Sequence record: OP172789 | Strand: one strand, 5' to 3' | DNA: 64,000 bases | Source: Escherichia phage ECO71P1 | In this document: piece by piece, positions 1 through 64,000 of the stretch | Numbering within the stretch: position 1 is the stretch's first letter | How the letters are laid out: each line of letters begins with the position of its first letter | Notes under the pieces: generated by a model | What the model was told of the DNA's origin: nothing | The model's database searches: none | The model's input: only the letters and a program-made list of their open reading frames with translations | Translations under genes and position numbers: made by a program

Positions 1-97
1 GTATAAATATAAGTTTAGTATAAGTATGAGGATGTAGAAAAAATTAATTTAAATTAATTCAAAATGGAGTTAATTGTTTTTTCAAAGTTGTATAAAG

Positions 98-132
98 TAT
101 AGCGGCGACGCGTATCATCCGTATCATCCGTA
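98..132 (+). repeat. iteron block A: TATAGCGGCGACG followed by CGTATCATC CGTATCATC CGTA
   Basis: Tandem 9-bp unit read directly; 40/42 identical to 52178-52216. Confidence 0.8.
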
Positions 133-289
133 TGAGTGTACCATTGAACCCAGTCGCGGCGCACCATAGAAGTGTGTGGAGTGAACTACGGATAGGTCCA
201 AATCTTACGTCATTATACGCTTAAATTCTATGCGTAAGGTTAGCCAGCTAACTATATCTCCTTTTTAATTTCAAGCGGCAATCCCATAG

Positions 290-510
290 ACGGCGCAGCC
301 TACAGACCCACACACCACGGTACACGCCCCAAAACCTAGTTATTCCCTCTCCAATCCCACAGCACCACAGTACAATATTCTTCCAAATTCGCACACATAT
401 TCAAGACACACAAATCACGTCACAATCCTCACGCCAAACAAACCTCTAATAAATTTACACAAATCAATCGCTTTATCCGATAATAAAGACTCACAAACAA
501 CAAGCAAACA
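290..510 (+). other. G-depleted CA-rich non-coding tract
   Basis: About 220 nt with very few G on the plus strand; no ORF of 60 aa or more in any frame. Confidence 0.6.
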
Positions 511-530
511 AAAAGGGCCAATCGGCCCTC
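508..530 (-). terminator. rho-independent terminator (GGGCC GATT GGCCC plus T5 on minus strand)
   Basis: Hairpin 515-528 followed on the minus strand by UUUUU. Confidence 0.55.
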
Positions 531-546
531 TTAACATTAATCACTA

Positions 547-999
547 TTAAAATATAAAATTCTTCACTCCTAGCCTTTTAAATTCTTTCCTTAAAATTAT
601 ATTAAACTTCTTCAATTTAGTTTTATTCATCCTTAGCGGATTATAGGTGAACACCTTTTCTATTACTTCCTCGCTCATTTTTGAGCGCATATTAGTTGCG
701 TAATAGTTCTTGAACATATTAATAAGGTGATTGGATTCCAGCTTAAGCTCAATCACTTCTTCCGATTCATCAAGCTCAAGCAATCCTTTTTGCGTAAGAA
801 TATCTCTCAATATATTCTGACACTTCTTGCAATCACCTTTGCCTAAAAGCGAGTCGATATAATCGCCGCTGACGCGCTCATCACCGAAATACGTTGCGCG
901 ACCACAAAGGCTTTGCACTTCTCCTTCGTCAAAGTAATGCGCACGATGTCCCCACTTCGGTATGGCCCAACCAGCGGCGATAAGCCGTTTACCCATCAC
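547..999 (-). CDS. hypothetical protein (150 aa)
   Basis: Long ORF at the distal end of the minus-strand early block; hairpin plus T-tract follows on the minus strand at 508-530. Confidence 0.5.
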   Translation of the reverse strand: MMGKRLIAAGWAIPKWGHRAHYFDEGEVQSLCGRATYFGDERVSGDYIDSLLGKGDCKKCQNILRDILTQKGLLELDESEEVIELKLESNHLINMFKNYYATNMRSKMSEEVIEKVFTYNPLRMNKTKLKKFNIILRKEFKRLGVKNFIF

Positions 1000-1592
1000 C
1001 CCTCCTTAACGACCCGATAAGCAATGATGTCTGAACCATAGCCAAGCAATGTTCTATCCCAACCGATGCAGTCAGAAAATATGTCTTTAGTGATAATGCC
1101 ATCTCGATATTTAACGTCTACCCGTTTCCCAGGTGCTGGATTTTCACCACCAAACCAACCGTTCCAAGCAACATTGTCATTGCTCTTAACCACCCGATAA
1201 GCAGCTATGTCACTGCCTTTGAGCGCTCCTATGTGACCCCAGTAAAGATGGTCAGAAAGTCTTGATAAAACTTTATCAACTCCATCGCGCAGCTTGTATT
1301 CAACCATCTTACCAGGCACCGGATTCTCTCCACCAAACCACACGTTCCACGCTTCTTCCTTCGGCGCATCATCCACGCCTATATTAGCAACAACGTCATG
1401 TAACTGCTTAACGAGCGCCGACGCATCACGGACCTGTGAGCGTAATGCAACCAACTCGCGTTGCGCTTCACTATATTTCTCTTCCAGCGCGGCATAGTCC
1501 TCATATTCAACGTAGCCGCCTTCATTATCCTTTACAACTTCGCAAGTGCAAGCGTGCTGCGTGCAATAATCAACATCATAACGTTGTATCAT
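996..1592 (-). CDS. hypothetical protein with two tandem copies of a ~45-aa W-x-GGENP-x-PGK ... (D)IIAYRVV module
   Basis: ORF track; internal duplication visible in translation (WNVWFGGENPVPGK...GSDIAAYRVV and WNGWFGGENPAPGK...GSDIIAYRVV); 4-nt overlap with neighbour. Confidence 0.55.
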   Translation of the reverse strand: MIQRYDVDYCTQHACTCEVVKDNEGGYVEYEDYAALEEKYSEAQRELVALRSQVRDASALVKQLHDVVANIGVDDAPKEEAWNVWFGGENPVPGKMVEYKLRDGVDKVLSRLSDHLYWGHIGALKGSDIAAYRVVKSNDNVAWNGWFGGENPAPGKRVDVKYRDGIITKDIFSDCIGWDRTLLGYGSDIIAYRVVKEG

Positions 1593-2079
1593 TTAACTTC
1601 TCCAAAATTTCGATAGCGATTTGTGTTTGCTTCTCAAGCGCGATACGCAACATGTCAATTTGCAAGTCACGATGGGCCAGTTCAGCGGCGATGTCCGACT
1701 TGCTGTAAAGACCTTCATGCGTCATGGCATAGATGTGGCGCGTATAATAGCCGCCCTCATCGAGTTGCTCGATGTCACGTTGCCCGACTGCATATTGTTT
1801 ATCGGCTGTTTGCGCCGCTTCTTGGATTCTTATTTCTGCCACTTCCTTTAATGAATCGCTTGATGCTGGTCTGTTCTCTTCGAACATATTCCCATCACCA
1901 ATTTGCGCGCACCAAATCGAATCACCAGAAAAGCGCCACTGGCCGCCCAAGTCATCCCATGCAGGCTTTTCTTCATAAGCCCAGATCATCCCGTTAGAAT
2001 CGCGCGCAACGAATCGTGCGCGAGCGTCTATTTCGTATTCTTTACCTTCGAACTTGATGCGCTGTCTATTGTTAGTCAT
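1576..2079 (-). CDS. hypothetical protein (167 aa)
   Basis: ORF track; co-directional compact packing. Confidence 0.5.
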   Translation of the reverse strand: MTNNRQRIKFEGKEYEIDARARFVARDSNGMIWAYEEKPAWDDLGGQWRFSGDSIWCAQIGDGNMFEENRPASSDSLKEVAEIRIQEAAQTADKQYAVGQRDIEQLDEGGYYTRHIYAMTHEGLYSKSDIAAELAHRDLQIDMLRIALEKQTQIAIEILEKLNDTTL

Positions 2080-2408
2080 GATGCATCCTTAGTTGGATAG
2101 AATTTAGGGTTGTTCTTATAGAATGCCTTGAGCCATGCCTTTGCTTCAGCGATGCTGCTGAACTCTTCCTTGGAGAGTCCGGTGCGGTCCTCGCCTGCGA
2201 CCTTGAAATGGATGCGCACCTTGAGCCGAAGGTTGGTTGCTCTCGCGTAGTGGCCTTCATAGCCGTGATGGTCGAGGCTTACGATGGCGGCAAGCAGCTC
2301 GCAATCTTCTTTATCGGGATTGCCGCTGTAACAAGTCGGCCAGCCGCGACGTTGGAATGACCTGTATTGGCCTGTTGGCTCAGGGTCCACGTACCATTTC
2401 AATTTCAT
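2076..2408 (-). CDS. hypothetical protein (110 aa)
   Basis: ORF track; 4-nt overlaps with both neighbours. Confidence 0.5.
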   Translation of the reverse strand: MKLKWYVDPEPTGQYRSFQRRGWPTCYSGNPDKEDCELLAAIVSLDHHGYEGHYARATNLRLKVRIHFKVAGEDRTGLSKEEFSSIAEAKAWLKAFYKNNPKFYPTKDAS

Positions 2409-2746
2409 TTAACCTTCTCCAATTGGAATCTTGCTTCTGGAAAGCCTGCGACAAACATGTCACGACCCTCGACATCACGCTTCACGAACCAACGCATCCC
2501 GTTGACGACCGTGAAGACAATTTGCCTTCCATCAATAATAAGTCCTTTCGCCTCATAAAGCAAATAAGTCTGACCGACTTTGAAGCTTAACATATCCTTG
2601 CTTGTGCTGGTGCACTTGAGCCGCCACTTGGTGAGATTGGATTCGCTTGCCTCAATGTCAACAACCTTACCGCGCAGCGGCGATGTGCGTTGAAGCTCTT
2701 TCATCTGCTCATCGAACGTGAGTTCACGGACTTCTTGCTCTTCCAT
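2405..2746 (-). CDS. hypothetical protein (113 aa)
   Basis: ORF track; overlapping start/stop with neighbours. Confidence 0.5.
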   Translation of the reverse strand: MEEQEVRELTFDEQMKELQRTSPLRGKVVDIEASESNLTKWRLKCTSTSKDMLSFKVGQTYLLYEAKGLIIDGRQIVFTVVNGMRWFVKRDVEGRDMFVAGFPEARFQLEKVK

Positions 2747-3246
2747 TATTCCTCCACGACGCGATAGGCAATGATGTCATCTCCGCTTCCAACGTGCTTC
2801 CATCTTACTGATTGTGAGCCGTAACACCCGACGGACTTTATCCCGCTTCTCATTTTGTACTTGATAATCTTCCCAGGCACCGGATTCTCGCCTCCAGCCC
2901 ATTCAATCCAACCTTCATGAGACTCTTCGGACTTCTTCAAGTGATCGTACTTTTCACCAATGTGGGCAATTGGTTGGTTGCTGTTGTAAAAGAATCCAAG
3001 CGCAACATCGTAGCACGGATGACTATGAGAAAGACAGATGTCATCGCACCAAAGCTCCATGGTGCGCGACTTAAGGGTCATGATATTGGTATACCACTCG
3101 ATGGTGTAGTGGTCGTTAAGGTTGCCGACGATATAGAAGTTGCGACAAAAGTGCGCAGCATCGTCGGACTTCTCGCGGCGATAGCTTTTGATTGCGCCAG
3201 CCTTTACAGCCATTTCCAGTACTGCTTCGAGTTGTTCGATTTTCAT
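2746..3246 (-). CDS. hypothetical protein carrying one copy of the W-x-GGENP-x-PGK ... IIAYRVV module at its C-terminus
   Basis: Translation ends ...WIEWAGGENPVPGKIIKYKMRSG...GSGDDIIAYRVVEE, paralogous to the repeats in 996-1592. Confidence 0.55.
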   Translation of the reverse strand: MKIEQLEAVLEMAVKAGAIKSYRREKSDDAAHFCRNFYIVGNLNDHYTIEWYTNIMTLKSRTMELWCDDICLSHSHPCYDVALGFFYNSNQPIAHIGEKYDHLKKSEESHEGWIEWAGGENPVPGKIIKYKMRSGIKSVGCYGSQSVRWKHVGSGDDIIAYRVVEE

Positions 3247-3479
3247 TTCTTTACTCCGAGTTCAATTTGATAGCCGATTGACAATTCATTTTCGCCGATG
3301 TTGAATGCATCGACTGGCTGCGACATCACCGCTTTTAAATATACCTTCTTGCGTCGCTTCGCCTTGTACAAACAACGGTCGCCGCTGCGGTTGTAAATAT
3401 TAAGCCAGGTGCGTTTGCTAATCTTATACGGCACATGCGGCTTGATGAATAATAAACGGGCCTTAAGATTTGATGTCAT
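3243..3479 (-). CDS. hypothetical protein (78 aa)
   Basis: ORF track; overlaps neighbours by 4 nt. Confidence 0.4.
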   Translation of the reverse strand: MTSNLKARLLFIKPHVPYKISKRTWLNIYNRSGDRCLYKAKRRKKVYLKAVMSQPVDAFNIGENELSIGYQIELGVKK

Positions 3480-3771
3480 AATATTTACCTCCAGCCATAT
3501 TCTCTTTAATTTCTTTTAATGCCGTGCGACCTGCTTTTGTCATCACCACGGATGAATAGCGCGTCGGGTCTTTCTCTCCTGGCACCGCCCAATCAACAAG
3601 GCCCAACCGGAATAAGACAGGGATTGATGGCGCATTGATGTCGTGGAAAAGTGATGGCCGCTTTTCATAAGCCTTCTTGCGGTCGCCGCGCAGCATGTAT
3701 GGCGTTCCATCTCCCATCCTGTACAATGTTTGAATTTGCGCTAGGCTTAGTCTCATTGTTGTCTTCTCCAA
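3463..3771 (-). CDS. hypothetical protein (102 aa)
   Basis: ORF track. Confidence 0.45.
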   Translation of the reverse strand: MEKTTMRLSLAQIQTLYRMGDGTPYMLRGDRKKAYEKRPSLFHDINAPSIPVLFRLGLVDWAVPGEKDPTRYSSVVMTKAGRTALKEIKENMAGGKYYDIKS

Positions 3772-3938
3772 ACTGCGTGTAATGTTTTCTGGTCGAACTT
3801 GGACAGCGTTTCACGCTCCGATGCTTTAAGGAATCGCGTGCCAAAGAACAGCATCCCTTGCGGCGTTTTAACGAGAGACACGCCTTTGTTACGGTAAAAG
3901 CTTACCAAGGCTGATGCGTTGTGGACTTCGGTAATCAT
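3753..3938 (-). CDS. hypothetical small protein (start moved to internal ATG after AAGGAG RBS)
   Basis: The annotated 3998 start lies inside a sigma70-like promoter; AAGGAG at 3947-3952 precedes ATG at 3938. Confidence 0.4.
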   Translation of the reverse strand: MITEVHNASALVSFYRNKGVSLVKTPQGMLFFGTRFLKASERETLSKFDQKTLHAVWRRQQ

Positions 3939-3959
3939 AATCATTTCTCCTTTGCTTGA

Positions 3960-4013
3960 TGAACTAAGTATAATACAGGCAAATAAAAAGGCAAGCATTT
4001 AGCTCACCTTTTT
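3960..4013 (-). promoter_or_regulatory. early promoter: conserved 27-bp element AAAAGGTGAGCTAAATGCTTGCCTTTT (minus-strand sense), then -35 TTGCCT and -10 TATACT
   Basis: -35/-10 hexamers with 16-17 bp spacing read directly; same element repeated at 5221-5274. Confidence 0.55.
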
Positions 4014-4016
4014 GAA

Positions 4017-4277
4017 TCAAATCTTCTTCGCCTCTTCGTGGAGGCCGACTGACCTTAGTTTGCGTCGCAAGTAAGCTTTCTTCTCGCTCTCCCGTCCTGC
4101 TGGAGTGACGCGCCAGCGTAATGTGTTCTCCAAATTCTTGCGTCGGTTGTGCTCGTCGAGTAGCTCTACCAGTGCCTTTGCATCGTCGAGTGTTAACACC
4201 ACTGGCCGCGACCCATTAACGGCTTGTCGAAGCTTCCGCGCGGCAACGGCCAACTTAGTCATCGGACCCTTGTTCAC
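4017..4277 (-). CDS. hypothetical protein (86 aa, basic)
   Basis: ORF track. Confidence 0.45.
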   Translation of the reverse strand: MNKGPMTKLAVAARKLRQAVNGSRPVVLTLDDAKALVELLDEHNRRKNLENTLRWRVTPAGRESEKKAYLRRKLRSVGLHEEAKKI

Positions 4278-4666
4278 GGCAACTCCTTATTCATTGGCGT
4301 AATGGAAAGCACCTTCACTTCAGTGATGTCACGGTTATATTCGCGCTTGATTTGTAGAATCTGGGATTGGATGCGCGCGATAAAGTGCCACGTTATGCCT
4401 TCCTTAACGTTAATCCAGGCCGCAAGCTGCATCGAGTCAATGTCACTTCTCAATGTCATCGGTCTGTAAACAGCACTTGGTGCACCACTAGCACCGTAAG
4501 CCAGTTGCGCGTCATAAGCTGAATACTTGAATGACACCAGGAACATTCTTTCTTCAAGTTGACTCTCGCTATTAGGATTCTTATCACAATTAGCCATATG
4601 CTGCACGAACTCTTCATGCGGAAGATGCATCACATCGTGGCAATACGGACAACGTTTCATTCTCAT
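4274..4666 (-). CDS. hypothetical protein with N-terminal Cys/His cluster (CPYCH...H...H...C), possible zinc-binding
   Basis: ORF track; Cys/His spacing in translation. Confidence 0.45.
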   Translation of the reverse strand: MRMKRCPYCHDVMHLPHEEFVQHMANCDKNPNSESQLEERMFLVSFKYSAYDAQLAYGASGAPSAVYRPMTLRSDIDSMQLAAWINVKEGITWHFIARIQSQILQIKREYNRDITEVKVLSITPMNKELP

Positions 4667-4899
4667 TTTGCATACTCCATAGCATATTGCTGCAGCTTAA
4701 ACGCAGCCTTTTGTAATTGTTTGTGGCGTTCAAATAACGTCTCACGCTTTTCAGCATGGCAATCGGCGCGAAGCATTGTTATGGCAACGCTTGACATAGC
4801 ATTCAATAAAAACTGAAAACGAGACACCATGCGCAGCTCATTGCGCTTGTTGAAAGACAGCTTACCCAGCGCGGCATTCATAATTGCACCTCGACACAC
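4663..4899 (-). CDS. hypothetical protein (78 aa)
   Basis: ORF track. Confidence 0.4.
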   Translation of the reverse strand: MCRGAIMNAALGKLSFNKRNELRMVSRFQFLLNAMSSVAITMLRADCHAEKRETLFERHKQLQKAAFKLQQYAMEYAK

Positions 4900-5195
4900 G
4901 ATTCACTAGCCTTGAATCCCCAGCCTTCCAGACCGACTTCGCCGCAGCAGCGCACCTTTGCCCAACCAGTCATGAGCCATTGGCGATACTTTTCGAAGTA
5001 TGTTGGCTTTTCTGAATAACAATGAACAAGGCCGTCGTCATCAATGGCCACGTAACGCGTCCAAGGCGCAACGGGTACAACTACGTCGGGGTGCGACTCT
5101 GGCCAAGGCTTGATGTGTACAGCTGTGTTCAAGTCTACGTTTAACACGCTGCCTAACCGCTCGTCTTGTTCCTGGTCAATGCCTAAGTAAATCAT
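4878..5195 (-). CDS. hypothetical protein (105 aa)
   Basis: ORF track; GAGGTG RBS and the conserved promoter element upstream. Confidence 0.5.
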   Translation of the reverse strand: MIYLGIDQEQDERLGSVLNVDLNTAVHIKPWPESHPDVVVPVAPWTRYVAIDDDGLVHCYSEKPTYFEKYRQWLMTGWAKVRCCGEVGLEGWGFKASESCVEVQL

Positions 5196-5220
5196 AATTC
5201 ACCTCGCTTGTTAGTCTTGA

Positions 5221-5274
5221 TGAACAGAGTATAAGTATTGATAAAAGAAAAGGCAAGCATTTAGCTCACCTTTT
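5221..5274 (-). promoter_or_regulatory. early promoter, second copy of the conserved 27-bp element with -35 TTGCCT, 17-bp spacer, -10 TATACT
   Basis: Near-identical to 3987-4013; hexamers read directly. Confidence 0.55.
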
Positions 5275-5279
5275 GATAT

Positions 5280-5612
5280 TCATTTTACATAGTGGAGTAG
5301 GTCAATCTCTATCTCGTGCCTTGTCCTTGTTATCTTTGTATCGCCCGTCCGGTGGGTGACTTGAGAGAAGAAAGAGTCTTTGTGAGCACATCTTTCAAAC
5401 ATCACGCTGGCAAATCTGCAGCCGCATATTGCATCAAGTTTTGCTCCGTTAGACAAAAGGTTGAATGTCAATACAGTGTTATCCATCCTTGCATTTTGCT
5501 TGATGCAGGACTTTAAGAAGGCGTAAGAATCGGCAAATGATTTGTGCCTTTTACAAATATCTTTAACCTTTTCACGTTCATACGCGGCGAGTATCTGATC
5601 ACGGGTCATCAC
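5280..5612 (-). CDS. hypothetical protein (110 aa)
   Basis: ORF track. Confidence 0.45.
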   Translation of the reverse strand: MMTRDQILAAYEREKVKDICKRHKSFADSYAFLKSCIKQNARMDNTVLTFNLLSNGAKLDAICGCRFASVMFERCAHKDSFFSQVTHRTGDTKITRTRHEIEIDLLHYVK

Positions 5613-5845
5613 TGCACCTCTGTTATTCCGGTTATACGAACGATGACTGTGTCATCCAAATTAAACTGCTGCCGCGCAACGCGCTTGATGTCGTCCTTAA
5701 GGTCCGCAATCAACTCCCTTGTTAACACTGTACGCTCTGAGACGCCATATTGCACGTCAAAGGTATACTCGCCATAAAACACCGCGCCATTGGGAAGTTG
5801 CACGACATAGAATGCCATATACATGGCGTTGATATAATCTTCCAT
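5609..5845 (-). CDS. hypothetical protein (78 aa; start at internal ATG overlapping upstream stop as TAATG)
   Basis: The longer 5959 start would overlap the upstream gene by >100 nt in another frame; ATG at 5845 is coupled to the upstream stop. Confidence 0.4.
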   Translation of the reverse strand: MEDYINAMYMAFYVVQLPNGAVFYGEYTFDVQYGVSERTVLTRELIADLKDDIKRVARQQFNLDDTVIVRITGITEVQ

Positions 5846-6192
5846 TATACATTCTCCACGGGTCGACGAATGAGTTTGCGTAATCCTTCGGGCCAGACCT
5901 TCTTGATGACGGCCTTTGCTGGGCTGGATGAAAGCTTCTTCAGCTTCAATAGGACACAACCTTCATCATCGTTCGGTTGCACCTGGATAACGACTCGCGC
6001 TTGTCGGTCAATGACCATGACATCCCCAACGCGAATGTCTTTCACCAACACGCCCATCTCCTTCGTGCCGGATACGCCAATCACGTGGTCGCAACGGACT
6101 CGCGACGGTAGCAACGTGCCGCCTTCAGCCATCTCACGCACACGCTTCTTAATCTCTGCGCCATACAGCGTTTCATCTTTAACATGAGCCAT
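5845..6192 (-). CDS. hypothetical protein (start at ATG preceded by AAGGTA)
   Basis: ORF track with start adjusted to avoid overlap with 6179-6673. Confidence 0.4.
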   Translation of the reverse strand: MAHVKDETLYGAEIKKRVREMAEGGTLLPSRVRCDHVIGVSGTKEMGVLVKDIRVGDVMVIDRQARVVIQVQPNDDEGCVLLKLKKLSSSPAKAVIKKVWPEGLRKLIRRPVENV

Positions 6193-6673
6193 GTTCAAGT
6201 ACCTTATAGAATTTAGTGGTGAATCGCTCGTCGCCATAGTAGCGATAATTTCCGCCACCTGTGTGATCAAACCTTACCCATTGAATTAAAGTCTGGTCAG
6301 CGTCATGCGACACGTGAATCACTCGGCCATTAACAGGAATTGCACCCTCTTCCGCGTCCTTGCTTATGATTGAGTCGCCGTTCTTTATGTCAAATATGTC
6401 AATTGGCTTAAGGCGCGGCTTGTTATCAGCATAAGTTTTAATAGGTAAGGCAATGCAGCGAGAATTTGAATGATACACAGGTCTTGTTGCACCCTTGACG
6501 TTGCGCTTCAGCAATTCATCAATGGCATAGTCAACATCATCACTTTCAAACTCCTTCATGATGAAGTCTCTTACCCTTACACGAAGGTTGACATCTGCTT
6601 CTGCACGTCTCAATGCGTGTAAAATTTCTTTAGCTTCTTCTTTGTTTAACATTAAAGGGCGATGAATGATCAT
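6179..6673 (-). CDS. hypothetical protein (164 aa)
   Basis: ORF track. Confidence 0.5.
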   Translation of the reverse strand: MIIHRPLMLNKEEAKEILHALRRAEADVNLRVRVRDFIMKEFESDDVDYAIDELLKRNVKGATRPVYHSNSRCIALPIKTYADNKPRLKPIDIFDIKNGDSIISKDAEEGAIPVNGRVIHVSHDADQTLIQWVRFDHTGGGNYRYYGDERFTTKFYKVLEHGSC

Positions 6674-6827
6674 AATTAACCTCTGATTTGTGACACAAAA
6701 CGTTTATAATGTTCTTTGGCTAAGACGCGTGCACGCTCTTTCGTATGGCCACTGGCTTCGAGTACGCGACGAAGCTGCTTGATTGCGTCCGCTTTACTAA
6801 TCTTGTTATCGCTAAATTGATATTTAT

Positions 6828-7049
6828 TCATGCTTCACAAGCCGCCTTAATTTGACGTGGAGTAACGATGACCACTTCACCAACCAGTGACTTGTCGTCT
6901 TCTTTTACCGTGTCGATTCGAACGCGGTAATGATTGCGACCGCGCGAATCAGTAAGGTATTGATCCAGCTCAAGGATGGTGCCTGCGCGCATATTCTGTC
7001 CTGACATCCAACGGATGCGGTCCCCAGCCTTAAGAGTTTTCTTTCTCAT
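6828..7049 (-). CDS. hypothetical small protein (73 aa; internal start MRKKTLKAGD...)
   Basis: The N-terminal extension in the track overlaps the upstream gene; internal ATG at 7049 abuts the stop of 7057-7335. Confidence 0.4.
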   Translation of the reverse strand: MRKKTLKAGDRIRWMSGQNMRAGTILELDQYLTDSRGRNHYRVRIDTVKEDDKSLVGEVVIVTPRQIKAACEA

Positions 7050-7056
7050 CTTCAAC

Positions 7057-7335
7057 TCACTTATAGTATTTAAACATAGCCGCGCAAAAGTCTTGCATGG
7101 CATTCTTAATCTGCTTCTTGAACAACGGGTCATGCATCGTTTCAACATTCGTCTTAATCCGAACGTGACCGATAACATCAAACGCAGTCGCTGGCATCGG
7201 CTCATAGATTTCATGATCGTTCAAGATTATATCTAGTTTTGACTCAGAAATCACGGGATAATTCTTTCCAGCAGTAAACTGGTCATCAATCGATGACGTG
7301 CACTTGACAAAGAACACTTTGTATGTAGTAATCAT
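7057..7335 (-). CDS. hypothetical protein (92 aa)
   Basis: ORF track. Confidence 0.45.
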   Translation of the reverse strand: MITTYKVFFVKCTSSIDDQFTAGKNYPVISESKLDIILNDHEIYEPMPATAFDVIGHVRIKTNVETMHDPLFKKQIKNAMQDFCAAMFKYYK

Positions 7336-7541
7336 AGTGAGTCCTTCGGGCCGCAGTAGCGCCCGTCCAGGTAGCGGTCATATTGGATTAAGGCGAACGT
7401 TTTCAACGAAAGGTTACGGCGCTTAAACAGGTGACCCGTTGATGGATTCTGCTCGTGCGCCGTTGGATAAAGGCGTGACAGGTAGTGGATGAGGACTTGT
7501 AAAGCTCTACGTTGCTTTGTTATTCTCCCTTGTGTATTCAT
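7332..7541 (-). CDS. hypothetical protein (69 aa)
   Basis: ORF track; 4-nt overlap with downstream gene. Confidence 0.35.
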   Translation of the reverse strand: MNTQGRITKQRRALQVLIHYLSRLYPTAHEQNPSTGHLFKRRNLSLKTFALIQYDRYLDGRYCGPKDSL

Positions 7542-7770
7542 GGCTGAATCTACCCTCTGTCAATATCCGGTCGTGGATGACTATACCAGTGCAGCGCAGT
7601 CGGTTGGCATTGCTTCGCGCCTTTGCTGCTTGATGAGGATTGAACAAGCCAAACAAACTAGCCTTAAAAGCAAACTGGTAATATTTGATTAAGGTACTAA
7701 GTGCTAACTCAATCCTGTCTAAATTAATCATAATATCACCTCGTCAGAAAAGCAAATATTTTGATGATAA

Positions 7771-8418
7771 TTATCCTGTGGCCTGCATATTGCGTACATA
7801 CTTCTGCTCTAATGAATAGATGAAGTCGGCGACCGTCAATCCTTTGGTGTGCCACTCATACATTGTGTAGCCTGTATTCAGGAAATAGCCGCGCACCTTG
7901 TCCATTGCTTCAGATTCCTCCATGGAAGCCATCAGCGCGGCGACGTTATCATAAGAAGGCACAAATCCCTTCTTGCGTAGCGCATTGCGCAAATCTTTAG
8001 TTCTGAATCCAATCTTGCACAGGTCATCACGGCCCGTTGAAGATGCAACCTTCGGCAGCGCAAGGAACTCTTTGAGGAACATTGAGATGTTCAAGTCGCC
8101 TGCGTCATCAAGCTTCTGGAGTCGGTTGCGACCGCGACCCTTGAATTCACTCGCACGAGGGTGAGCACCAAAGCAGTGCGCCCCTTCCAGTTTTGGGTCG
8201 ATGATCATCAAATCTTTGCCTACGCGCAATTCAACATAGTAAAGGTATGTCTCATCGATAAGCTTCGTGCGCTTACAGTTGATGGAGTCCTTATCGTAAC
8301 CAAAACCACGCAACACGGTTGAAATCATCCGGTTCATTTCTTCTCCGTGAACGTCACTCTCTTTGTTCAGTTCACCAAGATGTTGAAAGAATTTAGCGAT
8401 GTTGATTGCTTTATTCAT
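7771..8418 (-). CDS. hypothetical protein (215 aa)
   Basis: ORF track; directly upstream of and overlapping the primase-helicase start. Confidence 0.5.
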   Translation of the reverse strand: MNKAINIAKFFQHLGELNKESDVHGEEMNRMISTVLRGFGYDKDSINCKRTKLIDETYLYYVELRVGKDLMIIDPKLEGAHCFGAHPRASEFKGRGRNRLQKLDDAGDLNISMFLKEFLALPKVASSTGRDDLCKIGFRTKDLRNALRKKGFVPSYDNVAALMASMEESEAMDKVRGYFLNTGYTMYEWHTKGLTVADFIYSLEQKYVRNMQATG

Positions 8419-10088
8419 CAGAATTCATCCTTATCTCTTCCTAAAGAACGTTTGCGTTCAATAACCTTCTTCAAGAATTCAATATCTTCAGGGTCAGATT
8501 CATCGCGGATAAGATACGCCAAAATAGTCATCAGGTCAGAAATGTATTCCCCTGCTTCATTCTTAATCAGCGGCGTAAAGTAACCACGCTGGTTGCGATA
8601 GGTTGCAGGCTCAAATCCAAGCTTCGACATGTGCGGCGCAAGGGTACGTGAGAAAGGCGACTTGCCGCACTTAGCTCTGAAGCCCATAGCGATTGCACCA
8701 CTAGTGATGTGCCAGCGTCCGCTGTGATGTCGGTCATAAGGCGCGGTGATGACGACTTCAACAAGGTCGTTGTCGACCATCTCGTCACGGATAACGCCGC
8801 GAGCACGTTCCATTTCGTTCTTGCTGAACTCAGTAAGCATGCGAGACGTTTCACCAACAAAAGCGTTGTAACCTGCTTCGCCGTGCTTCTCCATCCACGC
8901 AGCACACTCAGCCATCAACTGCCAAACATCTTCTTTCAAAGTGGAAAGGTCAGCTTGGAAGTCTTTCGACCAGTTCGGTTGCCCGTCCTTGTCTGCGAGT
9001 TGGCCAACAAAGATAGGATACACACGACGGTTGCCCGTATCGTCACGCTGCATGCCTGCGTATTCGTTGCCGTCCATGATAGCAATCCACTGGCGCGGTT
9101 TAACCTGCGTATCTTCAAATTTGAAGTCCAGGTCATCTTCCGTCTTAGTCAGGAATGCTTTCATGTTTTCGATGTCGGCCTTTTTAAAGCCTGTCATCTC
9201 GCCAACGTTCGCGATAATTGAGCGACCCGTAATAGCTCGCAAGAACGGGTTGAAGTTCTGCGCGGCCAAGTTCAACGGAATCGGTGTTGCGTGGCGGTCG
9301 TTCATAATAGCTTCGCAAAGCAGCTTACTGAAATAACTCTTCCCTGCGTTCTGGCCGCCGATGAGCGCAATGGAGATTGGCGCTTGACAGCCAGGGTTGG
9401 TCAGGCGGTTATAGAGCGATAGCCAAAAATACACACCGATTTGTCGGTTTAACTCTGTATCGAACGGTCGGAATAGCTCGATAAGGTATTTCTCAATGCG
9501 CGCAGTACCGTCCCATTCAGGCAGCTTCTTGTAGAAGAAGTCCATCAGGTCGTCGCGCTGATAACGCATGGCCCATTCCTTATAGGATTGAGCGACCTGA
9601 CGTGAGTTTGGGTTGGACAGGCCTGCTGCGTCGACAGCGGCAACTATCTCTGTGACTTCCAACGTCCGGTCGGTGAATGTTTCTCCGCGATGGTCGACTA
9701 AGCGTCCACGAAAAGTATCTTTGTGAGGGAATGGGACAATGCCGCTTCCCTTATCAAACAACGCGTCGAAAACCGCATAACGGTTCATGTCACTCGTCCG
9801 GTCCGCCTGAAGAACAAAATCATCTTTCGTCGGTTTGTAGTGAGGGAACTTGATTACCTGAAGTGAGGCGAGCAAACGTGCTCTTTCAACCAAGTCTTCT
9901 TCACCGTAGCACTCCATGCGCTCTGCATCTTTCTCAACAGCCTTATGCTGGAGGCTGATTTTAGCTCTGGTGCCTTGCTGCTCTGCCGCTTGCATCTCTT
10001 CTGAAACACCAGCGTCTTGAATTTCGTCAAAGGTTGCACCAAATTCATCACCTGTATCCTCTGGAAGATTGTCATGTTCAATTGACAT
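8418..10088 (-). CDS. DNA primase-helicase-like P-loop NTPase (VirE/D5 family-like)
   Basis: Walker A GGQNAGKS in the C-terminal half of a 556-aa protein; architecture typical of phage replicative primase-helicases. Confidence 0.7.
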   Translation of the reverse strand: MSIEHDNLPEDTGDEFGATFDEIQDAGVSEEMQAAEQQGTRAKISLQHKAVEKDAERMECYGEEDLVERARLLASLQVIKFPHYKPTKDDFVLQADRTSDMNRYAVFDALFDKGSGIVPFPHKDTFRGRLVDHRGETFTDRTLEVTEIVAAVDAAGLSNPNSRQVAQSYKEWAMRYQRDDLMDFFYKKLPEWDGTARIEKYLIELFRPFDTELNRQIGVYFWLSLYNRLTNPGCQAPISIALIGGQNAGKSYFSKLLCEAIMNDRHATPIPLNLAAQNFNPFLRAITGRSIIANVGEMTGFKKADIENMKAFLTKTEDDLDFKFEDTQVKPRQWIAIMDGNEYAGMQRDDTGNRRVYPIFVGQLADKDGQPNWSKDFQADLSTLKEDVWQLMAECAAWMEKHGEAGYNAFVGETSRMLTEFSKNEMERARGVIRDEMVDNDLVEVVITAPYDRHHSGRWHITSGAIAMGFRAKCGKSPFSRTLAPHMSKLGFEPATYRNQRGYFTPLIKNEAGEYISDLMTILAYLIRDESDPEDIEFLKKVIERKRSLGRDKDEF

Positions 10089-10146
10089 TTAATCCTCCTG
10101 ATACGGCTTTGTTATATTGTTGCATGGATATATCCTTTCAGGGTGC

Positions 10147-10174
10147 GGTAAATAAACGCCAGAAATCTGGCGTT
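10147..10174 (-). terminator. rho-independent terminator (8-bp stem AACGCCAG/CTGGCGTT, 4-nt loop, T-tract on minus strand)
   Basis: Perfect inverted repeat 10155-10174 followed on the minus strand by UAUUUACC. Confidence 0.55.
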
Positions 10175-10224
10175 GTATATTAATATAGTAAAACTCAGTT
10201 TAAAGCAATATAACTGGTGAACTA

Positions 10225-10515
10225 TCAGCAAGGAAATTGGTCAGCGTATGCCTTTCTCAATTTGTTTACTGACTGAACAGAATGAAGGTATTGGCAATCG
10301 GTGAAGATGCGGCGCAAACAATCCATAGAAGACAGGTCATCGTTAGTAACCACCAGAATCTCTTCCGAAGGGCAACCAGCTTCTTTGGCAATCTCATTAA
10401 GATTTGAGCCATTAATTTCTTCAACACGTTTCACCTCATCGATACCGTAAACATCAACGGCAACTTCGATGTCGTCATCGCTGATATTCTCACCATAAAG
10501 AATTACAATATTCAT
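10225..10515 (-). CDS. hypothetical protein (96 aa, acidic)
   Basis: ORF track. Confidence 0.45.
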   Translation of the reverse strand: MNIVILYGENISDDDIEVAVDVYGIDEVKRVEEINGSNLNEIAKEAGCPSEEILVVTNDDLSSMDCLRRIFTDCQYLHSVQSVNKLRKAYADQFPC

Positions 10516-10634
10516 TTACTCACCCCTGCCAAATAATATGCCATATCCAATACATATAATAGCCCCAGGATGATAACAAGGGAAATGATTAATGTGTATT
10601 TCTTTACGGCTTTCATATGTATCTATACCTAAAT

Positions 10635-10898
10635 TTACTGTTGAGGATCACCGATGGAGCCTGTCGCATCCCATTCAACGCGTGCTGAACGGTCTGCTGG
10701 TGGACAACCTTCTCCGGCGTAAAGCTCCACCACGCCTTCGTGAGAGCAGCACTGGCACTCTACAAGGTCGCCGTCCTCCCAGGCACCTTCCTCTGCATTG
10801 CGATGCTGCCGCACCTTGATCACATCGCTTGCACAGTTAGGACAAGTCGAAAGACTGCTTGTGACGTTCCAAACAAACTCGTTGCGGAAAGCACCCAT
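10635..10898 (-). CDS. hypothetical zinc-ribbon protein (CPNC ... CQCC)
   Basis: Internal ATG at 10898 preceded by AGAGGTG; two Cys pairs in translation. Confidence 0.45.
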   Translation of the reverse strand: MGAFRNEFVWNVTSSLSTCPNCASDVIKVRQHRNAEEGAWEDGDLVECQCCSHEGVVELYAGEGCPPADRSARVEWDATGSIGDPQQ

Positions 10899-10899
10899 G

Positions 10900-11190
10900 C
10901 TACACCTCTTGATCTCGCTGTTGTTGAATCGCGGCTGCAGCTTCTTCAAAATTCACTGGCTCAACGGTAAACGTTGCACTGACAGTGAAGTTGTTAATCG
11001 TCAGCAAAGTATTGAAACGCTCTGCATTCAGATTCATCGCCACGTGAGTCGAAACATTAAGGATTGCGCCAACAACTTCTTCAACCGCATAGCCTTTAAA
11101 CAGAGGAAGAATTTCATTGACAAGCTTCAGCTCGTTCTCCACGCGAAGTTTTTGCGCTTCTTCAGTGGTCATCATTTTTGGTTCGTTCAT
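10900..11190 (-). CDS. hypothetical small acidic protein (96 aa)
   Basis: ORF track; Glu-rich. Confidence 0.45.
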   Translation of the reverse strand: MNEPKMMTTEEAQKLRVENELKLVNEILPLFKGYAVEEVVGAILNVSTHVAMNLNAERFNTLLTINNFTVSATFTVEPVNFEEAAAAIQQQRDQEV

Positions 11191-11397
11191 TTTTATTCCT
11201 TAACAAATTCAGAGTAGTGTTTGGCCGCAGCCGATTGGTGGTGAGCCATAACACCTTCAAGGGTGGGAAGCTCTACGTGCTTAGGTTCTGACGAATTTAA
11301 CAGACCTTCAAGCTCGATGTTCAATTCTTCGCTTTGCATAAATCACCTCTGCTTCAGTTCATAAAATGATTATAGTTGCTAGAAAAATAAAAGCAAA

Positions 11398-12480
11398 CTA
11401 TTTTATGCCACCTGCGCGACGATTTATCATATCAAGTTGATTCTCAATATAAGGCATTACTACTGCTTCGACAAAAGCGGTCCATCCTTTCTTGCCTTCC
11501 CCTTTCCGGTGACAGTCGTGAGCGCAACCGAAAACGAATTCATGTTCAGCGCCAGGGATTGGGCCGCGAAAATAAGCGCCGTATGGGTCGCCGTTGGTGT
11601 GCTCTTCACCCCAAGGACAGATGATGCGGCATTTACCTGACATGTTTTCAACCACATCGCCATCGGACCCTTCGCCCATCTTATTGCGCGCAAGGATTTG
11701 CTGGGCTATCTTATACCAAACAGCGTCATATTTGTATTCGTCAACGTCGATTTGAATTTCACGCTTTTGCGGCATAACGACGTGGAAACCGAAGGCTTGG
11801 CAAATCTCTTCGATTGTGTAGCGCAAAGAATAGTCTGCATGAACAAGTCGGCAGCGGAACGGGTCGCCGTTCTCATCGACATATTTATAGGGGCCGTCGT
11901 GAGTCACACGCTTATTGTTGATGCACCCAGGAACACGACCCACGCGTGTCACATCTTTAATCGTATTGTCGCCGCCCTTCTTGAGTACCATGTTTACGAA
12001 AGACCCAAGGAATGCTTTGAACTGAATAAGATGGTCAATCGGTTCTTTAAAGAAGTACCACAGCTGATGGTTGTTCGGTGAAGTCTCAACAATGACGGTG
12101 GGCTTCAGGCGCTCGAAAAAGAATTCCAAATCTAAATCGCCCTTTGACCCTTTACCGTGTCCGATGTCGTCGACCATCATCGCCATGCCATGACCGAAAG
12201 CCGATTCCGTGCGCCAGTATCGCATCTCGCCTGTCTTTGGGTTGGGAGACTTACGCATTGAACTTATGCAGGCGTAACCGTTCTGATGTTGCATCAGCGG
12301 CTTGCCAAGCTTCCAAGGCTTAGGCCAGAAGCTGCTGTTAATCTTTTTGCCGCGCTCGTCGGTCTGCACCGTTGCTTCAGGCGCAAACACTGTCATGACG
12401 CGTTCATCTTCTGGAATGCCTCTTTGGAGTTCCGTCAAAAACTCTTCGATTATTTTTGCTTCTTCTCTTAAACTAGCCAT
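11398..12480 (-). CDS. DNA primase-like protein (possible primase-polymerase type) with C-terminal Cys/His cluster
   Basis: 360-aa protein first in the minus-strand block, divergent from the replication block; VDDIGHGKGSKGD acidic motif and C...C...H...C...C.H cluster; assignment by motif resemblance only. Confidence 0.45.
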   Translation of the reverse strand: MASLREEAKIIEEFLTELQRGIPEDERVMTVFAPEATVQTDERGKKINSSFWPKPWKLGKPLMQHQNGYACISSMRKSPNPKTGEMRYWRTESAFGHGMAMMVDDIGHGKGSKGDLDLEFFFERLKPTVIVETSPNNHQLWYFFKEPIDHLIQFKAFLGSFVNMVLKKGGDNTIKDVTRVGRVPGCINNKRVTHDGPYKYVDENGDPFRCRLVHADYSLRYTIEEICQAFGFHVVMPQKREIQIDVDEYKYDAVWYKIAQQILARNKMGEGSDGDVVENMSGKCRIICPWGEEHTNGDPYGAYFRGPIPGAEHEFVFGCAHDCHRKGEGKKGWTAFVEAVVMPYIENQLDMINRRAGGIK

Positions 12481-12640
12481 CTTTCTTTCCTTCGGTGATC
12501 AATACCTGCAGTATAATATTGAGTGATACAAAGTCAACAATATTTACCATTTAGTTCACAATTTCGATTTACTTTGCTTTATACTATATCTGCAATTATA
12601 CTATCAGAAAATATTTCCGCACTAACAAAGGTCGCCTGAA

Positions 12641-12967
12641 ATGAACGAAAAAGATACGAAGCAACGAGAACGTGCAACACACGTCGGCATCGTTGAGTCC
12701 TTCCTTAATACAAGACTGAATTCAAGTCTTACAATTATGCGATTCCTGGGTCAACCAGACAGAATCAAATTCATCTTTGCCGCAAATCCGGTATCGCTTT
12801 ACATCCCTGTTGAATCCATGGCGTACCTGGTGCGCGACGAGCAAGGGTGGAAGATACCAAACACGACTGTTTTCTTCAGTCACGTTGACGGTGAGATGTT
12901 TGAACGAAAAGAAGATTGCCATTTTATTCCAGTATATCTGGACCTTGAAAGCGTAGTGGAGTTATAA
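12641..12967 (+). CDS. hypothetical protein (108 aa)
   Basis: ORF track; first gene of the plus-strand block after a divergent promoter region. Confidence 0.5.
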   Translation: MNEKDTKQRERATHVGIVESFLNTRLNSSLTIMRFLGQPDRIKFIFAANPVSLYIPVESMAYLVRDEQGWKIPNTTVFFSHVDGEMFERKEDCHFIPVYLDLESVVEL

Positions 12968-14151
12968 TGAACATTCCAGAATTTAATAATGAGCCAGTGA
13001 TTCAGTTCAACGCGCAACAGATTGATGCCATCGAAAAGGCCGTTGCATGGTACAAGCGATTGCAGGACGGTAAAACGACGAAGCGCGTGTTTTTCATCGC
13101 TGGCTATGCAGGAACAGGTAAAACCTCTATTGCGCGTGAGATTGTGCGCCGTTGTGTCGGTGAGTACGGTGCCATTTATATTGCGCCGACCGGAAAGGCA
13201 GCCAGCCGATTGAAGCAGAAAGGGTGTCGTGGCGCGAAGACACTTCACCAGTTCATCTATAACGTGCGCGGCGTAAATGACGACAATGAGCCAATATTTT
13301 CGAGAAAGTCAAAGCTGGACGAAAAGCCGCATCTTGTAGTCCTTGATGAAGCTTCAATGGTTGGCGAGTGGGATACAGAGCGCCTTCTTGATCACCGCAT
13401 CCCTGTGCTGGCATTAGGCGACATTGGACAAGTCCCTCCGGTAAAAGCCGCCGCCTACTTTACTGAAGATGCCGTTGACGTACTGTTAACCGAAATCATG
13501 CGGCAAGGGAAAGAGTCCAACATAATCCGCGCTTCCTTCTTCGTGCGACAGGGCAACCGACTTCCTCCGCGTGAATACGATGACGTCAAGGTGTTGGCTG
13601 AATCGCCGCGCGTTACCGCACTGAAGAAATTCATGGGCGAAGATGATCAGATTATTTGTTCATATAACAGCACCAAAGATAAATGGAATTCATTATTGCG
13701 GCAAGTGAGCGGACGTATAACGCCAATGCCAGGAATCGGTGAGAAAGTTATTTGCACATTCAACCAACACGGTCCAGGATTCTGTAATGGCGAGCAAGGG
13801 ATTGTTATTAGTTATGAGCCAGTACCGGACTTTGAAAGGGATGAAGATGAGTCCAATGAAATAATGTATGTAAATTTGCGCTCGCTTACCGATGGCAAAG
13901 ATATAAAGGTCAAGATAAATCCTCTTTCCTTCTCTACTGATCAGGAAGTGCGCAAAGAGGCTCAACGCGCTGTTGGAGGAATGGACTATGGCTATGTCAT
14001 AACGGTGCACAAATCGCAAGGCAGCGAGTGGGATAATGTGTGCGTTCTGGAAGAAATCTTGCGCGGCGTTCCGTATGCCAAGATGATGTACACAGCCATC
14101 ACCCGTGCTAAGAAGAATCTGACTGTGTACCGTGATTTGAAAGCGCGTTAA
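12967..14151 (+). CDS. SF1 DNA helicase, Dda/RecD-like
   Basis: Walker A GYAGTGKTS, motif II VLDEASMV, C-terminal SQGSEWD motif. Confidence 0.8.
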   Translation: MNIPEFNNEPVIQFNAQQIDAIEKAVAWYKRLQDGKTTKRVFFIAGYAGTGKTSIAREIVRRCVGEYGAIYIAPTGKAASRLKQKGCRGAKTLHQFIYNVRGVNDDNEPIFSRKSKLDEKPHLVVLDEASMVGEWDTERLLDHRIPVLALGDIGQVPPVKAAAYFTEDAVDVLLTEIMRQGKESNIIRASFFVRQGNRLPPREYDDVKVLAESPRVTALKKFMGEDDQIICSYNSTKDKWNSLLRQVSGRITPMPGIGEKVICTFNQHGPGFCNGEQGIVISYEPVPDFERDEDESNEIMYVNLRSLTDGKDIKVKINPLSFSTDQEVRKEAQRAVGGMDYGYVITVHKSQGSEWDNVCVLEEILRGVPYAKMMYTAITRAKKNLTVYRDLKAR

Positions 14152-14225
14152 TGTTGACGTAAATTTACGAAAAATAAAACTGAAAATCAGTTTAATTAAA
14201 GTGGCATTGCCGCCAGAGTTTTTAG

Positions 14226-14254
14226 TTGCTACTGGCGGCGACTGAAGGCATAAT
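14226..14254 (+). promoter_or_regulatory. sigma70-like promoter (-35 TTGCTA, 17 bp, -10 CATAAT) with inverted repeat GCCGCCAG/CTGGCGGC bracketing the -35
   Basis: Hexamers and dyad read directly. Confidence 0.4.
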
Positions 14255-14310
14255 TAAGTTATCCCAAACGGGGAATATAAAATAAACTAATTTATTTAAG
14301 GACTGTGAAT

Positions 14311-15150
14311 ATGGCCGAAGCAATCAAAGTATTATCTAAAGAAGAAAAACAAGCAGCTGCAGCAGAACGTCGTCGCGTGGCTGAAGAAAAACGCCTGGCT
14401 AAAAAGAAAGAAGCCGAAGAAAAACGCCAGAAGCGTGAGCAGGAAAAACAAGCCAAGCGTGAAGAAGCTGCACTGAAACGCAAGCAGGCCGCTGATGAGA
14501 AAGCACAGAAACGTGCTGAAGAAGCAGCGAAGAAAGCCAAAGAGCGTGCAGAAAAAGCTGCTGCTAAGAAAGCAGAGCGTGAAGCCGCTAAAGCAGCAAA
14601 AGAAATCGAAAAGGCAAAGGCTAAAGAAGAAGCCAAGCGCCTGAAAGCTGAACAAGCTGCTGCTAAGAAAGCAGAGCGTGATCAAGCCCGTGCTGCAGCG
14701 AAGGCCGAAAAAGAGAAGGCCAAAGAAGAAGCTAAAGCGAAACGCAAGGCAGAGCGTGAAGCTGCTAAGATTGCGGCTAAAGAAGCTGCAGAAAAGCAGA
14801 AAGAACAGCGTAAGAAAGAAGCTGAAGAACGTCGCAAAGCCATCGCAGAACGTAAGGCTGCTAAAAAGGCAAACGGTCAGCGTCGTGCAAAAGCAACCCA
14901 CTTCATCTACACTGGCAATGGCCTGAGCCAGCCGCAAGAGCATTCCACCCGTGGACGCGTTCTGGCGGCGATCAAAGAAGGCGAAGTTGGCGTGGCGCAG
15001 TCTATCGATGAGCTGGGCGAAAAAGTTAAAGATCAACTGTTTGGCGCTTCCGTTCGCTCCTACCTGAGCAAGCTGGAAGAGATGGGCCACATCGAGTTTG
15101 TCGATGTTGAATCCAACGAAGATGCCGAAGACGGTGATCAAGCGGAATAA
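14311..15150 (+). CDS. Lys/Ala/Glu/Arg-rich low-complexity helical protein with C-terminal globular domain and acidic tail
   Basis: About 200 aa of KAEKAAAKKAEREA-type repeats (DNA-level direct repeats of gctgctaagaaagcagagcgtga), then ~70-aa non-repetitive domain ending EDAEDGDQAE; terminator follows. Confidence 0.7.
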   Translation: MAEAIKVLSKEEKQAAAAERRRVAEEKRLAKKKEAEEKRQKREQEKQAKREEAALKRKQAADEKAQKRAEEAAKKAKERAEKAAAKKAEREAAKAAKEIEKAKAKEEAKRLKAEQAAAKKAERDQARAAAKAEKEKAKEEAKAKRKAEREAAKIAAKEAAEKQKEQRKKEAEERRKAIAERKAAKKANGQRRAKATHFIYTGNGLSQPQEHSTRGRVLAAIKEGEVGVAQSIDELGEKVKDQLFGASVRSYLSKLEEMGHIEFVDVESNEDAEDGDQAE

Positions 15151-15175
15151 CCTTAGGACGGTTATGCAGCGGTAA

Positions 15176-15206
15176 TTGACCCACACTTGTTGTGGGTCTT
15201 TTTTCA
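15176..15206 (+). terminator. rho-independent terminator (GACCCACA/TGTGGGTC stem plus TTTTTT)
   Basis: Perfect 8-bp stem, 5-nt loop, T6 tract. Confidence 0.7.
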
Positions 15207-15229
15207 TCTGTACTAAATAAAATGACTTG

Positions 15230-15258
15230 TTGCTGTAAAATAATTTAGCTATTATACT
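15230..15258 (+). promoter_or_regulatory. sigma70-like promoter (-35 TTGCTG, 17 bp, -10 TATACT)
   Basis: Hexamers read directly upstream of 15283 gene. Confidence 0.5.
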
Positions 15259-15282
15259 TATCATATCACCCACAAAGGACAA

Positions 15283-16278
15283 ATGAACATGAAACAACCT
15301 GTAATGATTATCGGCGGCGGACTGGCAGGACTTATCACCGCTTGTCACTTCCCGAACTCTGTTGTGTACGAAGCAGGGGAACGAGCGCAACAGCACAAGG
15401 CGCTGCTACGCTTTCGCAGCGAAGAAGTAAGCCGTATTACCGGAATCCCTTTTAAGGCTGTGACAGTTGACAAGGCTGTGTATTTTCGCGGCCACTACTA
15501 CCACGACCATTGCCCAATCAACCTTGCCAATATGTATTCCATGAAGGTCACCAATCAATTTGGCAGCCGTTCAATCATGAAGCTTAAGACTGCAACGCGT
15601 TATATTGCGCCTGATGACTTTTATGATCAGCTTGTCGACAAACTGGGTGACCGAATATTCTTTAATACTCCGGTTGATACTCTTTGCGGCTATAGCGAGA
15701 CGCCAATCATCAACACGTCGCCGCTGCCAGTCATGATGAAGCTGGCTGGGATTGATCAAAAGCTTGATTTCTCATTTGATAAAGCAAACATTCGTGTTTA
15801 CCGCTTTAAGATTAAACGTAAGTGTGATTTGTATCAGACAATTTACTTCCCTGACTACTCCGTCAGAACTTACCGCGCATCAATTACTGGTGACACGCTT
15901 ATCATTGAAACAATTCCTTTGGTCAGCGTGAGTGAAGCTGCAGTTGAAGCCGCTGGCGGCATCACTCGTTACCGTGACATGAAGCTGCGCGCAGAAGTCG
16001 ACGAAGTGTTGACAGCCTTTGGCCTCTCATGGAGCGACATCGCTCTTGAAGAAGTTGAAAAGGTCGACCAGAAATATGGCAAGATTGTCGACATTCCGAA
16101 AGACTTGCGACACGCCCTACTCCTGCAGCTGACTATGGATTTGAACGTGTTCAGTGTCGGTCGATTTGCTACCTGGCGCAACATTTTGCTTGATGACGTT
16201 GCCCATGACCTTGTTGAAGTTGAAAAACTCATCAAAGCAAATAACTATCAAAAATTTGCTTATATTGCTAATAAATAA
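15283..16278 (+). CDS. FAD/NAD(P)-binding Rossmann-fold oxidoreductase (flavoprotein-like)
   Basis: N-terminal dinucleotide-binding motif VMIIGGGLAGL...E; 331 aa; exact family unresolved. Confidence 0.55.
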   Translation: MNMKQPVMIIGGGLAGLITACHFPNSVVYEAGERAQQHKALLRFRSEEVSRITGIPFKAVTVDKAVYFRGHYYHDHCPINLANMYSMKVTNQFGSRSIMKLKTATRYIAPDDFYDQLVDKLGDRIFFNTPVDTLCGYSETPIINTSPLPVMMKLAGIDQKLDFSFDKANIRVYRFKIKRKCDLYQTIYFPDYSVRTYRASITGDTLIIETIPLVSVSEAAVEAAGGITRYRDMKLRAEVDEVLTAFGLSWSDIALEEVEKVDQKYGKIVDIPKDLRHALLLQLTMDLNVFSVGRFATWRNILLDDVAHDLVEVEKLIKANNYQKFAYIANK

Positions 16279-16279
16279 T

Positions 16280-16323
16280 TTGCTTTCTGCTTCAATGGGC
16301 GTATACTTTAATCATTGAAGCAG
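16280..16323 (+). promoter_or_regulatory. promoter (-35 TTGCTT, 16 bp, -10 TATACT) with 11-bp inverted repeat CTGCTTCAATG/CATTGAAGCAG bracketing the -10
   Basis: Read directly; perfect dyad. Confidence 0.45.
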
Positions 16324-16343
16324 AACTCATAGAGGAAACGAAA

Positions 16344-16790
16344 ATGAAACGAATCACTGGAATCGCGCTTGCCGCTACTGCTATTCTCGGCACCATGTAT
16401 ATGGAAGCAACTGAAGCTGCCATCCGCACTTCCGATTCAGTCGCTGTTTACGATTGCGAAGCGATGGACGGTAAGACCGCAGCAACGACTGGTGCGAAGA
16501 TTACCACTTACATCGGTGTGAATGAGCAAGAAGGTCTGAATATTCAGATTCAGGGATTCACAGGGAAAGGTGCCAACCGTACTCCGTGGATGCAACGTTT
16601 CACTTTCGTCCAGCCTCGTTCAACTGGCGGCTTTATCAATCTGATTGGTGAAAACCGTTCTGGTGCAGAAATCTTTACATCAATGAGTTCTAATAATGAA
16701 CCAAAGAAAAGTTTTCAGTTGCTTTATAACGCACAATTCGTTTATCATTGCACCTTCTCTGGTGATCAGCAACTAGTGAATTACCGTTAA
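16344..16790 (+). CDS. hypothetical exported protein (N-terminal signal-peptide-like segment, two Cys)
   Basis: MKRITGIALAATAILGTMYMEATEAA hydrophobic N-terminus; good RBS. Confidence 0.5.
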   Translation: MKRITGIALAATAILGTMYMEATEAAIRTSDSVAVYDCEAMDGKTAATTGAKITTYIGVNEQEGLNIQIQGFTGKGANRTPWMQRFTFVQPRSTGGFINLIGENRSGAEIFTSMSSNNEPKKSFQLLYNAQFVYHCTFSGDQQLVNYR

Positions 16791-16803
16791 TAGGACAATT
16801 AAA

Positions 16804-17577
16804 ATGAAAGTTGAATTAATTCGATACACCCAAGATGCACTTGACCTTTTGCTGGAAACAAAGAACACGCGCATGACTGGTAAGCCTGTCTCTGAGATGA
16901 CGGAATCAGAGAAGCAAGAGCATTGGCGCTACATGCTTGATACAATCAAGTCACCTTTTGACTTTGTGGACTATATCTTTGACATAACCGTTGTTTCAAA
17001 GAATATGACTCATCAGATGGTCCGAACACGCGCAGGCGCATATCAAGAACGCACCAGTCGCGCTCAGGAATCTTCTGCATTTGATGCGATTCGCCCTAAA
17101 GCATTTGAGCACCCTGACGGCTCCACAAGCGAGCTTGGCGAGAAGTGGGATGATGCGATGGCGACTATTGATGCCATATATCAAGAGCTTCGCGCGGCTG
17201 GCGCAGAGATTCAGGATGCGCGTGCCGTGTTGCCTTCTAATATGCAAACGCATATCATGGCAAAGTTCAACTTGCGCACGCTGCAGCAGATGGCGTCAAA
17301 CCGCTTGTGCACGCGCACTCAAGGCGAGTATCAAGAAGTATTCCGCGCAATGGTTGCGGAAGTCCTCAAGGTGCACCCGTGGGCTAATCCTTTGCTGCAG
17401 CCGCAATGCATCGGTATGGGTAAGTGTGCGTTTCCTCGTCACGGTAAAGCCCATTGCCCTTGGTATCGTGATTGGATGGATACCACTGCACAGCAGGAAG
17501 AGTTGCGCATTCAGTTTTGGGATGCCGCGCCAATCACCAACAATCCAGTTGCTAAAGATGGAGTATCAAAAGGATGA
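16804..17577 (+). CDS. thyX: ThyX-like flavin-dependent thymidylate synthase homologue with altered signature (RTR...TSR in place of RHR...SQRY)
   Basis: SKNMTHQMVRTRAGAYQERTSRAQ aligns to the ThyX RHRx7S block as recalled; 257 aa; translationally coupled to next gene. Confidence 0.6.
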   Translation: MKVELIRYTQDALDLLLETKNTRMTGKPVSEMTESEKQEHWRYMLDTIKSPFDFVDYIFDITVVSKNMTHQMVRTRAGAYQERTSRAQESSAFDAIRPKAFEHPDGSTSELGEKWDDAMATIDAIYQELRAAGAEIQDARAVLPSNMQTHIMAKFNLRTLQQMASNRLCTRTQGEYQEVFRAMVAEVLKVHPWANPLLQPQCIGMGKCAFPRHGKAHCPWYRDWMDTTAQQEELRIQFWDAAPITNNPVAKDGVSKG

Positions 17578-18446
17578 GTTTTAAAAATAACCAAATCTTG
17601 AACGTATTCGACCTTGACGGAACTCTGTTTGATGACCGTTGGCGCTTAGACCGCATCAAGATTGCAGGTCCGTTGTCAGACTATGATGACTATCACAGCG
17701 GTATTGGTTATGATCAGTTCTATCCTCACATTGCAGCAGCAGTAGAGTCAGCATCTCTTCGCGGTGAGGCGGTTGAATATTGGACTGCAAGGCCAGAAAA
17801 ATACAGACAAGTGACTTTTGAACGTCTGGACAATGTTTTTCCTTTTGATGAATTTACAATCAAGATGAGAGACTCTGGCGACAAACGTCCATCAACTATT
17901 ATGAAATCTGAATGGCTATCGCACGCTTTGCGGCACGGCGATTATCGAATCATCAATATATTCGACGACCGACAAGACGTACTCGCGCGGATGCAAGATG
18001 AAGCCTTGTATTATAATTCCGTTGCTCAAAATAAAATCGCTTTTACGTTTAATCTTTGCAAGGCAGGTGAAGTGGTGCAACAATTAGCAATTGATCCAAG
18101 CGCAACGGGGCAAGAAGAGACTAAGGCTGTGGAAATTGAACAATCTCCGGCAACCGCCGCCGATATTCTTGATGCGATGGCAGCAACCTTCCGTGAGCGC
18201 AACGCTGTCTATGGCGATAACGCTGTGATGGTAGGCCAGGTTATGCAGGTGCTTTTCCCTAATGGCGTAACGTTGAAAACGCCGGAAGACTACCACATGT
18301 GGCATCTGTTCGAGCTTAAGATTGTCAAGCTTACACGCTTTGCAATCAGCGGCCTGAAGCACGAAGACTCTATACACGACGATGGTGTTTACAGCGCCAT
18401 GTGTGAACGTCTTGTCAACACCCATAATATTAATTTCAATAAATAG
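17574..18446 (+). CDS. HAD-superfamily phosphatase domain fused to a C-terminal domain of unknown function
   Basis: N-terminal DLDGTL (HAD motif I); ATGA overlap with the ThyX-like gene. Confidence 0.55.
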   Translation: MSFKNNQILNVFDLDGTLFDDRWRLDRIKIAGPLSDYDDYHSGIGYDQFYPHIAAAVESASLRGEAVEYWTARPEKYRQVTFERLDNVFPFDEFTIKMRDSGDKRPSTIMKSEWLSHALRHGDYRIINIFDDRQDVLARMQDEALYYNSVAQNKIAFTFNLCKAGEVVQQLAIDPSATGQEETKAVEIEQSPATAADILDAMAATFRERNAVYGDNAVMVGQVMQVLFPNGVTLKTPEDYHMWHLFELKIVKLTRFAISGLKHEDSIHDDGVYSAMCERLVNTHNINFNK

Positions 18447-18484
18447 TTTACTTGTGCGTTTCGATGAGTTATATTTATCTCATC
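18447..18484 (+). promoter_or_regulatory. promoter (-35 TTTACT, 17 bp, -10 TATATT) with GATGAG/CTCATC dyad bracketing the -10, followed by CATCGAAACGAA leader
   Basis: Read directly; same architecture at 25423-25460. Confidence 0.45.
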
Positions 18485-18511
18485 GAAACGAAGTCCAAAA
18501 AGGATAAATAA

Positions 18512-19195
18512 ATGAAAAAAGTAATTGTTGTAACTGGCTGCAATTCCGGTCTTGGTAAATCCATTTTTGACACCCTTGGCGCTTACGGTCACGAAGTTGT
18601 CGGTATTGATTTGGACAACGGTTATGACATCCGTAACGCGAAACAGATGAAAGAGCTTCTCTCTCAATACGACGTAGAGGGCTTGATCAACTGCGCTGGC
18701 GTCAACTCCAACAACTGGTTTGAAGACGTTAACTACGAAGAGTTTAATCGCGTTATGCACACCAACGCCTTCTCTTTCGTTAACACGACTCAGGCCGCGC
18801 TGAAAAGTCTTATTGACAACAAAGGTTTTGTGATCAACATCGTTTCCAACGCTGCGCATATTCCTATGACGTCCAGCTTGTGTTATAATGCTTCCAAGGC
18901 CGCTGCGCTTATGATTAGCAAGCAGATGGCTCACGAGCTTACGCCTAAATACGGGATCACGGTCTTCTCTATTAGTCCTAACAAGTTGCGTGGCACTGGT
19001 ATGTCTAAACAGATTGAAGATGCTGTTTGCGCGACTCGCGGCTGGACTCCTGAGTATGCTGCTGAATACCAGAAAAAGGCGTTGATGAATGGATTGGAGA
19101 CTGAGCCGCAAGTAATTGCTGACTTCATTCGCCATATCTTAATTACGGGCGCATGGCGCTTTATGTCTGGTACTGATATTCCATTTGGGAAATAA
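18512..19195 (+). CDS. short-chain dehydrogenase/reductase (SDR) family oxidoreductase
   Basis: TGxxxGxG (VTGCNSGLGKS), NCAG, catalytic YNASK motifs. Confidence 0.75.
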   Translation: MKKVIVVTGCNSGLGKSIFDTLGAYGHEVVGIDLDNGYDIRNAKQMKELLSQYDVEGLINCAGVNSNNWFEDVNYEEFNRVMHTNAFSFVNTTQAALKSLIDNKGFVINIVSNAAHIPMTSSLCYNASKAAALMISKQMAHELTPKYGITVFSISPNKLRGTGMSKQIEDAVCATRGWTPEYAAEYQKKALMNGLETEPQVIADFIRHILITGAWRFMSGTDIPFGK

Positions 19196-19198
19196 ATC

Positions 19199-19414
19199 AT
19201 GAACAAAGCCTGGGTAGCGGTAATCGGTTTAGTGCTTCTTGTTGTATTAGGATACACAATCAAATTTGAAGTTCCAAATCCTGTTGAGCCTGACAAAAAG
19301 ATTGTCGTTGAAGTCCCAGGCGCTAAAGGTGAATTACCAAAACCTAAATTTGAAGTTGTCACACCCGCTCCTGAAAAGCAACAGGACGAAGACAACACAG
19401 TAATTAATCAATAA
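19199..19414 (+). CDS. small membrane-anchored protein with Pro/Lys/Glu-rich tail
   Basis: N-terminal hydrophobic helix WVAVIGLVLLVVLGY; 71 aa. Confidence 0.45.
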   Translation: MNKAWVAVIGLVLLVVLGYTIKFEVPNPVEPDKKIVVEVPGAKGELPKPKFEVVTPAPEKQQDEDNTVINQ

Positions 19415-19434
19415 TATTTAATTAAGGAAACAAA

Positions 19435-19986
19435 ATGCCACACTTTAAAATTGAACAAATCGCCCTGTCAATTCCAGATGCTCAGCGTGCACAGGATTTT
19501 CTGGCTAAAATCGGCCTGACAGAATGGTTCCATGATCATGTTGTTGCTACTGGTCGCGTATTTGAAAATGACGAGTTTAAAGGTCGTCGCGACGATTGCA
19601 CCAACGAAGCTGACTTGCGATTCAACTATCAGGCTGGCAACGGCACCGATGGCGGCGCTGGTAAGCCTCTTGAGCTTGAAATCCTTGACTACACAATGGG
19701 TTGCAACTGGATCAACGAAAACATCGACATGCTTGATGCGCACGATAATCAGGTCAGCCATCTTGGCATGCATGTGACTGCCGCTGAACTTGCTGAATGG
19801 CGTAAGTTCTTTAAAGAAGAAGGCATTCAGGTTGCGCAGGAAGTCGTAACTGACTCTCACACCAACCCAAATATTGCTGGTCAGCGTCGTTACAACTATG
19901 TGATCTTTGATACGCGTGAAATCATCGGTGTCGACCTTAAGTTCATTGTGCGGTTGAATCAAGACGGTACTCCGTACACTGCATAA
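19435..19986 (+). CDS. VOC (glyoxalase/bleomycin-resistance/dioxygenase)-like protein, tentative
   Basis: Size and N-terminal pattern reminiscent of VOC fold; weak assignment. Confidence 0.35.
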   Translation: MPHFKIEQIALSIPDAQRAQDFLAKIGLTEWFHDHVVATGRVFENDEFKGRRDDCTNEADLRFNYQAGNGTDGGAGKPLELEILDYTMGCNWINENIDMLDAHDNQVSHLGMHVTAAELAEWRKFFKEEGIQVAQEVVTDSHTNPNIAGQRRYNYVIFDTREIIGVDLKFIVRLNQDGTPYTA

Positions 19987-20002
19987 CGAATCGTGAATCT
20001 GT

Positions 20003-20027
20003 GGCCGTCCTAATGGGCGGCCTTTTT
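20003..20027 (+). terminator. rho-independent terminator (GGCCGTCC ... GGGCGGCC plus TTTTT)
   Basis: GC-rich hairpin followed by T5. Confidence 0.55.
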
Positions 20028-20040
20028 GTAGGAGGCCAAT

Positions 20041-20583
20041 GTGTTATTTCTTCCTTATGACTTCGAAACAACCGGATTAACCGTGCACCCGAAAGCGCCG
20101 CTTGGGATGCAGCCGCGCCCTATTGAATTTGCAGGCCTGTTGACGGACGGCAAAGAGATTCTTGAAACGTTCGAGTTCATAATCAACCCTGAAATCGTGA
20201 TTGAAGAAATCATCACAAAGATTACCGGATTAACAAATGAAGACCTTGAGTGCAATCCGCCATTCATCAATTTTGTTCCGCAGCTAAAAGAAATCTTCAA
20301 GAAGACTGATGCCACTATCGCGCACAACCATGCGTTCGATAAGAACATTCTTGATTATGCACTACAGCGCGAAGGACTTACACTTGATGATGTTAATTTC
20401 CCAGAAATAAACATCTGTACAGTTGAGCAAACCTTGCCTATTTTTGGCCGAAGAGTTAAGCTTCAAGAGCTGTATGAATTATATTTCGGAAAATATGAAC
20501 AGAAGCACCGTGCATTAGACGACGTAATATTACTGCACAAAGTCTGCCAACAAATTGGCGTATATGACATCTGGAGTAAATAA
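20041..20583 (+). CDS. DnaQ-like 3'-5' exonuclease (DEDDh proofreading subunit)
   Basis: Exo I DFETTG, Exo II HNHAFD, Exo III HRALDDV; AGGAGG RBS; GTG start. Confidence 0.8.
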   Translation: MLFLPYDFETTGLTVHPKAPLGMQPRPIEFAGLLTDGKEILETFEFIINPEIVIEEIITKITGLTNEDLECNPPFINFVPQLKEIFKKTDATIAHNHAFDKNILDYALQREGLTLDDVNFPEINICTVEQTLPIFGRRVKLQELYELYFGKYEQKHRALDDVILLHKVCQQIGVYDIWSK

Positions 20584-23480
20584 TGTTTCCACAATTGAGA
20601 GTTCGCAGCGGTTACACGTTCAAAGAAGTATATGGACGGCATCCTGAAATTATAGCACGGCTCAAAGAGTTGGGCTGCGAAGTCGCGGCATTAGTTGATA
20701 ACAATACATGGGGTCACGTTCGCTGGGAAAAGGAATGTCAGAAGAATGATATCAAGCCTATGTTCGGCATGGAAATTCCAATCATCGACCCTGATGCGGA
20801 CCCGAAAAAGGGATTCAAACCGAAGGCTTGGATATTGGCGCTTGACCTGAAATCTTTTTACAACGCTACGACACTTGCAACACAGCGCGGCGGACTGACC
20901 CGTGCAGAGTTCGGGGCGCTGGATGGCGTCGTTAAATTCTGTGGCGGGGCTGTGGAGTTGCTGCGACCAGAGGACTACGATTATATAGACGTCAACCCAT
21001 CATCGTTCCTTTTGGCCAAGCGCCAGGTATTGGCTCACCGCAACAACGGAAGGCCGCTGGTTTTAACCGGATACAACCACATGCCTTCACCTGAGCACGT
21101 TGACTTTGCTTATGCTTGGGAAGTGCGCGACACGGTCAAGCCGCACTGCATCGTTGACGCGGAAGACTTGTGCAAACAGCTTAAAGGAATCCTGACCGAA
21201 GATGAGTTGAATCAAGCAACGGCCAATGCGGTTGATATTGCAAACGGAATCGTTGGGCTTGGCCTGAAGCTGCGCAAGGCACCGATTATCCACCTTGCTG
21301 GTGACATGGTAAAGCTTGCTCGTGAGGGTATGGAGTACCGCCTTAAGGCAGGTCACATCAAAGAATGGACTCAGGAATACGAGGACCGATTCAACGAAGA
21401 GATTCACCAGATTCAGCTGAAAGACTTTGACTCATACTTTCTGGTGGTAGCGGACCTTGTACGATTCGCAAAAACAAAAATGCTTGTCGGACCCGCTCGC
21501 GGCTCATCGGCTGGTTCACTGGTTTGTTATTGCCTCGGCATCACGGAAGTTGACCCAATCCCGTATAAGCTGCTGTTCGCCCGATTCATCGACGTAAGCC
21601 GCGCCGACCTTCCTGATATTGATATTGACTTTGAGGATACCAAACGCTATATGGTGTTTGATTACCTTAAAGAAAAATACGGCGAAATGAACGTTGCAAA
21701 GCTTGGCAACATCAACACTCTTAAGGCCAACTCAGTAATGGCTCAGGTTGGTAAGAAATTCAACATTGGATATCACGAAACGGCCAACATTAAAAACGCA
21801 TTGCTTGAATACTCATCTGGTGACGCCCGTTATGGTCACGGCCTGGAGGATACCTTTGCAACAACTACCACGGGTCAAGAGTTTGTGGCGAAATATCCTG
21901 ACGCCGCGCGTTGCATGGGTGACCTTGAGATTCACCCGTCCCACACAGGTGTTCACGCAGCGGGAATCATCGTGTGTAATGATCCAATCTCTGATTACTG
22001 TACTGTAACGGCGGAAGGGATTGCGCAAATTGATAAGCCTGACAGCGAATACCTTAACCTTTTGAAGCTTGATGCATTGGGTCTTCGCACCCTCGGAATC
22101 ATTTCTGATACTGGCGTGATAGACGCTGAAACGCTGTACGGAATCAAGCTTGATGATCAAAGCGTCCTTGACATCCTTAACGAAAACAAGATGTCAGGAA
22201 TATTCCAGTTTGAAGGCGACGCTGTACGCTCAGTAACCAACTTTGTGCACGTTGATAACTTTAACAAAATCGATAACCTGACAGCACTTGGCAGACCTGG
22301 CCCGTTGTCATCCGGTATGGCCCAGAAATACATCGAACGCGCGGCAGGACGTGCGCCGATTGAGTACGACGTGCCGCAGCTTGAGCCGTACTTAAAAGAG
22401 ACTTACGGCGTGTTTCTTTACCAAGAGCAAATCATGGCCGTGGTTAAAGAGATTGGTTCATTCGACTGGGCGAAAACATCAGCTGTACGTAAGGCAATGT
22501 CAGGTCGTAAGGGTGAAGAATACTTTAACAAGCTTGGCGAAGACTTCGTTGCAGGCGCAATAAATAACGGCGTACCGGAAGCGGATGCAAGAAAGCTTTG
22601 GCAGGCGATGGCGACGTTCGGGTCATGGGGCTTTAACAAGTCACACTCCGTGTCATACGCGGTCGTGACTTACTGGACCTTGTGGCTTAAACGACACTAC
22701 CCGCTGGAATTTGCCGCTGCTTGCTTACGCGCTGCTAAGGACGAAGACCAGACGATTGCGATATTACGTGAACTTGCAAAGGAAGGCGTGGATTATGTGC
22801 CAATCGACCCTGATCACTCTTCAATGAACTGGACCATCGCTAACGGAAAGCTAATCGGCGGCATCATGAACGCTAAAGGGTACGGAATGGTAAAAGCGAT
22901 GAAGTACATCGAAGCACGTGAAGCCGGAACCTTAACGCAAAAACAAAAGGACGCATTGGCCAATGCTGAAGTCAAATACGGCGACCTTACAGAGATGCAC
23001 ACCAAGTTCGGTTGGGCGTATAATGACCCCTATCTGATTGGCGTTACTTCCGGTGCTTCAATACGCCAGATGAAGGAAGTCGGTGATGACGAGCGTGCAA
23101 TAGTGATCGGCAAGCTGACCAAGAAAGTGCTGGCTGACGAGAACGAAGCAACACGCATCCGTAAACGTCTTGAGCGCGGCATTTATACAAAGCACGGCAA
23201 ACTTAAAAAGGGTCTTCAAGCTGATGGTCGCTACGCAGAGTTTGACCAGTATGGAAACAAGCTTGAGACTCAGTTCATTGACCTTATGTGCAAGGACGAT
23301 TCGACCGACTCGCCAATGCGCTTCAGGATTCGCCCAGAGAAGTTCCAGAAATACGGTAAATACATTGCAGAGAACGTCGGGAACGGCGCATTCTTCCTGA
23401 TGAAAGGCCGCAAGCTTGAAGGTATTGACATGTTTATCGTCGACGTGATCAAACAGGTGTATCCAGATGGCAACAAATAA
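20583..23480 (+). CDS. dnaE: DNA polymerase III alpha (DnaE)-like replicative polymerase
   Basis: N-terminal PHP-like LRVRSGYTF and core motif GPARGSSAGSLVCYCLGITEVDPI; 965 aa. Confidence 0.85.
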   Translation: MFPQLRVRSGYTFKEVYGRHPEIIARLKELGCEVAALVDNNTWGHVRWEKECQKNDIKPMFGMEIPIIDPDADPKKGFKPKAWILALDLKSFYNATTLATQRGGLTRAEFGALDGVVKFCGGAVELLRPEDYDYIDVNPSSFLLAKRQVLAHRNNGRPLVLTGYNHMPSPEHVDFAYAWEVRDTVKPHCIVDAEDLCKQLKGILTEDELNQATANAVDIANGIVGLGLKLRKAPIIHLAGDMVKLAREGMEYRLKAGHIKEWTQEYEDRFNEEIHQIQLKDFDSYFLVVADLVRFAKTKMLVGPARGSSAGSLVCYCLGITEVDPIPYKLLFARFIDVSRADLPDIDIDFEDTKRYMVFDYLKEKYGEMNVAKLGNINTLKANSVMAQVGKKFNIGYHETANIKNALLEYSSGDARYGHGLEDTFATTTTGQEFVAKYPDAARCMGDLEIHPSHTGVHAAGIIVCNDPISDYCTVTAEGIAQIDKPDSEYLNLLKLDALGLRTLGIISDTGVIDAETLYGIKLDDQSVLDILNENKMSGIFQFEGDAVRSVTNFVHVDNFNKIDNLTALGRPGPLSSGMAQKYIERAAGRAPIEYDVPQLEPYLKETYGVFLYQEQIMAVVKEIGSFDWAKTSAVRKAMSGRKGEEYFNKLGEDFVAGAINNGVPEADARKLWQAMATFGSWGFNKSHSVSYAVVTYWTLWLKRHYPLEFAAACLRAAKDEDQTIAILRELAKEGVDYVPIDPDHSSMNWTIANGKLIGGIMNAKGYGMVKAMKYIEAREAGTLTQKQKDALANAEVKYGDLTEMHTKFGWAYNDPYLIGVTSGASIRQMKEVGDDERAIVIGKLTKKVLADENEATRIRKRLERGIYTKHGKLKKGLQADGRYAEFDQYGNKLETQFIDLMCKDDSTDSPMRFRIRPEKFQKYGKYIAENVGNGAFFLMKGRKLEGIDMFIVDVIKQVYPDGNK

Positions 23481-23889
23481 CCGTGAACAGAAATACATAT
23501 TCGTGCCTTTGAAGAAGCATTCAGAATCAATATTGAAGCTTCAACGAATCGAATCGATGACTGGTGATGGCGTGCCGGACGTAATCGGCACCAACCGGAA
23601 AGGTCGCGGCTTTTGGCTTGAAATGAAGTTCTTTGAATCGTGGCCTGCAAGGGCCAACACTGCACCTTTCAGAAATGCATTTGAGAAAGGTCAGTGCAGC
23701 TTTCTTTCTTCGTGGAATGATTGGAAATACCCATCATTTGTTTTGCTTAAAGTCGATTCTGAGAAGATGTTTTATTTAGTCCACCCTTCGATTGAATTAA
23801 AGCGTTATAATATTGCAGACGTTCAACGTGAGATAATCGTGAAGGGAACTATTCATCACATCATCAAGTATTTAGAGGAATTGTCATGA
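23467..23889 (+). CDS. VRR-NUC-like nuclease
   Basis: PDVIGT ... LEMK pattern; conserved pairing with the downstream SNF2 helicase. Confidence 0.5.
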   Translation: MATNNREQKYIFVPLKKHSESILKLQRIESMTGDGVPDVIGTNRKGRGFWLEMKFFESWPARANTAPFRNAFEKGQCSFLSSWNDWKYPSFVLLKVDSEKMFYLVHPSIELKRYNIADVQREIIVKGTIHHIIKYLEELS

Positions 23890-25409
23890 AAACACAAGGG
23901 ATGCGCCACCAGCTTCTGGCGCTTGATAAAGCAGGCCGCAGAAAATACTTTGCCTATTTCATGGAACAGGGTCTTGGTAAAACTTGGACCGCTTTGGCAG
24001 AGTTTGAAAAGCACTTCGCCGCTGGCGCGTTCGATGCCATGGTCGTCATCGCTCCAAACGGTGTCCACTCAAACTGGATTCGTCGTGAAGCACCAGAACA
24101 CCTTTCCATCAAGTGGATTGGGCACTACTGGCGCGGCAATGACAAGATGAAGACTAAAAAGGGCAAGGCGCTTTGGGAGAAGATGTTTGCTGATCACTAC
24201 CCTGAAGGCGAAGTGCCTGCGCGCATCTTCTCATTCAACATTGATACCGTCAACACACCAGTCGGTTATCAACACATAGAGTCGGTCTTGAAGAAATACC
24301 GCTGCCTGATGATCATCGACGAATCAACGCGCATCAAGAATAACACAGCCAAACGCTCCATCAAGGTTGTGGAATTGGGACGGCTGGCAAAGGCCCGTCG
24401 AATCCTTTCCGGTACGCCGTTGCCGCGCTCGCCTGCGGATATTTACATGCAATACCACTTCCTTGAAGCAGGATTGCTCGGCACCAAATCATTCCGTGCC
24501 TTTAACTCTGAATTCACGGTGCTACTTGAAGCGCACGACCCAGAGATGCAAGCCATCCTCAAGAAAATCGGCGGCAATGGCTATGGGATTCCGCAAGTGC
24601 CGCGCAAAGACCAGTTTGGCCGACCGATGTACAAGAACCTTGACAAGCTTATCCGGCTGATGGAACCGCACTATTTTCGTGCAACAAAAGCAGAATACTT
24701 GCCTGACCTTCCAGAGAAGGTGTATAAGTTTATCGACTTCGAGTTGTCGCCTAAACAACGCGATGTTTACGATGAACTCAAGAATGAGTACAACTATTTG
24801 ATGGAATACAAGGGCGAAGAAGAAAACGTCAAGTTTGAGATGATCGCATCGCGCACCAAGATGAAGCAGGTTACATCCGGCTTTGTCAAGGTGTATGATG
24901 AGATGGTCTACATGGAAGACAACCCACGCTTCACGGCCTTTAAGGATTATGTGGAAGGGGTGTTGGAAGACGACCCAGAGCGCAAATTCATCGTTTGGGC
25001 CATCTTTAAGGAAGAGATGAACCAGATTAAGGAATGGCTTGAGTCTGAAGGCGTGGTCACTGGTGTATACAACGGTGAAACATCAAAAGAGCAGCGCGAG
25101 TTCTTGATTGATGACTTCCAGAAAAACACAGTCGCGAATGGTGGAACACAGGTATTGGTTTGCCACGCTGCAGCGGCAGGCATCGGCATCACACTTACCG
25201 CCGCTGACTTGGCAATCTATTATTCTTGCAACTATGACAATGAGTTGCGCAAGCAATCCGAAGACCGAAATCACCGCATCGGCACCAAATCAAGCGTGTT
25301 GTATGTTGATTTTATTGGTGTTGATACCATCGACGAAGAAATTCAGCGTTCACTCAGTATGAAGTCAATGCTTGCTGATCACATCCTCGACGGCAAAAAG
25401 ATGAATTAA
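23886..25409 (+). CDS. SNF2-family (SF2) helicase/ATPase
   Basis: Motif I GLGKTWTA, motif II IIDESTRIKN, C-terminal helicase domain. Confidence 0.8.
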   Translation: MKTQGMRHQLLALDKAGRRKYFAYFMEQGLGKTWTALAEFEKHFAAGAFDAMVVIAPNGVHSNWIRREAPEHLSIKWIGHYWRGNDKMKTKKGKALWEKMFADHYPEGEVPARIFSFNIDTVNTPVGYQHIESVLKKYRCLMIIDESTRIKNNTAKRSIKVVELGRLAKARRILSGTPLPRSPADIYMQYHFLEAGLLGTKSFRAFNSEFTVLLEAHDPEMQAILKKIGGNGYGIPQVPRKDQFGRPMYKNLDKLIRLMEPHYFRATKAEYLPDLPEKVYKFIDFELSPKQRDVYDELKNEYNYLMEYKGEEENVKFEMIASRTKMKQVTSGFVKVYDEMVYMEDNPRFTAFKDYVEGVLEDDPERKFIVWAIFKEEMNQIKEWLESEGVVTGVYNGETSKEQREFLIDDFQKNTVANGGTQVLVCHAAAAGIGITLTAADLAIYYSCNYDNELRKQSEDRNHRIGTKSSVLYVDFIGVDTIDEEIQRSLSMKSMLADHILDGKKMN

Positions 25410-25422
25410 TATCAAAAATAAT

Positions 25423-25460
25423 TTGACTTGTCAGGTAAGATGAGTCATAATTATTTCATC
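25423..25460 (+). promoter_or_regulatory. promoter (-35 TTGACT, 17 bp, -10 CATAAT) with GATGAG/TTCATC dyad around the -10 and CATCGAAACGAA leader
   Basis: Read directly. Confidence 0.5.
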
Positions 25461-25483
25461 GAAACGAAACAGAGGAATACAAA

Positions 25484-25747
25484 ATGGTACGCATCCTTGA
25501 ACGTTACAAAAATGAAGCTACTGGCGCAATCGCGTTCAAACGTCTTTTGGTCAAAGAAATTGACGGCATGTTCCGCGTTGTAAAAGAGTTTGATTATGGA
25601 AACGGTGCTGGGGTGAATACCGTCATTATGCCTGGCATCAAGGCATATAAAACTTTGAAAGGCGCTGAGAAGGCTTTGGCGGCTTGGAAACCTGAACGTT
25701 ATCAAATGACCCGTGTTGAAGGGCTAATGCAAGAAGGTAAAATATGA
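25484..25747 (+). CDS. hypothetical protein (87 aa)
   Basis: ORF track; good RBS. Confidence 0.5.
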   Translation: MVRILERYKNEATGAIAFKRLLVKEIDGMFRVVKEFDYGNGAGVNTVIMPGIKAYKTLKGAEKALAAWKPERYQMTRVEGLMQEGKI

Positions 25748-26301
25748 GCAATATTAATTGGGAAGATGATTTGCCGCAGGTCGCTCCTGAGAGCATCCAA
25801 GAGCGCCTTGCGCGCTTAGTATCGGAATTGGCAGAACGCCAAGAAGCTTTGACAGAGCTTGAAGATGAAGCTGATATGCAAAAGCAGCGCATCAGTGAAA
25901 TCAAAACTGTTTTGCTTCCTGGCGTTATGGATGAGCTTGGCGTGTCCGAAATCAAGCTTGAAGACAAGACCAAGATCAAGGTCGAGTCAAAAGTTAATGC
26001 TTCAATTAAGAAAGAAAATGAATTGAAGGTATTCGATTGGCTTGTCAACAACGGTTACGGCGGCTTGATCAAGTCCAGCGTCACGGCTGAGTTCGGTCGC
26101 GAAGAAATCGAACAAGCGCAAGAGATTGTTGCCGCGCTGCGTGAAGACGGTGTTGAAGCCACGTTGAAACAAGGTGTTCATTCTGCTACACTGAAGTCAT
26201 TTGTAAAAGAACAGCTGGAAGCGGGTAATCCAGTTAGTGAAGATATTAGCGTTTTTGAGTATAAAGAAGCTAAAATAACCTTGCCTAAAAGCAAAAAGTA
26301 A
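25744..26301 (+). CDS. hypothetical protein (185 aa, coiled-coil N-terminus)
   Basis: ORF track; overlap coupling. Confidence 0.5.
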   Translation: MSNINWEDDLPQVAPESIQERLARLVSELAERQEALTELEDEADMQKQRISEIKTVLLPGVMDELGVSEIKLEDKTKIKVESKVNASIKKENELKVFDWLVNNGYGGLIKSSVTAEFGREEIEQAQEIVAALREDGVEATLKQGVHSATLKSFVKEQLEAGNPVSEDISVFEYKEAKITLPKSKK

Positions 26302-26360
26302 TTTAACCTTTATCTTGAAATCAGGTTGCCACGAAACTTGATACTATAGGAAAACATCAA

Positions 26361-27221
26361 ATGTCTAAGAAAGAAACTACCGAAGTTGCAGTGAAAAACA
26401 CCCAGATGTCCGCTATGGCTGATTTTGTCGATATGACCGATTTTGGCGCTGGTTTTGAAGGTGCCGATGCCGACGCTTATGCCATTCCTTTTATCGTCGT
26501 ACTGCAAAAGATGTCTCCGATGGTCGACGAAGATGATCCAAAACACGTTCCTGGCGCAAAAGCTGGCATGTTGTACAACACCGTTACTGGTGAGTTGTAT
26601 GACGGCAAGAAAGGCGTGCAGATCATCCCTTGCGCATTCAAACGCACCTTCATCCTTTGGGGCGGTCGCGAGTCCGACGATAAAGGCTTTAAAGGTGAAT
26701 TCACCAAAGAGCACGTTGATGCAGAAGTCGCGGCAGGCCGCGCTGTTGAAATCAACGGTAAGGTATTCGTGCCAGACGAAAACGGCAAAGTGCACGAGAA
26801 GAAATCACCTTACTACGCAGATACACGTAACCACTTTGTGATCCTGTTAAACGAAGAGACTGGTGAATTTGGTAGCGCAATGCTGTCTCTGACTTCTTCC
26901 ATGATCAAGCCGTCTCGCATGCTGATGACCGCTCTGCAGCAGAAGAAAGTTCAGACTCCGCAGGGCCTGAAAACTCCGCCGACCTTCATGAACATCGTTC
27001 GCATGGGTACTGCGTCTCAGTCCAAAGATGGCAACACCTGGTCAGTTCTGAAGTTTGAGCTGGAAGGTCTGGTGCAGGATAAAGGTCTGTATGAAGTCGC
27101 CAAAGCATTCCACAACGACGTAGTTGGCGGCAACGTTAACATCGACCGCAGCAAGCAGGAAGAAGCAAGCGGTGCCGCTGGTCCTGTCAATGAAACTCCG
27201 ACCGACGCAGAAGAGTTTTAA
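26361..27221 (+). CDS. candidate single-stranded DNA-binding/annealing protein (acidic C-terminal tail ending in Phe)
   Basis: C-terminus ...ETPTDAEEF resembles acidic F-terminated tails of SSBs (T7 gp2.5, bacterial SSB); location in replication block; inference. Confidence 0.4.
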   Translation: MSKKETTEVAVKNTQMSAMADFVDMTDFGAGFEGADADAYAIPFIVVLQKMSPMVDEDDPKHVPGAKAGMLYNTVTGELYDGKKGVQIIPCAFKRTFILWGGRESDDKGFKGEFTKEHVDAEVAAGRAVEINGKVFVPDENGKVHEKKSPYYADTRNHFVILLNEETGEFGSAMLSLTSSMIKPSRMLMTALQQKKVQTPQGLKTPPTFMNIVRMGTASQSKDGNTWSVLKFELEGLVQDKGLYEVAKAFHNDVVGGNVNIDRSKQEEASGAAGPVNETPTDAEEF

Positions 27222-27238
27222 TCGACAATCAAATCAAC

Positions 27239-27268
27239 AAGGCTGCCGATTGGCGGCCTTTTATTTAT
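27239..27268 (+). terminator. rho-independent terminator (AAGGCTGCC ... GGCGGCCTT plus T-rich tract)
   Basis: Hairpin followed by TTTATTTAT. Confidence 0.5.
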
Positions 27269-27278
27269 CTGGTGCATC

Positions 27279-27797
27279 ATGATAGAAAGAATTGTACCGT
27301 TACTGAAGATTCTTGCCCTTGTTGGCGCGTTCGCCGCTGGGTCATACGTTGAAGACCTTAAGCAAACCAACGCATCACTGGCCAAGGATAATCAATATCT
27401 TACATCGCTTAATGAGCGTAAGGACAAGATAAATGTACTCGAAGAGCAAATTGCATCTTTACAGGTTGAATCGGCATCGGCATATGAGAAGGGTCGCCAG
27501 GAAGCGCAACTGGTTGCTGATGACACTATTGCTCGTTACAAGTCTGGGAATATCAAGCTGCGCGAGCAACTCAGCTGCTCCCGTGAATTACTCAGGAGTG
27601 TGCCCGACTCTGCGACCACTGGACGCCTCTCTATCCCAGAAGGAAACTGTGGACTATCAGAAGAGGATGTCAGATTTCTTGTTCAGTTCGCCGCAGAAAC
27701 AAACCGATTAAAAGAGAAGGTTAATAGCTTGATTGATACTTATAATCAGGCTAAAATTAAAATCGACCAATTCAACGCATCAAAGGAAAATAAATGA
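27279..27797 (+). CDS. i-spanin (Rz-like): N-terminal TM helix plus coiled-coil periplasmic domain
   Basis: TM segment IVPLLKILALVGAFAAGSYV, coiled-coil remainder, embedded out-of-frame lipoprotein ORF. Confidence 0.65.
   Translation: MIERIVPLLKILALVGAFAAGSYVEDLKQTNASLAKDNQYLTSLNERKDKINVLEEQIASLQVESASAYEKGRQEAQLVADDTIARYKSGNIKLREQLSCSRELLRSVPDSATTGRLSIPEGNCGLSEEDVRFLVQFAAETNRLKEKVNSLIDTYNQAKIKIDQFNASKENK
27484..27711 (+). CDS. o-spanin (Rz1-like) lipoprotein embedded in the +1 frame of the i-spanin gene
   Basis: MRRVARKRNWLLMTLLLVTSLGISSC: basic n-region, hydrophobic core, lipobox-like ISSC; short mature peptide; entirely within 27279-27797. Confidence 0.6.
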   Translation: MRRVARKRNWLLMTLLLVTSLGISSCASNSAAPVNYSGVCPTLRPLDASLSQKETVDYQKRMSDFLFSSPQKQTD

Positions 27798-28387
27798 ACC
27801 AGATTTATGCAAACATTCGCCAGTGGGCTTCTGACCGTAACATCATCAAAGGTTGCGACCTTAAGGACCAATACCCGAAGCTTATTAGCGAGTTTGGGGA
27901 GTTGACCGACCACGTGGATCAACTCCATGACCTTGTGTTCTTTGACCCTGAAATCGGATATACAGAGCAGGCCATCTGTGATTTACAAGCCGCAATCAAG
28001 GACGACATCGGCGATTGCCTTGTTGTGTTAACTATCCTTGCCGCGCAAAATGGTGCAAAAATCGAAGACATCAACGGCGGCGGTTGCGCCGACAAAGGTG
28101 CCCACCCTCACTCGTTTATCCTTCGCTTGGCAAAGACTCTCGGACGGCTTGGTGATGCCATTGCTAAAAATCAGAGTATGGATATTGATGTCACCATCAT
28201 GGCCGCAGTCGATTACCTTTCCGGCGTAGCACATGATTATGGACTTCGACTGTCTGATTGCGCTCAGGCCGCCTATGAAGACATCAAGGACCGTAAAGGC
28301 GTGATGTACAACGGAACGTTCATCAAATCGACTGATCAGGCTTACGCCTATGCGCTGGAACAAGTGATGAATAAGGAGTTTGAGTGA
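27794..28387 (+). CDS. MazG-like nucleoside triphosphate pyrophosphohydrolase
   Basis: LISEFGELTDHV (E-x-x-E-x-GEL-type motif) and downstream acidic DDIGD; ATGA overlap with spanin gene. Confidence 0.65.
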   Translation: MNQIYANIRQWASDRNIIKGCDLKDQYPKLISEFGELTDHVDQLHDLVFFDPEIGYTEQAICDLQAAIKDDIGDCLVVLTILAAQNGAKIEDINGGGCADKGAHPHSFILRLAKTLGRLGDAIAKNQSMDIDVTIMAAVDYLSGVAHDYGLRLSDCAQAAYEDIKDRKGVMYNGTFIKSTDQAYAYALEQVMNKEFE

Positions 28388-29361
28388 TGGCAGGAGAAAT
28401 CAAAGCACTAAAACCGATGAAAGGTTGCCAGCGTAAACAAATCATTGAGCGCGGCGAAGACGTGCCGCTGCCTTGCGGGTTGTCATTCAAGGTCGATGGC
28501 ATACGCGCGATGGCGTATGACAACTTGCCAATGGGTACGTCCGGCATGGCGTTGCGAAACGTTCAGATTAAAAAAGAGTTCCTCTTTTTGGGTGAATTGA
28601 TTCACGGCCTTGATGGAGAGCTTATTGACGGCAATCCGAATGATAAGAACGTCATGCAGCAAGCCTATACCGCATGCATGAATACCGATGCTATAACAAA
28701 CTTCACATGGTGGGTGTTTGATGACTTTAGCGACCCTGATTTGCCTTTCTCGGCACGTTATGAGCAATACAATCGACGCGTTGCTGAGGTCAATCAATAC
28801 CTCATTGACCATGGCCGACGTCCATTCCTTCGCGCTCTCGAATATCGCAACATCGAAAATATGGAACAGTACGCGGCAATGCAAATCGAAGCAGACCAGC
28901 TTGGCTATGAAGGCTTGTATGGCAAGTCTTGGACGGGCAAATACAAGCATGGCCGCGCGACGCCAAAGTCACGTGATGTGTGGAAGGACAAGCCGTGGAC
29001 CGATGAAGAAGGACTGATCATAGACTTCGTTGAGATGATGGAGAACAACAACGAAGCGTTCATTGATGAGTTGGGTCGCACTAAGCGTTCAAAAGAGGCT
29101 GAAGGCTTAGTCGCAAAAGGATACCTTGGCTCATTCGTAGTTGTCAATCCAAAGTATGTGGATGAGAAAGGTGAAATGATTCCTTTCCGCGTCTCCGCTG
29201 GTTCAATGCCTATGGCAGAGAGAAAAATGCTTTGGGAGAATCGCGAGAATTATCGCAACAAATATCTGACATATAAATTCTTTAACTTTGGCATCGTTGA
29301 CGTGCCGCGCTCTGCCTTGTATAAGTGCTTCCGTGATATTACCGATATGGAGTATTTTTAA
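28384..29361 (+). CDS. ATP-dependent DNA ligase
   Basis: Adenylation motif I KVDGIR; 325 aa. Confidence 0.75.
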   Translation: MMAGEIKALKPMKGCQRKQIIERGEDVPLPCGLSFKVDGIRAMAYDNLPMGTSGMALRNVQIKKEFLFLGELIHGLDGELIDGNPNDKNVMQQAYTACMNTDAITNFTWWVFDDFSDPDLPFSARYEQYNRRVAEVNQYLIDHGRRPFLRALEYRNIENMEQYAAMQIEADQLGYEGLYGKSWTGKYKHGRATPKSRDVWKDKPWTDEEGLIIDFVEMMENNNEAFIDELGRTKRSKEAEGLVAKGYLGSFVVVNPKYVDEKGEMIPFRVSAGSMPMAERKMLWENRENYRNKYLTYKFFNFGIVDVPRSALYKCFRDITDMEYF

Positions 29362-29433
29362 CACACTGGATAAATAATTGGTGCGTATAATCTATCGCGC
29401 CGTTTTCTAGAATTTAATATACAGTGTATACAT

Positions 29434-29464
29434 AAAGCCGGAAATTTCCGGCTTTTCTTTTATT
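29434..29464 (+). terminator. rho-independent terminator (perfect palindrome AGCCGGAAATTTCCGGCT plus T-tract)
   Basis: Read directly. Confidence 0.7.
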
Positions 29465-29477
29465 TACTTTCGGCGTA

Positions 29478-29505
29478 TTTACTTTCAAAACCTTGAGCCT
29501 ATACT
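29478..29505 (+). promoter_or_regulatory. sigma70-like promoter (-35 TTTACT, 16 bp, -10 TATACT)
   Basis: Read directly. Confidence 0.5.
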
Positions 29506-29536
29506 ATTAATATTCATAATCAAAAGGTGAATTATA

Positions 29537-30079
29537 ATGAAAGCGAACAAATTAAAGATTGTTTTGATCATCATCATGGCTATGCTGACAGTTATATTCT
29601 TCACCAAGACTGCATCGGCTGAAAATATGTTTGCGCCGCCGAATGGAAGTGCAAAAGTTTTGACAAGATATTTCAACAATGGGCAATCCTTTGAGTTCTG
29701 CTGGAGCAAATACGACGTAATAAAAGAAAGATTTGACAAAGAAAAGATGTGCGTAATGAATGATCGCGGTCGACAAGTCGTGTCGTTTGTGTTCGGAATG
29801 TCAATGGCAAAAGTTGATGCCCCTGAAATCGTTGTCAGGTATAATACATTGGACAGCGGCCTTGTCGACAAGACATACCCTGTTGCAGTAGACAGCAGGA
29901 CAGGCGGCGCACTAATACTCACTCCAGAAGATAAATCAGATGTCGTTAACATGCTCATCAACAGCAAAGACGTAATCGTGTTTTATCACATTGAAGGCGT
30001 ATCAGACTACCAAATGGCCTACTATCCACTGCCCTTGAGAGATGCTTCAGGTAATGTTAAGACACAGGAAGTGCGTTGA
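29537..30079 (+). CDS. hypothetical exported protein (signal peptide, ASA-E cleavage-like site)
   Basis: MKANKLKIVLIIIMAMLTVIFFTKTASAEN N-terminus. Confidence 0.5.
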   Translation: MKANKLKIVLIIIMAMLTVIFFTKTASAENMFAPPNGSAKVLTRYFNNGQSFEFCWSKYDVIKERFDKEKMCVMNDRGRQVVSFVFGMSMAKVDAPEIVVRYNTLDSGLVDKTYPVAVDSRTGGALILTPEDKSDVVNMLINSKDVIVFYHIEGVSDYQMAYYPLPLRDASGNVKTQEVR

Positions 30080-30306
30080 CATGGGTGGTAGTTATGCAGA
30101 AAGATTTGGAAGAAAACAAAAGGCTGAAAAAGGCTTTGACGTCTCAAATCTTATCCCTGTTGGTAAAGCTTATTGGGGAGTCAATTAGCAGCAAGGTGGC
30201 ACGGGCCGCGATTGTAGGCGTGATTGGCATGGCGGGGTATTACTTCGACTTGCCAGACATTGATACAAGTTCCGCTCCGCCCGTCCAAGTTGAAGCCGTA
30301 AAATAA
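30076..30306 (+). CDS. small membrane protein (one TM helix); holin candidate not established
   Basis: AAIVGVIGMAGYYF hydrophobic segment; ATGA overlap with preceding gene. Confidence 0.4.
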   Translation: MTWVVVMQKDLEENKRLKKALTSQILSLLVKLIGESISSKVARAAIVGVIGMAGYYFDLPDIDTSSAPPVQVEAVK

Positions 30307-30331
30307 ACAAAGGCCCATATGGGCCTTTTTC
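30307..30331. terminator. bidirectional terminator between convergent blocks (AAAGGCCCATATGGGCCTTTTT)
   Basis: Perfect palindrome flanked by A- and T-tracts at the strand switch. Confidence 0.7.
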
Positions 30332-30976
30332 TTACATAACTGCTAATGCATCCTTGTAACGCTTTCTTCGCAACTCACCGTGGTTTGCTGCGTTCGGCGC
30401 GGCCCCGTTAATCCGCTTAACGGTTGAATCAAAATTACCTGCGTCAGCAAGAGGAATACATCCGCTATTCTTGAAGAACCATGCCGCGCTGTCTGCAATA
30501 TATTTTGGTTCAGTCAGAATATCAGGGTTGTTCAATGCGTCATAGCCTGATTGGCGTGTATATTCCGCATAGTTTGCCTTGCCAGTCAGCTGAATGGCAC
30601 CACGGCCACGGTACTTCCAACCGTCGCCAGATGCTACCGAACCGTTGCCCATGCGGTTTGCATATGTATTATTGGCGATTTCCATAGGTTTACGTGCAAT
30701 CGACAGGGCCAATGAGTTCGGGGCGCTTCCAGAACGACCGTTGACGCTGTAACGACTAGGCCATGTATTGGCAAGACCTTGAGCAGAGTAGTTGAGATTT
30801 TCCACAAATGTTTTCAAGCTGCCTGTCTCCACTCCTACGTTTGCAAGGAATGCCGCGATGGCATTCTTGCTTTTGATTCCGTAGTGCTCACACGCCTGCT
30901 TGAAAGGGTCCACCCATTTCTCTGCGACATCCATGCTGCATCCGGTCCCTTTAGATATTACGTTTGCGTTAATCAT
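30332..30976 (-). CDS. endolysin, glycoside hydrolase family 19 (chitinase-like lysozyme)
   Basis: AAFLANVGVETGSL and YRGRGAIQLTGKANY motifs typical of GH19. Confidence 0.8.
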   Translation of the reverse strand: MINANVISKGTGCSMDVAEKWVDPFKQACEHYGIKSKNAIAAFLANVGVETGSLKTFVENLNYSAQGLANTWPSRYSVNGRSGSAPNSLALSIARKPMEIANNTYANRMGNGSVASGDGWKYRGRGAIQLTGKANYAEYTRQSGYDALNNPDILTEPKYIADSAAWFFKNSGCIPLADAGNFDSTVKRINGAAPNAANHGELRRKRYKDALAVM

Positions 30977-30984
30977 AAATCACC

Positions 30985-32772
30985 TTATGCGCTTCTGTAC
31001 CAGCCATTCAAAACAACGTATCGCGGCAAAGTCGCAACAGCCGTTGGCACCGACTGCCCTGCGTTGCCAGTGTTACCGACCACATCGTGAGTGTGAGCGG
31101 GAAGGGTATAACTGTGGCTGTGATTGCCAGCGTAATTTATATTCAACCCATGGGTGTGTGATCCAGAAGATTGAATATTATGTACGTGATTGCCATTAGT
31201 TGAAGTGTTGTATTTGTAGTTATCCCAGTCGCCGCCTTTGCGACTTCCGAAGTTGTTGTGTGTCCCATCATAAACGCCGTACCGCGCATCACTAATATTG
31301 GATTCACCCCAGCTGCTGTCATGGTGGTGGTTGCCTGCCGTGCTCATTCCGTGCACGTGAGCGCCGTTTTGGCTGGTATCGCCTGTGTGGTTGTGGTTGC
31401 CTGCGTCTCCAGTGGTATTGGACCATGGACCGCTTTGTCGCGTGGTAATGTTCACGCTGTGATTGTGGAGAGGAAGCATAGCGGCGGTAAGAGTAACAGA
31501 GTCCGCGCCACCAGTGGCAAGACCGTTTCGTGCCGTGCCGGACGTGCGAATAACCATGTTATCAGGCAGCCGTGTCCAAACCTGACCGTAAGCACCCAGC
31601 TTGGTATTTGGGTTGGTCCCGTTTGTCAAGAATCGAGTCTCACCTACTTCGAATACATCACCCATAGTGATCAACTTCGCAGCCAAAGCATCGAGTTGGC
31701 GCTTTGTAACAAAATGTTGCGGCTCAGTAGCGTCAACGCCGATTTGCGCCGCGCCAAACGCCTGAAGGAGACGCCAAACAGTGCCGTCATAAATGATGGT
31801 GAATGGCAACAAGCCTACGATAGCGCCAGCTGGTAACTCGCCGCCGTCGAATCCAAGAACGGCAACTTTGTTTACACCAATGGTCACGGTGACAGGTCCG
31901 GTAGTAGTCAAGTCATTGACGATTGTCAAACGACTACCCGCAGAAGGTGGCCATGAATACCCTGCTGGAACGGTAAGGATTATATCTTGCGCTCCTTTAC
32001 CAGATGCAAGGTTTGGAGTTCCGATTTGCACGTCTTGAACAGTGGCATTTTGAATCCAAGCACTCCAAGCACCAGAAGTGTAAGAGCGAGTAAACAAATA
32101 GCCATTCATTGATGTATATTGCTGCAGCGCAAACGTTTGTGCATCGACCTGCCAAGCGCAAACCTGAAGGCGACCTGCAACCTTCGTCGCGCCAACCGCA
32201 TTCGGGATGTTAGAACACAGAGCGGCGACGGCATCGGACTGGATGACGATAGTTGTGGAAGTCGTAATATTATCGAAGTCCACAAAGCTTGAAATCAATC
32301 CGCGAACGAAGTACGGGTTTTGCGCATCGCCGCCAGCAGGCATTGGAATGTATTTTCGCGCTTCGCTGGGCAGTGTTAATTCCTGCCAAGATTCCGTTTC
32401 TCCGTTGGCTGGCACGGCACTTGTGTTGCCGTCGACCACGCTTTGAAAAATGCGCCACTCAGGCGCTGAAGGCGTTCCAGAGTTGCTGACAACAATGGCG
32501 TTTTTCGGGTATCCATCCGGCTTCAAGTCAGAAGAGAAATATTGTTGAGCGCCATGATCTTGAATAAACATAAGGTTGTCTGTAATCAAATTCAGCAACC
32601 AGTTCATTGATTCGCGCTCAACAGCTTTCGCGGCGACGTTTCCGGCCTCCAGAGCAAGCGCATAGTCAGGAGTGTAGCCGCGCTGGAAGTTCACATAACC
32701 GCTTGGGCTTGCATCCGGCACCACGGATACATCACCGCTTTGCGCGAAAGGTCTGTTAATAAGTGTTGGCAT
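30985..32772 (-). CDS. tail fibre protein with C-terminal His-x-His repeat (putative metal-binding) tip
   Basis: Eight HxH motifs (LHNHS, NHNHT, AHVHG, NHHHD, NHVHN, SHTHG, NHSHS, AHTHD) in the last ~150 aa; position downstream of baseplate genes. Confidence 0.75.
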   Translation of the reverse strand: MPTLINRPFAQSGDVSVVPDASPSGYVNFQRGYTPDYALALEAGNVAAKAVERESMNWLLNLITDNLMFIQDHGAQQYFSSDLKPDGYPKNAIVVSNSGTPSAPEWRIFQSVVDGNTSAVPANGETESWQELTLPSEARKYIPMPAGGDAQNPYFVRGLISSFVDFDNITTSTTIVIQSDAVAALCSNIPNAVGATKVAGRLQVCAWQVDAQTFALQQYTSMNGYLFTRSYTSGAWSAWIQNATVQDVQIGTPNLASGKGAQDIILTVPAGYSWPPSAGSRLTIVNDLTTTGPVTVTIGVNKVAVLGFDGGELPAGAIVGLLPFTIIYDGTVWRLLQAFGAAQIGVDATEPQHFVTKRQLDALAAKLITMGDVFEVGETRFLTNGTNPNTKLGAYGQVWTRLPDNMVIRTSGTARNGLATGGADSVTLTAAMLPLHNHSVNITTRQSGPWSNTTGDAGNHNHTGDTSQNGAHVHGMSTAGNHHHDSSWGESNISDARYGVYDGTHNNFGSRKGGDWDNYKYNTSTNGNHVHNIQSSGSHTHGLNINYAGNHSHSYTLPAHTHDVVGNTGNAGQSVPTAVATLPRYVVLNGWYRSA

Positions 32773-32782
32773 TGCCGTTCCT

Positions 32783-35521
32783 CTACACGATGTATTTAAT
32801 TTTTGATAAAAGGGTTGATGCCCAATCACCAGTTAAGTCAGTTATATTCATGCTTGAAACATAACCACCAGCAGCACTTCTTGGAAAGTTTACTGTCGCT
32901 ACAACATCCCCATTCGAAGCTATCAATTGAACTCCAGTAGCCAGTGACCCTGGGTTTTTGATGTATATAGAAGTTGCAGTTTTCTTTGCAAAATCTTCGC
33001 TTGTTGAAATAGCAAGCGCATTCATCGTATCACCAGACACAAGCATCAAGCTTAAAATGTCAAGTTCAAGAGTTGTGCCAACTTCGGTCGGCAAGTCTTT
33101 CCCTGATATCAAGCCAATACTGATTCCACCTGTCGACCCGTCCCAAGTCGCTCCTTCAACAATCTCAGCGGCAAGGTCAATTTCGATACGCTGCAAATCG
33201 CCTACGCCTATGTTGTAGAATTTAGGAATATAGCCGCCCATCCCATCCGGTACAGTCACAAAAAGTTTTTGACCGTTAACCGTGTTGTTTTTGACTATTG
33301 CGATAAACGACAAAGGGCCAGTCAGGGTGCCAGTGTATTTAGTGGCCAGTACGGCGCGTGCATAACCGGATGCTGGCACAGTCCCTATTGTAGCGGAAAG
33401 CTTGAATGATGGGAACTGGTTGGGAACACCGCTGATTGGCGTTGCCGTTACCGTGTTAGCTCCGTCCTTGACGATATTGCCAAAAGATGTGCCGTCATTG
33501 GGCTGTGTGTATCGCCAGTAGTTTGTGATTGCGGCACGTGGGATTTCACGACCAAAGTCATCTCTTGATGCTTTTGAGATTGAATAATCGTTGACAAGTG
33601 CGCCGTCGATGACTTGGTTTACACCTTTCAAAGATTCAAGCTGTCTTATGACACCGTTAAAGTTGTTCAACGGCCACTCGTTAATGCCGCCAACTCTGAT
33701 TATCCCGTCAGTGTTAATCCATGCAACACCTTCCGTTTCAAATCCGATTCTGGTGTCTGTGATGTCGCTTACTGTCAAGTCAATATCTGAAAGGTCTGCT
33801 TCTTCCTGGTAAAGTTGCCAACGTATCCCAGCGTTTGCTGGCAAGAATCCTTCACTCCTGTCGCCAACTAGCGTCTTAAAGTTATCAGACAAGTTGTTGG
33901 CAAAATAAGGCCCGATGACATATTCCATGTAATAGGCAGCGGTCGGCGGCGGCGGTACTCCGTCCAATCGGCTAACGTTCCATGAGCGTCTGATGCCGTC
34001 TGTTTCTGCGATCAGAGTGGCGTTGCCTGGGTACGGATAGCCGCCGATTGAACCAGAGTACGCAAGCGATGAGCCAGGCTGCATGAATGACTCGCCTACC
34101 ACGCCATCTCTTGTTGTCAACGGCCCGTTCGCGCAAGAGATGTTGTTGAGCGTTCCTGCCGTAACAGACAAGATTGCCGTTCCATCTGCAGGAGGATTTT
34201 GAGTCCCATAGAAATAAGGCTCAGGCCCATTAGGATTCTGAACAGGGTCGCAAACGCAAATGGAGTATCCAAAAAGAAGTGCATCAGACCCTTCAGGCAA
34301 TTCGCGAGTCTGGGTTGATCCAGCGGCAGTTGCTTTCAACTCAATTGAAAAGCTTGTTTTCACCCCAGCTGTCGCGTTTGCAGTTTGCTCTACAATCCAG
34401 ATTCTGTACCAATCGCCGCCGATGGCCTTGATGCCACCACGGCTTGATTCCCTTCTCACACCGTCGAACTTTCCTGTGATGAAATAACTCAAAGAAGGGT
34501 CAAGGTTGAATTGACCAGTAACTGGGTCGAAAAGCTTGCCATTACTCGATGCATCACTGTTCTCTGTTACGGAAACAGAAGCCACGTTTTCAGAAAGCAC
34601 TTTTATGTAGAAGCTATAGCAAACGTTGACACCAGCCTGAGAAGGAAGCGCAATAGATTGGGCGCTTGGATTATTGGCCAAAGAATACACAGGCTCGCCG
34701 CTGGAAGCGGTCTTGATGACCCGTACTGCGTTGGCGAAATTCTCTATGGCCTCTCCTGGGTAATCACCGCACAGTTGGCCGTAATAGTCAGGGCCGCCAT
34801 ATTGTCGTGTATCACCGCCGACAATGCCAGCGTCGGAACCATTGCCCCATGAATACCAGTCTGGGTGTGCCATTCGCGAAACGGTCCCTGCCACCCCACT
34901 TATGGTAAGTCCTGCGTTGTTGCCGTGACTCAAAAGAACTTGTTTATAATCGTGCTGAATCTCAGTTGACCCCTGCCAGTCGTACAGAAGGAATGAACCG
35001 TTTGTTGATTCAGAAGAAGACACTGCGCCTTGAGTATTGTCTGTCACGTATGCGTAGCGCGATGAAGAGTAATCCCAATCTTCTCCACGGTTAAAAATCC
35101 ACTTAAGCATACGGTTGATGCTTTCTATGCGGCCATCGCTTGTGAGCGTCAAATAACGAAGCTTAAGAAGGATTCGCGCTTCTTCAATGTTTTTCACAAC
35201 CTTTCCGCCAGCACCAAAGAAGTTGCCGCCGATGTTGTCCGGCCCTTCGAAGTTGTCGCGTGTGGGTCCAAATGCCCAGTTGTGCTCATAGTTGCTTAAG
35301 TCAACAAAATCCCTTGGTATGCATAGGATGTCACACCAAATATAGATGCCCATTGCATCGCAAGTATCAATGTTGAATATGTTTTTGTACCAGTCAATCC
35401 AAAACTGATCTTGATATCGCTCATACCAGTCACTTTTCTTTTGAACCAAAGATGTGATGTTTGGCGCGTTGTTCTGCATCCACTTAAGGTTTTGCAACAG
35501 GTTTGTGTCAAACTTTTGCAT
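32783..35521 (-). CDS. large baseplate/tail fibre-associated structural protein (912 aa)
   Basis: Position between baseplate J-like gene and tail fibre; Gly/Ser/Thr-rich beta-type sequence. Confidence 0.55.
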   Translation of the reverse strand: MQKFDTNLLQNLKWMQNNAPNITSLVQKKSDWYERYQDQFWIDWYKNIFNIDTCDAMGIYIWCDILCIPRDFVDLSNYEHNWAFGPTRDNFEGPDNIGGNFFGAGGKVVKNIEEARILLKLRYLTLTSDGRIESINRMLKWIFNRGEDWDYSSSRYAYVTDNTQGAVSSSESTNGSFLLYDWQGSTEIQHDYKQVLLSHGNNAGLTISGVAGTVSRMAHPDWYSWGNGSDAGIVGGDTRQYGGPDYYGQLCGDYPGEAIENFANAVRVIKTASSGEPVYSLANNPSAQSIALPSQAGVNVCYSFYIKVLSENVASVSVTENSDASSNGKLFDPVTGQFNLDPSLSYFITGKFDGVRRESSRGGIKAIGGDWYRIWIVEQTANATAGVKTSFSIELKATAAGSTQTRELPEGSDALLFGYSICVCDPVQNPNGPEPYFYGTQNPPADGTAILSVTAGTLNNISCANGPLTTRDGVVGESFMQPGSSLAYSGSIGGYPYPGNATLIAETDGIRRSWNVSRLDGVPPPPTAAYYMEYVIGPYFANNLSDNFKTLVGDRSEGFLPANAGIRWQLYQEEADLSDIDLTVSDITDTRIGFETEGVAWINTDGIIRVGGINEWPLNNFNGVIRQLESLKGVNQVIDGALVNDYSISKASRDDFGREIPRAAITNYWRYTQPNDGTSFGNIVKDGANTVTATPISGVPNQFPSFKLSATIGTVPASGYARAVLATKYTGTLTGPLSFIAIVKNNTVNGQKLFVTVPDGMGGYIPKFYNIGVGDLQRIEIDLAAEIVEGATWDGSTGGISIGLISGKDLPTEVGTTLELDILSLMLVSGDTMNALAISTSEDFAKKTATSIYIKNPGSLATGVQLIASNGDVVATVNFPRSAAGGYVSSMNITDLTGDWASTLLSKIKYIV

Positions 35522-35527
35522 AGTTCC

Positions 35528-36799
35528 TCACACAAATTTAACGTTGATGAAGCCGCGCATGGTATTGGCCTTATCCCAAGGATTTGCAATCCACTCGCTG
35601 CCATAATCGGAAGGATAAGTTGGCGCTGCCTGTCCGCTTTTAACTGCTGCAATTTTGCAATCTTTGATATAAAGTCCTGGATATTCGCATGATACTGCTG
35701 AAGCAATTTCAAAAGAAGATTGAGATTGACCTACTGCATACCCCTGCTCACCGTTGAAATTGCCATTGCCGTAATTCAGTACAGCGGCAATAATAGACTC
35801 TGCATCAGCGGTCGCCGTTCCTCTTGAAACGGTTATGTCAACATACAAATCATATATCACTGCAGTGTTAAATTTGACGAAATAAGACAGTTGTGATTCT
35901 GAATCAACCACTTCGATTCCATCAGGCGAGTTTACCGGATTGCCTTGATTAGTAGCGCCAAAGTCCCAAGGTTGACCGCCCATCTTCGCCTTGAATATCG
36001 TCTCCGCAAACACTTGCTTGTCAAATGTTCCGCTTGCGCATACCCAAACACCGTTAGGCGTTGAGAAGGTGATGCCGCGCACCGTTCCAGGGACTCCCGT
36101 GTCATTCTCCACGACCATCACAGACTCTACACCGTCGACCGACATGGCGCGAGCGCGTATGGCACCAAGCGATGCGATGCCCTGCTGGTAAAGACGCTTA
36201 ACGCGAGCGGCCTTTAATGCTCCGTCGCCCATGTATTGTGTTCCTGGCACGGTTGTCGTTGCCGACGTTGAATAAGTTCTTGACCATCCGATGACGTCAT
36301 AACCTTGCACCACTGTGAACTCTTCATCAGGTGCAACAGTGAATGATCCATAGTCTTTTGACGCAAGAGTCATGTTGCTTGTCTTGCCAGTCGAAGTGAT
36401 TTGAACGTCTTCCAGCACATACCAGTATGTGCCATTTGAATCAGTAAGAAGACTTCCAGCAGGAATTTCCAACAGCGGCGTTCCCTCTGCAGTCACACCT
36501 TTCAGCATCGTGCTTACGTTCTTTGTTCGCTCGATACCAAGAAGCGCCGCGATTGCATCAAGATATACTCCATATGAGTAGTTAGGGTTGATGAGGCTTC
36601 CCAATTCGGCATTGTTCTTCATCACTGAAGTTCTTGCCAACGTCTCTGTTGCGATTAGCGTGCCTTGCGGCGTCGAAGCATCAACATCAAGCCCGACCCC
36701 TAAAGACTCAATCCATTCACCTTGAACATCAGCCAATAAATCTGCCGTGTCAATGGTGATCACACCAGTGCTTACTATGTAAGAATATTGTGCACTCAT
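35528..36799 (-). CDS. baseplate J-like protein
   Basis: 423 aa; position and N-terminal sequence character; family assignment by resemblance. Confidence 0.55.
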   Translation of the reverse strand: MSAQYSYIVSTGVITIDTADLLADVQGEWIESLGVGLDVDASTPQGTLIATETLARTSVMKNNAELGSLINPNYSYGVYLDAIAALLGIERTKNVSTMLKGVTAEGTPLLEIPAGSLLTDSNGTYWYVLEDVQITSTGKTSNMTLASKDYGSFTVAPDEEFTVVQGYDVIGWSRTYSTSATTTVPGTQYMGDGALKAARVKRLYQQGIASLGAIRARAMSVDGVESVMVVENDTGVPGTVRGITFSTPNGVWVCASGTFDKQVFAETIFKAKMGGQPWDFGATNQGNPVNSPDGIEVVDSESQLSYFVKFNTAVIYDLYVDITVSRGTATADAESIIAAVLNYGNGNFNGEQGYAVGQSQSSFEIASAVSCEYPGLYIKDCKIAAVKSGQAAPTYPSDYGSEWIANPWDKANTMRGFINVKFV

Positions 36800-37521
36800 T
36801 CTATCATATTCCCAGTTCTGTTTCCAGGCCCGTTACCGATATGCCCGTGAGTGGATACATCAATGCCGCCGACCGTTGTGCCAGTCGGAAGCGTTGCCGT
36901 CGTTCCTTCTTTGCCTTCTATCCCGCCATTGAATGTTGCCTTTCCATTTACTATCAATTGTTGATCGATAGTGGTTATCGGGGTCTTGACGTTTACTCCA
37001 GCAGATGCAGTAATGTTTATTGAGTCATCACTTAGTGCAATTCTCACAGCGCCGCTGAGGGACTGGATTACCATTGACCCTGCATCCTCTCCGCTTATGG
37101 TGTATTTTCGGAATACATCCGGTATGAACAGCCCATCAGCGAAAGTTTTTACACGGCCATTGGTAGGCGCTGTCGGCTTCAATTCTTCAAGGAATGTCGA
37201 CAACTCGCGGTCGCCAGCGAATATCCAGCCCAAGTCGCCTTCCTTCAAAGGGAAGTTGATCACGAATCCGCCGCCGCCGATTGCCAATACCGGAATTGAC
37301 ACCAAAGGTTGACGCTCCACTGGCTTATCATCAAGACTTACGAAATGAATAACAGGTTTTATGACTGCTAAATTTTTCTTGCGGTCATAAGATATTACTT
37401 GCGCAGGAATCATGCCATCAGTGGTATACTTGCCACGGTCCAGCATTCCCTGAAGCGCGGCAAACATACTTGATTTGTCAGTTTGGTTGGGGCTTGTAAG
37501 TTGGGTTAACTTTTCTGCCAT
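36796..37521 (-). CDS. baseplate protein (spike/gp25-like candidate)
   Basis: Position in baseplate cluster; start adjusted to ATG after AAGGAG. Confidence 0.45.
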   Translation of the reverse strand: MAEKLTQLTSPNQTDKSSMFAALQGMLDRGKYTTDGMIPAQVISYDRKKNLAVIKPVIHFVSLDDKPVERQPLVSIPVLAIGGGGFVINFPLKEGDLGWIFAGDRELSTFLEELKPTAPTNGRVKTFADGLFIPDVFRKYTISGEDAGSMVIQSLSGAVRIALSDDSINITASAGVNVKTPITTIDQQLIVNGKATFNGGIEGKEGTTATLPTGTTVGGIDVSTHGHIGNGPGNRTGNMIE

Positions 37522-37581
37522 CATAGACTCCTTATATCTGATCAACAAATTATAATCTATAAGGAGTCTATAAGCAATATT

Positions 37582-38103
37582 TTAGCGATTTGACTTTGAT
37601 TCTTTAATGGCAGCTTCGTTTGAGTAGGCTTCATTAAGTGATTTTGCTATTAAACCATCAAACATAGCAAATGCATCACGCAGTGAATAGTATTCTTCCA
37701 ACTCCTTTAAAGATGCAAGGCCGTTATTTATTAGACTTGCAACCATTGGCTCAAGATAATTAGGCTCTACTGTCGGTGCATCCGCCAAGAATCTATTTGG
37801 AATTTTGGTGCTTTTCCAATCGCTAAGGAATCCAAAGTTGTGCTTTTTAACGGCTTCCATTAACACTTTCAACACAAGATTAGGCGGCAAGTGATTAGGA
37901 ATACTTTTCACTTCTTCACTAATTACTTTTTCAGAATTAAGCCTTACTTTGGACCCGTCGTATTTTATTACATAACATTCACTCAATAATTCAAGTGGGG
38001 TTAATATACTTATGTCATCGACCATTTCAAATGCATCTATTGCGCTGAATTGATGAATTTCATAAGTTACGCCAAACAAGTCGATTATTTTATTCTTTCT
38101 CAT
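37582..38103 (-). CDS. hypothetical tail/baseplate-region protein (173 aa)
   Basis: ORF track; within baseplate cluster. Confidence 0.45.
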   Translation of the reverse strand: MRKNKIIDLFGVTYEIHQFSAIDAFEMVDDISILTPLELLSECYVIKYDGSKVRLNSEKVISEEVKSIPNHLPPNLVLKVLMEAVKKHNFGFLSDWKSTKIPNRFLADAPTVEPNYLEPMVASLINNGLASLKELEEYYSLRDAFAMFDGLIAKSLNEAYSNEAAIKESKSNR

Positions 38104-38105
38104 AT

Positions 38106-38978
38106 TTATGCCGATGGTGCAACGCCGCCCGTCACCGTAAATATGTCATCACGACTCGCTAAATCATATTCAAGTTGCATGATGACAAATGTGGTGTCGT
38201 TCAAGCTTGGGTTTAAGACTGATTTGAATTTAACACCTTGTGCAAGCTTCAAATCTGCGTTATACATACAAGTGAAGTCTGCACCCCACTCGTTCCACAT
38301 CGGTATTCCGACAAATTCCTCAATGACCGTAATCTGGTCTGGATTTAGAATTTTGTCTTTATCCTTAACAATTAACGTATCGTCATCAATGTATGCCGCG
38401 ATGGAGTTGCGTTGATAGTTCTGGATCTCAAGCAGCAGCGCAGCAGCAACATATGTCGTTCTTCCTGGGTTTACAAGGCGCTGATTGTTAATCGACGTGT
38501 CGCAAATAACAGTATCAATGTCCATTTGCTTTGCAGACCATTCCACAAACTCTTTGAAAGTCGGGTTGGATGGCGCGGCTTGAGTTATGAACTTCGTTCT
38601 GTTTATTTGGTTTGTATAACACGTGATTCTGATGACGATATTCGGCGGCGGCGCTGTTATCTCCACCGTAGTCACCTGTCCCTTGTATACCAAGTTGCTG
38701 CTGATTACGCTCCCCTCTCTGTATCCAGCTTCAATAGTCACGTTAACGTAGTTCGCCGCCAACTGACCTTGGTCACGCAGACGTTTGTTGAATGCCGTGA
38801 AGTTGGAAAGCAGATACTCTCTCAAGTACCCTGTCAATCCTGCGACTTCAATCGTGGCCTTATTCTGAACGGAAAGTGCTGCCTTTTTGATTCGGCATCT
38901 GAGCATCAATCCTTCATCAAGAACTTGGCTTGTGCCATCCGGCATAGATAAGGTGACCTTAAGGATTCTCTTTTTCAA
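38106..38978 (-). CDS. tail/baseplate hub candidate (290 aa)
   Basis: Immediately downstream of tape measure gene. Confidence 0.45.
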   Translation of the reverse strand: MKKRILKVTLSMPDGTSQVLDEGLMLRCRIKKAALSVQNKATIEVAGLTGYLREYLLSNFTAFNKRLRDQGQLAANYVNVTIEAGYREGSVISSNLVYKGQVTTVEITAPPPNIVIRITCYTNQINRTKFITQAAPSNPTFKEFVEWSAKQMDIDTVICDTSINNQRLVNPGRTTYVAAALLLEIQNYQRNSIAAYIDDDTLIVKDKDKILNPDQITVIEEFVGIPMWNEWGADFTCMYNADLKLAQGVKFKSVLNPSLNDTTFVIMQLEYDLASRDDIFTVTGGVAPSA

Positions 38979-38982
38979 ATTA

Positions 38983-41163
38983 TCACCACTTCAAAGGTGT
39001 AGCAGTAAGGTTGTTTATGTCGTTGATATCATCTTGTTCAAGCACACGCTTAGTCTCAATCGCCGTGCTTCTTGGGTCTTGAGCGCCGTTGACGTTGATG
39101 ACAACGTTTTTCTGACCCATAGTAATATCACGCCCACCAGGTCGACTATTCGCGGAAAGGTCGCCGCCGTATTTCTGGAATGCTTCAAGCTGGAATGCCG
39201 CAAGACGAGCATTCTTCATGGCTTCGGCCTGAATGTTCGGCCTTACACCTGGAGTTGAAGCCAGCTGCATGTTTTTAATATAATCCCTTTGCGTTCCAAG
39301 TTTAAGGTAAGTTTGAGCAAAGTCAATATCACCTTTGTTGACTTGTCCTTGCATCAGCTGCTCAACTGGCACGTTGAGGTATCCTGCAATAGCTTCTTGC
39401 AGCTGTCTATATTGCACCGTTTGGCGGGATTGGCCCTGTACTGGAGCGTAGCTGCCTTTTGGCGCTTCTACTCCGCTACCGCTAAGCACTGGAGTAACTG
39501 GTGCACCTTGCGGCGCTCCCGTGGCGTATTCTCCATTCGCCTGTCGTTCGAGAGCGGCCATCACCTTGCCAGGGTATGCACGGGTGTTCTTTCCCCATCC
39601 GCTGCGGTCATATCCGCCGTGATACATAGTCAGTGCAAGATTCCAATCGCCATTGGCAGCAGTTAAATATTCCTTGAGAAGTTGAGCGCCGCCCATAATG
39701 TTTTGTCTTGGGTCATTACCGTCTGTGATACCAAGTCCCTTGAAGTTGGAAGGCATTATTTGCATCAGTCCGGTCGCGCCTGCTCCGCTTACGGCATTAG
39801 GGTTGAATCCAGATTCGACTTCTGTGACGGCCTTCATCATCGCAACAGGGATTCCATAACGCTTGGAGGCTTCCTCATAGATTGAGTCATATGCAGTCGG
39901 ATTTCCTGACCCCAAGTTGTTGCCTACGGTCGCACCAGTGCTTAGTGCTGGCGTGCCAGGCATTGCGGATTGGCCTGCGCTTCGTCCTATCTCACCAGCC
40001 CATGCAGCCCACGCTTGTCGCTCATCAATAACACCAGCAAAGGTTGAAACGGCGCTTGAAAACAGGTTTATATCGCGAGTGAAAAGTGCTTGCGCAGAAC
40101 GTTGTTCAGCCGCGTTTTGCTCCTGATTCCTCTGGCGTTTCACATCGCCGTCAGCCATCTGGGTGATCCATCTATCAACGGCACGCTCGTGGCGCTCGTT
40201 GACAGCCGCCTGTTTATCAAACGGGTGCTTCAAGTCAGCAATGAAATTGTCGACAAATTCGGACCATCCATCAGACATTCTTTGGAACATCATCTGGAAT
40301 CCTTCGACTGTATCGGCGGTTTTGCTGACAAGCGTCGAGAATGCAGGCATCACGTTCTCACCGATTACCAGTTCAATGCGTCGCCAGTCTTCTTGAATTT
40401 GGCCCATGCTGTTTCGTATCGTTTCAAGAGCGGCCTGCTGTCTTTGCAGCTTCGCGGTTTCTTCGTCGCTTATACGGGTGCTTTCTTTGACTGATTGATT
40501 TCGCTCACGAAGCGCACGGACTTCATCGGCGGTAAAACCTGCCAGAGCACCAATAGCACGAGCGGTTTGCTCATTCACACTTCTCAGCTTTGTGCCAATT
40601 TCATCAAGAAGCTGGTTTGTGTCTTTGATGCCGCCGTTACTGTTGAAAGGACTAGTGCCCATCTTGTTCAGCAACAAGTTGTCCTTGTTCATCACATCTG
40701 GGTTGGTGTATGCGTTGAATGCGAGATTAGAAGCTTTGCTGATCAAATCCCTTGACCCCTGCGCACCAAGAATGCCACCTGAACTTTCATTCAATTGTCG
40801 CTGTAATTGCTCCACGCCAATTGGTGAAAGACCTGCTTCAAATCCCAGCTTCCTTTGCGCTTCATATTCTTTTCGAACATCAACAATGGATTTGACGACG
40901 ACGGCCAATCCTGCGACAACAGGAACGAGCGCGGCAAAGCGGTAAGTAAGCCGCGCAAGGATTCCGTCAATGGACCCCAGTTCAGCTGTGAGAGGCTTCA
41001 GCTCACCAAACACATCTTTGAATGCTCCGGTGAAGTCCTTACCAGCGGCCTTTGCCTTTTTGTTTGTCTGATCAACCTTATCTTGCAATTGCTCAAGACG
41101 ATTGATGGACTCTTTCAAGTCCACCGTATATTGAAGAACAAATTTTTCTAATGAGTCAGACAC
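38983..41163 (-). CDS. tail tape measure protein with C-terminal lytic transglycosylase (SLT) domain
   Basis: Coiled-coil N-terminal region; SLT catalytic motif TEVESGFNP...GLMQIMP; 726 aa. Confidence 0.8.
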   Translation of the reverse strand: MSDSLEKFVLQYTVDLKESINRLEQLQDKVDQTNKKAKAAGKDFTGAFKDVFGELKPLTAELGSIDGILARLTYRFAALVPVVAGLAVVVKSIVDVRKEYEAQRKLGFEAGLSPIGVEQLQRQLNESSGGILGAQGSRDLISKASNLAFNAYTNPDVMNKDNLLLNKMGTSPFNSNGGIKDTNQLLDEIGTKLRSVNEQTARAIGALAGFTADEVRALRERNQSVKESTRISDEETAKLQRQQAALETIRNSMGQIQEDWRRIELVIGENVMPAFSTLVSKTADTVEGFQMMFQRMSDGWSEFVDNFIADLKHPFDKQAAVNERHERAVDRWITQMADGDVKRQRNQEQNAAEQRSAQALFTRDINLFSSAVSTFAGVIDERQAWAAWAGEIGRSAGQSAMPGTPALSTGATVGNNLGSGNPTAYDSIYEEASKRYGIPVAMMKAVTEVESGFNPNAVSGAGATGLMQIMPSNFKGLGITDGNDPRQNIMGGAQLLKEYLTAANGDWNLALTMYHGGYDRSGWGKNTRAYPGKVMAALERQANGEYATGAPQGAPVTPVLSGSGVEAPKGSYAPVQGQSRQTVQYRQLQEAIAGYLNVPVEQLMQGQVNKGDIDFAQTYLKLGTQRDYIKNMQLASTPGVRPNIQAEAMKNARLAAFQLEAFQKYGGDLSANSRPGGRDITMGQKNVVINVNGAQDPRSTAIETKRVLEQDDINDINNLTATPLKW

Positions 41164-41166
41164 AGT

Positions 41167-41583
41167 TTACCCCTTGTTTGGAGTCTCGCCGCTGAGGAAT
41201 GGCGCGATTAATCGCATCGATTCGCCAATAAATGCTGCAGCCATTTCGCCGCCAGCTTGTTCCCAGTATCCTTCACGTTCAGCGTGAGTCTCTGGGTTTA
41301 TTCCGTTTTCCATCAACACTGCTTCGAAAACCAATTTTAAGTTTTCCCAGTCGCCAAGATGGTTGTCAATAAGTGCGCCAGTGCTCAGAGGAATTTCTTG
41401 CCCGACATCAAGTTCAACCTTCGCAAAGCTTAATACTTCCATTGTGTATTCTGAACGAAAGGCAGGGTCTTTTGACATCGCAAATTCGATGAATCGGCGC
41501 TGTATGTTCCAACCTTCCATCGCAGTCATTTTGCTGATTTTAATTTCTACTTTACGACCAGTTTGTTTATTGGTGATCTTCAT
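41167..41583 (-). CDS. tail assembly chaperone candidate
   Basis: Small gene directly upstream of tape measure gene. Confidence 0.4.
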   Translation of the reverse strand: MKITNKQTGRKVEIKISKMTAMEGWNIQRRFIEFAMSKDPAFRSEYTMEVLSFAKVELDVGQEIPLSTGALIDNHLGDWENLKLVFEAVLMENGINPETHAEREGYWEQAGGEMAAAFIGESMRLIAPFLSGETPNKG

Positions 41584-41584
41584 T

Positions 41585-42145
41585 TTATATTCCTACTGTT
41601 GATTTTATTTTATTATATAACGAACTCACAGTTGTAGTCAAACTGACTGGCTCTTTAATAGCCACGCCATTTGACGATTCATCTGCGGACTGTTTAGGGT
41701 CAAAGCTTCCCTGAATACTAAATGACGTCTGTTCAAATGTTATTACAATTGAGACTCCATTCAGGTTTTCTTCTGACTGAGTTATTTCGACATCAGACAT
41801 CGACATTTTGCTTGCAATTATGCTTCGAGAAGTTATTGAAAATGTAACTTCATCATTGTCGAATGTATTAATTATGTTTTCAATAGTCGATTGGTCGTTG
41901 CAAATTACGTTTAGCGCCATGTGCGCTGGCATTATTACTTTTGCCGCCTGTAGATTGCTTACTGAGGATGTGCTTGATACTTCCACCACCTGCATCGCCG
42001 TTCCAGCAAGTGGAAATTGAGTAGTTTCTGCTGGTGATGTTATTTCTGCAGATACTGGAGAAAGCTTTGTCCATACAGGAATCCCTGTTGACTCATTCGT
42101 TATGGTCAGAGATTGACCAGAGAGCAGAATCGAAACAAAGTCCAT
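41585..42145 (-). CDS. hypothetical tail protein (186 aa)
   Basis: ORF track; structural block. Confidence 0.45.
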   Translation of the reverse strand: MDFVSILLSGQSLTITNESTGIPVWTKLSPVSAEITSPAETTQFPLAGTAMQVVEVSSTSSVSNLQAAKVIMPAHMALNVICNDQSTIENIINTFDNDEVTFSITSRSIIASKMSMSDVEITQSEENLNGVSIVITFEQTSFSIQGSFDPKQSADESSNGVAIKEPVSLTTTVSSLYNKIKSTVGI

Positions 42146-42678
42146 CAGAACATCCCCTTGATGCCATTCATCACCTTTGTTGCAACGCCAGTGACGCTGG
42201 CAGTAGTCTCTTTTATATAAGCGATGCCGCGCTCAATGACAGTGGAGTCGGCTGCTTGCGCTGTTTGAATAGACACATCCTGCTGTGTTAATATCTCATG
42301 GAAGACCAGTTGTATGGGTTGTGAGGTTATATTGTCAGCATCTTGGCTGAAATTGTTATTTTGCAGCACCATACGTTCAAAGATTAGCCCACGAGAATTT
42401 ATTGTGTATATCGTGGACCTGTTCTGCAACATCTTTGCGATTGCGTCGGACGCGCTTTTTGTCTGTGCTATTACAGTCACAGTCAATATTCTAGGCATTT
42501 TGACTCTGCCATCGACGATATAGCTTCCGTCTTCCCTTTGGTTTTTGAATATCTTTGCTTGGAGTCTTATTTTTACGTTAACAATAGCCCAACCAAGCGT
42601 TGACACTTCCCCAAGGTTGAAGCTTCTTATTTTGAAGCTTCTGTTTGAAAGACTATATGACAATAAATCGATAGCCAT
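42145..42678 (-). CDS. hypothetical tail protein (177 aa)
   Basis: ORF track; structural block. Confidence 0.45.
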   Translation of the reverse strand: MAIDLLSYSLSNRSFKIRSFNLGEVSTLGWAIVNVKIRLQAKIFKNQREDGSYIVDGRVKMPRILTVTVIAQTKSASDAIAKMLQNRSTIYTINSRGLIFERMVLQNNNFSQDADNITSQPIQLVFHEILTQQDVSIQTAQAADSTVIERGIAYIKETTASVTGVATKVMNGIKGMF

Positions 42679-43175
42679 TAAATTGACCCCAATATGCTCT
42701 GCACCACGCCTTTTGCAATTTGCGATGTGCTCTGTGCGCCGCCGTAGCTGGCAAACACGAATGTGTATCTGTTTGTCTTGCGACGACCTGATTGCTCAAT
42801 GGAGTCGCCAAGCGGACCGCTGATGATGGTCCCGTTCGAAAATGCTACTCTGCCGCCGTCAGGATATGTAATAAGCATTGATGTGACATCCTGGATAGGA
42901 AGCCACTTGAATCCGCCTTTACGAGCGGAAAGCAAAAGCTTTAGGTTTATGTCGTCTTCAGTGTTTGGGATCACTGCAATGGATACGCGAACGACGGCGG
43001 CCTTGTCATAAATACAAATGCCGCCGTCGTAAGTAAGTTGATAGCCTACTGATTCAACTTCCTCAATAATTAGCGAATCCTGGTCATCAGACAAAGAACT
43101 GATATTCAGCCCAACAGGAAAAGATTGGAGAGCGACAATTCTAATGCTTGTGCCAAATCCACTAATATTGACCAT
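42678..43175 (-). CDS. tail tube-like protein, paralogue B
   Basis: N-terminus MVNISGFGTSIRIVA... paralogous to 44126-44593; size about 165 aa. Confidence 0.5.
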   Translation of the reverse strand: MVNISGFGTSIRIVALQSFPVGLNISSLSDDQDSLIIEEVESVGYQLTYDGGICIYDKAAVVRVSIAVIPNTEDDINLKLLLSARKGGFKWLPIQDVTSMLITYPDGGRVAFSNGTIISGPLGDSIEQSGRRKTNRYTFVFASYGGAQSTSQIAKGVVQSILGSI

Positions 43176-43177
43176 GT

Positions 43178-43444
43178 TTACTCCGCAGATGCAGATTTAA
43201 CTGCTGCAAGAATTTCATCCTTATAAGAAAGACCTTTGATGTCAATCTCATGTTCCTTTGCATAAGCCTTCAATGCAGAGACGCTCATTGAATCAAAATC
43301 AACTTTCGATTCTACTGCCCTCTCTTCAACCTGTTCTTTCTTCTCCGCAACAGGGTTTGAAGTCTTTTTGAATAATTCCGATGCGTCTTCAAATTTTTCG
43401 CCAAATTTCATGACGCCATTAGCAAAATGAATTACTTGTGCCAT
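43178..43444 (-). CDS. hypothetical protein (88 aa)
   Basis: ORF track. Confidence 0.4.
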   Translation of the reverse strand: MAQVIHFANGVMKFGEKFEDASELFKKTSNPVAEKKEQVEERAVESKVDFDSMSVSALKAYAKEHEIDIKGLSYKDEILAAVKSASAE

Positions 43445-43800
43445 TATTGATTACTCACCTTTATACGTTCGCCATAAATAGTCACCACTTCAGCGGTGAA
43501 TCCAAGAATACCGTTTTGGATGGTGACAGTCAATGAGTCGATTCCGGCAACGTCTGCTTTCTTCAGAATAGCATCTGCAATCGACTTTCTCGCACCGTCT
43601 TCATCAACGGGCGATTTGAAAACAGTGCCTAAATAATCGACTCCGTTTTCAACATCGTACAAGTCTTCACCAAGTCGCATTTGATGCGCTGCCTTGATAA
43701 CTTGTACCATGGCCTTTTCTCCTGACAGAATATTCAAATTTCTTCCATCAGGCAGAAACAGGTCGTTGTTATCATTAACTTCAATCGTTAGAGTTGTCAA
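43444..43800 (-). CDS. hypothetical protein (118 aa)
   Basis: ORF track. Confidence 0.4.
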   Translation of the reverse strand: MTTLTIEVNDNNDLFLPDGRNLNILSGEKAMVQVIKAAHQMRLGEDLYDVENGVDYLGTVFKSPVDEDGARKSIADAILKKADVAGIDSLTVTIQNGILGFTAEVVTIYGERIKVSNQ

Positions 43801-44126
43801 ATTGCAAACTCCGCTTCAGCAGTTTTCTGGAATTCAGCCAACTCAGATTCTGACATGTAATATAAATTACAGCCACCAGAGTTAAAATTCTCATAATCGG
43901 GTGCGCTGTCAAAAATAAAATTGCCGTACCCAATCATGAGATATTTATAAGGCACCATTGGTATACCACCAAAACAGCGCACCCCTTGAATCAACAATTC
44001 GCCATTGCGGTAAACATCTGCGCACATGTGCTCAATTGCGGCGAATATGTGCAGCTGCCAATAAGCCCCGTCAACGTTAAAGCTGATATTCTGGTTAGGT
44101 ACGCTGTCAAGTGGTATTTGATACAT
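43797..44126 (-). CDS. hypothetical protein (109 aa)
   Basis: ORF track. Confidence 0.4.
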   Translation of the reverse strand: MYQIPLDSVPNQNISFNVDGAYWQLHIFAAIEHMCADVYRNGELLIQGVRCFGGIPMVPYKYLMIGYGNFIFDSAPDYENFNSGGCNLYYMSESELAEFQKTAEAEFAI

Positions 44127-44593
44127 TATAAAATCTCTTGGTTGCTCACGCCAGTTTTGACTACGTTCTCAAACTTAAAGCGATATTGACGTGTTTTTAC
44201 ACGACCCTGAGACTGGATGCCAGGAATTACTGAACCAGTCGTCAAAGTGCCCTTGTTCAGTGTAATGACCATGCCAGAAGGGTAGGTCAGAATAAGGGTG
44301 ATCACGTCTTTCGCAGAGTTCTTGCGCTTGCCTACACGGTTAGCCGCAGCCAGAACATCTAAGTTCACATCGCTTTCAGAAGTAGGGATGATGTTGACGC
44401 CTACTTCAAGAGGGTTGGCACGGTTCCAGACTACCAGGTCACCGTTCAATCCCATTGCCGCTTCAGAGATTTGAAGATCAGGCGCGTCAATCGGATCAGC
44501 ATCATCTGCGAAATCAGAAAGAGTTACACCATTTGGAAAAGTGCTTGATGCCACTAAACGAATCGAAGCGCCAAAACCGGAAACGTTAATCAT
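44126..44593 (-). CDS. tail tube-like protein, paralogue A
   Basis: Directly downstream of sheath gene; N-terminus MINVSGFGASIRLVA... Confidence 0.55.
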   Translation of the reverse strand: MINVSGFGASIRLVASSTFPNGVTLSDFADDADPIDAPDLQISEAAMGLNGDLVVWNRANPLEVGVNIIPTSESDVNLDVLAAANRVGKRKNSAKDVITLILTYPSGMVITLNKGTLTTGSVIPGIQSQGRVKTRQYRFKFENVVKTGVSNQEIL

Positions 44594-44640
44594 TACAGAT
44601 TCCTCTCAGAGAGATGGCCGCCAGTTACGGCGGCAATTAT

Positions 44641-46179
44641 TTAGATAAGAACGTCACGACCTTCAACGCGACGCACAGCATCATCTTTAGAGTAGATTAG
44701 CGTGTATGTTGCATAGTATTCGGTGCGCCCATCGGAAGTGGTTTCAGTATCAAAATCTACAGTCAGCCAGTAACCGATAGTTTCAACCTGCCGCCAAGCG
44801 GTGTTGTCACCGGAAGTTTGCGTGATGTATTGTTTCTGAATCTCAGTCAGCGCCTTGCCAACAGAGATGGTGCCGTTAACCTTCGCATTGTCAACAGCAA
44901 CTTGAATCATGGCTTGTACAGTCGCTTTACCTTCTTCGTTTGCAGGCACGCGACCAAGATTCAAGAACATGCTGAACAGCTGAGAAGTGATAGCAGATTT
45001 AAGCCACATCTCGTTGGCATAAGTGTTCATGTCAACTGCTGCGGTAGACCCGCCCATCAATACGCCGCGCTGGAAGAATGCCAAGGTTTGTCCGGCCTGC
45101 TGAGTAGCACCGATGTAGTTCGCACGGTTTTGATCAGCAGTATCTGCGCGAGAGTCAGTTGAAACAGTCACGTTGCGAGTATCAAACTGATAATACATGT
45201 AGTTTTGAGTCGCATTCACAGTATTATAGTTTGTTGCCGCGAGGATTTCAGCAGGTGCTTGGTCGATGTAATCGTTTGCAAGGTTAGTTGCGCGAATCAT
45301 CATGCCAACGCCTGAGTACCCTTTCAGAGCGGTGTAGTATGACCCGATATTAGCGAACGAAGTCGAGAATAAATACATGTACATATTATTCTGCGAATGA
45401 GTCCACGCTGCCACAGCGGTAATTTCTTCCAGAGTTCGGTCAGCCCCAGCAAAAAGGAATGAGCCAAAGTTGTTGGAGATTTCCACAGATGCCGCGATGG
45501 CTTCTACCGGACTTGAAACGCCCTGGCCTGCAACGGTTACGGTGCCAGTGGTGGTCCAACCCAATGCCTGAGACGGGTCGGTCGGTTGGCCTGTGACGTT
45601 GATAGACAGATTGCCTGCACCAGCGGTCGACGGCGCTGCTTCCAGCGTGAACTGCTGAGTATTAGCGTTCCAATACACTTCTGCATCAGCAAGTGCAGGC
45701 ACCGACGTGCCACCTTCTGCTGCAAATTTAGTATTGATTGCCGTTTCCAGAAGTTCAGCCACATTTGCCAGGCTTGTTGCCGCTGAAAGGTTAATTGCGT
45801 CAGTCAGGTAGTCTGTGCCATCATAAGTGATGCTTAAGATAGCGCCAGTGAATGCTTGAAACGTAGCAAGCACTTTAGGCTCAGTATCACCGATGACCAT
45901 TGCTGGAATCGCAGTTGAAACAATACGCGAGAAGCTGATTGAATCAGGCGAGTTAATTTGCTTGCTGATGAATCCAAAATATAATGCTGCGCGCTTATAT
46001 TCTTCGGAAGAATAACCGAAATATGATCCAACAGCATCAGCCGTTGAAAATTCTGCTACAATGCCTGGCGGCAGAACTGTATTAGAAGTCATGACGCGAA
46101 GCGACAGTTTGCGAACTGCAACAGCCGCGCCTGCTCCGACCCCTGATACAATTTTAATATAACGAGATTGACTGATCAC
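44641..46179 (-). CDS. tail sheath protein
   Basis: 512 aa; precedes tube-like gene; GTG start with AAGAGGA RBS; assignment by position and size. Confidence 0.6.
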   Translation of the reverse strand: MISQSRYIKIVSGVGAGAAVAVRKLSLRVMTSNTVLPPGIVAEFSTADAVGSYFGYSSEEYKRAALYFGFISKQINSPDSISFSRIVSTAIPAMVIGDTEPKVLATFQAFTGAILSITYDGTDYLTDAINLSAATSLANVAELLETAINTKFAAEGGTSVPALADAEVYWNANTQQFTLEAAPSTAGAGNLSINVTGQPTDPSQALGWTTTGTVTVAGQGVSSPVEAIAASVEISNNFGSFLFAGADRTLEEITAVAAWTHSQNNMYMYLFSTSFANIGSYYTALKGYSGVGMMIRATNLANDYIDQAPAEILAATNYNTVNATQNYMYYQFDTRNVTVSTDSRADTADQNRANYIGATQQAGQTLAFFQRGVLMGGSTAAVDMNTYANEMWLKSAITSQLFSMFLNLGRVPANEEGKATVQAMIQVAVDNAKVNGTISVGKALTEIQKQYITQTSGDNTAWRQVETIGYWLTVDFDTETTSDGRTEYYATYTLIYSKDDAVRRVEGRDVLI

Positions 46180-46191
46180 GTCGGTGTCCTC

Positions 46192-46677
46192 TTATTTAAT
46201 GACTTGGCTGCTGACAGATTGCCACATGAGGCTAGTGTGAATCAAAGGCTTGTCGAATCCCTTCACACGTACAGTATATCTGGCGTTTGGTTGCCACGGT
46301 CCGTTTTTAATTGATTCGACAATCTTTGCTTCCATCGCAAGCCCAATTTGACCCAATGCCTGTCTAGCGTCTATTTTACCGGAAAAAATCTTTTTAGCAA
46401 TTTTATTCTCTATTTCACTGCGCTCACTAACGAATAATTCATAGGCATATCTCATGAATGGTCTGGGTGGCACTTCTACCCTGACTGGGCCTTGTCCAAA
46501 GTTCAAAACGGCTATGTGACCAAACTCGTTAAGCCGCGCGACTTCTGACACCAGCATGCCTTCTCCACCAGTTTCTGAAGGGTATCTGGTAGAATCAAAC
46601 CATCCTGCCTCAACAGTAAGACCCTTCATAGATTGAAGTGCCTTAATCTGTTTTTCTATCATTTTTGATTTTGTCAT
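46192..46677 (-). CDS. head-tail joining/completion protein candidate
   Basis: Between capsid and sheath genes; start adjusted to TAATATG coupling. Confidence 0.4.
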   Translation of the reverse strand: MTKSKMIEKQIKALQSMKGLTVEAGWFDSTRYPSETGGEGMLVSEVARLNEFGHIAVLNFGQGPVRVEVPPRPFMRYAYELFVSERSEIENKIAKKIFSGKIDARQALGQIGLAMEAKIVESIKNGPWQPNARYTVRVKGFDKPLIHTSLMWQSVSSQVIK

Positions 46678-46678
46678 A

Positions 46679-47260
46679 TTACACCGGAACGTCACCCAAA
46701 TCATTATTAACAGCTCTTGCCACTGCAGGAGTATCAATTGAAATTGCGTTTCTGTGAAGTATTACTAAATCAAAAGAAGGGAATGATTCGAATTGTGACA
46801 TGTCATCATAAAACTTTTCATTATTATTCATGTCGATTCGATATACTGATGCCTGATGCTTTTTGAACCAATCTCTCAGATTAGCTTTATGAGTTATGAA
46901 TCTTGCCAAATAAGTCAATACGTCATTAGCAGTAGGCTTTTCTGGGTCGCCAGGGACTTCTGGAAATAAGCCACTAATTTGAAAACGTGTTGCGTATATC
47001 TGATCTTCAATGTCTTTAAATTTGCCGTTTACAAATTGAGACTCATCATTGACAAATTCACTTTTCCTCATGGACCATCCAAAAGGAACTGAGAATAAAA
47101 GGTTAAACCAAATTTGATCACCAGTCGGAATGCCCTGTTGAGTCGGTTGATACTTTTTCTGGACCGGAACAGCAGAAAGGTCTGCACGACTATACGCCGC
47201 CAGACCTTCTTCAATTCGCGTTGCCAGCATGTCAATCAGGTCGACATCTGTCATATACAC
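46679..47260 (-). CDS. head-tail joining protein candidate (193 aa)
   Basis: Position. Confidence 0.4.
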   Translation of the reverse strand: MYMTDVDLIDMLATRIEEGLAAYSRADLSAVPVQKKYQPTQQGIPTGDQIWFNLLFSVPFGWSMRKSEFVNDESQFVNGKFKDIEDQIYATRFQISGLFPEVPGDPEKPTANDVLTYLARFITHKANLRDWFKKHQASVYRIDMNNNEKFYDDMSQFESFPSFDLVILHRNAISIDTPAVARAVNNDLGDVPV

Positions 47261-47261
47261 C

Positions 47262-47648
47262 TCAAGTAGACACTGGAAAGCTTTGTTTTACTTCCACGGC
47301 AAGGCAAGACGTCCAACCATCTTGGTCAAACCATGTCGTTTCATCTTCCATTTTATACGTTTTCCCACCAAACACAAAATAGTCGCCGGAAGCGTCGCGG
47401 TCAAGGTCAACAATGTCTTTGTCTACCCAGATTTTGACATAGTTCTTTTGAAGCTCTAATCCAAGCTCGACGTATTGATTTCGAAGAACAGCCTGCACCG
47501 AAGCAAGTAGCGTGATTGGTTCTTCATAAGTGGTAACGTAGTTGCGCATTTTATCAAGAGTGCGCCCCTTGTACATGTAATATTGAATCGGTTGGCGACC
47601 GATGACCTTTGTCGCAACTCGATATAAGTTTACGCCAGGAATCCTCAC
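47262..47648 (-). CDS. head-tail joining protein candidate (128 aa)
   Basis: Position. Confidence 0.4.
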   Translation of the reverse strand: MRIPGVNLYRVATKVIGRQPIQYYMYKGRTLDKMRNYVTTYEEPITLLASVQAVLRNQYVELGLELQKNYVKIWVDKDIVDLDRDASGDYFVFGGKTYKMEDETTWFDQDGWTSCLAVEVKQSFPVST

Positions 47649-48109
47649 CAGAATACCCCACCAATTTTACGAAATCCTTCGCGCTCTGGAAGCCCACCGA
47701 ATGACAAGCCGCCAACGGCCAGTGCTTGAAGAAGCGCCCACAGCGCCATGCCATAAGGAGTGCTTGACAGCCAGTATTCCCAACCATCACTCGCAGGCGG
47801 CGCTACCTTATTCACAGTGATGTCACCGATTGTTGCACCAGTTACGAAGCCGCCTTGTTCAACTCCGTCACCAGAAGACACAGACACCTGTTGGTCTGCG
47901 GCTATGCATAAAAGATGAGCCGTCATATATTCCAATGCCAGCTCCAATTTACTGCCATTCAAAACACGACAAGGACTGTCTTGTGATTCAATAAATTCAC
48001 ATGCCATGTCATAGAATACTTGAAGCGTTGTGTCAGGGAATTTTACCTGATCGGCAAACTGTGGAAATTTTATTCTGAACTTTTCGTAATCTAATGACAT
48101 GGCATTCAC
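47645..48109 (-). CDS. head-tail connector/adaptor candidate (154 aa)
   Basis: Position. Confidence 0.4.
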   Translation of the reverse strand: MNAMSLDYEKFRIKFPQFADQVKFPDTTLQVFYDMACEFIESQDSPCRVLNGSKLELALEYMTAHLLCIAADQQVSVSSGDGVEQGGFVTGATIGDITVNKVAPPASDGWEYWLSSTPYGMALWALLQALAVGGLSFGGLPEREGFRKIGGVFW

Positions 48110-48114
48110 CTTAT

Positions 48115-48579
48115 TTAAACGCGGAACAAATCATCTTCTTGTTCGCCGCTCAATTTAACCTTGATGCGCTTGTCAGCCGTCTCACGCGTCATAGGTGCGA
48201 ACGGGTCATCTGACATGCCGCGCACCTCTTTAGCGACAGCTTTGTGATTGCCAACAATGTCGTGGTTTACGACTTTAACCAGACCTTTTTCAAGGTGTTG
48301 CTTGAATACGTGATGATCTTTTAAATGTTCAAAATCAGCATCGCTTACAACGGTGACGATTCCTTCAGGAGTCCACAAAGGTGCACCATCAGCGCCTTTT
48401 GCCATTTCACCAAAGCCGGAAGTTGCAGAAGTAAGACCCGCGCCGCCCTTAATCAGAATCTGTTTGCGAATATTTGGAAGAGCGCCTGAACCAGCTTTTG
48501 CGTTCGGGTTTTCTTTCACTTCCGTATAGAAAGTGTAGTTGACTGACATAGACATAGTTGAAACGATGTATTTTGGCAT
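48115..48579 (-). CDS. hypothetical head protein (154 aa)
   Basis: Position after capsid gene. Confidence 0.4.
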   Translation of the reverse strand: MPKYIVSTMSMSVNYTFYTEVKENPNAKAGSGALPNIRKQILIKGGAGLTSATSGFGEMAKGADGAPLWTPEGIVTVVSDADFEHLKDHHVFKQHLEKGLVKVVNHDIVGNHKAVAKEVRGMSDDPFAPMTRETADKRIKVKLSGEQEDDLFRV

Positions 48580-48694
48580 TTTGTAGTCCTATTTATATAA
48601 GCCTCAGATAAGCCCCTACAGCCCTTGAGGTCTATTGATATGGGGCGAAGCCTTTCGACCACGCCCCATGTGTTTTACTGTGTAATCACAGCAA

Positions 48695-49834
48695 TTAGAT
48701 ACCAGTCATACGGACGACTGCGAAAGGACGCTTAAGCAGAACGCCTGCTGTTGCGTTTGCGTAGTCTTCAACGTAGCTCTTAGCACGTTTCTCAACGCCC
48801 AGAGTCATGAACTTAGTCTGAACCAGCTGGCTGAATACGGAACCATCATCGCTTGAGCCATCAATTGAGGAATCGATGTGATCAGCGTACAGATATGCCA
48901 CGTTCAGGAAAGTCGGGTCACTGCCAAGTGCGCCGTTGAGTTCCGGTGCAGATTTGATCTTCATCTTCGGATAAGTCTGGGTGATCCAGTCACGTACAGA
49001 AATACCGAAGTCGGTGGTGTTTGACAGCCAATCAATAGAGTTGGTCGGCAGCGCCAGAGTCATATCAACCTTCTCTGGATCAATCTGGTCCTGAGAGTTG
49101 ACACGGATTTGACGAACCATCAAACGGATGTCTGCAGTCACCTGTTGGAAGGTCGCAGTAGCCCAGCCGGAAGTGGTGTTTGAAGTCATTGCCGCTGGCA
49201 GGTTTGGATCATTCAGGAAGCCGAACGTGCGGTTGTTCCCGTTATACCAACCATAGAAGCCGATTGCGTTACGCATGATTTCCAGAGATACAGCAGCCTG
49301 CTGGCGCTTGGTCTCTGCAGAGTTCAGACGCATCGCAGACGCGCGGCCTTCTTCCAGCATGCCGACTGCCATGCCCATTTCACCGCGAACGATGGAACGG
49401 CGTTCAAAGTTCACGTTCCAGCTTGCCAGAGGAATAGAGGTGAAATCACCATATTCAACTGCGGTGCCAGCTGGTTCAACGATGCCCTGAACGATTTCTG
49501 CATCTTCCCACTGACCAACGGTGTCAATACCAACCAGCTCGTCAATTTTACGGGCAGCGGTCATGATTTTGACGAAGCCAGGCAGCCACTGTTGCAGGAA
49601 CTGCAGCGGGGTCGGGATTGATGGCGTGGTCTGCGGCGCAGTAAATGCGGCGTCACCTACGCGGAAAGCGCCTGCACGGTTTAAGTGCTCAATCTGATCA
49701 CGCACAATCGCGGAATCAAACACAATACCGATACGCGCAAGCTGGGAAACAGCCGCGTCGGTCACGGATTGCATATCAAAAGGGCGCACCTTGCTCGCTG
49801 GGAGGCGAGAGTGTGTTTGGCTAATGCGAGTCAT
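48695..49834 (-). CDS. major capsid protein
   Basis: 379 aa gene following protease/scaffold and a 212-aa gene; assignment by position and size. Confidence 0.6.
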
Positions 49835-49848
49835 TATTCACCTGCCTA

Positions 49849-50487
49849 TTAACGAGTCAATTGTACAATGGTATAAGTGGAAGACTGGACGCTTGGGCCG
49901 GAAAGGGCAATAGTCGTCGGGTCAATCACAATACCGCCTGGGATGGCAACCATGCCAGTTGGCAATGAGCCAGTATAGGCGATAATTGCACCAATAGGCA
50001 AGTTGTTCGGGTTGTTACCGCTGGAAATGCCTTTAGGTACATAAGCAAGCAGGTCGCCATAGTTAAGCGTCTGCGGACTGGTGCTTGGGTTGAATACTTC
50101 AACTACGAGGCCCGTGCACATATCATAGAACTCGCCTTCGCTATATTGAGGCAGAACCATGCTGGCACCCAAAGGACCAGTAGAGTTGCCATACAGCGCG
50201 TAACGCTTGCTATTGCCGAGGATGCCGTAGTAGTTAGTGCCGCCCAGCTCAACTTCAAAGTCCTGCGCGCCCAAAGTTTTGGTTTGACCAGTACCCATTA
50301 AGGATACGTCAGTCTTAAAACCGAACACACGGCTGATGGCGTTTACGTTTGCGCCTTCGTTAGCGTTGGCAATTCGGCCTGGCTTCCCACGCTGTGGGCC
50401 GTCGCGAACGATGTCGCCAGGAAAGCCAGTTGTATATTGACGGCCTACACTAGTTTGGAAAGTCATGTTTATTCCCCTTTCAACCAA
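49849..50487 (-). CDS. head decoration/auxiliary capsid protein candidate
   Basis: Between scaffold-protease and major capsid genes. Confidence 0.4.
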   Translation of the reverse strand: MVERGINMTFQTSVGRQYTTGFPGDIVRDGPQRGKPGRIANANEGANVNAISRVFGFKTDVSLMGTGQTKTLGAQDFEVELGGTNYYGILGNSKRYALYGNSTGPLGASMVLPQYSEGEFYDMCTGLVVEVFNPSTSPQTLNYGDLLAYVPKGISSGNNPNNLPIGAIIAYTGSLPTGMVAIPGGIVIDPTTIALSGPSVQSSTYTIVQLTR

Positions 50488-51887
50488 GCTTCAAATGCTT
50501 CGTCAGTTGCTGCAGAATCCGCAGCGGCCTTTTGTTTTGCGACTACACGCTGTTTTTGACCGTGTTCAACGCCGCGCAGATAATTATCCACCACGTCAAA
50601 CTCAGCACCATCAACGCACTTCAAGCCTAACTTTTTAGCGCCATATTTCGCTACGGACTTGGAGTCCATAGTTGCATGATCAAAGGCACCAACAACTTTA
50701 GACAGGCGCTGGTAGAGGCTATTCTTACGAGCAGAATCAGCGTAGAAAGCAGCAACTGCTGAATCAGATGCCATTGAGTGTTCCCCTTTTGCTGGACCTG
50801 GCGACGCTTTCGCCGCTTTTGTCGGTTTGTCATCTTTTTCGACCGAAGCCCCCTTTACGTTGCTGTTTTGCAGGCCGCTAACCACATCTTCAGCTTTGTC
50901 GCAAGGTGATACATCTTCAGCCTTGACTTCAACTTCTTCGTCTTTGACTTCGGCTTCAACTTCTTCTTCATCACCTACCGCGCCACCTTTAAGTTTTGCA
51001 ATAAGTGCTTCGATTTGGCTGATCAGTTGCGGAAGCTCGCCGCCAGCGTGAGATTCAGTTTCAACTTCAAACTTCTCTTCACCTTCTGGAGTCTCTTCAG
51101 CTTCTGCTTTAACTTCTGGATCAACCATCACTTCTTCACGTTCTTCGGTTGAATCCTTCTCTTCTGCTTTCACTTCAACTTCGTCCTGATGAGCAGCTTC
51201 GGTGCTCTCTTCATTCAGAAATTGTTCGAGCGCAGGGATCAGTGATTTCAGCTGTTCAACAGCATTATCACGCGCTTTACCTTTTAACGGTTTTGGCATG
51301 TCTAAATCCTCGTTGGATGGTGTTACAGTCGTCAAACAAAGATGGTCAAAGCAACGACCATCCAGCACCCGTGCACCTGGTACTCGACCAACGTCCACGA
51401 GAGCAATGTGGTTGCCGCGAAGAGTTGTCTGTACCACTTCATACGGCTGCCCGTCAAACTCTCCAGACTGTATGATGAATTCACAGTCATAGCCCAAAGA
51501 CAAGTCAACCTTTCCAGAATCGATGGCCTTCTTCAGACGACGGCTAAAAACTTTAAGGTCGCCGCGCATCCATGGCTTGTCATAATAAACATTGCCAGTT
51601 AGAACGCCATCAACGCCATACTCTTCGGGTGCTGTGTTATCCTCATCACCTTCGAATCCAGAAAGCATTTCGTGATTGTCGATGAAAGGGATATTTTTGA
51701 ATGAATCTATCGCTTCGGGGTCTTTCACCGCTGACTCTGGGCGATAAACTTTTACGATGCGATTCGGATCACCATCAAGTCCAACCTGACCTGCAGAATA
51801 ATCAAAAATGCCAAATGACGAAATGGGACAACCCACAATCGTCAAGAATCCATTTTTGTCAATTTCGCGTGCCGTTTGCATTCGCAT
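50469..51887 (-). CDS. prohead protease-scaffold fusion protein candidate
   Basis: N-terminal ~200-aa globular domain followed by a long Glu/Lys-rich repetitive helical region (EVEVKAEEK ...) typical of scaffolds; immediately upstream of capsid genes. Confidence 0.55.
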   Translation of the reverse strand: MRMQTAREIDKNGFLTIVGCPISSFGIFDYSAGQVGLDGDPNRIVKVYRPESAVKDPEAIDSFKNIPFIDNHEMLSGFEGDEDNTAPEEYGVDGVLTGNVYYDKPWMRGDLKVFSRRLKKAIDSGKVDLSLGYDCEFIIQSGEFDGQPYEVVQTTLRGNHIALVDVGRVPGARVLDGRCFDHLCLTTVTPSNEDLDMPKPLKGKARDNAVEQLKSLIPALEQFLNEESTEAAHQDEVEVKAEEKDSTEEREEVMVDPEVKAEAEETPEGEEKFEVETESHAGGELPQLISQIEALIAKLKGGAVGDEEEVEAEVKDEEVEVKAEDVSPCDKAEDVVSGLQNSNVKGASVEKDDKPTKAAKASPGPAKGEHSMASDSAVAAFYADSARKNSLYQRLSKVVGAFDHATMDSKSVAKYGAKKLGLKCVDGAEFDVVDNYLRGVEHGQKQRVVAKQKAAADSAATDEAFEAWLKGE

Positions 51888-51994
51888 CCACCCTCAAATA
51901 AGTATTGTGTATTATATCTAATGAAAAAAACTTAGGCAAACAATAATTATGGTTTGAATATGTATAACAACCGATATAGCCGCGCCTTAATTAG

Positions 51995-52300
51995 TGTGAT
52001 ACGGATGATACGGATAAAATGAGGCGTATTTTTATCCGTATCGGTGTATAAGCCGCGCTATCACTGGTGTGCTACGGATGATACGGATGATACGGATACT
52101 TTTCATATATAAGAGTTTATAAAAAAATAAAATTAAATTAGATATATAATTTTAAATTAATTTATTTGAATTCCTATAAAGTATCGCGGCAACGCGTATC
52201 ATCCGTATCATCCGTAAGATTCTTTTGAAAACAACTACTTACTTGATACGGATGATACGTCATTATACGCGTAAAATCCTGCGGCAATCCATTGCCAGGC
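51995..52300. repeat. iteron region B: five clusters of the 9-bp unit CGTATCATC/GATGATACG in both orientations plus GCCGCG-containing boxes and an AT-rich tract
   Basis: Copies at 51998-52016 (inverted), 52033-52044, 52073-52100 (inverted, three units), 52195-52216 (direct), 52245-52261 (inverted). Confidence 0.8.
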
Positions 52301-52303
52301 GAT

Positions 52304-52441
52304 TCAGTGAATATTAAAAAGCACTCCAGCAACTAAAACGCCAATCAGCATCGAGTCGTAAACAGCCCATTTCCAAGAAAGCAAAGAGTTGCAATTAATA
52401 TTTCGCACTTTAACGTAACGTGACTGAATAATCTTTTGCAT
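52304..52441 (-). CDS. small membrane peptide (45 aa)
   Basis: AGAGGAAG RBS 8 nt upstream; C-terminal hydrophobic segment; abuts the iteron region; below the size cut-off of the ORF track. Confidence 0.35.
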   Translation of the reverse strand: MQKIIQSRYVKVRNINCNSLLSWKWAVYDSMLIGVLVAGVLFNIH

Positions 52442-52451
52442 AACTTCCTCT

Positions 52452-53372
52452 TTAGTTCAACTTAATTGCGGTGATCTGTCCGTAAACGGTAGATGTCAAT
52501 TCGTCTGTGCATTGATAGTTTAGATACACGTTGCCAGGCGCGGCAAGAGTAATTATCTTTGTTGGAATATTGCCGCCGAAACGACCTGCAGCCCGAATGC
52601 CAGCAGACATCGTGAATGCATCATCCGTAATATCTGAATTACTTGTTGACAATTTTACTGTAATTCCGGTATTCGCTTGAACTCCTTCTGTTGCGACAGT
52701 CAACTGACTTGCTGTCACAAGCCATTTCCCTGCAGGCAGGTTTAATGTTGCCAGATTCACCAGAGTTGTCGGAGGATTGCTTACACTATTGCTTGTGTTT
52801 TGCACATTGCTTGCAGCAGCATTAAGAACTCCAGAACCATCAATTGATAGTGTCGCTCCTACTTTTACGCCACCCAAGGTTGATGCTGATGCAATCGGTA
52901 ACGAGTATTGAGTAACACTAATTGTACCGTCACCTGCAACACTTATGCCACTTCCTATCTTGACGCCGCCGAGAACAGAAGCCGTTGCCGCTGGTAACGT
53001 GTATTGGTTGCCGCTGGATTTGACTACCTTAACGGCGACAGCATTCTTGGACCCTCCAGACTCCATGCCTATAATCACCGCTTCTCCAAAAGCGATGGTG
53101 ATTGTAGATGCAGTTAAACCAGTCTGCACGTCTGTTATGTCCATTTTGGGAACTGAAAGTGTCAGATTCGGCTTGCTGGTAGAATCGCCATCATTACCGA
53201 TCATAAAGAATTGGCCGACTGAATTGTATCCAGATGCCAATGGCGGACTCAATGGAACAATCAAATTTTTATCGGATGTAAATTCTGAAACAATCGCCAA
53301 ACCGTTCGCATATACAGCAGGTAATACTGGCGTTTGTCCAGATATAGGAAACGTGCTGATTGGTATCGTCAT
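52452..53372 (-). CDS. fibre-like protein with tail-fibre-type repeats, located inside the head module
   Basis: Repeats ATASVLGGVKIGSGISVAGDGTISV and STLGGVKVGATLSIDGSGVLN; start adjusted to ATG with GAGGT RBS. Confidence 0.55.
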   Translation of the reverse strand: MTIPISTFPISGQTPVLPAVYANGLAIVSEFTSDKNLIVPLSPPLASGYNSVGQFFMIGNDGDSTSKPNLTLSVPKMDITDVQTGLTASTITIAFGEAVIIGMESGGSKNAVAVKVVKSSGNQYTLPAATASVLGGVKIGSGISVAGDGTISVTQYSLPIASASTLGGVKVGATLSIDGSGVLNAAASNVQNTSNSVSNPPTTLVNLATLNLPAGKWLVTASQLTVATEGVQANTGITVKLSTSNSDITDDAFTMSAGIRAAGRFGGNIPTKIITLAAPGNVYLNYQCTDELTSTVYGQITAIKLN

Positions 53373-53379
53373 AATGACC

Positions 53380-54231
53380 TCAAATGATTGGTATTTTCCT
53401 GCACTTGCAGTGTATTGCCCATCCAGGAGGACCGATGTCACCCTTTTTGAACTTCAATTCTCCGCCAACTTCCCATAGGCGCTTGTCATCAAGTTTAAAT
53501 CTCATTCCGTCGACGTGTTCATGAGAGATTCGCGGCTCCTTTCCTGCTCCTGAGTGCGCCCATTCAAATTCTTCAACTCCATTCTGGCGCATCCTTTCAT
53601 CGCTTAGAACGCAATACAATTTGCTTGTCTGGTCTTTAGCGATTAAGTCGACTCTCTTTGCAGAGAAGTGTTTTACGTTTCGCAGCGCCGCCTGAATGCC
53701 TGACGTGCCTTGCTGGGCTGGGTCGGGCGAAGTCAGCGAAAGCATTACTGCTTCGTACACTCTGTTGTGAATATCCTCGCCGACCTTAGTCACTAGAGTC
53801 GTGTTAAACGTCTCGCTTGTTCTAAGAGTGTTCTCAACGAATTTGTTATATGTGGCCTTTGGCGCTTCTATGCCTGCGGACTTAAGGCTGGCGAATGTAG
53901 CAGAAGTAGCACCCTTTTCGACCGATTTGATAAAATCAGCGGCAATCTTTGACCCAACACGAGCAAACGCCCTTGCCCATTTCAGCTGCAGACGTTTCAT
54001 AAGAGTTTGGAATGTTGAATCAGCAGAGTCTTGCGCAAAGAACTTCTGCACCTGCTTCTTTTCAAGCCACTCTGAAATTCCTGCCTGATAGTCATCAATC
54101 ATCGCATAGCAAAGACCTTTCATCTCACGACGGTAGGCCATTGCAATAGCGTTTGATGGGATTATCGGACTGCCGCGCCCGATTCTATCGGGTGAGCGGC
54201 GTTCACGTTTTTTCGAAGCTTTAAAAGCCAT
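53380..54231 (-). CDS. head morphogenesis protein, Mu F / SPP1 gp7-like
   Basis: C-terminal HEHVDGMRF ... GPPGWAIHCKCR motif; directly after portal gene. Confidence 0.65.
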   Translation of the reverse strand: MAFKASKKRERRSPDRIGRGSPIIPSNAIAMAYRREMKGLCYAMIDDYQAGISEWLEKKQVQKFFAQDSADSTFQTLMKRLQLKWARAFARVGSKIAADFIKSVEKGATSATFASLKSAGIEAPKATYNKFVENTLRTSETFNTTLVTKVGEDIHNRVYEAVMLSLTSPDPAQQGTSGIQAALRNVKHFSAKRVDLIAKDQTSKLYCVLSDERMRQNGVEEFEWAHSGAGKEPRISHEHVDGMRFKLDDKRLWEVGGELKFKKGDIGPPGWAIHCKCRKIPII

Positions 54232-54232
54232 A

Positions 54233-56608
54233 TCAACCTTGCTTCGGTGAATTAGTAGGATTATTGAGTGCTCCGTATGCTTGAGAGCAATCACCCTTCA
54301 ACCACTCCTTGAATGAGTTCACATCTAATTCGTGGATTGAGTCGAATCCATTCCAACCGTTACCAAATGATGCTTGATAAGCTTCTTTCGCTTCTTCTGC
54401 TGAATCGAATCCAAGCATACACTTGTGTTCATCAAACTCGCCAGAGTAGTTATCGTTTTGGTTCACGATAAAGACTTTCGGCGACTTCAGATTTGGACCC
54501 ACAAAGCAGTCTACTTCATCACCGTCTGCACCCTTGGTGCCCTTGATGAATCCGTAGTGGTGCGGCATCTTCACGGCCCATTCACCGTCAAGGCTGTTTC
54601 CTCTACGAATGCTGTTGCGCGGATTCTCAATGCCAAGAATCATTCCGTGCAACTTCATCTTAGGTAATGATGCTGCGTCCATTTTACCAACGTTGTGGCG
54701 TAAGTTGACGACGTGTCCTTTAACGCTTGGAAGGGTAGACGGTTGCACCGACCGTGAATCTTTTTGAGGGTCAAAATCCACATCCTGACCTTCTTTCAGG
54801 TAGTAATCCGCAATACCCTCCAGACCTTCTTTCAACTGCGTTAGGACATCAACCTGATGGCTTGATTCATCATCGGTGTCGTCCATGTTGATTTCGACAG
54901 GTGCTCTGTCAGGGTTTTCTGCCAACTCACCACGCGCGGCACCCTCTGGCATAATACCTGTTTCGCTATAGAACTGGCCGCCCATCTTGACAACATCAGC
55001 TTTCGCCTGTTCAATATCGGCCTTACCTTGCAGGACTTCACCAGCAGACTTGCCAAGCAATGCCATATTCTCTGGAGACATCCCTGGGGTTTCTTCTGCT
55101 GCGTCTTCCGGCAGACGGTTGTAGCCGCTGTTTTTGTCGTCTTTGATGCGGTCGCGCTCTTCATCAGGAGAAATGACGCCAGCATCAATAAGAGTTTTGC
55201 CAGTGTTGGCTCGCTTATCATTGATTTCTGCAAGTTGAGTAGCAGTAAGTGAGCCAACTGGTTCCCATGCAACCTTAACATCGACATCCACCCCTTCTGA
55301 TTTGAGAAGGATTTTGTAATGGCGGTCGAGAATTTTTGTCAGGTCATGCTGCTGGCACGTTTCCAACTCTTCGTGATAGCTGACCATCTCGAATTCACCA
55401 GTAGCGTTAAAGCCTTTCGGCGAAGTCCCAAGTAGTTTGGTTGACGGAACTTTTGCGATTGCGGCCACCAGCTGGTACTGGTTCATGATGATGCTGTCGA
55501 AGTCTGACAAGTTGATGTCGAACTGGTCCATCTCTTCTTTTTGGCCAAGCACTTTGACTGCATAGTTATCGCGGTACTTGATCCACATCATCAGACGTTC
55601 TGCAAAAGACCGCTCATTGGCAATCGCCTTGTCAACGTCGGTCCGCAGCGTGGTTGTACGCTTGGACATCGCCAGCAATGGCGCTTCGTTAGCGGTACGT
55701 TCAGCGGCATAGATGCGTTCATAAATCTGCTGAGTCAGAGGAATGCCGCCGTAAATATAAGTTGGCTTGAGAATATCAGCTGGCTCATCATTGCGCAAGA
55801 TGATGAGGTGACTGCGATGATAACGTTGTCCGCTGATCACCCAGTATTCTGGATCATAGAAGTGCTGTGATGCAGGGTCGGCGGTGTTTTCAGACGTTAA
55901 AAATGGCATCATCCAATAAGGGTCAACCTGAATGATTCCCTTATAAGACCCCTTTGTCACACCATCAATGTTAAAAGGCTTGCTGTAATATTCTGGATCA
56001 TCGCTACGCACATCAAATATGATGACGCGGATACCAAAAATATTTTTGAATCGTTCGGCTTCAACTAAGTGCTCTTTGATATTAAATTCTTTATCAATTT
56101 GCTTTAGGCGTTCGCTTGCCTGCACTGACAATTCTGACTCAGAACTGGATTTGACTTCCCAACCTTTACGGACCGCATCGCGTCCTACCATGGAACACGC
56201 CTTGTTCACCAGCCAATGCTGTGCGATGATGGCACAAGCTTGATAGCCGATGAATGACTGTGACAAATACCAGTTTTGAAGTTGAATAGGTACTGTGTAT
56301 GGGTTGACCTGCCCTTCTGAACTGATGTTCTTCAAGGCATTATCCATGACTTTTTTGGATACTGTTGCGGAATCGACTGAACGGCCTTTTATGATAGCAA
56401 CACCGTCGCCATTAATATCAGGCTCATATAAAGGGAAGTCATCAACCGTTTTAAAGGTCGGTCGATTGCTTTCAGTCTTTTCCCAGCGTTGACCGCTGCC
56501 GCGCCTTTCAAGGCGTTCAAACGGTGCCAATGGGTCGCCTGGCGGCATCTCCGCTGGTTCGGCTTCTGGTTGCGTCTTCTCCCAGAGTTTTATGCCAAGA
56601 ATTTTCAT
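54233..56608 (-). CDS. portal protein with C-terminal ~140-aa extension matching the family I inorganic pyrophosphatase signature
   Basis: Large gene between terminase and Mu F-like gene; C-terminal YGFIKGTKGADGDEVDCFV and AEEAKEAYQASF segments. Confidence 0.6.
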   Translation of the reverse strand: MKILGIKLWEKTQPEAEPAEMPPGDPLAPFERLERRGSGQRWEKTESNRPTFKTVDDFPLYEPDINGDGVAIIKGRSVDSATVSKKVMDNALKNISSEGQVNPYTVPIQLQNWYLSQSFIGYQACAIIAQHWLVNKACSMVGRDAVRKGWEVKSSSESELSVQASERLKQIDKEFNIKEHLVEAERFKNIFGIRVIIFDVRSDDPEYYSKPFNIDGVTKGSYKGIIQVDPYWMMPFLTSENTADPASQHFYDPEYWVISGQRYHRSHLIILRNDEPADILKPTYIYGGIPLTQQIYERIYAAERTANEAPLLAMSKRTTTLRTDVDKAIANERSFAERLMMWIKYRDNYAVKVLGQKEEMDQFDINLSDFDSIIMNQYQLVAAIAKVPSTKLLGTSPKGFNATGEFEMVSYHEELETCQQHDLTKILDRHYKILLKSEGVDVDVKVAWEPVGSLTATQLAEINDKRANTGKTLIDAGVISPDEERDRIKDDKNSGYNRLPEDAAEETPGMSPENMALLGKSAGEVLQGKADIEQAKADVVKMGGQFYSETGIMPEGAARGELAENPDRAPVEINMDDTDDESSHQVDVLTQLKEGLEGIADYYLKEGQDVDFDPQKDSRSVQPSTLPSVKGHVVNLRHNVGKMDAASLPKMKLHGMILGIENPRNSIRRGNSLDGEWAVKMPHHYGFIKGTKGADGDEVDCFVGPNLKSPKVFIVNQNDNYSGEFDEHKCMLGFDSAEEAKEAYQASFGNGWNGFDSIHELDVNSFKEWLKGDCSQAYGALNNPTNSPKQG

Positions 56609-56770
56609 TGTTAACGCCACCTGACAGTGAAAGGGAATCAATCTATATTATAAATATTCATGTGTTTGTAAGCAAATGATATGTATGGTGATCATAAATA
56701 GTTCATAAAATATTTTGCTTTTGTATCATTTTGAGTTATATTTTAGTTAACCAAACGAAAGGAGATTGAA

Positions 56771-57187
56771 ATGAGCACAACAATTGTATTTGTCGTCCTG
56801 CACAACGGCGAAGTCGTTAACGTATGTGAATGTGAAGAACTGGCAAAGGCCACTGCCGCGCGATACGAAGGTGCTACTATTGACCCGTGGATTTTAGATG
56901 CGCGAAACGTCTTGCAGGCGACTTTGGATGAGTGGCTGTTGGGTCGCAAAGTCTATCCAGTAGACAATATCGACTCCATTCAAGGTGAAACAGTATACTT
57001 TGAAGATGAATGCGTTCGCGGAATCGGCAAATTCATGGGATTGTGCCCATCTTCATCCAAAAACAAATTTTATCGTATTCAAGTTGAAGAAAACGATATG
57101 TTTGACAAAGTCACGCGCTCGATTGTTCCTGGCGGCGGCACTCCAATTTTTATGGCAGAATCAGACATCAAGGGGATTATCAAATGA
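56771..57187 (+). CDS. hypothetical protein (138 aa), plus-strand gene between portal and terminase
   Basis: Strong RBS AAAGGAG; opposite strand to flanking morphogenesis genes. Confidence 0.55.
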   Translation: MSTTIVFVVLHNGEVVNVCECEELAKATAARYEGATIDPWILDARNVLQATLDEWLLGRKVYPVDNIDSIQGETVYFEDECVRGIGKFMGLCPSSSKNKFYRIQVEENDMFDKVTRSIVPGGGTPIFMAESDIKGIIK

Positions 57188-57423
57188 GAACTTTAACCGA
57201 ACTCGATGTTCTGAAAGATGTTGCAGCCGCGCTGGGCGTTGAAGTCTCCGAAAAGTCGACACTGGGCGCGCTGCGTCGCGATTTACTCGAAGCCGTCGAC
57301 CGCAACGATTTTGACCGTAAGTGTTTGCAAAAGAAGATTCGACAGGCAGTAAGGGCGGGTAAGCGATTCCGTGCCAGGTCGTTTGCCGCGAGAAAACTCG
57401 ACCTTCAGCACGGAATGCTTTAA
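57184..57423 (+). CDS. hypothetical basic protein (79 aa)
   Basis: ATGA overlap with the preceding gene. Confidence 0.5.
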   Translation: MRTLTELDVLKDVAAALGVEVSEKSTLGALRRDLLEAVDRNDFDRKCLQKKIRQAVRAGKRFRARSFAARKLDLQHGML

Positions 57424-57426
57424 TTG

Positions 57427-58887
57427 TTAAAGGTTAGAGAAGAAGCCGGATGCTGCAACAATTGGTTTCATCAATGCCATGATTGCTGCGTCCGCTTTGT
57501 TAGGCGATTTGACTCCACGCTTTGCCATATCCTTTTTCGATTCAACTTTGAACTTGCCAAGTACAGACGTGTCTTTGCGCGGCGCTGACATTTCAAAAAG
57601 AAACGTCTCAATTTCTTCCGCAGACCAAGCAGGAATCCCAAGTTCTGGGATGCCGTCTGTGTCGATGGAAATCAACTCATCAGTCGGGTATACGGCCTGC
57701 CCTGTTGCATACTCATATGTCTTCCTGAATCGTTCGGCAATCTCAGTCCATTTTTGCGCTTTTATGTTTGCGAAATGGTCTTTATTGAGTATTTCAACGT
57801 GTGGTAACTCAAGGAAAACGTCATCAGGATCATCAACAGCACCTTGCGCGTTGAACGCATTAAATTCGATTCTTGGGAATGTTGGATTTTCATGGATTGC
57901 ATACTCATTGAGCTCATCAAATTTTGAACCAGCAAATGCACCAACACCGATTGCGTCATAGGTAATTGATGCGCCGAATGTCAATGCGTCTTTCCAAACT
58001 CCGCTTGCGGACTTAAGCAATTCATCTTCCAGACCTTCCCATGTCTTGATGCCGCGCAATACGTTGCCCGTGACAAATGCTGTGGCGTTTAAGTCGTCGC
58101 CGTCGTCCGCCACGTCAAAGCCTATACGGTTAGACCCTGACAAGCTCCATCCCAGCGTAGGGTGTTTGTGGAGGTTTAGCGCGGCCTTGACGAATGCACG
58201 GTTAATGACCGACTTGTCGCCGCCTGTCTTCGGTACTCCGCCATAAACGTGCTCTGCCTTTTTCGGGTCGCGCTCATACATGCCAGCAATAACGTCCAGC
58301 ATTGTTTGCGACAAGAATGGGTTGTCTTGCCAGTTGATCTTCTTAACGATGGCATTCTTCGGCGGTCGCATGACAAAGTTCTGGTAAACGAAATCGGCCT
58401 CTTCATCAGGGTTAAATATGATCCATATTTCGGACCCTTCCTTACGAATTGTCGGCTCAATAATGTCCCACTGCTCTTCAGTCAGTGCGTGCGCTTCCTC
58501 AAGCCAAAGAACATCAACGCCTTCGGTTGATTTGATTTCGTCAACGTTGCGTGCGATACCGTAAAATAAGAATTCAGATTTTGTTCTTTTATGCTCAATG
58601 GAGTTTTTTAATAAGTTGAACTCGTCTTTAAAATCAGAAATCTCTATCTTATCTTTTAATAGCGTATATACTGATTCAGAAATCTTGTTCTGGAATTGTC
58701 GAACGCAAAGGAATTTTAATTTAAAGTTTGCCGCCAAATAAATAGCAAAACCAGCGGCATCATGCGATTTGGAAGATGCACGACCGCCGTATATAACTTT
58801 GTATCGCGCTTTCGTCTTCCAGACTTCTCTTAAAGCAGGATTCAACTGGTACATGACTTTCCAATTATGTGTTAATATTTTATTCAT
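57427..58887 (-). CDS. terminase large subunit
   Basis: Walker A YGGRASSKS near the N-terminus; 486 aa; C-terminal nuclease-like acidic residues. Confidence 0.8.
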   Translation of the reverse strand: MNKILTHNWKVMYQLNPALREVWKTKARYKVIYGGRASSKSHDAAGFAIYLAANFKLKFLCVRQFQNKISESVYTLLKDKIEISDFKDEFNLLKNSIEHKRTKSEFLFYGIARNVDEIKSTEGVDVLWLEEAHALTEEQWDIIEPTIRKEGSEIWIIFNPDEEADFVYQNFVMRPPKNAIVKKINWQDNPFLSQTMLDVIAGMYERDPKKAEHVYGGVPKTGGDKSVINRAFVKAALNLHKHPTLGWSLSGSNRIGFDVADDGDDLNATAFVTGNVLRGIKTWEGLEDELLKSASGVWKDALTFGASITYDAIGVGAFAGSKFDELNEYAIHENPTFPRIEFNAFNAQGAVDDPDDVFLELPHVEILNKDHFANIKAQKWTEIAERFRKTYEYATGQAVYPTDELISIDTDGIPELGIPAWSAEEIETFLFEMSAPRKDTSVLGKFKVESKKDMAKRGVKSPNKADAAIMALMKPIVAASGFFSNL

Positions 58888-58953
58888 ATTATAGTTTGCT
58901 TGAGACAGCTATATCAAGTAAAATTATGATTCCAGCTTAGTAGTGGATAAAGG

Positions 58954-58982
58954 GTGATCTTTTTGGCCAGATTATTTCTGGC
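58954..58982 (+). terminator. hairpin plus T7 tract (TGGCCAG ATTATTTC CTGGCCA TTTTTTT)
   Basis: Read directly; orientation favours plus strand. Confidence 0.45.
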
Positions 58983-59001
58983 CATTTTTTTAATTTAAAT
59001 T

Positions 59002-59029
59002 CACAAAAAGTTTGCCTTTCTGAAATTCT
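59002..59029 (+). promoter_or_regulatory. sigma70-like promoter (-35 TTGCCT, 16 bp, -10 TATAAT)
   Basis: Consensus -10 read directly upstream of 59066 gene. Confidence 0.55.
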
Positions 59030-59065
59030 GCATTATAATCATATTAACTCAAAACCGGAGGTAAT

Positions 59066-59281
59066 ATGAAACTCATCGACCGTGCCATCAAAGCCATTGA
59101 TAACCACTCCACCGCGCTTGCTTTCGTGATGGGATTTTGTTTTACTGCTGCGTTTGGCGACGTTCACACATTCAAGTCTGTCATCTTGTGCTGGTCCATT
59201 TGGTCACTTATTTCTCTGGTTTTGATTCTTCCGATGACGTGGCTTGTTCTTACTTGTCTGGAATCTCAAGGTGAAGACTGA
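59066..59281 (+). CDS. small membrane protein (two predicted TM helices)
   Basis: Two hydrophobic segments in 71 aa; GGAGG RBS. Confidence 0.5.
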   Translation: MKLIDRAIKAIDNHSTALAFVMGFCFTAAFGDVHTFKSVILCWSIWSLISLVLILPMTWLVLTCLESQGED

Positions 59282-59502
59282 TGAGACTATCAATCAAAGA
59301 GCGGGCGAAGCGGCCCAAAAGGAGTGAGCCAAAGGCCAAATACGCATGCATCGGCGGACCATTCGACGGTCAAGCGATGTGGCTTTCAAAATCTAATCCA
59401 TCGACGGTTGAGTTTAGCCTTCATGGAATGCGCGGCAGATACCTGCTAAATAGAGAAACAAGTGGCAGTACATTTGTGGAGTGGAAAGAAAATGGCAAAT
59501 GA
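59281..59502 (+). CDS. hypothetical basic protein (73 aa)
   Basis: ORF track; overlap coupling. Confidence 0.45.
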   Translation: MRLSIKERAKRPKRSEPKAKYACIGGPFDGQAMWLSKSNPSTVEFSLHGMRGRYLLNRETSGSTFVEWKENGK

Positions 59503-59725
59503 ATTGACTTTAACAGTACCAAAAGAAGTGCTAGACAAGGCATATGCAGATTCTGTAAAAGAATTAGCTGGAGTGCTTGGAATTGAAAATGAATTCAACG
59601 TTCAGCTGCAATTCCTTAAGGATACTCTTCAAATCAAAGAGAATAGAGAAGCTGGAAGTGGTGCGCCTTTAGCTTTAGCAATCCTCTATGCGGGACTTGT
59701 TTTGCAATCTGGAGATGAACTGTGA
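59492..59725 (+). CDS. hypothetical protein (about 77 aa)
   Basis: ORF track, start adjusted to internal ATG. Confidence 0.4.
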   Translation: MANELTLTVPKEVLDKAYADSVKELAGVLGIENEFNVQLQFLKDTLQIKENREAGSGAPLALAILYAGLVLQSGDEL

Positions 59726-59920
59726 ATCGTTGGTGCAGTTGGAAGCTTAAACGACTCGCCTGGGCCAATGCCGCCAATTCTGCTGGACCAATCGCTGCTG
59801 GTGTTGGGTCGATATGGGATGGTGAGGGCCGTTGGGACTCGCTGTGTGGCACGCGCCTATTCTTTCGCGTAAAATAATATTTGCCCTTCCCGATATGGGA
59901 AGGGAATTAAAGAGGTTATC

Positions 59921-60262
59921 ATGAACAACACTTTATCACAACTGCTAATCTGGACAATCGCTGCTATCATTGGCACCGTTATTATGATGTCAAGCGCAAA
60001 GGCTGAAACGGATATTTGCGGCAGGCTTATTTCTGAGAATGGCGAGATTTATTATGGCAACTCAAAAGGCGATTATATATCACCTGAAGTCTGCGCTCAG
60101 AAGAAAGCAGAAATGCAAAAGCAGTATCATGAAGATCAATCCATATCTCAAGCCGCGCTGATTGAATTAAGTATATCAGCCATCATCTTTCTAATCGTTT
60201 TTATGCTCATTATTAAACCAAATAATGACAGCAACCGTCATATTCCTCTCAAAAGAAATTAA
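59921..60262 (+). CDS. exported/membrane protein (N-terminal signal-like and C-terminal TM segment)
   Basis: Hydrophobic N-terminus ending SSAKAE and C-terminal IIFLIVFMLII segment. Confidence 0.5.
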   Translation: MNNTLSQLLIWTIAAIIGTVIMMSSAKAETDICGRLISENGEIYYGNSKGDYISPEVCAQKKAEMQKQYHEDQSISQAALIELSISAIIFLIVFMLIIKPNNDSNRHIPLKRN

Positions 60263-60300
60263 GGTTATAATACGGTTGTCGACAAAACGAGGACCGTAAA

Positions 60301-62616
60301 ATGCCAAGGCTAATATTCAAAAACAACTTTGAGGTCGCGCTGGCTCAACCAACGACGACTTCAGACACCACAATCACAATTCGCTCAGGGTCGGGCTTTC
60401 CGACCTTGGGCGCAAACGAGCGTGTAGTGGCGACAATCGTCGATGCTGCAACAGGCCTCCAATTCGAAATCGTCACAGTAACAGCCGTTGTTGGAAACGT
60501 CCTGACCGTGCAGCGTGCACAAGAAGGAACTGCAGCGCGTGCGTGGTCGGCTGGTGACATGCTTTCCATTCGAACTACTGCTGCGACACTGACAAATTCT
60601 TTTCGAAACTTCGGGGAAATTCCTAGCGGAATAAATCTTAATGCTTTGACTGGCACTTGGTTTGGCATATATTATCAAACTCAAGATTCAAACGCATCAA
60701 CGACTCTAAATTACCCCATTGCAGTTGGTGGATCACTTGAGGTGTTTACAAGTGGTGCAGGGCAAGAAGGTTGCATCCAAGTTTATAAAGTAAGGAACTC
60801 GGCCAGGTCTTATACCAGGACTTACAATCCACAATCAGGATGGACTAGTTGGAATTCATACAGGATGACTGATGACACCGTGCCTATTCAATTTGGCGGA
60901 ACGGGGCAAACCACAATTCAGGGAATGAAAACAGCTTTTGGATTCGGAACGGTTGCTGATCAGAACATCGTTCCAACTTCAATGGGCGGCACCGGATCAG
61001 GGGATAATGCTCAGGCTTGGCTAAACATCCGTCCACAAGGATCAACACCGCTGGCTGGTGACCCAGTAAACGATTATGATGCCGCGACTAAGCGTTGGGT
61101 TGAGAACTTGGTGAATACAGGCACCGTTGGTCCAAGTATGAACGGTGTTATGAACTATGGCGTCGGTGATTTCCACTTACGGGACAGCCGTGCTTATATT
61201 CAACCTTATGAAGTCGTTTCTGACGGACAATTGTTAAATCGTGCAGACTGGCCTGAGCTTTGGGCTTATGCGCAAATGCTTACCCCTATTGCTGATGCTG
61301 ACTGGCTTGCCGATGCATCCAAGCGCGGCAAATATTCTTTGGGCAACGGAACGACAACATTCCGCGTGCCAGACCGTAACGGCGTCCAAGCAGGGTCCAT
61401 TCCTGGCCTATTTGGTCGAGGTGATGGTGGAGTGTCTTCTTTTGACGGTCGCGTAAGACAAAACGCAGCGCCAAACATAACCGGTTCAGTTGGCACTTCA
61501 ATATCAACGCAATATAACACGGCAGGTAACACAGGGACAGGGGCAATAGTTCCAGCACCTGTTGTTATTCCAGGCCTAAGAGTTGGTCCAGAAGGAGGTA
61601 CAACAAGCCTTAACTATAGGAACGGATTGAACATTGATGCAAGCCTTTCCAATGCTGCTTATGGTCGAGATGGCTCCGCAGAGGTTCGACCTAATGCTTT
61701 TGAAGGCGTTTGGGTGATTCGTGCATCTGGTGGATTTGTCGCGGCGAATACGCAGTGGAGTGTAATTACTGGTGACTCATCCCGTCCATCAACAGGGGTG
61801 ACAACGGATGGCGGTGAAATAATTTCAAGATACAATATTGGAACGGCACAGGAAGCCCAAATGAGCTGGCGCGTTCGCGCTTTAATTGGAGGTACATATT
61901 ATGCTCGCCTTAATGTGTCAAACGCCACAAAAGGCACAACTACTGTATTTGATTTTGATGATACTGGTGCAATGGCTGCTCCTGGCCCAATTTCTGCTGG
62001 TGCTGCTGGTTCAAATTTCAAAAGCACAATAGAAGTAAATAATGTCTCTTATCCAGGACTTTTGTTCAAGCCTACGTACACCAATGGAAACGTGATACCT
62101 GATACTGTTGTTGGAGGGAATACATTCTTTGAGTGCTCATTCATCCAGGGGCAGATATCAGGTGTTCAATTGTATCGTAGGAGGAAAGACGGAAATGCCA
62201 CAGGACAAATAGCGATTTCCTTCCCGACTACTGCCGGAACGATTGCGCTTCAAGGTACATCAGGCATTGAATATAAAAAGGACGTTGTAGATGCAGATGC
62301 CAAGGAAGCGATGGATAGAATCAATTCACAGCGCCTTGTCAATTTCGTTTATAAGGATGATGAGCAAGAGCGTGTGAGATTTGGTATAATCGCTGAAGAA
62401 GCGGAATTGATTGCGCCACAATATATCAAGCACAATCAAGAAAACATTTCTGACATTCTTGATGAAGAAGGAAACAAGATAGGTGAAGAGACTCGTGACA
62501 GACCTTCAGTTGACACAAACCCAATCGTCATGGACTTGATGGGCTGTGTGCAGTATCTCAATAAGCAAATTGAAGATTTGAAGGCAGAGATAGCCGCGCT
62601 AAAGGCAGCAAAATAA
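60301..62616 (+). CDS. tail fibre/tailspike protein with collar-like domain and C-terminal intramolecular chaperone (S74-like) domain
   Basis: Collar-like block DWPELWAYAQ ... TTFRVPDRNG; C-terminal LVNFVYKDDEQERVRFGIIAEEAEL followed by coiled coil. Confidence 0.7.
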   Translation: MPRLIFKNNFEVALAQPTTTSDTTITIRSGSGFPTLGANERVVATIVDAATGLQFEIVTVTAVVGNVLTVQRAQEGTAARAWSAGDMLSIRTTAATLTNSFRNFGEIPSGINLNALTGTWFGIYYQTQDSNASTTLNYPIAVGGSLEVFTSGAGQEGCIQVYKVRNSARSYTRTYNPQSGWTSWNSYRMTDDTVPIQFGGTGQTTIQGMKTAFGFGTVADQNIVPTSMGGTGSGDNAQAWLNIRPQGSTPLAGDPVNDYDAATKRWVENLVNTGTVGPSMNGVMNYGVGDFHLRDSRAYIQPYEVVSDGQLLNRADWPELWAYAQMLTPIADADWLADASKRGKYSLGNGTTTFRVPDRNGVQAGSIPGLFGRGDGGVSSFDGRVRQNAAPNITGSVGTSISTQYNTAGNTGTGAIVPAPVVIPGLRVGPEGGTTSLNYRNGLNIDASLSNAAYGRDGSAEVRPNAFEGVWVIRASGGFVAANTQWSVITGDSSRPSTGVTTDGGEIISRYNIGTAQEAQMSWRVRALIGGTYYARLNVSNATKGTTTVFDFDDTGAMAAPGPISAGAAGSNFKSTIEVNNVSYPGLLFKPTYTNGNVIPDTVVGGNTFFECSFIQGQISGVQLYRRRKDGNATGQIAISFPTTAGTIALQGTSGIEYKKDVVDADAKEAMDRINSQRLVNFVYKDDEQERVRFGIIAEEAELIAPQYIKHNQENISDILDEEGNKIGEETRDRPSVDTNPIVMDLMGCVQYLNKQIEDLKAEIAALKAAK

Positions 62617-62623
62617 TTCACTC

Positions 62624-62650
62624 AAGGCGCTGAAAAGCGCCTTTACTTTA
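62624..62650 (+). terminator. rho-independent terminator (AAGGCGCT GAAA AGCGCCTT plus T-rich tract)
   Basis: Read directly. Confidence 0.6.
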
Positions 62651-62670
62651 TGCGCTATTAAGTTATACTC
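62643..62670 (+). promoter_or_regulatory. sigma70-like promoter (-35 TTTACT, 16 bp, -10 TATACT)
   Basis: Read directly. Confidence 0.45.
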
Positions 62671-62697
62671 ATTATACGTTAACAAGTGAGGTGTATT

Positions 62698-62907
62698 ATG
62701 GAAATTAAATTGTTGTCCGATTTCGTAAAAAGTATTGAAGCCAAAGGCATGACAATCAAGGCTAAGAAAGGCGGCATTGTCTGCATTGACAAACAACAAA
62801 GCGATCAAGGCATATCACTTGATGATATCAAAACTATGCAAAAGCTTAATAAGAAAGGCGACTTGCACAAGTTCTTGAAGGATATTGGGGCGGTGGACAA
62901 TGGATAA
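62698..62907 (+). CDS. hypothetical protein (about 69 aa)
   Basis: ATG with GAGGTG RBS. Confidence 0.45.
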   Translation: MEIKLLSDFVKSIEAKGMTIKAKKGGIVCIDKQQSDQGISLDDIKTMQKLNKKGDLHKFLKDIGAVDNG

Positions 62908-63000
62908 AGAGTCACGACGCTTTGCATTTTGGGGCACGGTATGCATTGCCGCGCTGTTTGGAATTGCTTATGCAATTGTTTACGCTGCAGCGGCATAATT

Positions 63001-63396
63001 ATGATCATCGATATTGAAAAGGCACTCAAGCGAGAATTGACGCCAGGTGCGACTCCTGGCGAAGAAGCCTACTACCGACCGAAAGCGCAGCGCACCAATG
63101 AGATTCCGGTCGTTAAGCGGACAGTGAATAAGAACGGTCAGCGGTCGCGACTGCGCTCTATCCGGTCCGGTGAAAGGATTAAAACGATTCGCCAGTGTCT
63201 ACAACGACTCGAAATCATGGGTTGTCGCGCTTATATCGACCCTGATGGAAAGGTCATGGTGAGAATTGGCAATAGTACACAACTACAAGACGGATTGCCT
63301 TGCGGAGAATCCAGACCCATAGCAAAGACCGACCGTGTGGCTACTGGCCGCGAGGTTGAGGAAAGTTGGTTGGGTGCTTTCTTATTAAAATATTGA
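63001..63396 (+). CDS. hypothetical protein (about 131 aa)
   Basis: Internal ATG chosen; N-terminal part of track ORF is Cys-rich and lacks an RBS. Confidence 0.4.
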   Translation: MIIDIEKALKRELTPGATPGEEAYYRPKAQRTNEIPVVKRTVNKNGQRSRLRSIRSGERIKTIRQCLQRLEIMGCRAYIDPDGKVMVRIGNSTQLQDGLPCGESRPIAKTDRVATGREVEESWLGAFLLKY

Positions 63397-63403
63397 GGTT
63401 AAT

Positions 63404-63598
63404 ATGAATAAAAATGAATCAGTAGCATTCTTACAATGGCTGGAAGGTGTGGTGGAGTATCGCGCGGCAAGCGACCGTTTCATCTTTCAAGGCAAAAGCT
63501 TCAAGCGCAAAGGACAAGCCCAGAAAGCAGCCCGTAAATACTGGAAGGAAGTTTATTCAGAGTTCTTTCAGCACATCGGCTCAGTTGGTATCGATTGA
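63404..63598 (+). CDS. hypothetical protein (64 aa)
   Basis: ORF track; RBS-like GAGG upstream. Confidence 0.4.
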   Translation: MNKNESVAFLQWLEGVVEYRAASDRFIFQGKSFKRKGQAQKAARKYWKEVYSEFFQHIGSVGID

Positions 63599-63633
63599 TG
63601 AATCCAATCGTTACAATTAACAAACCGATTTGA

Positions 63634-63657
63634 ATGCCGCGCTATGCGGCTTTATTA
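63634..63657 (+). terminator. rho-independent terminator (GCCGCG CTAT GCGGC plus TTTATT)
   Basis: Read directly. Confidence 0.5.
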
Positions 63658-63695
63658 TAGTTATTGTTAATCACCCAAATATTGAAGGTAATGAT

Positions 63696-64000
63696 ATGCC
63701 AAATAAAAATGATTCTATTCACAATACATATACTAAAGGCAGCGGAATGGCCTTTGGTGGCAGCATCAAAATTGACGCTCCTGGGATTCACATCCATAAT
63801 GTTGATGCAAGTTCTGATGTAAGCAGTCGTGATTTGTCCTTGGTCCTCAAGAATCAACTCGCTTTGGAATCGCGGTTGGATAGCATCGAGAAATCTCTCG
63901 AAAGTCTGCGCGACCAGCTTTATGGGCCTTGCCCCGTTGCGGATGAGTCTAAGACTGTTAATGTCAACTACGGTCTGATTGACAATATGCTTGGTGCTAC
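63696..64000 (+). CDS. hypothetical protein, 5' partial view (ORF continues past window end)
   Basis: ATG at 63696 after GAAGG; open frame to the end of the window. Confidence 0.45.
   Translation, partial: MPNKNDSIHNTYTKGSGMAFGGSIKIDAPGIHIHNVDASSDVSSRDLSLVLKNQLALESRLDSIEKSLESLRDQLYGPCPVADESKTVNVNYGLIDNMLGA

Follow-up and report, generated by a model that had tools for sequence, protein, structure and literature searches.

Distantly related phages with 2-aminoadenine DNA keep a nucleotide-synthesis enzyme, nucleotide hydrolases, and a private polymerase together in the PurZ/DatZ/MazZ/DpoZ cluster. In phages M6, ViI, SP10, and PhiW-14, thymidine is hypermodified by gene clusters that depend on aGPT-Pplase transferases, a P-loop 5-hmdU DNA kinase, and a dUMP hydroxymethylase of the ThyA family. 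Within a 64,000-nucleotide window of Escherichia phage ECO71P1 (OP172789), a Wifcevirus and thus an E. coli myovirus, we analyzed a block of genes that is like the former cluster in logic, although the enzyme families are wholly different, and like the latter clusters in joining a C5-pyrimidine enzyme to tailoring enzymes that include a flavoprotein. However, among those other ORFs of the window that were scanned, none of the known hypermodification hallmark genes was found, nor any ThyA-type hydroxymethylase, 5-hmdU DNA kinase, aGPT-Pplase, glycosyltransferase, or methyltransferase.

The block comprises seven plus-strand ORFs, p1 to p7, at 15283-19986, as originally predicted. These genes are closely packed and in part overlapping, with successive intergenic gaps of 65, 13, -4, 65, 3, and 20 bp, and their DNA is 92-97% identical among 28 Wifcevirus genomes. 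A plus-strand terminator-like hairpin lies on either side, one (15178..15198; 8-bp stem, then TTTTTT) closing a K/E-rich gene and the other (20003..20022; 8-bp stem with seven GC pairs, then TTTTT) preceding the DnaQ gene; terminators are annotated at both matching places in phage Mansfield. The plus-strand genes for a DnaQ-like exonuclease (20041-20583) and a DnaE-type polymerase (20583-23480) adjoin each other. The block does sit between helicase and replicase, except that a K/E/A-rich gene of 281 codons (14305-15150) separates it from the helicase. The MazG-like NTP pyrophosphohydrolase gene described as nearby is present (27794..28387, plus strand; phrog_1992 at 2e-63, Pfam MazG at only 0.011), but it lies 8 kb downstream, beyond spanin genes, and is only loosely associated with the block.

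The order p1 > ThyX-like > HAD/DUF6378 > (SDR > VOC) > DnaQ > DnaE recurs in isolates of five genera and at 80 IMG/VR loci; Pbunavirus, Myosmarvirus, Carpasinavirus, and dozens of metagenomic phage contigs hold it. Forty-three loci extend at least 7.5 kb downstream; of these, 42 have HAD/DUF6378, 42 have DnaE, with the conserved set directly upstream of the replicase, and 32 have both SDR and VOC. Because these loci are not phylogenetically independent, part of this co-occurrence is accounted for by common descent of a DnaE replication module. Two genes fall outside the pattern. The p2 protein (16344..16790, plus strand; 148 aa) has an N-terminal signal-peptide-like segment, and p6 (19199..19414, plus strand; 71 aa) has an N-terminal membrane anchor; the original prediction had left both unexplained. 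By tblastn, p2 matches were confined to three Wifcevirus loci and p6 matched a single other locus, likewise in Wifcevirus, and in relatives the p2 slot is taken by other small ORFs and the p6 slot by one or two different ones. On these grounds both look like lineage-specific inserts that would have no part in the conserved set, and the idea of the block as a single unit, judged by gene order in 43 to 63 diverse loci, finds support for five of the seven genes.

Profile searches bore out the proposed gene families essentially throughout, including the ThyX-like call for p3 (Pfam Thy1, 2.6e-30) and the SDR call for p5 (adh_short, 1e-31). The p3 gene (16804..17577, plus strand; 257 aa) encodes a divergent ThyX-like flavoenzyme scoring 73.7 bits, under the NCBIfam thyX equivalog cut-off of 87.9. 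Like ThyX (T. maritima TM0449, PBCV-1 A674R; PF02511), it has a Thy1 domain with the dUMP-binding arginines (R74, R76, R86, R140, and R167 in window numbering) and equivalents of the flavin-contacting Ser/Thr55, Glu/Asp58, Asn163, and Arg165. At T. maritima positions His53, His59, His79, Tyr91, and His178, however, p3 has I48, F54, T75, A87, and R171, and the RHR motif of ThyX is RTR. Each of 70 module-linked ThyX-like sequences that we scored has this signature (H53>I, H59>F, H79>T/S/N, Y91>V/A, H178>R) while retaining the dUMP arginines R78, R80, R90, R147, and R174 together with R165 and Q75. Half of the variant family, p3 included, also has a C-terminal extension and an extra four-cysteine set (C169, C202, C208, and C218 in p3). 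According to the literature, Tyr91 and Ser88 of ThyX are strictly conserved, the Y91A enzyme is more than 100-fold slower, and His53 is conserved and stacks on flavin and folate. The His53-Tyr91 pair that p3 has lost combines this stacking with a general acid role in canonical ThyX. Judged by its sequence, p3 is an atypical rather than a standard ThyX and, if it lacks a general acid, may be no thymidylate synthase at all. PolB of polyoxin biosynthesis offers a precedent, since in it a ThyX fold serves to alkylate another nucleotide at C5, but PolB is a bacterial secondary-metabolism enzyme and is not known to have a partner flavoprotein.

Unlike ThyX, p3 is accompanied by a second flavoprotein. 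The p1 gene (15283..16278, plus strand; 331 aa) encodes an FAD-type Rossmann flavoprotein that matches phrog_4828 and has a UGM/protoporphyrinogen-oxidase/amine-oxidase-like (GR2) fold. Many arginines are invariant across its family, which suggests an anionic ligand. The block might instead be a sugar-nucleotide pathway, in which p1, as a UDP-galactopyranose mutase, would act with the SDR, the VOC-like protein, and the phosphatase to produce an unusual sugar with which to glycosylate DNA or modify the host O-antigen. We consider this very unlikely. Compared with UDP-galactopyranose mutase and the protoporphyrinogen and amine oxidases, p1 is shorter and lacks a sequence-profile match; it falls in no Pfam or NCBIfam family.

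The pairing of p1 with the ThyX-like gene was invariable. At all 63 loci long enough to judge (at least 4 kb downstream), the ThyX-like gene follows p1 (median gap, 361 bp), and p1 is an obligate partner of that gene. Counts in a phage database agree by genus: p1 is present in 292 Pseudomonas, 26 Escherichia, and 9 Serratia records, and the variant ThyX gives the same three numbers. An actinophage flavoprotein, which hhalign aligned with p1 in the GxGxxG region only, occurs in 126 records, often directly beside a gene annotated as ThyX-like (32 Mycobacterium records for each). For canonical ThyX the database has 2142 records; of the genera at the head of that list, those that figure in neither partner list (Synechococcus, Rheinheimera, Bacillus, Vibrio, and Campylobacter) were without these flavoproteins. 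Within this database, the partners were limited to genera with the ThyX variant.

We tentatively propose, at a little under an even chance, that the block encodes a two-flavoprotein pyrimidine C5-methylation system supplying the phage replicase. It would be a replication-associated nucleotide-metabolism operon with p3 and its dedicated p1 at the core. In this scheme p3 would still alkylate a uridine nucleotide at C5, the most probable product being dTMP for the phage DnaE replicase, and p1 would supply the function of the lost gate, either by passing reducing equivalents to the p3 flavin or by providing a one-carbon unit. In the latter case, p1 might deliver an iminium or formaldehyde equivalent via amine-oxidase-type chemistry; ThyX reportedly uses a flavin carbinolamine formed from formaldehyde (PMC8316439).

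The p5 gene (18512..19195, plus strand; 227 aa) encodes a classical SDR with TGxxxGxG, NxAG, and S...YxxxK motifs. Its nearest solved relatives are FabG proteins, and its best-matching families (FabG, acetoin reductase, and 2,3-dihydro-2,3-dihydroxybenzoate dehydrogenase), all far under family cut-offs, did not include FolM or PTR1. We conclude that p5 is a generic SDR with nothing specific to FolM or pteridine reductase, which undercuts a reading of the block as dTMP synthesis with its own folate/pterin recycling, in which the SDR would reduce dihydrofolate or pterins in the manner of FolM/PTR1 and p1 would regenerate cofactor. The SDR gene does share an operon with the ThyX-like gene, and the SDR fold is compatible with folate/pterin reductase activity. 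However, ThyX chemistry releases THF, not DHF, and can therefore dispense with DHFR; p3 has lost the His53 that stacks on folate; and Pbunavirus, without an SDR, keeps both the ThyX-like gene and p1. Such recycling therefore seems highly improbable. For p7 (19435..19986, plus strand; 183 aa), the call as a VOC-like protein of the glyoxalase/dioxygenase superfamily agrees with weak Glyoxalase_4 matches, under the cut-off at 0.0045 in p7 itself and found in 12 of 17 family members (best 1.8e-5); Q8, E82, H109, H142, and D167 are invariant.

The p4 protein (17574-18446, plus strand; 290 aa) joins an N-terminal capless HAD phosphatase of the PNKP 3'-phosphatase type (17574..18098), with invariant catalytic residues D13, D15, T71, K111, D131, and D132, to a C-terminal four-helix bundle (18141..18446; helices at 195-213, 216-227, 237-258, and 264-280). 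The latter has invariant R, Y, K, R, D, S, D, and Y residues, and 17 of 20 members of its family match DUF6378. Compared with the T4 Pnkp 3'-phosphatase and bacterial Pnkp1, p4 has no kinase domain and its HAD is fused or adjacent to DUF6378, which at about 20 other loci forms a neighboring gene of its own. The polynucleotide 3'-phosphatase type of the HAD, like the lost ThyX residues and the obligate flavoprotein pairing, did not figure in the original prediction. This HAD resembles DNA/RNA end-healing phosphatases, which is consistent with repair alongside the phage ligase as well as with a nucleotide-pathway role.

That ambiguity bears on whether there is a joint pathway at all. The genes could instead be independent replication accessories whose order is kept by descent, with p3 an ordinary though divergent thymidylate synthase, the HAD healing 3'-phosphate DNA ends for ligase, and the SDR, VOC, and p1 genes unrelated auxiliary or host-takeover functions. 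The PNKP-type fold and the ligase gene at 28384-29361 suit this account, as do the synteny of a RecD-like helicase, DnaQ, DnaE, and ligase module in the same phages and the dispensability of SDR and VOC in Pbunavirus and some other lineages. We nevertheless regard it as unlikely. p1 and the ThyX-like gene stay paired even away from the DnaE module (Rhizobium jumbo phage, contig L053), HAD and DUF6378 are encoded by a single gene at some loci and by two neighboring genes at others, SDR and VOC come and go jointly (together in 32 of 33 loci), and the variant ThyX signature follows flavoprotein presence. Moreover, in actinophages, homologs of SDR, VOC, and DUF6378 are again grouped beside DnaE with a ThyX-like gene, a HAD protein, and a flavoprotein, although overall similarity is very low; in some of these phages, a gene annotated as a nucleotide pyrophosphohydrolase lies inside this module.

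The original prediction's other option, a non-canonical pyrimidine nucleotide made by the set and inserted into DNA by the phage DnaE, also strikes us as doubtful. Here the ThyX-like enzyme would go no further than the exocyclic-methylene intermediate, would divert it, or would move a non-methyl group; p1, SDR, and VOC would tailor or supply the group; HAD/DUF6378 and MazG would remove the competing canonical nucleotide; and the product DNA would withstand restriction. Such a pathway would agree with the restriction resistance reported for Wifcevirus and fits the systematic substitution of ThyX catalytic residues, the PolB precedent for a neofunctionalized ThyX paralog, and the retention of the set beside a private polymerase across phyla. 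Against it stand the missing hallmark genes and the depletion of six-bp palindromes (788 versus 1078 expected, with several sites wholly absent), which indicates that the DNA is apparently still exposed to type II restriction. In addition, SacII, whose site has no T, cuts Pbunavirus JG024 DNA as predicted; Pbunavirus has the core without SDR or VOC; the HAD is of the 3'-phosphatase rather than the 5'-nucleotidase type; and our literature searches turned up no report of modified bases for these much-sequenced phages.

Under the C5-methylation system that we favor, the PNKP-type HAD and DUF6378 would carry out accessory steps on phosphorylated nucleotide or DNA-end substrates, as would the SDR-VOC pair in the two thirds of lineages that have it. 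We conclude that the five conserved genes of the block are a widely conserved, so far uncharacterized set around an atypical thymidylate-synthase-like flavoenzyme.

All seven plus-strand open reading frames expected in the block (p1 to p7, 15283-19986) were found in place, separated by gaps of 65, 13, -4, 65, 3, and 20 bp. Strong terminator-like hairpins lie on its 5' side (15178-15198) and its 3' side (20003-20022), each at a place where the Mansfield record also annotates a terminator. The two flanking hairpins and the tight packing of the genes indicate that the block behaves as a separate transcription unit. Its DNA is 92-97% identical in 28 Wifcevirus phages of E. coli and Shigella, and the Wifcevirus matches include ECML-117, FEC19, WFH, Mansfield, and the BASEL isolates Bas98-101.

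The original prediction put the block between the helicase and the replicase genes. The region is right, with a RecD-like helicase gene upstream (12967-14151) and DnaQ and DnaE genes downstream (20041-23480), but a K/E/A-rich gene encoding 281 aa (14305-15150, plus strand) intervenes after the helicase and adjoins the block. Its product had no Pfam family match and is called a 'putative structural protein' in some records; its position and C-terminal part are kept in Pbunavirus, Myosmarvirus, and Carpasinavirus. A 354-aa antisense open reading frame over this gene (14332-15396, minus strand) looks like a mirror artefact of low-complexity coding sequence and not a gene. Farther downstream, an o-spanin open reading frame (27433-27711, plus strand) is embedded in an i-spanin gene (27279-27797, plus strand), and the pair sits between recombination-type genes resembling Pam3 gp33/gp34 (25744-27221) and the MazG and ligase genes, an unusual site for lysis genes. 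The MazG-like protein (27794-28387) matched phrog_1992 at 2e-63 and Pfam MazG at 0.011, the latter under its cut-off.

Using tblastn with the window proteins, we compared the block with six isolate loci (Cronobacter podovirus Ss1, a Rhizobium jumbo phage, Pbunavirus JG024, Serratia phage Hera, Xanthomonas phage Carpasina, and a Salmonella phage) and with 80 IMG/VR loci recovered by a p1 profile. The recurring order is p1, the ThyX-like gene (p3), HAD/DUF6378 (p4), an optional SDR (p5) followed by a VOC-like gene (p7), then DnaQ and DnaE. A ThyX-like gene follows p1 in all 63 loci whose sequence extends at least 4 kb downstream, at a median gap of 361 bp and a largest gap of 2.9 kb. Where at least 7.5 kb is available downstream (43 loci), HAD/DUF6378 is present in 42 and DnaE likewise in 42; SDR and VOC occur together in 32, and VOC without SDR in one. 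Five of the seven block genes are therefore a conserved, operon-like set adjoining a private DnaE replicase, in which the ThyX-like enzyme has an obligate second flavoprotein beside it, a PNKP-type phosphatase is coupled to DUF6378, and the SDR-VOC pair is optional.

The tightest link in the set is that between p1 and the ThyX-like gene, a pair also found without a nearby DnaE in the 206-kb Rhizobium phage and in a 56-kb metagenomic contig (L053). The Rhizobium phage has a homing endonuclease after p1 and its HAD-DUF6378 gene 3 kb further on; in RHph_TM2_3B (locus L004, 7909-8559), the endonuclease is Seg-like and splits the p1 homolog from the ThyX-like gene. On L053 the pair stands alone, with no other set members, and is followed by a 90-aa open reading frame (9969-10241) containing 'HPKHYT...IKYIWR', which resembles a DUF3310-type small protein. 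Overall, p1 occurs in 361 isolate-database records, close p3 relatives share its genera and counts (292 Pseudomonas, 26 Escherichia, 9 Serratia), and the set is present in hundreds of sequenced phages.

The other two block genes, p2 and p6, do encode the signal-peptide-like N-terminus and the membrane anchor that had been read from them. Across the isolate and IMG/VR loci, tblastn matched both within Wifcevirus only, and their slots in relatives are occupied by other small, unrelated open reading frames. This limited distribution and the variable slots remove the puzzle that secreted and membrane proteins had seemed to pose within the cluster, and p2 and p6 are, as judged from these comparisons, probably fillers outside the conserved set.

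The first gene of the set, p1 (15283-16278, 331 aa), belongs to phrog_4828, where its function is unassigned. It has about 1955 relatives in public data; among the best 120 of these, many lie on contigs of roughly 60-73 kb, and all are without a Pfam domain. A sequence-profile search with p1 returned no Pfam or NCBIfam family at E-values up to 0.1, GLF included, and searches of PDB, Pfam, and NCBIfam with the single sequence and with a 45-sequence profile matched the dinucleotide-binding motif alone. The 45-sequence alignment has an N-terminal GxGxxG, many invariant arginines, and a C-terminal GRFATWRNILLDD motif, and the AlphaFold model is confident (pLDDT 86, pTM 0.84). When the profile was aligned by hhalign with E. 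coli Glf, the GxGxxG region alone aligned. From the sequence, profile, and model results, we therefore conclude that p1 is a flavoprotein resembling UDP-galactopyranose mutase (UGM) and protoporphyrinogen oxidase, for which UGM identity is not demonstrable. Against p1 as a UGM stand its lack of sequence-profile membership and of an accompanying pathway: a scan of the 20 other window ORFs and the annotations of relatives showed no glycosyltransferase or acceptor pathway. A sugar-nucleotide pathway receives little weight as an account of the block.

The ThyX-like call for p3 (16804-17577, 257 aa) proved sound, as its Thy1 domain is clear (2.6e-30; 106.1 bits versus a Pfam gathering cut-off of 24.8). 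The protein falls under the NCBIfam TIGR02170 thyX equivalog cut-off (73.7 versus 87.9 bits) and fails the ThyX motif RHR-x7-S plus R-Y, reading R74-T-R76...T84-S-R86-A87 instead. We aligned 70 module-linked sequences with T. maritima ThyX, whose residue numbers we use for the family; the reference sequence matches the PDB alignment over residues 46-201, and HMMER against PDB chains and three separate MAFFT runs placed it and p3 in an identical register. All 70 sequences keep R78, R80, R90, R147, R165, R174, Q75, and N163, so that the dUMP-binding arginines (R78, R80, R90, R147, R174) are invariant. In all 70, His53 is replaced by Ile, His59 by Phe, Tyr91 by Val or Ala, His79 by Thr, Ser, or Asn, and His178 by Arg. 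Tyr91 and Ser88 are described in the ThyX literature as strictly conserved, with Tyr91 the proposed general acid. His53 is likewise described as conserved, with stacking contacts to the folate pterin and the reduced isoalloxazine and hydrogen bonds to Tyr91 and Asn85 (PMC11940539). Because His53 and Tyr91 are both replaced, the p3 subfamily is without both gate partners together. The module-linked proteins are thus a distinct ThyX subfamily, and p3 has an intact nucleotide site and a remodelled flavin/folate face. Canonical ThyX residues are present in the ThyX of Clostridium phage phiCP9O and Bacillus phage 268TH002; T. maritima-like ThyX occurs in 2142 phage records, with Pseudomonas outside the ten leading genera.

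Four cysteines of p3 form a further feature. C169 (codon 17308-17310) lies two residues after the R174 equivalent in the active-site loop R167-L-C169, and C202, C208, and C218 (17407-17409, 17425-17427, and 17455-17457) follow in a C-terminal extension as C-x5-C-AFPR-x6-C. Of 71 aligned sequences (the 70 phage proteins and the T. maritima reference, which has none), 36 have all four cysteines and 35 have none, and this all-or-none distribution suggests a metal (Zn) or Fe-S site. The same pattern is found in the ThyX-like protein of mycobacteriophage Gumball.

The next gene, p4 (17574-18446), had been described as a HAD phosphatase fused to another domain, and it does encode a HAD core and a C-terminal four-helix bundle that probably belongs to the DUF6378 family. 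HAD motifs I to IV are present in the HAD domain, whose core is capless and PNKP-like; the 5'-kinase domain of bifunctional PNKP is absent, the C-terminal bundle being no P-loop kinase. Seventeen of 20 members of the C-terminal family match DUF6378 (Pfam PF19905), the best at 1.3e-5, with no match for the window copy at E-values up to 1. A dTMP 5'-nucleotidase role, considered by analogy with PBS2 and SP8-type phages, was set aside as less likely, since the domain folds like a 3'-phosphatase. The two domains share a single gene in 46 loci and are split into two adjoining genes in about 20, a fusion/fission pattern that argues for a functional link. That the block genes are instead independent accessories kept in synteny seems to us rather unlikely.

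p5 (18512-19195) is the classical SDR that had been predicted (adh_short, 110 bits; TGCNSGLG, NCAG, and S...YNASK present), with FabG enzymes as its closest solved relatives. The further suggestion that it might act like FolM or pteridine reductase found no support: the best NCBIfam and PDB matches were FabG, glucose dehydrogenase, DhbA, and acetoin reductase, none of which reached its cut-off. p5 is thus best regarded as a generic classical SDR that nothing connects to FolM or pteridine reductase, and we give folate recycling small weight as the role of the block. p7 (19435-19986) is weakly VOC-like; its Glyoxalase-type domain scored 17.7 bits against a cut-off of 27, 12 of 17 relatives weakly match Glyoxalase_4, and its profile had zero matches in the PDB. 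We found no supporting evidence for an aromatic ring-cleavage trio (flavin hydroxylase, diol-dehydrogenase SDR, and extradiol VOC dioxygenase) or for a non-radical ribonucleotide-reduction scheme, and rejected both.

Counterparts of the set occur in actinophages, and p7 relatives are present in Microbacterium phages. In Sparcetus, the gene for a 286-aa GxGxxG 'oxidoreductase' is followed by genes for a HAD phosphatase, an SDR with 36% identity to p5, a VOC-like protein with 33% identity to p7, a DUF6378-domain protein with 49% identity to the p4 C-terminal domain, and DnaE; a 466-aa 'ThyX-like' gene lies 8 kb beyond. Gumball has, within 8 kb, an oxidoreductase, a HAD 'nucleotidase', an SDR, DnaE, and a ThyX-like gene. 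The two ThyX-like proteins aligned from these phages lack His53 (Leu in Gumball), have Phe for Tyr91, and read RQR for RHR. The actinophage oxidoreductase is found in 126 records (Gordonia 46, Microbacterium 36, Mycobacterium 32, Streptomyces 9), abuts the ThyX-like gene in several Microbacterium phages, and lies upstream of DnaE in Hiddenleaf, Wentworth, and OtterstedtS21. Aligned with the p1 profile by hhalign, it gave no full-length homology (probability 47% for a single sequence; 17 columns aligned for a 5-sequence profile), and we therefore treat it and p1 as positional analogues. Among these loci, the DnaE-like polymerase of Microbacterium Krampusvirus phages is annotated as split into two consecutive open reading frames (L092, 8311-11808; L095, 9399-12750). 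Mycobacteriophage and Gordonia-phage modules have a methyltransferase-annotated gene between HAD and SDR (L094, 12388-12918; L097, 8130-8858), and our searches detected no VOC homolog in them.

How might the set work? We propose that p3 would perform C5 alkylation of a uridine nucleotide and that p1 would take over the role of the His53/Tyr91 gate, either by reducing the p3 flavin or by generating the one-carbon unit. The latter option gains in plausibility from the reported action of ThyX via a formaldehyde-derived flavin carbinolamine (PMC8316439). That this chemistry, with p1 in the gate role, has dTMP as its product is a reading we favor tentatively. We think it rather unlikely that the variant ThyX and the flavoprotein instead form a previously unrecognized two-component flavin system that would attach something other than a plain folate-derived methyl to a pyrimidine nucleotide, or would draw on a folate-independent one-carbon donor, and that together with the HAD/DUF6378 and SDR/VOC proteins would give a non-canonical base for the phage DnaE polymerase to incorporate.

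The prediction of a base-modification module, which such a product would satisfy, fared unevenly. Wifcevirus phages are reported to resist restriction, with EcoP1_I the exception, and the window contains 16 EcoRI, 7 EcoRV, and 3 EcoKI sites, which counts in favor of a non-canonical nucleotide. However, thymidine hypermodification by the 5-hmdU route is defined by genes for a ThyA-family dUMP hydroxymethylase, a P-loop 5-hmdU DNA kinase, and aGPT-Pplase, and Pfam scans of window ORFs and the annotations of relatives revealed none of these. The block thus differs from known hypermodification clusters, which carry all three, and we rejected the known 5-hmdU pathway because its hallmark genes were missing from the scanned window ORFs. 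Pfam scans of 20 additional window ORFs, and annotations of relatives, likewise showed no glycosyl- or methyltransferases. Also counting against a modified product, 6-bp palindromes are markedly depleted (788 observed versus 1078 expected) and there are zero BamHI, BglII, SacII, or KpnI sites. Palindrome avoidance and absent sites are as expected of DNA that restriction enzymes can still attack. Over the window (1-64000), GATC is strongly depleted (106 versus 277, z -10.6), NheI and SmaI sites are also absent, and SalI (27 versus 10) and SspI sites are over-represented. In Pbunavirus JG024, SacII cuts the DNA as predicted, which also speaks against modification, though the SacII site contains no T. 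Beyond this cutting, the vB_Eco4M-7 and JG024 papers hold no informative restriction data, and our literature searches found no report of modified bases in these phages. On balance, we doubt that the set yields a non-canonical nucleotide.

Deposited annotations of the block genes range from hypothetical to 'UDP-galactopyranose mutase', 'thymidylate synthase', 'polynucleotide kinase/phosphorylase', and 'FabG-like'. In the literature searched (UGM/ThyX/phage, Pbunavirus DNA modification, DUF6378, and 'ThyX-like'), we found no functional study of these genes and no description of the set as a unit, of the variant ThyX signature, or of the flavoprotein pairing. The set is best filed as a flavin-dependent thymidylate-synthase system, with a real though minority chance of a new DNA-base pathway.

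A ThyX subfamily without 'strictly conserved' catalytic residues, under selection together with a second flavoprotein, bears on the ThyX mechanism, touching the questions of the flavin reductant and the carbon donor. The set also gives functional context to the orphan families phrog_4828 and DUF6378. If ordinary dTMP alone is made, it would still be a known enzyme in a new form that depends on an accessory protein. Wifcevirus restriction resistance becomes testable, as the isolates Bas98-101 belong to a published collection of phages; a non-canonical base, if true, would account for that resistance, and the same would then be implied for the Pbunavirus phages of therapy and for several clusters of actinophages.

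Follow-up and report, generated by a model that had tools for sequence, protein, structure and literature searches.

Promoter-early stem-loops (PeSLs) were described by Arbiol et al. (2010, PMC2839356) in the T4-like coliphages RB49 and phi1, and Comeau et al. (2014, PMC4122927) later added PST/T4 and nt-1/KVP40. The stem-loops are found mostly between the -35 and -10 elements or over the -10, and lacZ fusions demonstrated promoter activity of PeSLs as well as terminator activity for one stem-loop (Arbiol et al. 2010, PMC2839356). Coupled promoter-terminator elements have also been reported in bacteria (bioRxiv 10.64898/2026.08.19.745784); the idea shared with the present sites is that adjacent transcription units have overlapping signals for initiation and termination, and the genomes concerned are bacterial.

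Judged from its sequence, the promoter/stem-loop/leader cassette known in T4-like phages is here found in an unrelated E. coli phage, a Wifcevirus. Like the PeSLs, the three sites described below have a sigma-70-type promoter with an upstream AT-rich tract, a stem-loop in the -35/-10 interval or over the -10, and, at their 3' end, a Shine-Dalgarno sequence followed by a start codon. We think it probable that they are PeSL-type composite expression cassettes, in which the hairpin acts on the RNA read through from upstream.

Anatomy of the three sites

The window, a 64,000-nucleotide stretch of Escherichia phage ECO71P1 (OP172789), belongs to the genus Wifcevirus, E. coli myophages of about 68 kb; Mansfield and WFH are approx. 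96% identical to it. Its plus-strand block of replication and nucleotide-metabolism genes contains sites 1-3, each in an intergenic gap of 65-74 bp. Promoter activity and transcription start sites are predicted. The features are the following.

Site 1
16279-16285, plus strand: -35 box TTTGCTT (TTGCTT at 16280-16285), 16-nt spacer to TATACT
16285-16297, plus strand: 5' arm TTCTGCTTCAATG, within the promoter spacer, half of a perfect 13-bp inverted repeat
16302-16307, plus strand: -10 element TATACT, inside the 15-nt loop of the dyad
16313-16325, plus strand: 3' arm CATTGAAGCAGAA, about +1 to +12 of the predicted locally started transcript
16331-16346, plus strand: Shine-Dalgarno sequence AGAGGA and ATG (16344), the former overlapped by GAAACGAA (16335-16342)
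Site 2
18447-18452, plus strand: -35 element TTTACT, 17 nt before TATATT
18457-18468, plus strand: 5' arm CGTTTCGATGAG, half of a perfect 12-bp inverted repeat
18470-18475, plus strand: -10 element TATATT, within the 10-nt loop
18479-18492, plus strand: 3' arm CTCATCGAAACG (18479-18490), doubling as the beginning of the conserved leader CTCATCGAAACGAA
18500-18514, plus strand: Shine-Dalgarno sequence AAGGA and ATG (18512) of a short-chain dehydrogenase gene
Site 3
25423-25428, plus strand: -35 element TTGACT, 17 nt to CATAAT, 10/12 matches
25424-25447, plus strand: main hairpin, the minimum-energy fold, TGACTTGTC (25424-25432), loop aggtaa, GATGAGTCA (25439-25447)
25439-25460, plus strand: weak alternative dyad GATGAG (25439-25444)/TTCATC (25455-25460), straddling the -10
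25446-25451, plus strand: -10 hexamer CATAAT
25457-25486, plus strand: conserved leader CATCGAAACGAAACAGAGGAA, Shine-Dalgarno sequence AGAGGA (25471-25476) and ATG (25484) of an 87-aa protein

The AT-rich tract aataaataa lies immediately upstream of the site 1 -35 box, and atcaaaaataa precedes that of site 3. The gene after site 1 encodes a 148-aa protein with a signal-peptide-like N-terminus, for which no Pfam family was matched, while the product of the gene after site 2 matched Pfam adh_short (E 1e-31).

Among the 16 promoter candidates of the window a significant hairpin was present only at sites 1-3, the RNA folding z-scores being -5.8 (site 1, -18.9 kcal/mol), -5.9 (site 2) and -2.9 (site 3, main hairpin, -11.7 kcal/mol). 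The window contains 3 perfect inverted repeats whose arms measure 12 bp or more and whose loops span 3-20 nt, versus 0.05 expected from 300 shuffles, and sites 1 and 2 account for two of the three. Separate canonical terminators occur within the same gene module at 15178, 20003, 27239 and 29434, a point against the role proposed below for the hairpins.

The initial annotation had recognised here a promoter class with dyads straddling the -10 and a common leader. The class as such is supported, its members combining a promoter of the sigma-70 type and a dyad over the -10, and the leader being shared by sites 2 and 3. The straddling geometry holds for sites 1 and 2, where the dyads are perfect (13 bp, longer than claimed, and 12 bp, respectively). 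In case of site 3 the straddling dyad is a weak one of 6 bp (five Watson-Crick pairs and one G·T), and it is mutually exclusive with the stronger main hairpin, in which positions 2-6 of the -35 and the next spacer bases are paired with bases through position 2 of the -10.

Conservation and covariation of the stems

Across 28 Wifcevirus records the whole site regions are 93-100% identical, compared to 91-97% for the surrounding genome region across the genus. The nine Wifcevirus genomes in which the sites were read all have the same arms at sites 1 and 2, and no insertions or deletions bordering the sites were found among the nine genomes compared (the window and 8 others). The 71-nt site 1 region is 100% identical in 24 of the 28 records. 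Phage TH35 differs from it by about 6 changes, which alter the loop and the leader and are all outside the arms and the hexamers; the chance that all of these substitutions would miss the 26 arm positions is roughly p = 0.03. The identity of the site 1 region and the pattern in TH35 speak for selection within the genus.

These values bear on the possibility that the long arms at sites 1 and 2 serve no purpose in themselves and are by-products, e.g. of template-switch 'palindrome correction' in replication or of hitch-hiking with a mobile cassette, only the promoter and the leader being selected. Each dyad appears to pair a sequence shared with relatives (the site 1 spacer, similar in Kyle, where it reads TTGCTTTCTGCTCAAGGATG; the site 2 leader, found in Kyle, MTx and R12) with a Wifcevirus-only sequence, as inverted copying would leave, and the arms are perfect, as a recent event would give. 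No counterpart of the site 2 5' arm was found in Kyle and MTx; the PB1-like phage R12 has GGTGAG at its position. However, the arms stayed constant in nine genomes while the surrounding region diverged by 3-9% across the genus, the TH35 substitutions spared all arm positions, and some hairpin is retained at every orthologous promoter in other genera. We regard this explanation as unlikely.

The orthologous gaps of Serratia phages MTx and MyoSmar, Erwinia phage TropicalSun, Pantoea phages Kyle and PA1, Salmonella phage PCSE1, Xanthomonas phage Carpasina, the PB1-like R12 and IMG/VR contigs all contain a promoter and a hairpin, the latter unrelated in sequence. These stems are only 4-10 bp long, and in Myosmarvirus, Kylevirus, PCSE1, Carpasinavirus and Pbunavirus they are often situated in the -35/-10 spacer and not around the -10. 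A search with the site 1 region returned Wifcevirus matches only and no homology to a PeSL leader.

The hairpin of site 3 varies within the Wifceviruses in its loop alone. In 15 orthologous sequences 84% of the stem positions are paired, compared to 32-47% for shifted controls, and the covariation score was 0.518 versus 0.07-0.13, a value equalled by none of 500 shuffles; changes on both sides occurred at 7 of the 10 pairs. At least 8 in-register pairs were present in only 7 of 452 promoter-like matches from 7 genomes, and five of these seven are site-3 orthologues. The hairpin is maintained by compensatory changes, as would be the case for an RNA structure. Since the internal mismatches of the stem comprise 9 G·U and 1 C·A, a structure of the sense-strand RNA is favoured. 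At sites 1 and 2 the arms form perfect Watson-Crick pairs on both strands and are thus uninformative about the strand and about RNA versus DNA.

Co-regulation of the three genes was proposed earlier, with the dyads as possible operators of a dimeric repressor. That a phage or host repressor of this kind would bind the dyads over the -10 and turn the genes off together we consider quite improbable. The window sites do share a dyad centred on the -10 with the operators of dimeric repressors, and arms at about -25 to -13 and +1 to +12 would occlude RNA polymerase. GRTGAG-N10/11-YTCATC, the pair forming the alternative dyad of site 3, is repeated in site 2 and in R12, and at sites 1 and 2 the arms form perfect palindromes that do not vary among the Wifcevirus genomes read. 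However, the site 1 arms (TTCTGCTTCAATG) are unrelated to the GATGAG arms of sites 2 and 3, thus a single repressor cannot serve all three. The half-sites are spaced 28, 22 and 16 bp centre to centre at sites 1, 2 and 3, and the stems of the orthologous promoters differ in both sequence and position. The arms of RB49 PeSLs bearing the same leader are a G-run and a C-run, and YTCATC is part of a leader that is conserved in Drexlerviridae and KP27 despite having no 5' arm there. The compensatory changes with G·U pairs in the site 3 stem also fit an RNA hairpin.

Very unlikely is, in our view, a cruciform switch, in which supercoiling would extrude the dyads of sites 1 and 2, leaving the -10 single-stranded in the loop and the promoter dependent on topology. 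In E. coli, a promoter is reported to be repressed by a cruciform over its -10 (Horwitz and Loeb, 1988), and the dyad of that promoter is likewise centred on the -10. The perfect 13-bp and 12-bp arms of sites 1 and 2, the AT-rich centres and the equal folding of both strands would suit such a switch, as would the folding of the single-stranded DNA into hairpins (-11.9 and -13.6 kcal/mol, z-scores between -6 and -7). Readily extruding cruciforms have far smaller loops, thus extrusion is unlikely with loops of 15 and 10 nt, and the 4-10 bp stems of the orthologues are too short for it. The G·U pairs of the sense strand in the site 3 family are A·C mismatches on the opposite strand, and this bias argues for a single-strand (RNA) structure. 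The window sites differ from both repressor operators and the Horwitz and Loeb promoter in having no half-site sequence in common, a variable spacing and stems that covary with G·U pairs.

The leader module and its relatives

GAAACGAA was said to precede the ribosome binding site at all three sites. This is valid for sites 2 and 3, where it is contained in the homologous 12-mer CATCGAAACGAA and, at site 2, falls partly inside the 3' arm. The site 1 copy coincides in part with the Shine-Dalgarno sequence (AGAGGAAACGAA) instead of preceding it and is lost in TH35, which carries GAAATGAAG. The window has 4 copies versus 3.7 expected, i.e. chance level; all four are at sites 1-3. The copy at site 1 looks coincidental.

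The leader CTCATCGAAACGAA of site 2 recurs in R12, Drexlerviridae, KP27, RB16 and RB49. When sites 2 and 3 were aligned with R12, three Drexlerviridae, KP27, RB16 and RB49, the CATC-AAACG core was invariant and at a fixed distance from the -10; T1-like, KP15-like and one PB1-like phage have the same leader. A 17-nt run of the site 3 leader, ATCGAAACGAAACAGAG, is an exact match to the KP27 cassette (19/20 through AA), and 40 nt of site 3 align with Drexlerviridae cassettes at up to 92.5% identity. A module of the -10 and the CATCGAAACGAA leader is present as paralogous copies in sites 2 and 3, and since unrelated phage families have this module in common, its behaviour is that of a portable cassette. 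In site 1 we see an analogous version that is specific to Wifcevirus.

The Slopekvirus KP27 record annotates a 'terminator' overlapping a 'putative middle promoter' on its cassette, and unannotated terminator/promoter cassettes were found in RB16 and in the Drexlerviridae P817, BEK2, JLBYU41 and Solomon. The KP27 cassette has the same module (TATTACacacATCGAAACGAAACagagaaAGGA). In this group, too, the hairpin lies directly upstream of the -10, but it is a canonical GC-rich terminator, in some cases with a U-tract; a well-spaced -35 is missing, and the downstream genes are unrelated to those of the window sites.

The layout of the RB49 PeSLs is the same. TTGACA is followed by a dyad over the -10 and then by ATCGAAACGAAAC; the arrangement TTGACA...GGGGGTAgTAAGATACTCCCATCGAAACGAAAC...AGGAG...ATG has the geometry and the leader of the window sites, and the actual leader CATCGAAACGAA(AC) is common to RB49 PeSLs and sites 2 and 3. 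Site 2 also fits the PST/T4 consensus TTTACW-N17-TAYWAT. In contrast to the G-run, loop and C-run of the RB49 PeSLs, sites 1 and 2 have AT-rich stems and long loops. RB49 has dozens of PeSLs and the window 2-3 copies; PeSLs occupy hyperplastic regions beside orphan genes, whereas the window sites are in a core replication module at positions kept across genera. Because of the few copies, the conserved positions and the lack of bordering insertions or deletions, the recombination and shuffling role of PeSLs, with mini-circles, is not evidenced in the window.

Proposed role of the hairpins

The cassette would consist of a sigma-70-type promoter for the host RNA polymerase with an AT-rich tract upstream, an inverted repeat over the promoter, either in the -35/-10 interval or straddling the -10, and a short unstructured leader with a Shine-Dalgarno sequence. 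Local transcripts are expected to start about 7 nt past the -10 and to contain the 3' arm only, thus no hairpin would form on them. Both arms would be present, and could fold, solely in RNA read through from the upstream gene, and the hairpin would thus be a signal for the upstream transcripts.

We infer that the hairpin either attenuates the read-through or stabilises its RNA. It may attenuate or terminate, with the A/U-rich -10 serving as a poor U-tract, which is most plausible for site 3 and its orthologues; site 3 was also picked up by a simple scan for intrinsic-terminator-like elements. The loops of sites 1 and 2 are long (15 and 10 nt), their stems are AT-rich and a U-tract is absent. 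They would be poor intrinsic terminators, and a protective 3' or processing structure is likelier there. In either case each gene block would receive a fresh level of transcription, set by its own promoter.

Anatomy and genomic setting of the three sites

The initial annotation had described three plus-strand promoters with dyads over the -10 hexamer, and both the promoters and the dyads were found to be present when the sequence was read again. The sites lie in short gaps of a gene block, on the plus strand, for replication and nucleotide metabolism, and have the following features.

Site 1 (from 16280), plus strand: promoter TTGCTT-16-TATACT, AT-rich tract upstream
Site 1, 16285-16297 and 16313-16325: dyad, perfect 13-mer, with the -10 inside the 15-nt loop
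Site 1, neighbours: upstream a 331-aa protein; downstream a 148-aa protein with a signal-peptide-like N-terminus
Site 2 (from 18447), plus strand: promoter TTTACT-17-TATATT, AT-rich tract upstream
Site 2, CGTTTCGATGAG at 18457-18468 and CTCATCGAAACG at 18479-18490: dyad, perfect 12-mer
Site 2, neighbours: upstream a phosphatase/polynucleotide-kinase-like gene; downstream a short-chain dehydrogenase gene
Site 3 (from 25423), plus strand: promoter TTGACT-17-CATAAT, AT-rich tract upstream
Site 3, TGACTTGTC at 25424-25432 with GATGAGTCA at 25439-25447: main hairpin (minimum-energy fold), joining the two promoter hexamers, -35 and -10
Site 3, neighbours: upstream a helicase; downstream an 87-aa protein

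The dehydrogenase and the phosphatase domain were confirmed with Pfam, which gave no family for the 331-aa, 148-aa and 87-aa proteins flanking sites 1 and 3; the record of phage Mansfield annotates the 331-aa protein as UDP-galactopyranose mutase. The gene upstream of site 1 has at its end an 8-bp inverted repeat (AAGCAAAT / ATTTGCTT, 16235-16261), and with it another TTTGCTT box stands some 25 nt before the -35 of the site. In about ten intergenic promoters of the window (e.g. near 10208, 11396, 12574, 16280 and 56715) most -35 boxes read TTTGCTTT(A/C/T), which is as similar to the T4 MotA box TGCTTtA as to TTGACA.

The window has three perfect inverted repeats of short range whose arms reach 12 bp or more, versus 0.05 in mononucleotide shuffles; two of the three belong to sites 1 and 2. 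The GATGAG/TTCATC dyad of site 3 consists of five Watson-Crick pairs and one G·T. The folding energies of the RNA were -18.9 kcal/mol for site 1 (z -5.8), -18.9 kcal/mol for site 2 (z -5.9) and -11.7 kcal/mol for site 3 (z -2.9). Among 16 promoter candidates read out of the intergenic regions of the window, only these three carried a significant hairpin.

Two further inverted repeats were seen elsewhere. The intergenic region 51888-52173 has a 38-nt repeat in three copies (51978-52097), which end in tandem GATACGGAT units, and, beside a very AT-rich stretch, a perfect 13-bp inverted repeat (GATACGGATAAAA 52007-52019 / TTTTATCCGTATC 52030-52042); it has the look of an iteron array, an origin of replication or an array of regulator-binding sites. 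At 42991-43030 a perfect 11-bp inverted repeat (ACGACGGCGGC / GCCGCCGTCGT, 18-nt loop) lies within a minus-strand coding region.

An intrinsic terminator was taken to be a GC-rich stem with a loop of 3-8 nt and an immediate U-tract, and canonical examples are present elsewhere in the same gene module. The site 3 hairpin (nine pairs, two of them G·U, a 6-nt loop and the tail TAATTATTTC) was listed by a simple scan for terminator-like structures. Sites 1 and 2, having loops of 15 and 10 nt and the tails CTCATAGAGG and AAGTCCAAAA, are absent from that list, and the idea that they are intrinsic terminators was dropped as unlikely because of their long loops and the lack of a U-tract. An Rfam scan of the entire window gave no match at gathering score.

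The common leader of the initial annotation, defined by the octamer GAAACGAA, stood for sites 2 and 3 and fell for site 1. Only sites 2 and 3 are similar to each other, over about 46 nt (TTnACTTGT...GATGAGTnATAnTTATnTCATCGAAACGAA), and they share the 12-mer CATCGAAACGAA; since the site 2 dyad is a 12-mer, a part of the proposed leader lies within its 3' arm. At site 1 the octamer overlaps the Shine-Dalgarno sequence, and in the divergent Wifcevirus phage TH35 it is replaced by GAAATGAAG. All four copies in the window are at sites 1-3, versus 3.7 expected; the count is at chance level and TH35 lacks the site 1 copy, so the octamer was discarded as a genome-wide motif.

Conservation of the dyads and covariation at site 3

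With a 10-kb query around the sites, identities of 93-97% were obtained to 28 Wifcevirus genomes (among them Mansfield, WFH, ECML-117 and FEC19), and more distant matches to Serratia and Pantoea phages; Xanthomonas phages and some 150 PB1-like phages of Pseudomonas were added by a more sensitive search. Many relatives' alignments break off near 19205, where a 71-aa gene (19199-19414), located 3' of the dehydrogenase gene, is present in only part of the Wifceviruses.

The 71-nt region of site 1 is 100% identical in 24 of the 28 Wifcevirus records, the surrounding genome region being 91-97% identical. In TH35 this site has about six changes, divided three and three between loop and leader, and none in the arms and hexamers. 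The variation of site 2 in the Wifcevirus loci read is confined to the last loop base, the length of the A-run in the leader and, in TH35 only, one base of the -10; in the hairpin of site 3 the loop alone varies (aggtaa, acggaa, atggaa). A neutral by-product is a less likely explanation of the dyads, given that their arms do not vary.

The orthologous gaps examined are those of Serratia phages MTx, MyoSmar and Hera, Erwinia phage TropicalSun, Pantoea phages Kyle and PA1, Salmonella phage PCSE1, Xanthomonas phage Carpasina and the PB1-like phage R12. A sigma-70-type promoter and a hairpin were also found there, with stems of unrelated sequence that lie mostly in the spacer.

Promoter and hairpin in orthologous gaps, examples
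MTx: TTGACGatGGCGCtattaaGCGCCATAAT
MTx: TTGACTgcaGGCCAaggaTGGCCGATAAT
MTx: TTGCCGTCgcttggatatGACGGCATAAT
Kyle: TTGACGCCtCTtccaaaGgGGCGTATTCT
Carpasina: TTGCCCTGGtgagatatCCAGGGCATACT

Further lineages came from IMG/VR, scanned by means of the helicase, e.g. a locus (L043) with TTGCCGTAAGTttgcACTTACGGCATACT and another (L025) in which CATAAT is straddled by GGGTTAC and GTAACCC and followed by GAAACGAA.

The initial annotation had proposed that the dyads form a common operator of a dimeric repressor for the three promoters. In its favour, R12 has TTTACT-N17-TAGTAT-tcc-CTCATCGAAACGcGAAAC with GGTGAG in the place of the site 2 5' arm, so that a weak GRTGAG/YTCATC bracket is seen in a distant relative too; this is the sole half-site pair that recurs there. 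The shared operator is contradicted by the half-sites, since the arms of site 1 have no relation to the arms at sites 2 and 3, by the variable spacing, and by the orthologous stems, which differ in both sequence and position. Inspection by eye for resemblance to Fur or PurR boxes gave nothing convincing.

The relatives suggest the following reading of the arms of sites 1 and 2. The spacer of the orthologous promoter in Kyle, TTGCTTTCTGCTCAAGGATG, is similar to the 5' arm of site 1, and the 3' arm of this site has no counterpart outside Wifcevirus. The 5' arm of site 2 is restricted to Wifcevirus; its 3' arm is the leader that is also found in relatives (Kyle TATCTCATCttAAACGAA, MTx TATCTaATttCAACGAAGT, R12 CTCATCGAAACG).

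The pairing at site 3 could be followed in 15 readily aligned sequences, in which the bases from position 2 of the -35 onward were compared with those from position 2 of the -10 backward. In this register 84% of the positions were paired, versus 32-47% with a shifted partner, and the covariation score was 0.518 versus 0.07-0.13, a value equalled by none of 500 shuffles. Seven of the ten pairs had changed on both sides. As a background, at least eight in-register pairs were found in 7 of 452 promoter-like matches from seven genomes, and five of these seven were site 3 orthologues. The internal non-Watson-Crick pairs were nine G·U, one C·A and one A·A; since the counterpart of a G·U pair on the opposite strand is an A·C mismatch, this bias favours a structure of the sense strand, i.e. 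of RNA reading through from upstream. At the level of the aligned sequences the pairing at site 3 is thus shown to be under selection, with wobble pairs of the RNA type. A promoter-like TTGCTTgagacagctatatcaagTAAAAT in a divergent intergenic region (58896-58924, plus strand) has seven in-register pairs linking its -35 and -10.

The strand bias at site 3 also bears on a second possibility for sites 1 and 2, namely that their dyads act as a cruciform switch in the DNA. Together with the loop sizes of 15 and 10 nt it makes such a switch a disfavoured explanation.

The three putative promoters would be used by the host RNA polymerase, and local transcripts would begin about 7 nt past the -10. RNA made locally would therefore contain the 3' arm alone, and folding would be restricted to read-through RNA, which the hairpin may attenuate or terminate, or else stabilise or process. 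Termination is plausible at site 3 and in its GC-rich orthologues, where the -10 would give an A/U-rich tail. At sites 1 and 2 termination is unlikely, because of the 15- and 10-nt loops and the absence of a U-tract; here the hairpins may act in the stability or processing of RNA, or may have no role.

The leader in other phage families

The site 2 query unexpectedly matched T1-like phages. In P817 and BEK2, AAAGCCCttcgGGGCTTTtcctgTATATTgatCTCATCGAAACGAAACacaaaaagg...ATG joins the same leader to a terminator hairpin and a -10, and the genes downstream are unrelated. A leader travelling with a homologous downstream gene was ruled out, the proteins of P817 and the window being unrelated. When the P817/BEK2 cassette was used as the query it matched 845 phage records, T4-like KP27 and RB16 included, partly through the generic hairpin portion; the record of KP27 annotates a "terminator" overlapping a "putative middle promoter" on the cassette. 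The -10 plus leader of site 3 (47 nt) matched 674 records, among them Drexlerviridae (up to 92.5% over 40 nt), KP15-like phages (86.5%) and RB49 (87%).

In RB49 the intergenic cassettes combine a perfect sigma-70 promoter, the leader ATCGAAACGAA and a dyad that straddles or overlaps the -10.

Cassettes of phage RB49
TTGACActgaataacGGGGGTAgTAAGATACTCCCATCGAAACGAAACaaAGGAG...ATG
TTGACAgcatgaaacGGGGGTAgTAATATACCCCCATCGAAACGAAAT...
TTGACAccggatcGGGGATATagCATAATATCCCCATCGAAACGAGAT...

These are promoter-early stem-loops (PeSLs), and sites 2 and 3 are similar to them; the exact 13-mer ATCGAAACGAAAC is present in RB49. In an alignment of sites 2 and 3, R12, three Drexlerviridae, KP27, RB16 and three RB49 PeSLs, the core CATC-AAACG was invariant and its distance from the -10 fixed. 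Site 1 has no sequence similarity to PeSLs and matched in Wifcevirus only. A full-text literature search for ATCGAAACGAA returned only unrelated primer sequences.

Two side observations concern the same cassettes. An upstream box, ATAGCACTTTTTGTTAAA, precedes the hairpin in T4-like (KP27, RB16) as well as T1-like (JLBYU41, Solomon) cassettes (compared loci L101, 1453-1475; L102, 2917-2935; L104, 661-682; L105, 659-680), and because it is shared too, the cassette is conserved between the two families over about 90 nt. In the window, 56715-56770 (plus strand) has the promoter TTGCTT-N16-TATATT and a leader, CCAAACGAAAGGAG, like the RB49 PeSL leader CCGAAACGAAAGGAG, without a hairpin.

Proposed assignment to promoter-early stem-loops

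PeSLs were first defined in phage RB49, with the stem-loop most often between -35 and -10 or overlapping the latter, and lacZ fusions demonstrated promoter activity and, for one stem-loop, terminator activity in RB49/phi1 (Arbiol et al., PMC2839356). Their variants include TTTACW-N17-TAYWAT (Comeau et al. 2014, PMC4122927). The sites described here share with them the promoter type (sigma-70-like boxes, spacing of about 17 nt, AT-rich tract upstream), the overlaid stem-loop (straddling the -10 at sites 1 and 2, bridging -35 and -10 at site 3), the intergenic layout (65-74 bp from stop codon to start codon at all three) and, at sites 2 and 3, the homology of the leader. Because of these features, read from sequence, we file sites 1-3 as putative PeSL-type cassettes in a new phage lineage. 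The described PeSLs, however, occur in many copies with about 100 bp conserved, in hyperplastic regions, beside orphan genes and bordering insertions or deletions, whereas the present sites are few, belong to a replication module and keep their positions from Wifcevirus to Pbunavirus; in nine Wifcevirus genomes (the window plus eight) their borders showed neither insertion nor deletion. Papers on Wifcevirus and vB_Eco4M-7 contained no experimental promoter data.

Promoter-embedded hairpins of the PeSL kind had earlier been noted by eye only. As far as we could find, the covariation at site 3 would be the first comparative evidence for selection of such a hairpin at the level of structure, and its depth, as well as the spread of the leader across families, goes beyond prior descriptions. 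A broader reading, which we consider rather unlikely, would join two proposals. In the first, the -10 plus CATCGAAACGAAAC module would be a portable cassette exchanged among unrelated lytic enterobacterial and Pseudomonas phages (T1-like, several T4-like genera, Wifcevirus and one PB1-like), its invariant core being a functional element in its own right, e.g. a start-site or 5'-UTR signal that some host factor recognises. In the second, the -35/-10 hairpin after the helicase gene would be a self-insulating terminator-promoter, kept by compensatory evolution in the Wifcevirus-Pbunavirus lineage, with the -10 doubling as the A/U tract of the terminator.

The assignment proposed here offers an annotation for sites 1-3, that of promoter/stem-loop cassettes, in a genus where transcription has never been investigated, and knowledge of such cassettes prevents their dyads from being annotated as operators. 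As compact insulated expression units they might be reused in phage engineering. The range of PeSLs would be extended beyond the T4-like phages. The leader with the CATC-AAACG core occurs in T1-like, KP15-like, RB16, RB49 and Wifcevirus genomes and in one PB1-like genome, and the presence of the same leader across phage families thus suggests that regulatory cassettes, besides genes, move between them.

Follow-up and report, generated by a model that had tools for sequence, protein, structure and literature searches.

Among the closest described relatives of the gene studied here are the canonical ThyX, or FDTS, enzymes (PF02511), such as T. maritima TM0449, M. tuberculosis Rv2754c and PBCV-1 A674R. 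In ThyX, dUMP is hydrogen-bonded by Arg78, Arg80, Ser88 and Arg90 (PMC3498832) and is activated by Arg174 (PMC8316439). The RHR motif hydrogen-bonds the phosphate and ribityl groups of FAD, which is also contacted by Ser71 and Arg190 of the M. tuberculosis enzyme (PMC6514825). Replacement of the conserved Ser by Ala (Ser88Ala) leaves ThyX active (PMC4913046). His53 stacks on the reduced flavin as well as on the folate, a role in the departure of the carbinolamine hydroxyl has been proposed for Tyr91 and Ser88, and mutation of Tyr91 makes flavin oxidation about 1000-fold slower; both His53 and Tyr91 have been called conserved and important (PMC11940539).

The dUMP and dCMP hydroxymethylases of phages with modified bases are of the ThyA type, with the Thymidylat_synt fold and a catalytic Cys. 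The Thy1 fold of ThyX has itself been recruited for another pyrimidine nucleotide, since PolB is a ThyX-like UMP C5-methylase of polyoxin biosynthesis. Liu and Yang reportedly described, in 2004, a ThyX of Trichodesmium erythraeum with distinctive ThyX motifs, which may be relevant.

We analysed a ThyX-like gene and its neighbourhood in a window of 64,000 nucleotides from Escherichia phage ECO71P1 (OP172789), a Wifcevirus. The features are collected in Table 1. Throughout, residues of T. maritima ThyX are given first and those of the window protein second.

Table 1. Features of the ThyX-like gene and of its neighbours in the window.
Feature	Position	Strand	Source or remark
FAD-type oxidoreductase, 331 aa, amine-oxidase/UDP-galactopyranose-mutase fold, upstream of the ThyX-like gene	15283-16278	+	
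ThyX-like (Thy1-fold) gene, 257 aa, ATG start, TGA stop	16804-17577	+	Pfam, PHROG, AF2 model
I48, equivalent of T. maritima His53 (M. tuberculosis His69), folate-/flavin-stacking site	16945-16947	+	
Motif-region block, residues 65-88, SKNMTHQMVRTRAGAYQERTSRAQ	16996-17067	+	Translation, alignments
R74-T75-R76, RHR equivalent (Arg78-His79-Arg80), Thr centre	17023-17031	+	
T84-S85-R86-A87, equivalent of Ser88-Gly89-Arg90-Tyr91; Ser to Thr, Tyr to Ala	17053-17064	+	
Segment with retained R140 (Arg147), N156 (Asn163), R158 (Arg165) and R167 (catalytic Arg174)	17221-17304	+	
Four invariant Cys: C169 (17308-17310), C202 (17407-17409), C208 (17425-17427), C218 (17455-17457)	17308-17457	+	
Conserved C-terminal extension, residues ~202-257	17407-17574	+	Structure-profile search, Foldseek
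HAD_PNKP-type phosphatase; its C-terminal domain has no Pfam match	17574-18446	+	Pfam, PHROG
Short-chain dehydrogenase/reductase (SDR)	18512-19195	+	45% identity to the same-position gene in distant phage contig L012
Glyoxalase/VOC-like protein, weak Pfam match	19435-19986	+	32% identity to the same-position gene in L012

A full-length Thy1 domain

The product of the ORF and a protein of Escherichia phage ECO71P1 have the same sequence (100% identity). The only significant Pfam match of the product is Thy1 (PF02511; E = 2.6e-30, 106.1 bits, cut-off 24.8), in an alignment of residues 5-193 with profile positions 2-191 of 191, which is the full domain. A further match, at 1.7e-35, is to PHROG 85 (thymidylate synthase), and the two matches put family membership far beyond chance. 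The AF2 model of the protein (pLDDT 94.8, pTM 0.90) was compared with the PDB by Foldseek, and the best matches were all T. maritima ThyX (E ~2e-11; TM-scores of 0.63 and 0.75 when normalised to the length of the query and of the target). This Thy1 match and ThyX fold, found instead of the ThyA (Thymidylat_synt) fold, distinguish the protein from the ThyA-type hydroxymethylases of modified-base phages. On the NCBIfam thyX equivalog (TIGR02170), the protein scores 73.7 bits, under the cut-off of 87.9; canonical ThyX controls score 156-175 and relatives in the derived phage branch described below score 78-98, at the margin.

Kept and changed residues of the active site

The protein was aligned by phmmer to T. 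maritima ThyX, by a family profile to the M. tuberculosis, C. glutamicum and T. maritima enzymes, and by MAFFT. Three gap-free alignments agree that Arg78, Arg80 and Arg90 are kept as R74, R76 and R86, and that His79 is replaced by T75, Ser83 by A79, Ser88 by T84 and Tyr91 by A87. Where the strict motif is RHRxxSxxxxSxR, the window reads R-T-R-A-G-A-Y-Q-E-R-T-S-R, which retains the three Arg and replaces the His by Thr, the first Ser by Ala and the second Ser by Thr. None of the three alignments reveals a second RHR or Ser-x-Arg-Tyr block anywhere in the protein. The first-pass annotation had recognised a ThyX homologue with Thr for the RHR His and TSR at the Ser-x-Arg site, and had placed the block at 17010-17070 (residues 70-89). 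The Thy1 score, the fold matches and the three alignments bear it out, the coordinates are right to within a few bases, and the alignments with ThyX leave no true RHR or Ser positions conserved elsewhere in the protein. Absent from that annotation were the changes of Tyr91 to Ala, of His53 to Ile48 and of His178 to Arg171.

The residues that contact or activate dUMP are present in the alignments (R74, R76, T84 with its hydroxyl kept, R86 and R167), together with Gln75 (Q71), Arg147 (R140) and Arg165 (R158). On the FAD side, the counterparts of Ser71 and Arg190 of M. tuberculosis are kept as S50 and R158, and both Arg of the RHR motif are kept around a central Thr, whose hydroxyl can likewise donate a hydrogen bond to the FAD phosphate. 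The change of Ser to Thr is mild, because ThyX with Ala in place of this Ser stays active (PMC4913046). Position 91 is Phe in C. glutamicum ThyX in the profile alignment, so Tyr is not universal among solved ThyX. Overall, the protein has the fold and the full-length domain of canonical ThyX and shares the equivalents of Arg78, Arg80, Arg90, Arg147, Arg174, Gln75, the FAD-contact Ser and Arg165. It differs by RTR for RHR, by the changes at His53 (Ile), Ser83 (Ala), Ser88 (Thr), Tyr91 (Ala) and His178 (Arg), by an added C-terminal extension of ~55 residues, and by a score under the equivalog cut-off.

A phage-borne branch of ThyX

T75 is invariant in 120 of 120 close homologues, down to 52% identity, and the same 120 all have Ile48, Ala87 and the four Cys. 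Among the best 150 cluster representatives from 1.84 billion proteins, Thr is the commonest residue at the centre of RxR, where His, Gln, Ser and Asn also occur. Because of this invariance in the close homologues and this prevalence in the representatives, Thr at RxR is a trait of the lineage and no local oddity. The ThyX branch in which Thr is commonest at this position is large, with thousands of phage relatives, and is almost entirely phage-borne; in most of it the position of His53 is Ile, Leu or Val. Among 132 diverse relatives, R74 and R140 are each found in all 132, R167 and Q71 in 129, R76 in 128 and R86 in 126. The relatives form a continuum from canonical proteins (His53, RHR, Tyr, Cys4) through to fully derived forms, which argues that a single function was remodelled step by step. 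In 185,579 cellular genomes the close family hardly occurs; we found four loci there, namely one 595-bp contig and three canonical-type ThyX genes, and hence no organism is known to have a member of this family as its sole thymidylate synthase.

Another close relative is the Pbunavirus (PB1-like) orthologue PJG24_061 of Pseudomonas phage JG024, with 49% identity over the full length. It shares with the window protein RTR, Ile48, Ala87, the four Cys and the NPVA..G motif of the C-terminal extension, just passes TIGR02170 (88.1 against 87.9), and has, unlike the window protein, an insert of ~45 residues between the third and fourth Cys. In the records of the relatives, the gene is called 'thymidylate synthase' wherever it is named, and 'hypothetical protein' otherwise. 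Our literature searches found no member of the derived branch that had been tested, and nothing on the variant in connection with iron-sulfur, the motif, Pbunavirus or hypermodification. Mycobacteriophage L5 gp48, reportedly studied by experiment, was considered as a characterised member of the branch and rejected, as it is a canonical ThyX (GHES, RHR, SQRY, no Cys4).

Strong purifying selection on T75 and on the four Cys argues for an active enzyme. A catalytically dead protein, acting as a nucleotide- or flavin-binding regulator or as a structural partner, might be suspected from the loss of three residues that are regarded as important in canonical ThyX and from the score under the equivalog cut-off. 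Yet every Arg that binds substrate or FAD has been kept along with T75, invariant over deep divergence, as in an active site under selection, and we find a dead protein highly improbable.

The same pattern affects the interpretation given in the first-pass annotation. Its ThyX homologue with both the His and the Ser replaced by Thr stands, whereas its step from these two changes to altered chemistry does not. The RTR and TSR changes had been taken to imply such chemistry, but the Thr of RTR is shared by the close homologues and prevails in the phage branch. An altered substrate had been read from the same changes, but the RHR motif hydrogen-bonds the phosphate and ribityl groups of FAD and not the pyrimidine (PMC6514825). 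As for the Ser, the enzyme remains active with Ala at this position (PMC4913046), and the Arg residues that bind dUMP are kept. The motif argument for altered chemistry is weak.

The annotation had also named PolB as a precedent for recruitment to other C5 chemistry. In a recruitment akin to that of PolB, the protein would methylate UMP at C5, or act on some other pyrimidine nucleotide, dUMP not being the substrate. PolB is a case of the ThyX fold put to use on UMP, and Tyr91, whose place is on an active-site loop above the nucleotide, has become Ala in the window protein, which might open space around the sugar. But the family profile matches the true ThyX structures of M. tuberculosis, C. 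glutamicum and T. maritima at 7e-31 (M. tuberculosis) to 3e-26, and all other solved homologues at 1e-19 or weaker, including 4p5a/4p5b, which we presume to be PolB although the molecule is labelled only 'Thymidylate synthase ThyX'. The window protein is thus no closer to PolB than to true ThyX. PolB belongs to an antibiotic gene cluster, whereas the window locus has no nucleoside-antibiotic biosynthesis genes nearby, its neighbours are phage replication genes, and a phage has no apparent use for 5-methyl-UMP in such a module. We therefore hold this recruitment to be very unlikely indeed.

Four cysteines and a C-terminal extension

The C-terminal extension lies outside every solved ThyX structure. 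It carries three of the four invariant Cys and the motifs CAFPR, W224-M-D, F238-W and N247-P-V-A..G..S, and it may supply replacements for the residues that were lost. The other Cys sits two residues past the catalytic Arg. The four invariant Cys suggest a putative Cys4 metal site tying the extension to the loop that follows this Arg. Among relatives the Cys4 pattern is all-or-none (74 versus 53). Proteins of the derived branch lack His53, His79 and Tyr91 and have the C-terminal extension, and Cys4 is found in only part of the branch, including the window protein. Some canonical ThyX proteins of bacteria carry the signature as well; it is absent from all solved structures. For example, the ThyX of an Oscillospiraceae MAG (SVRN01000032; L010 3974-4669) is 32% identical to the window protein over residues 1-202 and has four Cys at the same aligned positions; unlike the window protein, it keeps SGHHS (with His53), RHR and SQRY and has a short C-terminal extension. 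Its thyX equivalog score is 165 bits, and its neighbours are bacterial chromosomal genes, with no phage genes.

Cys4 might mean that the enzyme still makes dTMP with other partners, NADPH and folate not being used in the canonical way: reduction could come from the adjacent FAD oxidoreductase, or from host ferredoxin or flavodoxin through an Fe-S cluster, or another one-carbon donor could be used. The replacement of the stacking His53 (PMC11940539) by Ile, Leu or Val in most of the branch fits this idea, as do the all-or-none pattern with one Cys just after the catalytic Arg and the conservation in distant phages of an FAD-type oxidoreductase immediately upstream. However, many relatives without the four Cys still have the neighbouring flavoprotein. 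Cys4 does not track the loss of His53 either, because canonical ThyX with His53, RHR and Tyr carry it too, including the Oscillospiraceae protein encoded among bacterial chromosomal genes. The four Cys are more simply read as a structural zinc site, and a change of partners strikes us as rather unlikely.

Gene neighbourhood

The ThyX-like gene lies within a replication module, beside Pol III epsilon and alpha. The ATG of the HAD phosphatase overlaps its stop codon (ATGA), and the two genes are translationally coupled. The FAD oxidoreductase adjoining the gene is conserved in distant phages; Pbunavirus and two very distant phage contigs have the flavoprotein, the ThyX-like gene and the HAD phosphatase as a group, which in one of the contigs includes the SDR and VOC-like genes. 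JG024 shares the flavoprotein (41% identity), the HAD phosphatase (26%) and Pol III epsilon (55%) with the window, and lacks the SDR, the VOC-like gene and a 148-aa signal-peptide gene that the window has. In the non-structural part of a close relative's genome (record positions 24000-68355), the gene is the sole annotated thymidylate-synthase-like gene, and no ThyA-like gene is annotated in the examined part. We recognised no nucleotide kinase, deaminase, glycosyltransferase or other hypermodification gene in the module, and no dTTP- or dUTP-specific clearing enzyme or DNA-level transferase.

Two leads were dropped. The C-terminal domain of the HAD protein, which we had presumed to be MazG/DUF6378-like, has no Pfam match even at E = 10 and matches only its own PHROG. 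The only lead to a phage with both ThyA and a derived-type ThyX, Pseudomonas phage Y10 ('UNVERIFIED' record, 66.7 kb), has neither a ThyX-like gene nor similarity to Pbunavirus.

Wifcevirus phages are reported to resist nearly all tested restriction-modification systems, with no known protection mechanism. With 16 EcoRI sites where 18 are expected, the window has a normal count, and the paper first describing the group holds no restriction-digest data. With this resistance despite the sites, DNA modification in Wifcevirus is possible. The remodelled site could accept FAD and a uracil nucleotide in the manner of ThyX and alter the outcome at C5, for example by releasing 5-hydroxymethyl-dUMP or another adduct, an outcome that we consider unlikely; so, to the same degree, is its sequel, in which the product, perhaps after processing by the neighbouring flavoprotein, phosphatase, SDR and VOC-like proteins, would become a modified DNA base that protects against restriction. 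The idea is kept alive as a possibility by the loss of His53, His79 and Tyr91, with Tyr91 mutants ~1000-fold slower in flavin oxidation (PMC11940539), by the score under the equivalog cut-off, by the confinement of the branch to phages, by the persistence of the module in Pbunavirus and the two very distant contigs, with the SDR and VOC-like genes in one, and by the restriction resistance itself.

Several observations speak against it. The uracil-activating Arg and all the phosphate-binding Arg are unchanged. No kinase was found that would take a modified dNMP to the triphosphate, and the missing clearing enzyme and DNA-level transferase count in the same direction. Pbunavirus has the same module, but we found no report of modified DNA in this well-studied genus, in a search that was not systematic. 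The gene order may be simple inheritance in one large lineage, whose phages also have Pam3_Gp34, DUF7307 and Pol III genes in common. Finally, we found no paper linking a ThyX homologue to phage DNA hypermodification. The fullest version, in which the derived branch with the flavoprotein and HAD phosphatase (and SDR and VOC-like proteins where present) makes a non-canonical C5-substituted pyrimidine nucleotide that ends up in virion DNA and explains the resistance of Wifcevirus, is decidedly doubtful.

Discussion

From the homology, fold, kept and changed residues and family-wide pattern observed here, we think it probable on balance that the ThyX-like gene encodes a functional, lineage-remodelled dTMP synthase of a large phage-borne ThyX lineage. 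That it is still a thymidylate synthase is the most likely reading because the Thr holds across the phage relatives and the nucleotide-binding Arg are intact. Its position in the replication module and its being the sole annotated thymidylate-synthase-like gene in a relative speak for this, as does the absence of recognised hypermodification genes from the module. Other observations count against it: the loss of both His53 and Tyr91, the TIGR02170 score, the near-absence from cellular genomes, the restriction resistance of Wifcevirus with its possible DNA modification, and the coupling to a phosphatase in a conserved module that also holds three oxidoreductase-type genes.

We infer cofactor use, substrate and product, as well as the metal site, and the mechanism follows by homology with T. 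maritima, M. tuberculosis and PBCV-1 ThyX. During infection the enzyme would convert dUMP to dTMP and boost the supply of thymidylate for the phage's own Pol III-type replicase. A tetramer would bind FAD through R74, T75, R76, S50 and R158, and the reduced FAD would accept onto N5 the methylene of CH2-tetrahydrofolate. R74, R76, T84, R86, R140 and R167 would hold and polarise dUMP, which would attack the N5-bound carbon, after which the flavin would reduce the exocyclic methylene to methyl. Remodelling would concern the periphery of the flavin/folate site, where the FAD-phosphate His has become Thr, the stacking His53 Ile, and the proposed general-acid Tyr91 Ala. The added C-terminal extension is probably pinned by a Cys4 metal site to the loop that follows the catalytic residue Arg174. 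In this drug-target enzyme family, the Cys4 signature is also a lead in its own right, and one that is easy to test.

If dTMP is indeed made without His53, the RHR His and Tyr91, mechanistic proposals that rely on these residues will need qualifying, in particular their roles in folate/flavin stacking, in the 'OFF' conformation and in general-acid help, and the derived branch would offer a natural mutant series for the study of the ThyX mechanism. If, on the other hand, no dTMP comes from the branch, the gene is wrongly annotated in thousands of phage records, and the restriction resistance of Wifcevirus may stem from a new nucleotide pathway.

A ThyX homologue with an altered signature

The window is that of a Wifcevirus-type E. 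coli myophage, and over 5 kb around the ThyX-like gene it shares 93-97% identity with about 28 phages, among them WFH, FEC19, ECML-117 and BASEL Bas98-101. The gene product, 100% identical to an Escherichia phage ECO71P1 protein, is a ThyX homologue. It matches Pfam Thy1 over the whole domain (E = 2.6e-30) and PHROG 85 'thymidylate synthase' (1.7e-35), and all the best PDB matches of its AlphaFold2 model (114 homologues as input, pLDDT 94.8) are T. maritima ThyX. With the stricter NCBIfam thyX equivalog model it scores 73.7 bits, below the cut-off of 87.9; canonical controls score 156-175, and relatives of the same branch 78-98, i.e., at the margin.

Motif equivalences were drawn from phmmer against T. 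maritima ThyX, from a family profile against the M. tuberculosis, C. glutamicum and T. maritima proteins, and from MAFFT; the three alignments are concordant, and the motif region is free of gaps. The first-pass annotation had reported a ThyX signature with RTR for RHR and TSR for the Ser-x-Arg region. Its coordinates are correct to a few bases, since nucleotides 16996-17067 encode the block of residues 65-88, and both substitutions are real in all three alignments: His79 (T. maritima numbering) is T75, and Ser88 is T84, which keeps the hydroxyl. It overlooked the losses of His53 (I48) and Tyr91 (A87). Ser83 (A79) and His178 (R171) are also changed, while Arg78, Arg80, Arg90, Arg147, Asn163, Arg165 and Arg174 are kept as R74, R76, R86, R140, N156, R158 and R167. 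In C. glutamicum ThyX (PDB 3ge9/3fnn) the SQRY of other ThyX proteins is SQRF; not every solved ThyX protein therefore has Tyr91, although it has been described as 'strictly conserved'.

Altered C5 chemistry had been argued from the two motif residues, and this argument is weak. The RHR motif hydrogen-bonds FAD (AMP phosphate, ribityl and FMN phosphate) and does not touch the pyrimidine (PMC6514825). The dUMP is hydrogen-bonded by Arg78, Arg80, Ser88 and Arg90 (PMC3498832) and the uracil activated by Arg174 (PMC8316439); all these residues are present here, with Thr for Ser. Moreover, ThyX retains activity when the motif serine is mutated to Ala (PMC4913046). His-to-Thr and Ser-to-Thr are therefore by themselves no argument for new chemistry, and the stronger grounds for doubt on function lie elsewhere in the protein. 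A ribonucleotide methylase resembling PolB, the ThyX-like UMP C5-methylase, is a highly improbable reading of the enzyme.

Features of the ThyX-like gene and its surroundings
Feature	Position	Strand	Length	Remarks
TolA-like protein	14305-15150		281 aa	very rich in Lys/Glu/Ala repeats; annotated 'TolA protein' in relatives
FAD-type oxidoreductase	15283-16278		331 aa	upstream of ThyX-like gene
Signal-peptide-like protein	16344-16790		148 aa	signal-peptide-like N-terminal segment; between flavoprotein and ThyX-like gene
ThyX-like ORF	16804..17577	+	257 aa
Flagged block, residues 65-88	16996-17067	+		translation SKNMTHQMVRTRAGAYQERTSRAQ
C169	17308-17310			2 residues past catalytic R167
C202	17407-17409			C-terminal extension
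C208	17425-17427			C-terminal extension
C218	17455-17457			C-terminal extension
C-terminal extension	17407-17574		last 55 residues	conserved up to the final residues
HAD_PNKP-type phosphatase	17574-18446			start codon overlaps ThyX stop codon (ATGA)
Short-chain dehydrogenase/reductase (SDR)	18512-19195			after phosphatase
71-aa ORF			71 aa	between SDR and VOC/glyoxalase-like gene
VOC/glyoxalase-like protein	19435-19986			followed by Pol III epsilon and alpha

Four cysteines and a C-terminal extension

The four cysteines are invariant across the close family and, among cluster representatives, all-or-none (74 with all, 53 with none, the few partial cases being fragments). We infer from this pattern a Cys4 metal site, which would hold structural zinc or an Fe-S cluster; a literature search found no paper on a Cys4 site of ThyX, and the site may be an undescribed one. 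It is independent of the altered motif, because it is also found in canonical ThyX proteins, which have His53, RHR and Tyr. One of these, at 3974-4669 of locus L010 (Oscillospiraceae genome SVRN01000032), has ordinary bacterial gene neighbours and an equivalog score of 165 bits. Profile matches stop near position 204, so the extension, with three of the cysteines, is covered by no solved ThyX structure. Its conserved marks (CAFPR, W224-M-D, F238-W, N247-P-V-A, G253 and S255) suggest that the tail docks at a functional place, possibly the active site of a neighbour or a partner protein.

Spread of the variant

A search of 1.84 billion cluster representatives yielded 1862 relatives. In the best 150, the centre of RxR is most often Thr (more than 70) or His (about 35), with Gln, Ser or Asn in the rest. 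R74, R76, R86, R140, R158, R167 and Q71 are near-invariant in 132 diverse relatives. For His53, His79 and Tyr91 the relatives form a gradient: 11 are fully canonical, 18 have only the RHR histidine and 81 lack all three. None of 120 homologues (down to 52% identity) departs from T75, I48, A87 or any of the substrate-binding Arg residues, a pattern indicative of strong purifying selection; that the protein is a dead enzyme is very improbable.

Named members come from Pbunavirus (49% identity), from Serratia, Pantoea, Erwinia and Xylella phages, from rhizobiophages, and from some mycobacteriophages and Gordonia phages. RTR is also the motif of a Cys-free sister clade, whose more than 4400 members lie on phage-sized contigs. 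The derived form is essentially phage-borne, since a pattern scan of limited sensitivity over one genome for each of 185,579 prokaryotic species gave only 4 loci. The N-terminal 55 residues of such a ThyX are encoded, at 95% identity, on a 595-bp contig assigned to Xanthomonas pisi DSM 18956 (NZ_JPLE01000216.1), which probably represents phage DNA in that assembly or a contaminant of it.

Gene neighbourhood

The gene is part of a block, all on one strand, that starts with the TolA-like protein gene and ends with Pol III epsilon and alpha. In its C-terminal part, the TolA-like protein shares 38% identity with a 'putative structural protein' of Pbunavirus. The flavoprotein starts with GxGxxG, bears a GRFATWR...DD motif and has no Pfam match; its AF2 model has an amine-oxidase/UDP-galactopyranose-mutase-type fold, without specific assignment. 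Its family (about 1950 members) is found entirely on phage-sized contigs, of the same kind as those of the ThyX-like gene. It is quite unlikely that the enzyme makes the ordinary product with another reductant or one-carbon donor. The 148-aa ORF looks like an inserted moron, because it matches no family and Pbunavirus JG024 lacks a counterpart. No Pfam family matched the C-terminal 110 residues of the phosphatase, a domain that is a separate ORF (9314-9649) in the distant phage contig L014.

Pbunavirus also has the flavoprotein (41% identity), the ThyX-like protein and the phosphatase (26%), and two metagenomic phages, very distant ones with 36-37% identity in ThyX, have all three as well; in each case the flavoprotein gene is again upstream of the ThyX-like gene. 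SDR and VOC-like genes are missing from Pbunavirus; one of the two metagenomic phages, the 86-kb contig L012, has them in the same order (11478-12179 at 45% and 12193-12657 at 32% identity). Common ancestry, rather than participation in one pathway, may account for the conserved order, since Pam3_Gp34, DUF7307 and Pol III genes are common to the module-bearing phages. Alongside the module, no gene was recognised for a nucleotide kinase, a deaminase, a glycosyltransferase or another thymidylate synthase, nor, MazG-like proteins aside, for any dUTPase. The record of Pseudomonas phage Y10 (OQ572411.1, UNVERIFIED, 66.7 kb) encodes a ThyA 70% identical to that of E. coli, but may be host DNA, because it resembles neither Pbunavirus proteins nor genes of the window.

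Restriction sites and function

BASEL Wifcevirus phages were reported to resist most of the restriction systems tried on them, including EcoRI in vivo, EcoP1_I being the exception. Site avoidance does not account for the EcoRI resistance, as the window (1-64000) has a normal number of EcoRI sites (16 versus 18 expected from base composition). Other site counts across the window are uneven (expected numbers in brackets): BamHI GGATCC 0 (13), GATC 106 (247), CCWGG 80 (183), RsaI GTAC 108 (247), HpaII CCGG 76 (183) and HindIII AAGCTT 52 (18). The resistance data leave room for DNA modification, without linking it to the ThyX-like gene; an altered C5 outcome of the enzyme that leads to such modification is an unlikely reading of the protein.

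Public records already carry an annotation of the gene itself; its variant class (RTR, no His53 or Tyr91, Cys4, C-terminal extension, conserved module) seems, in the literature searched, to be undescribed. Overall, the protein is probably a functional flavin-dependent thymidylate synthase that belongs to a phage lineage and has a remodelled flavin/folate periphery. Its dUMP site would be unaltered and the periphery of the flavin and folate site reshaped, a change for which the conserved C-terminal extension may compensate.
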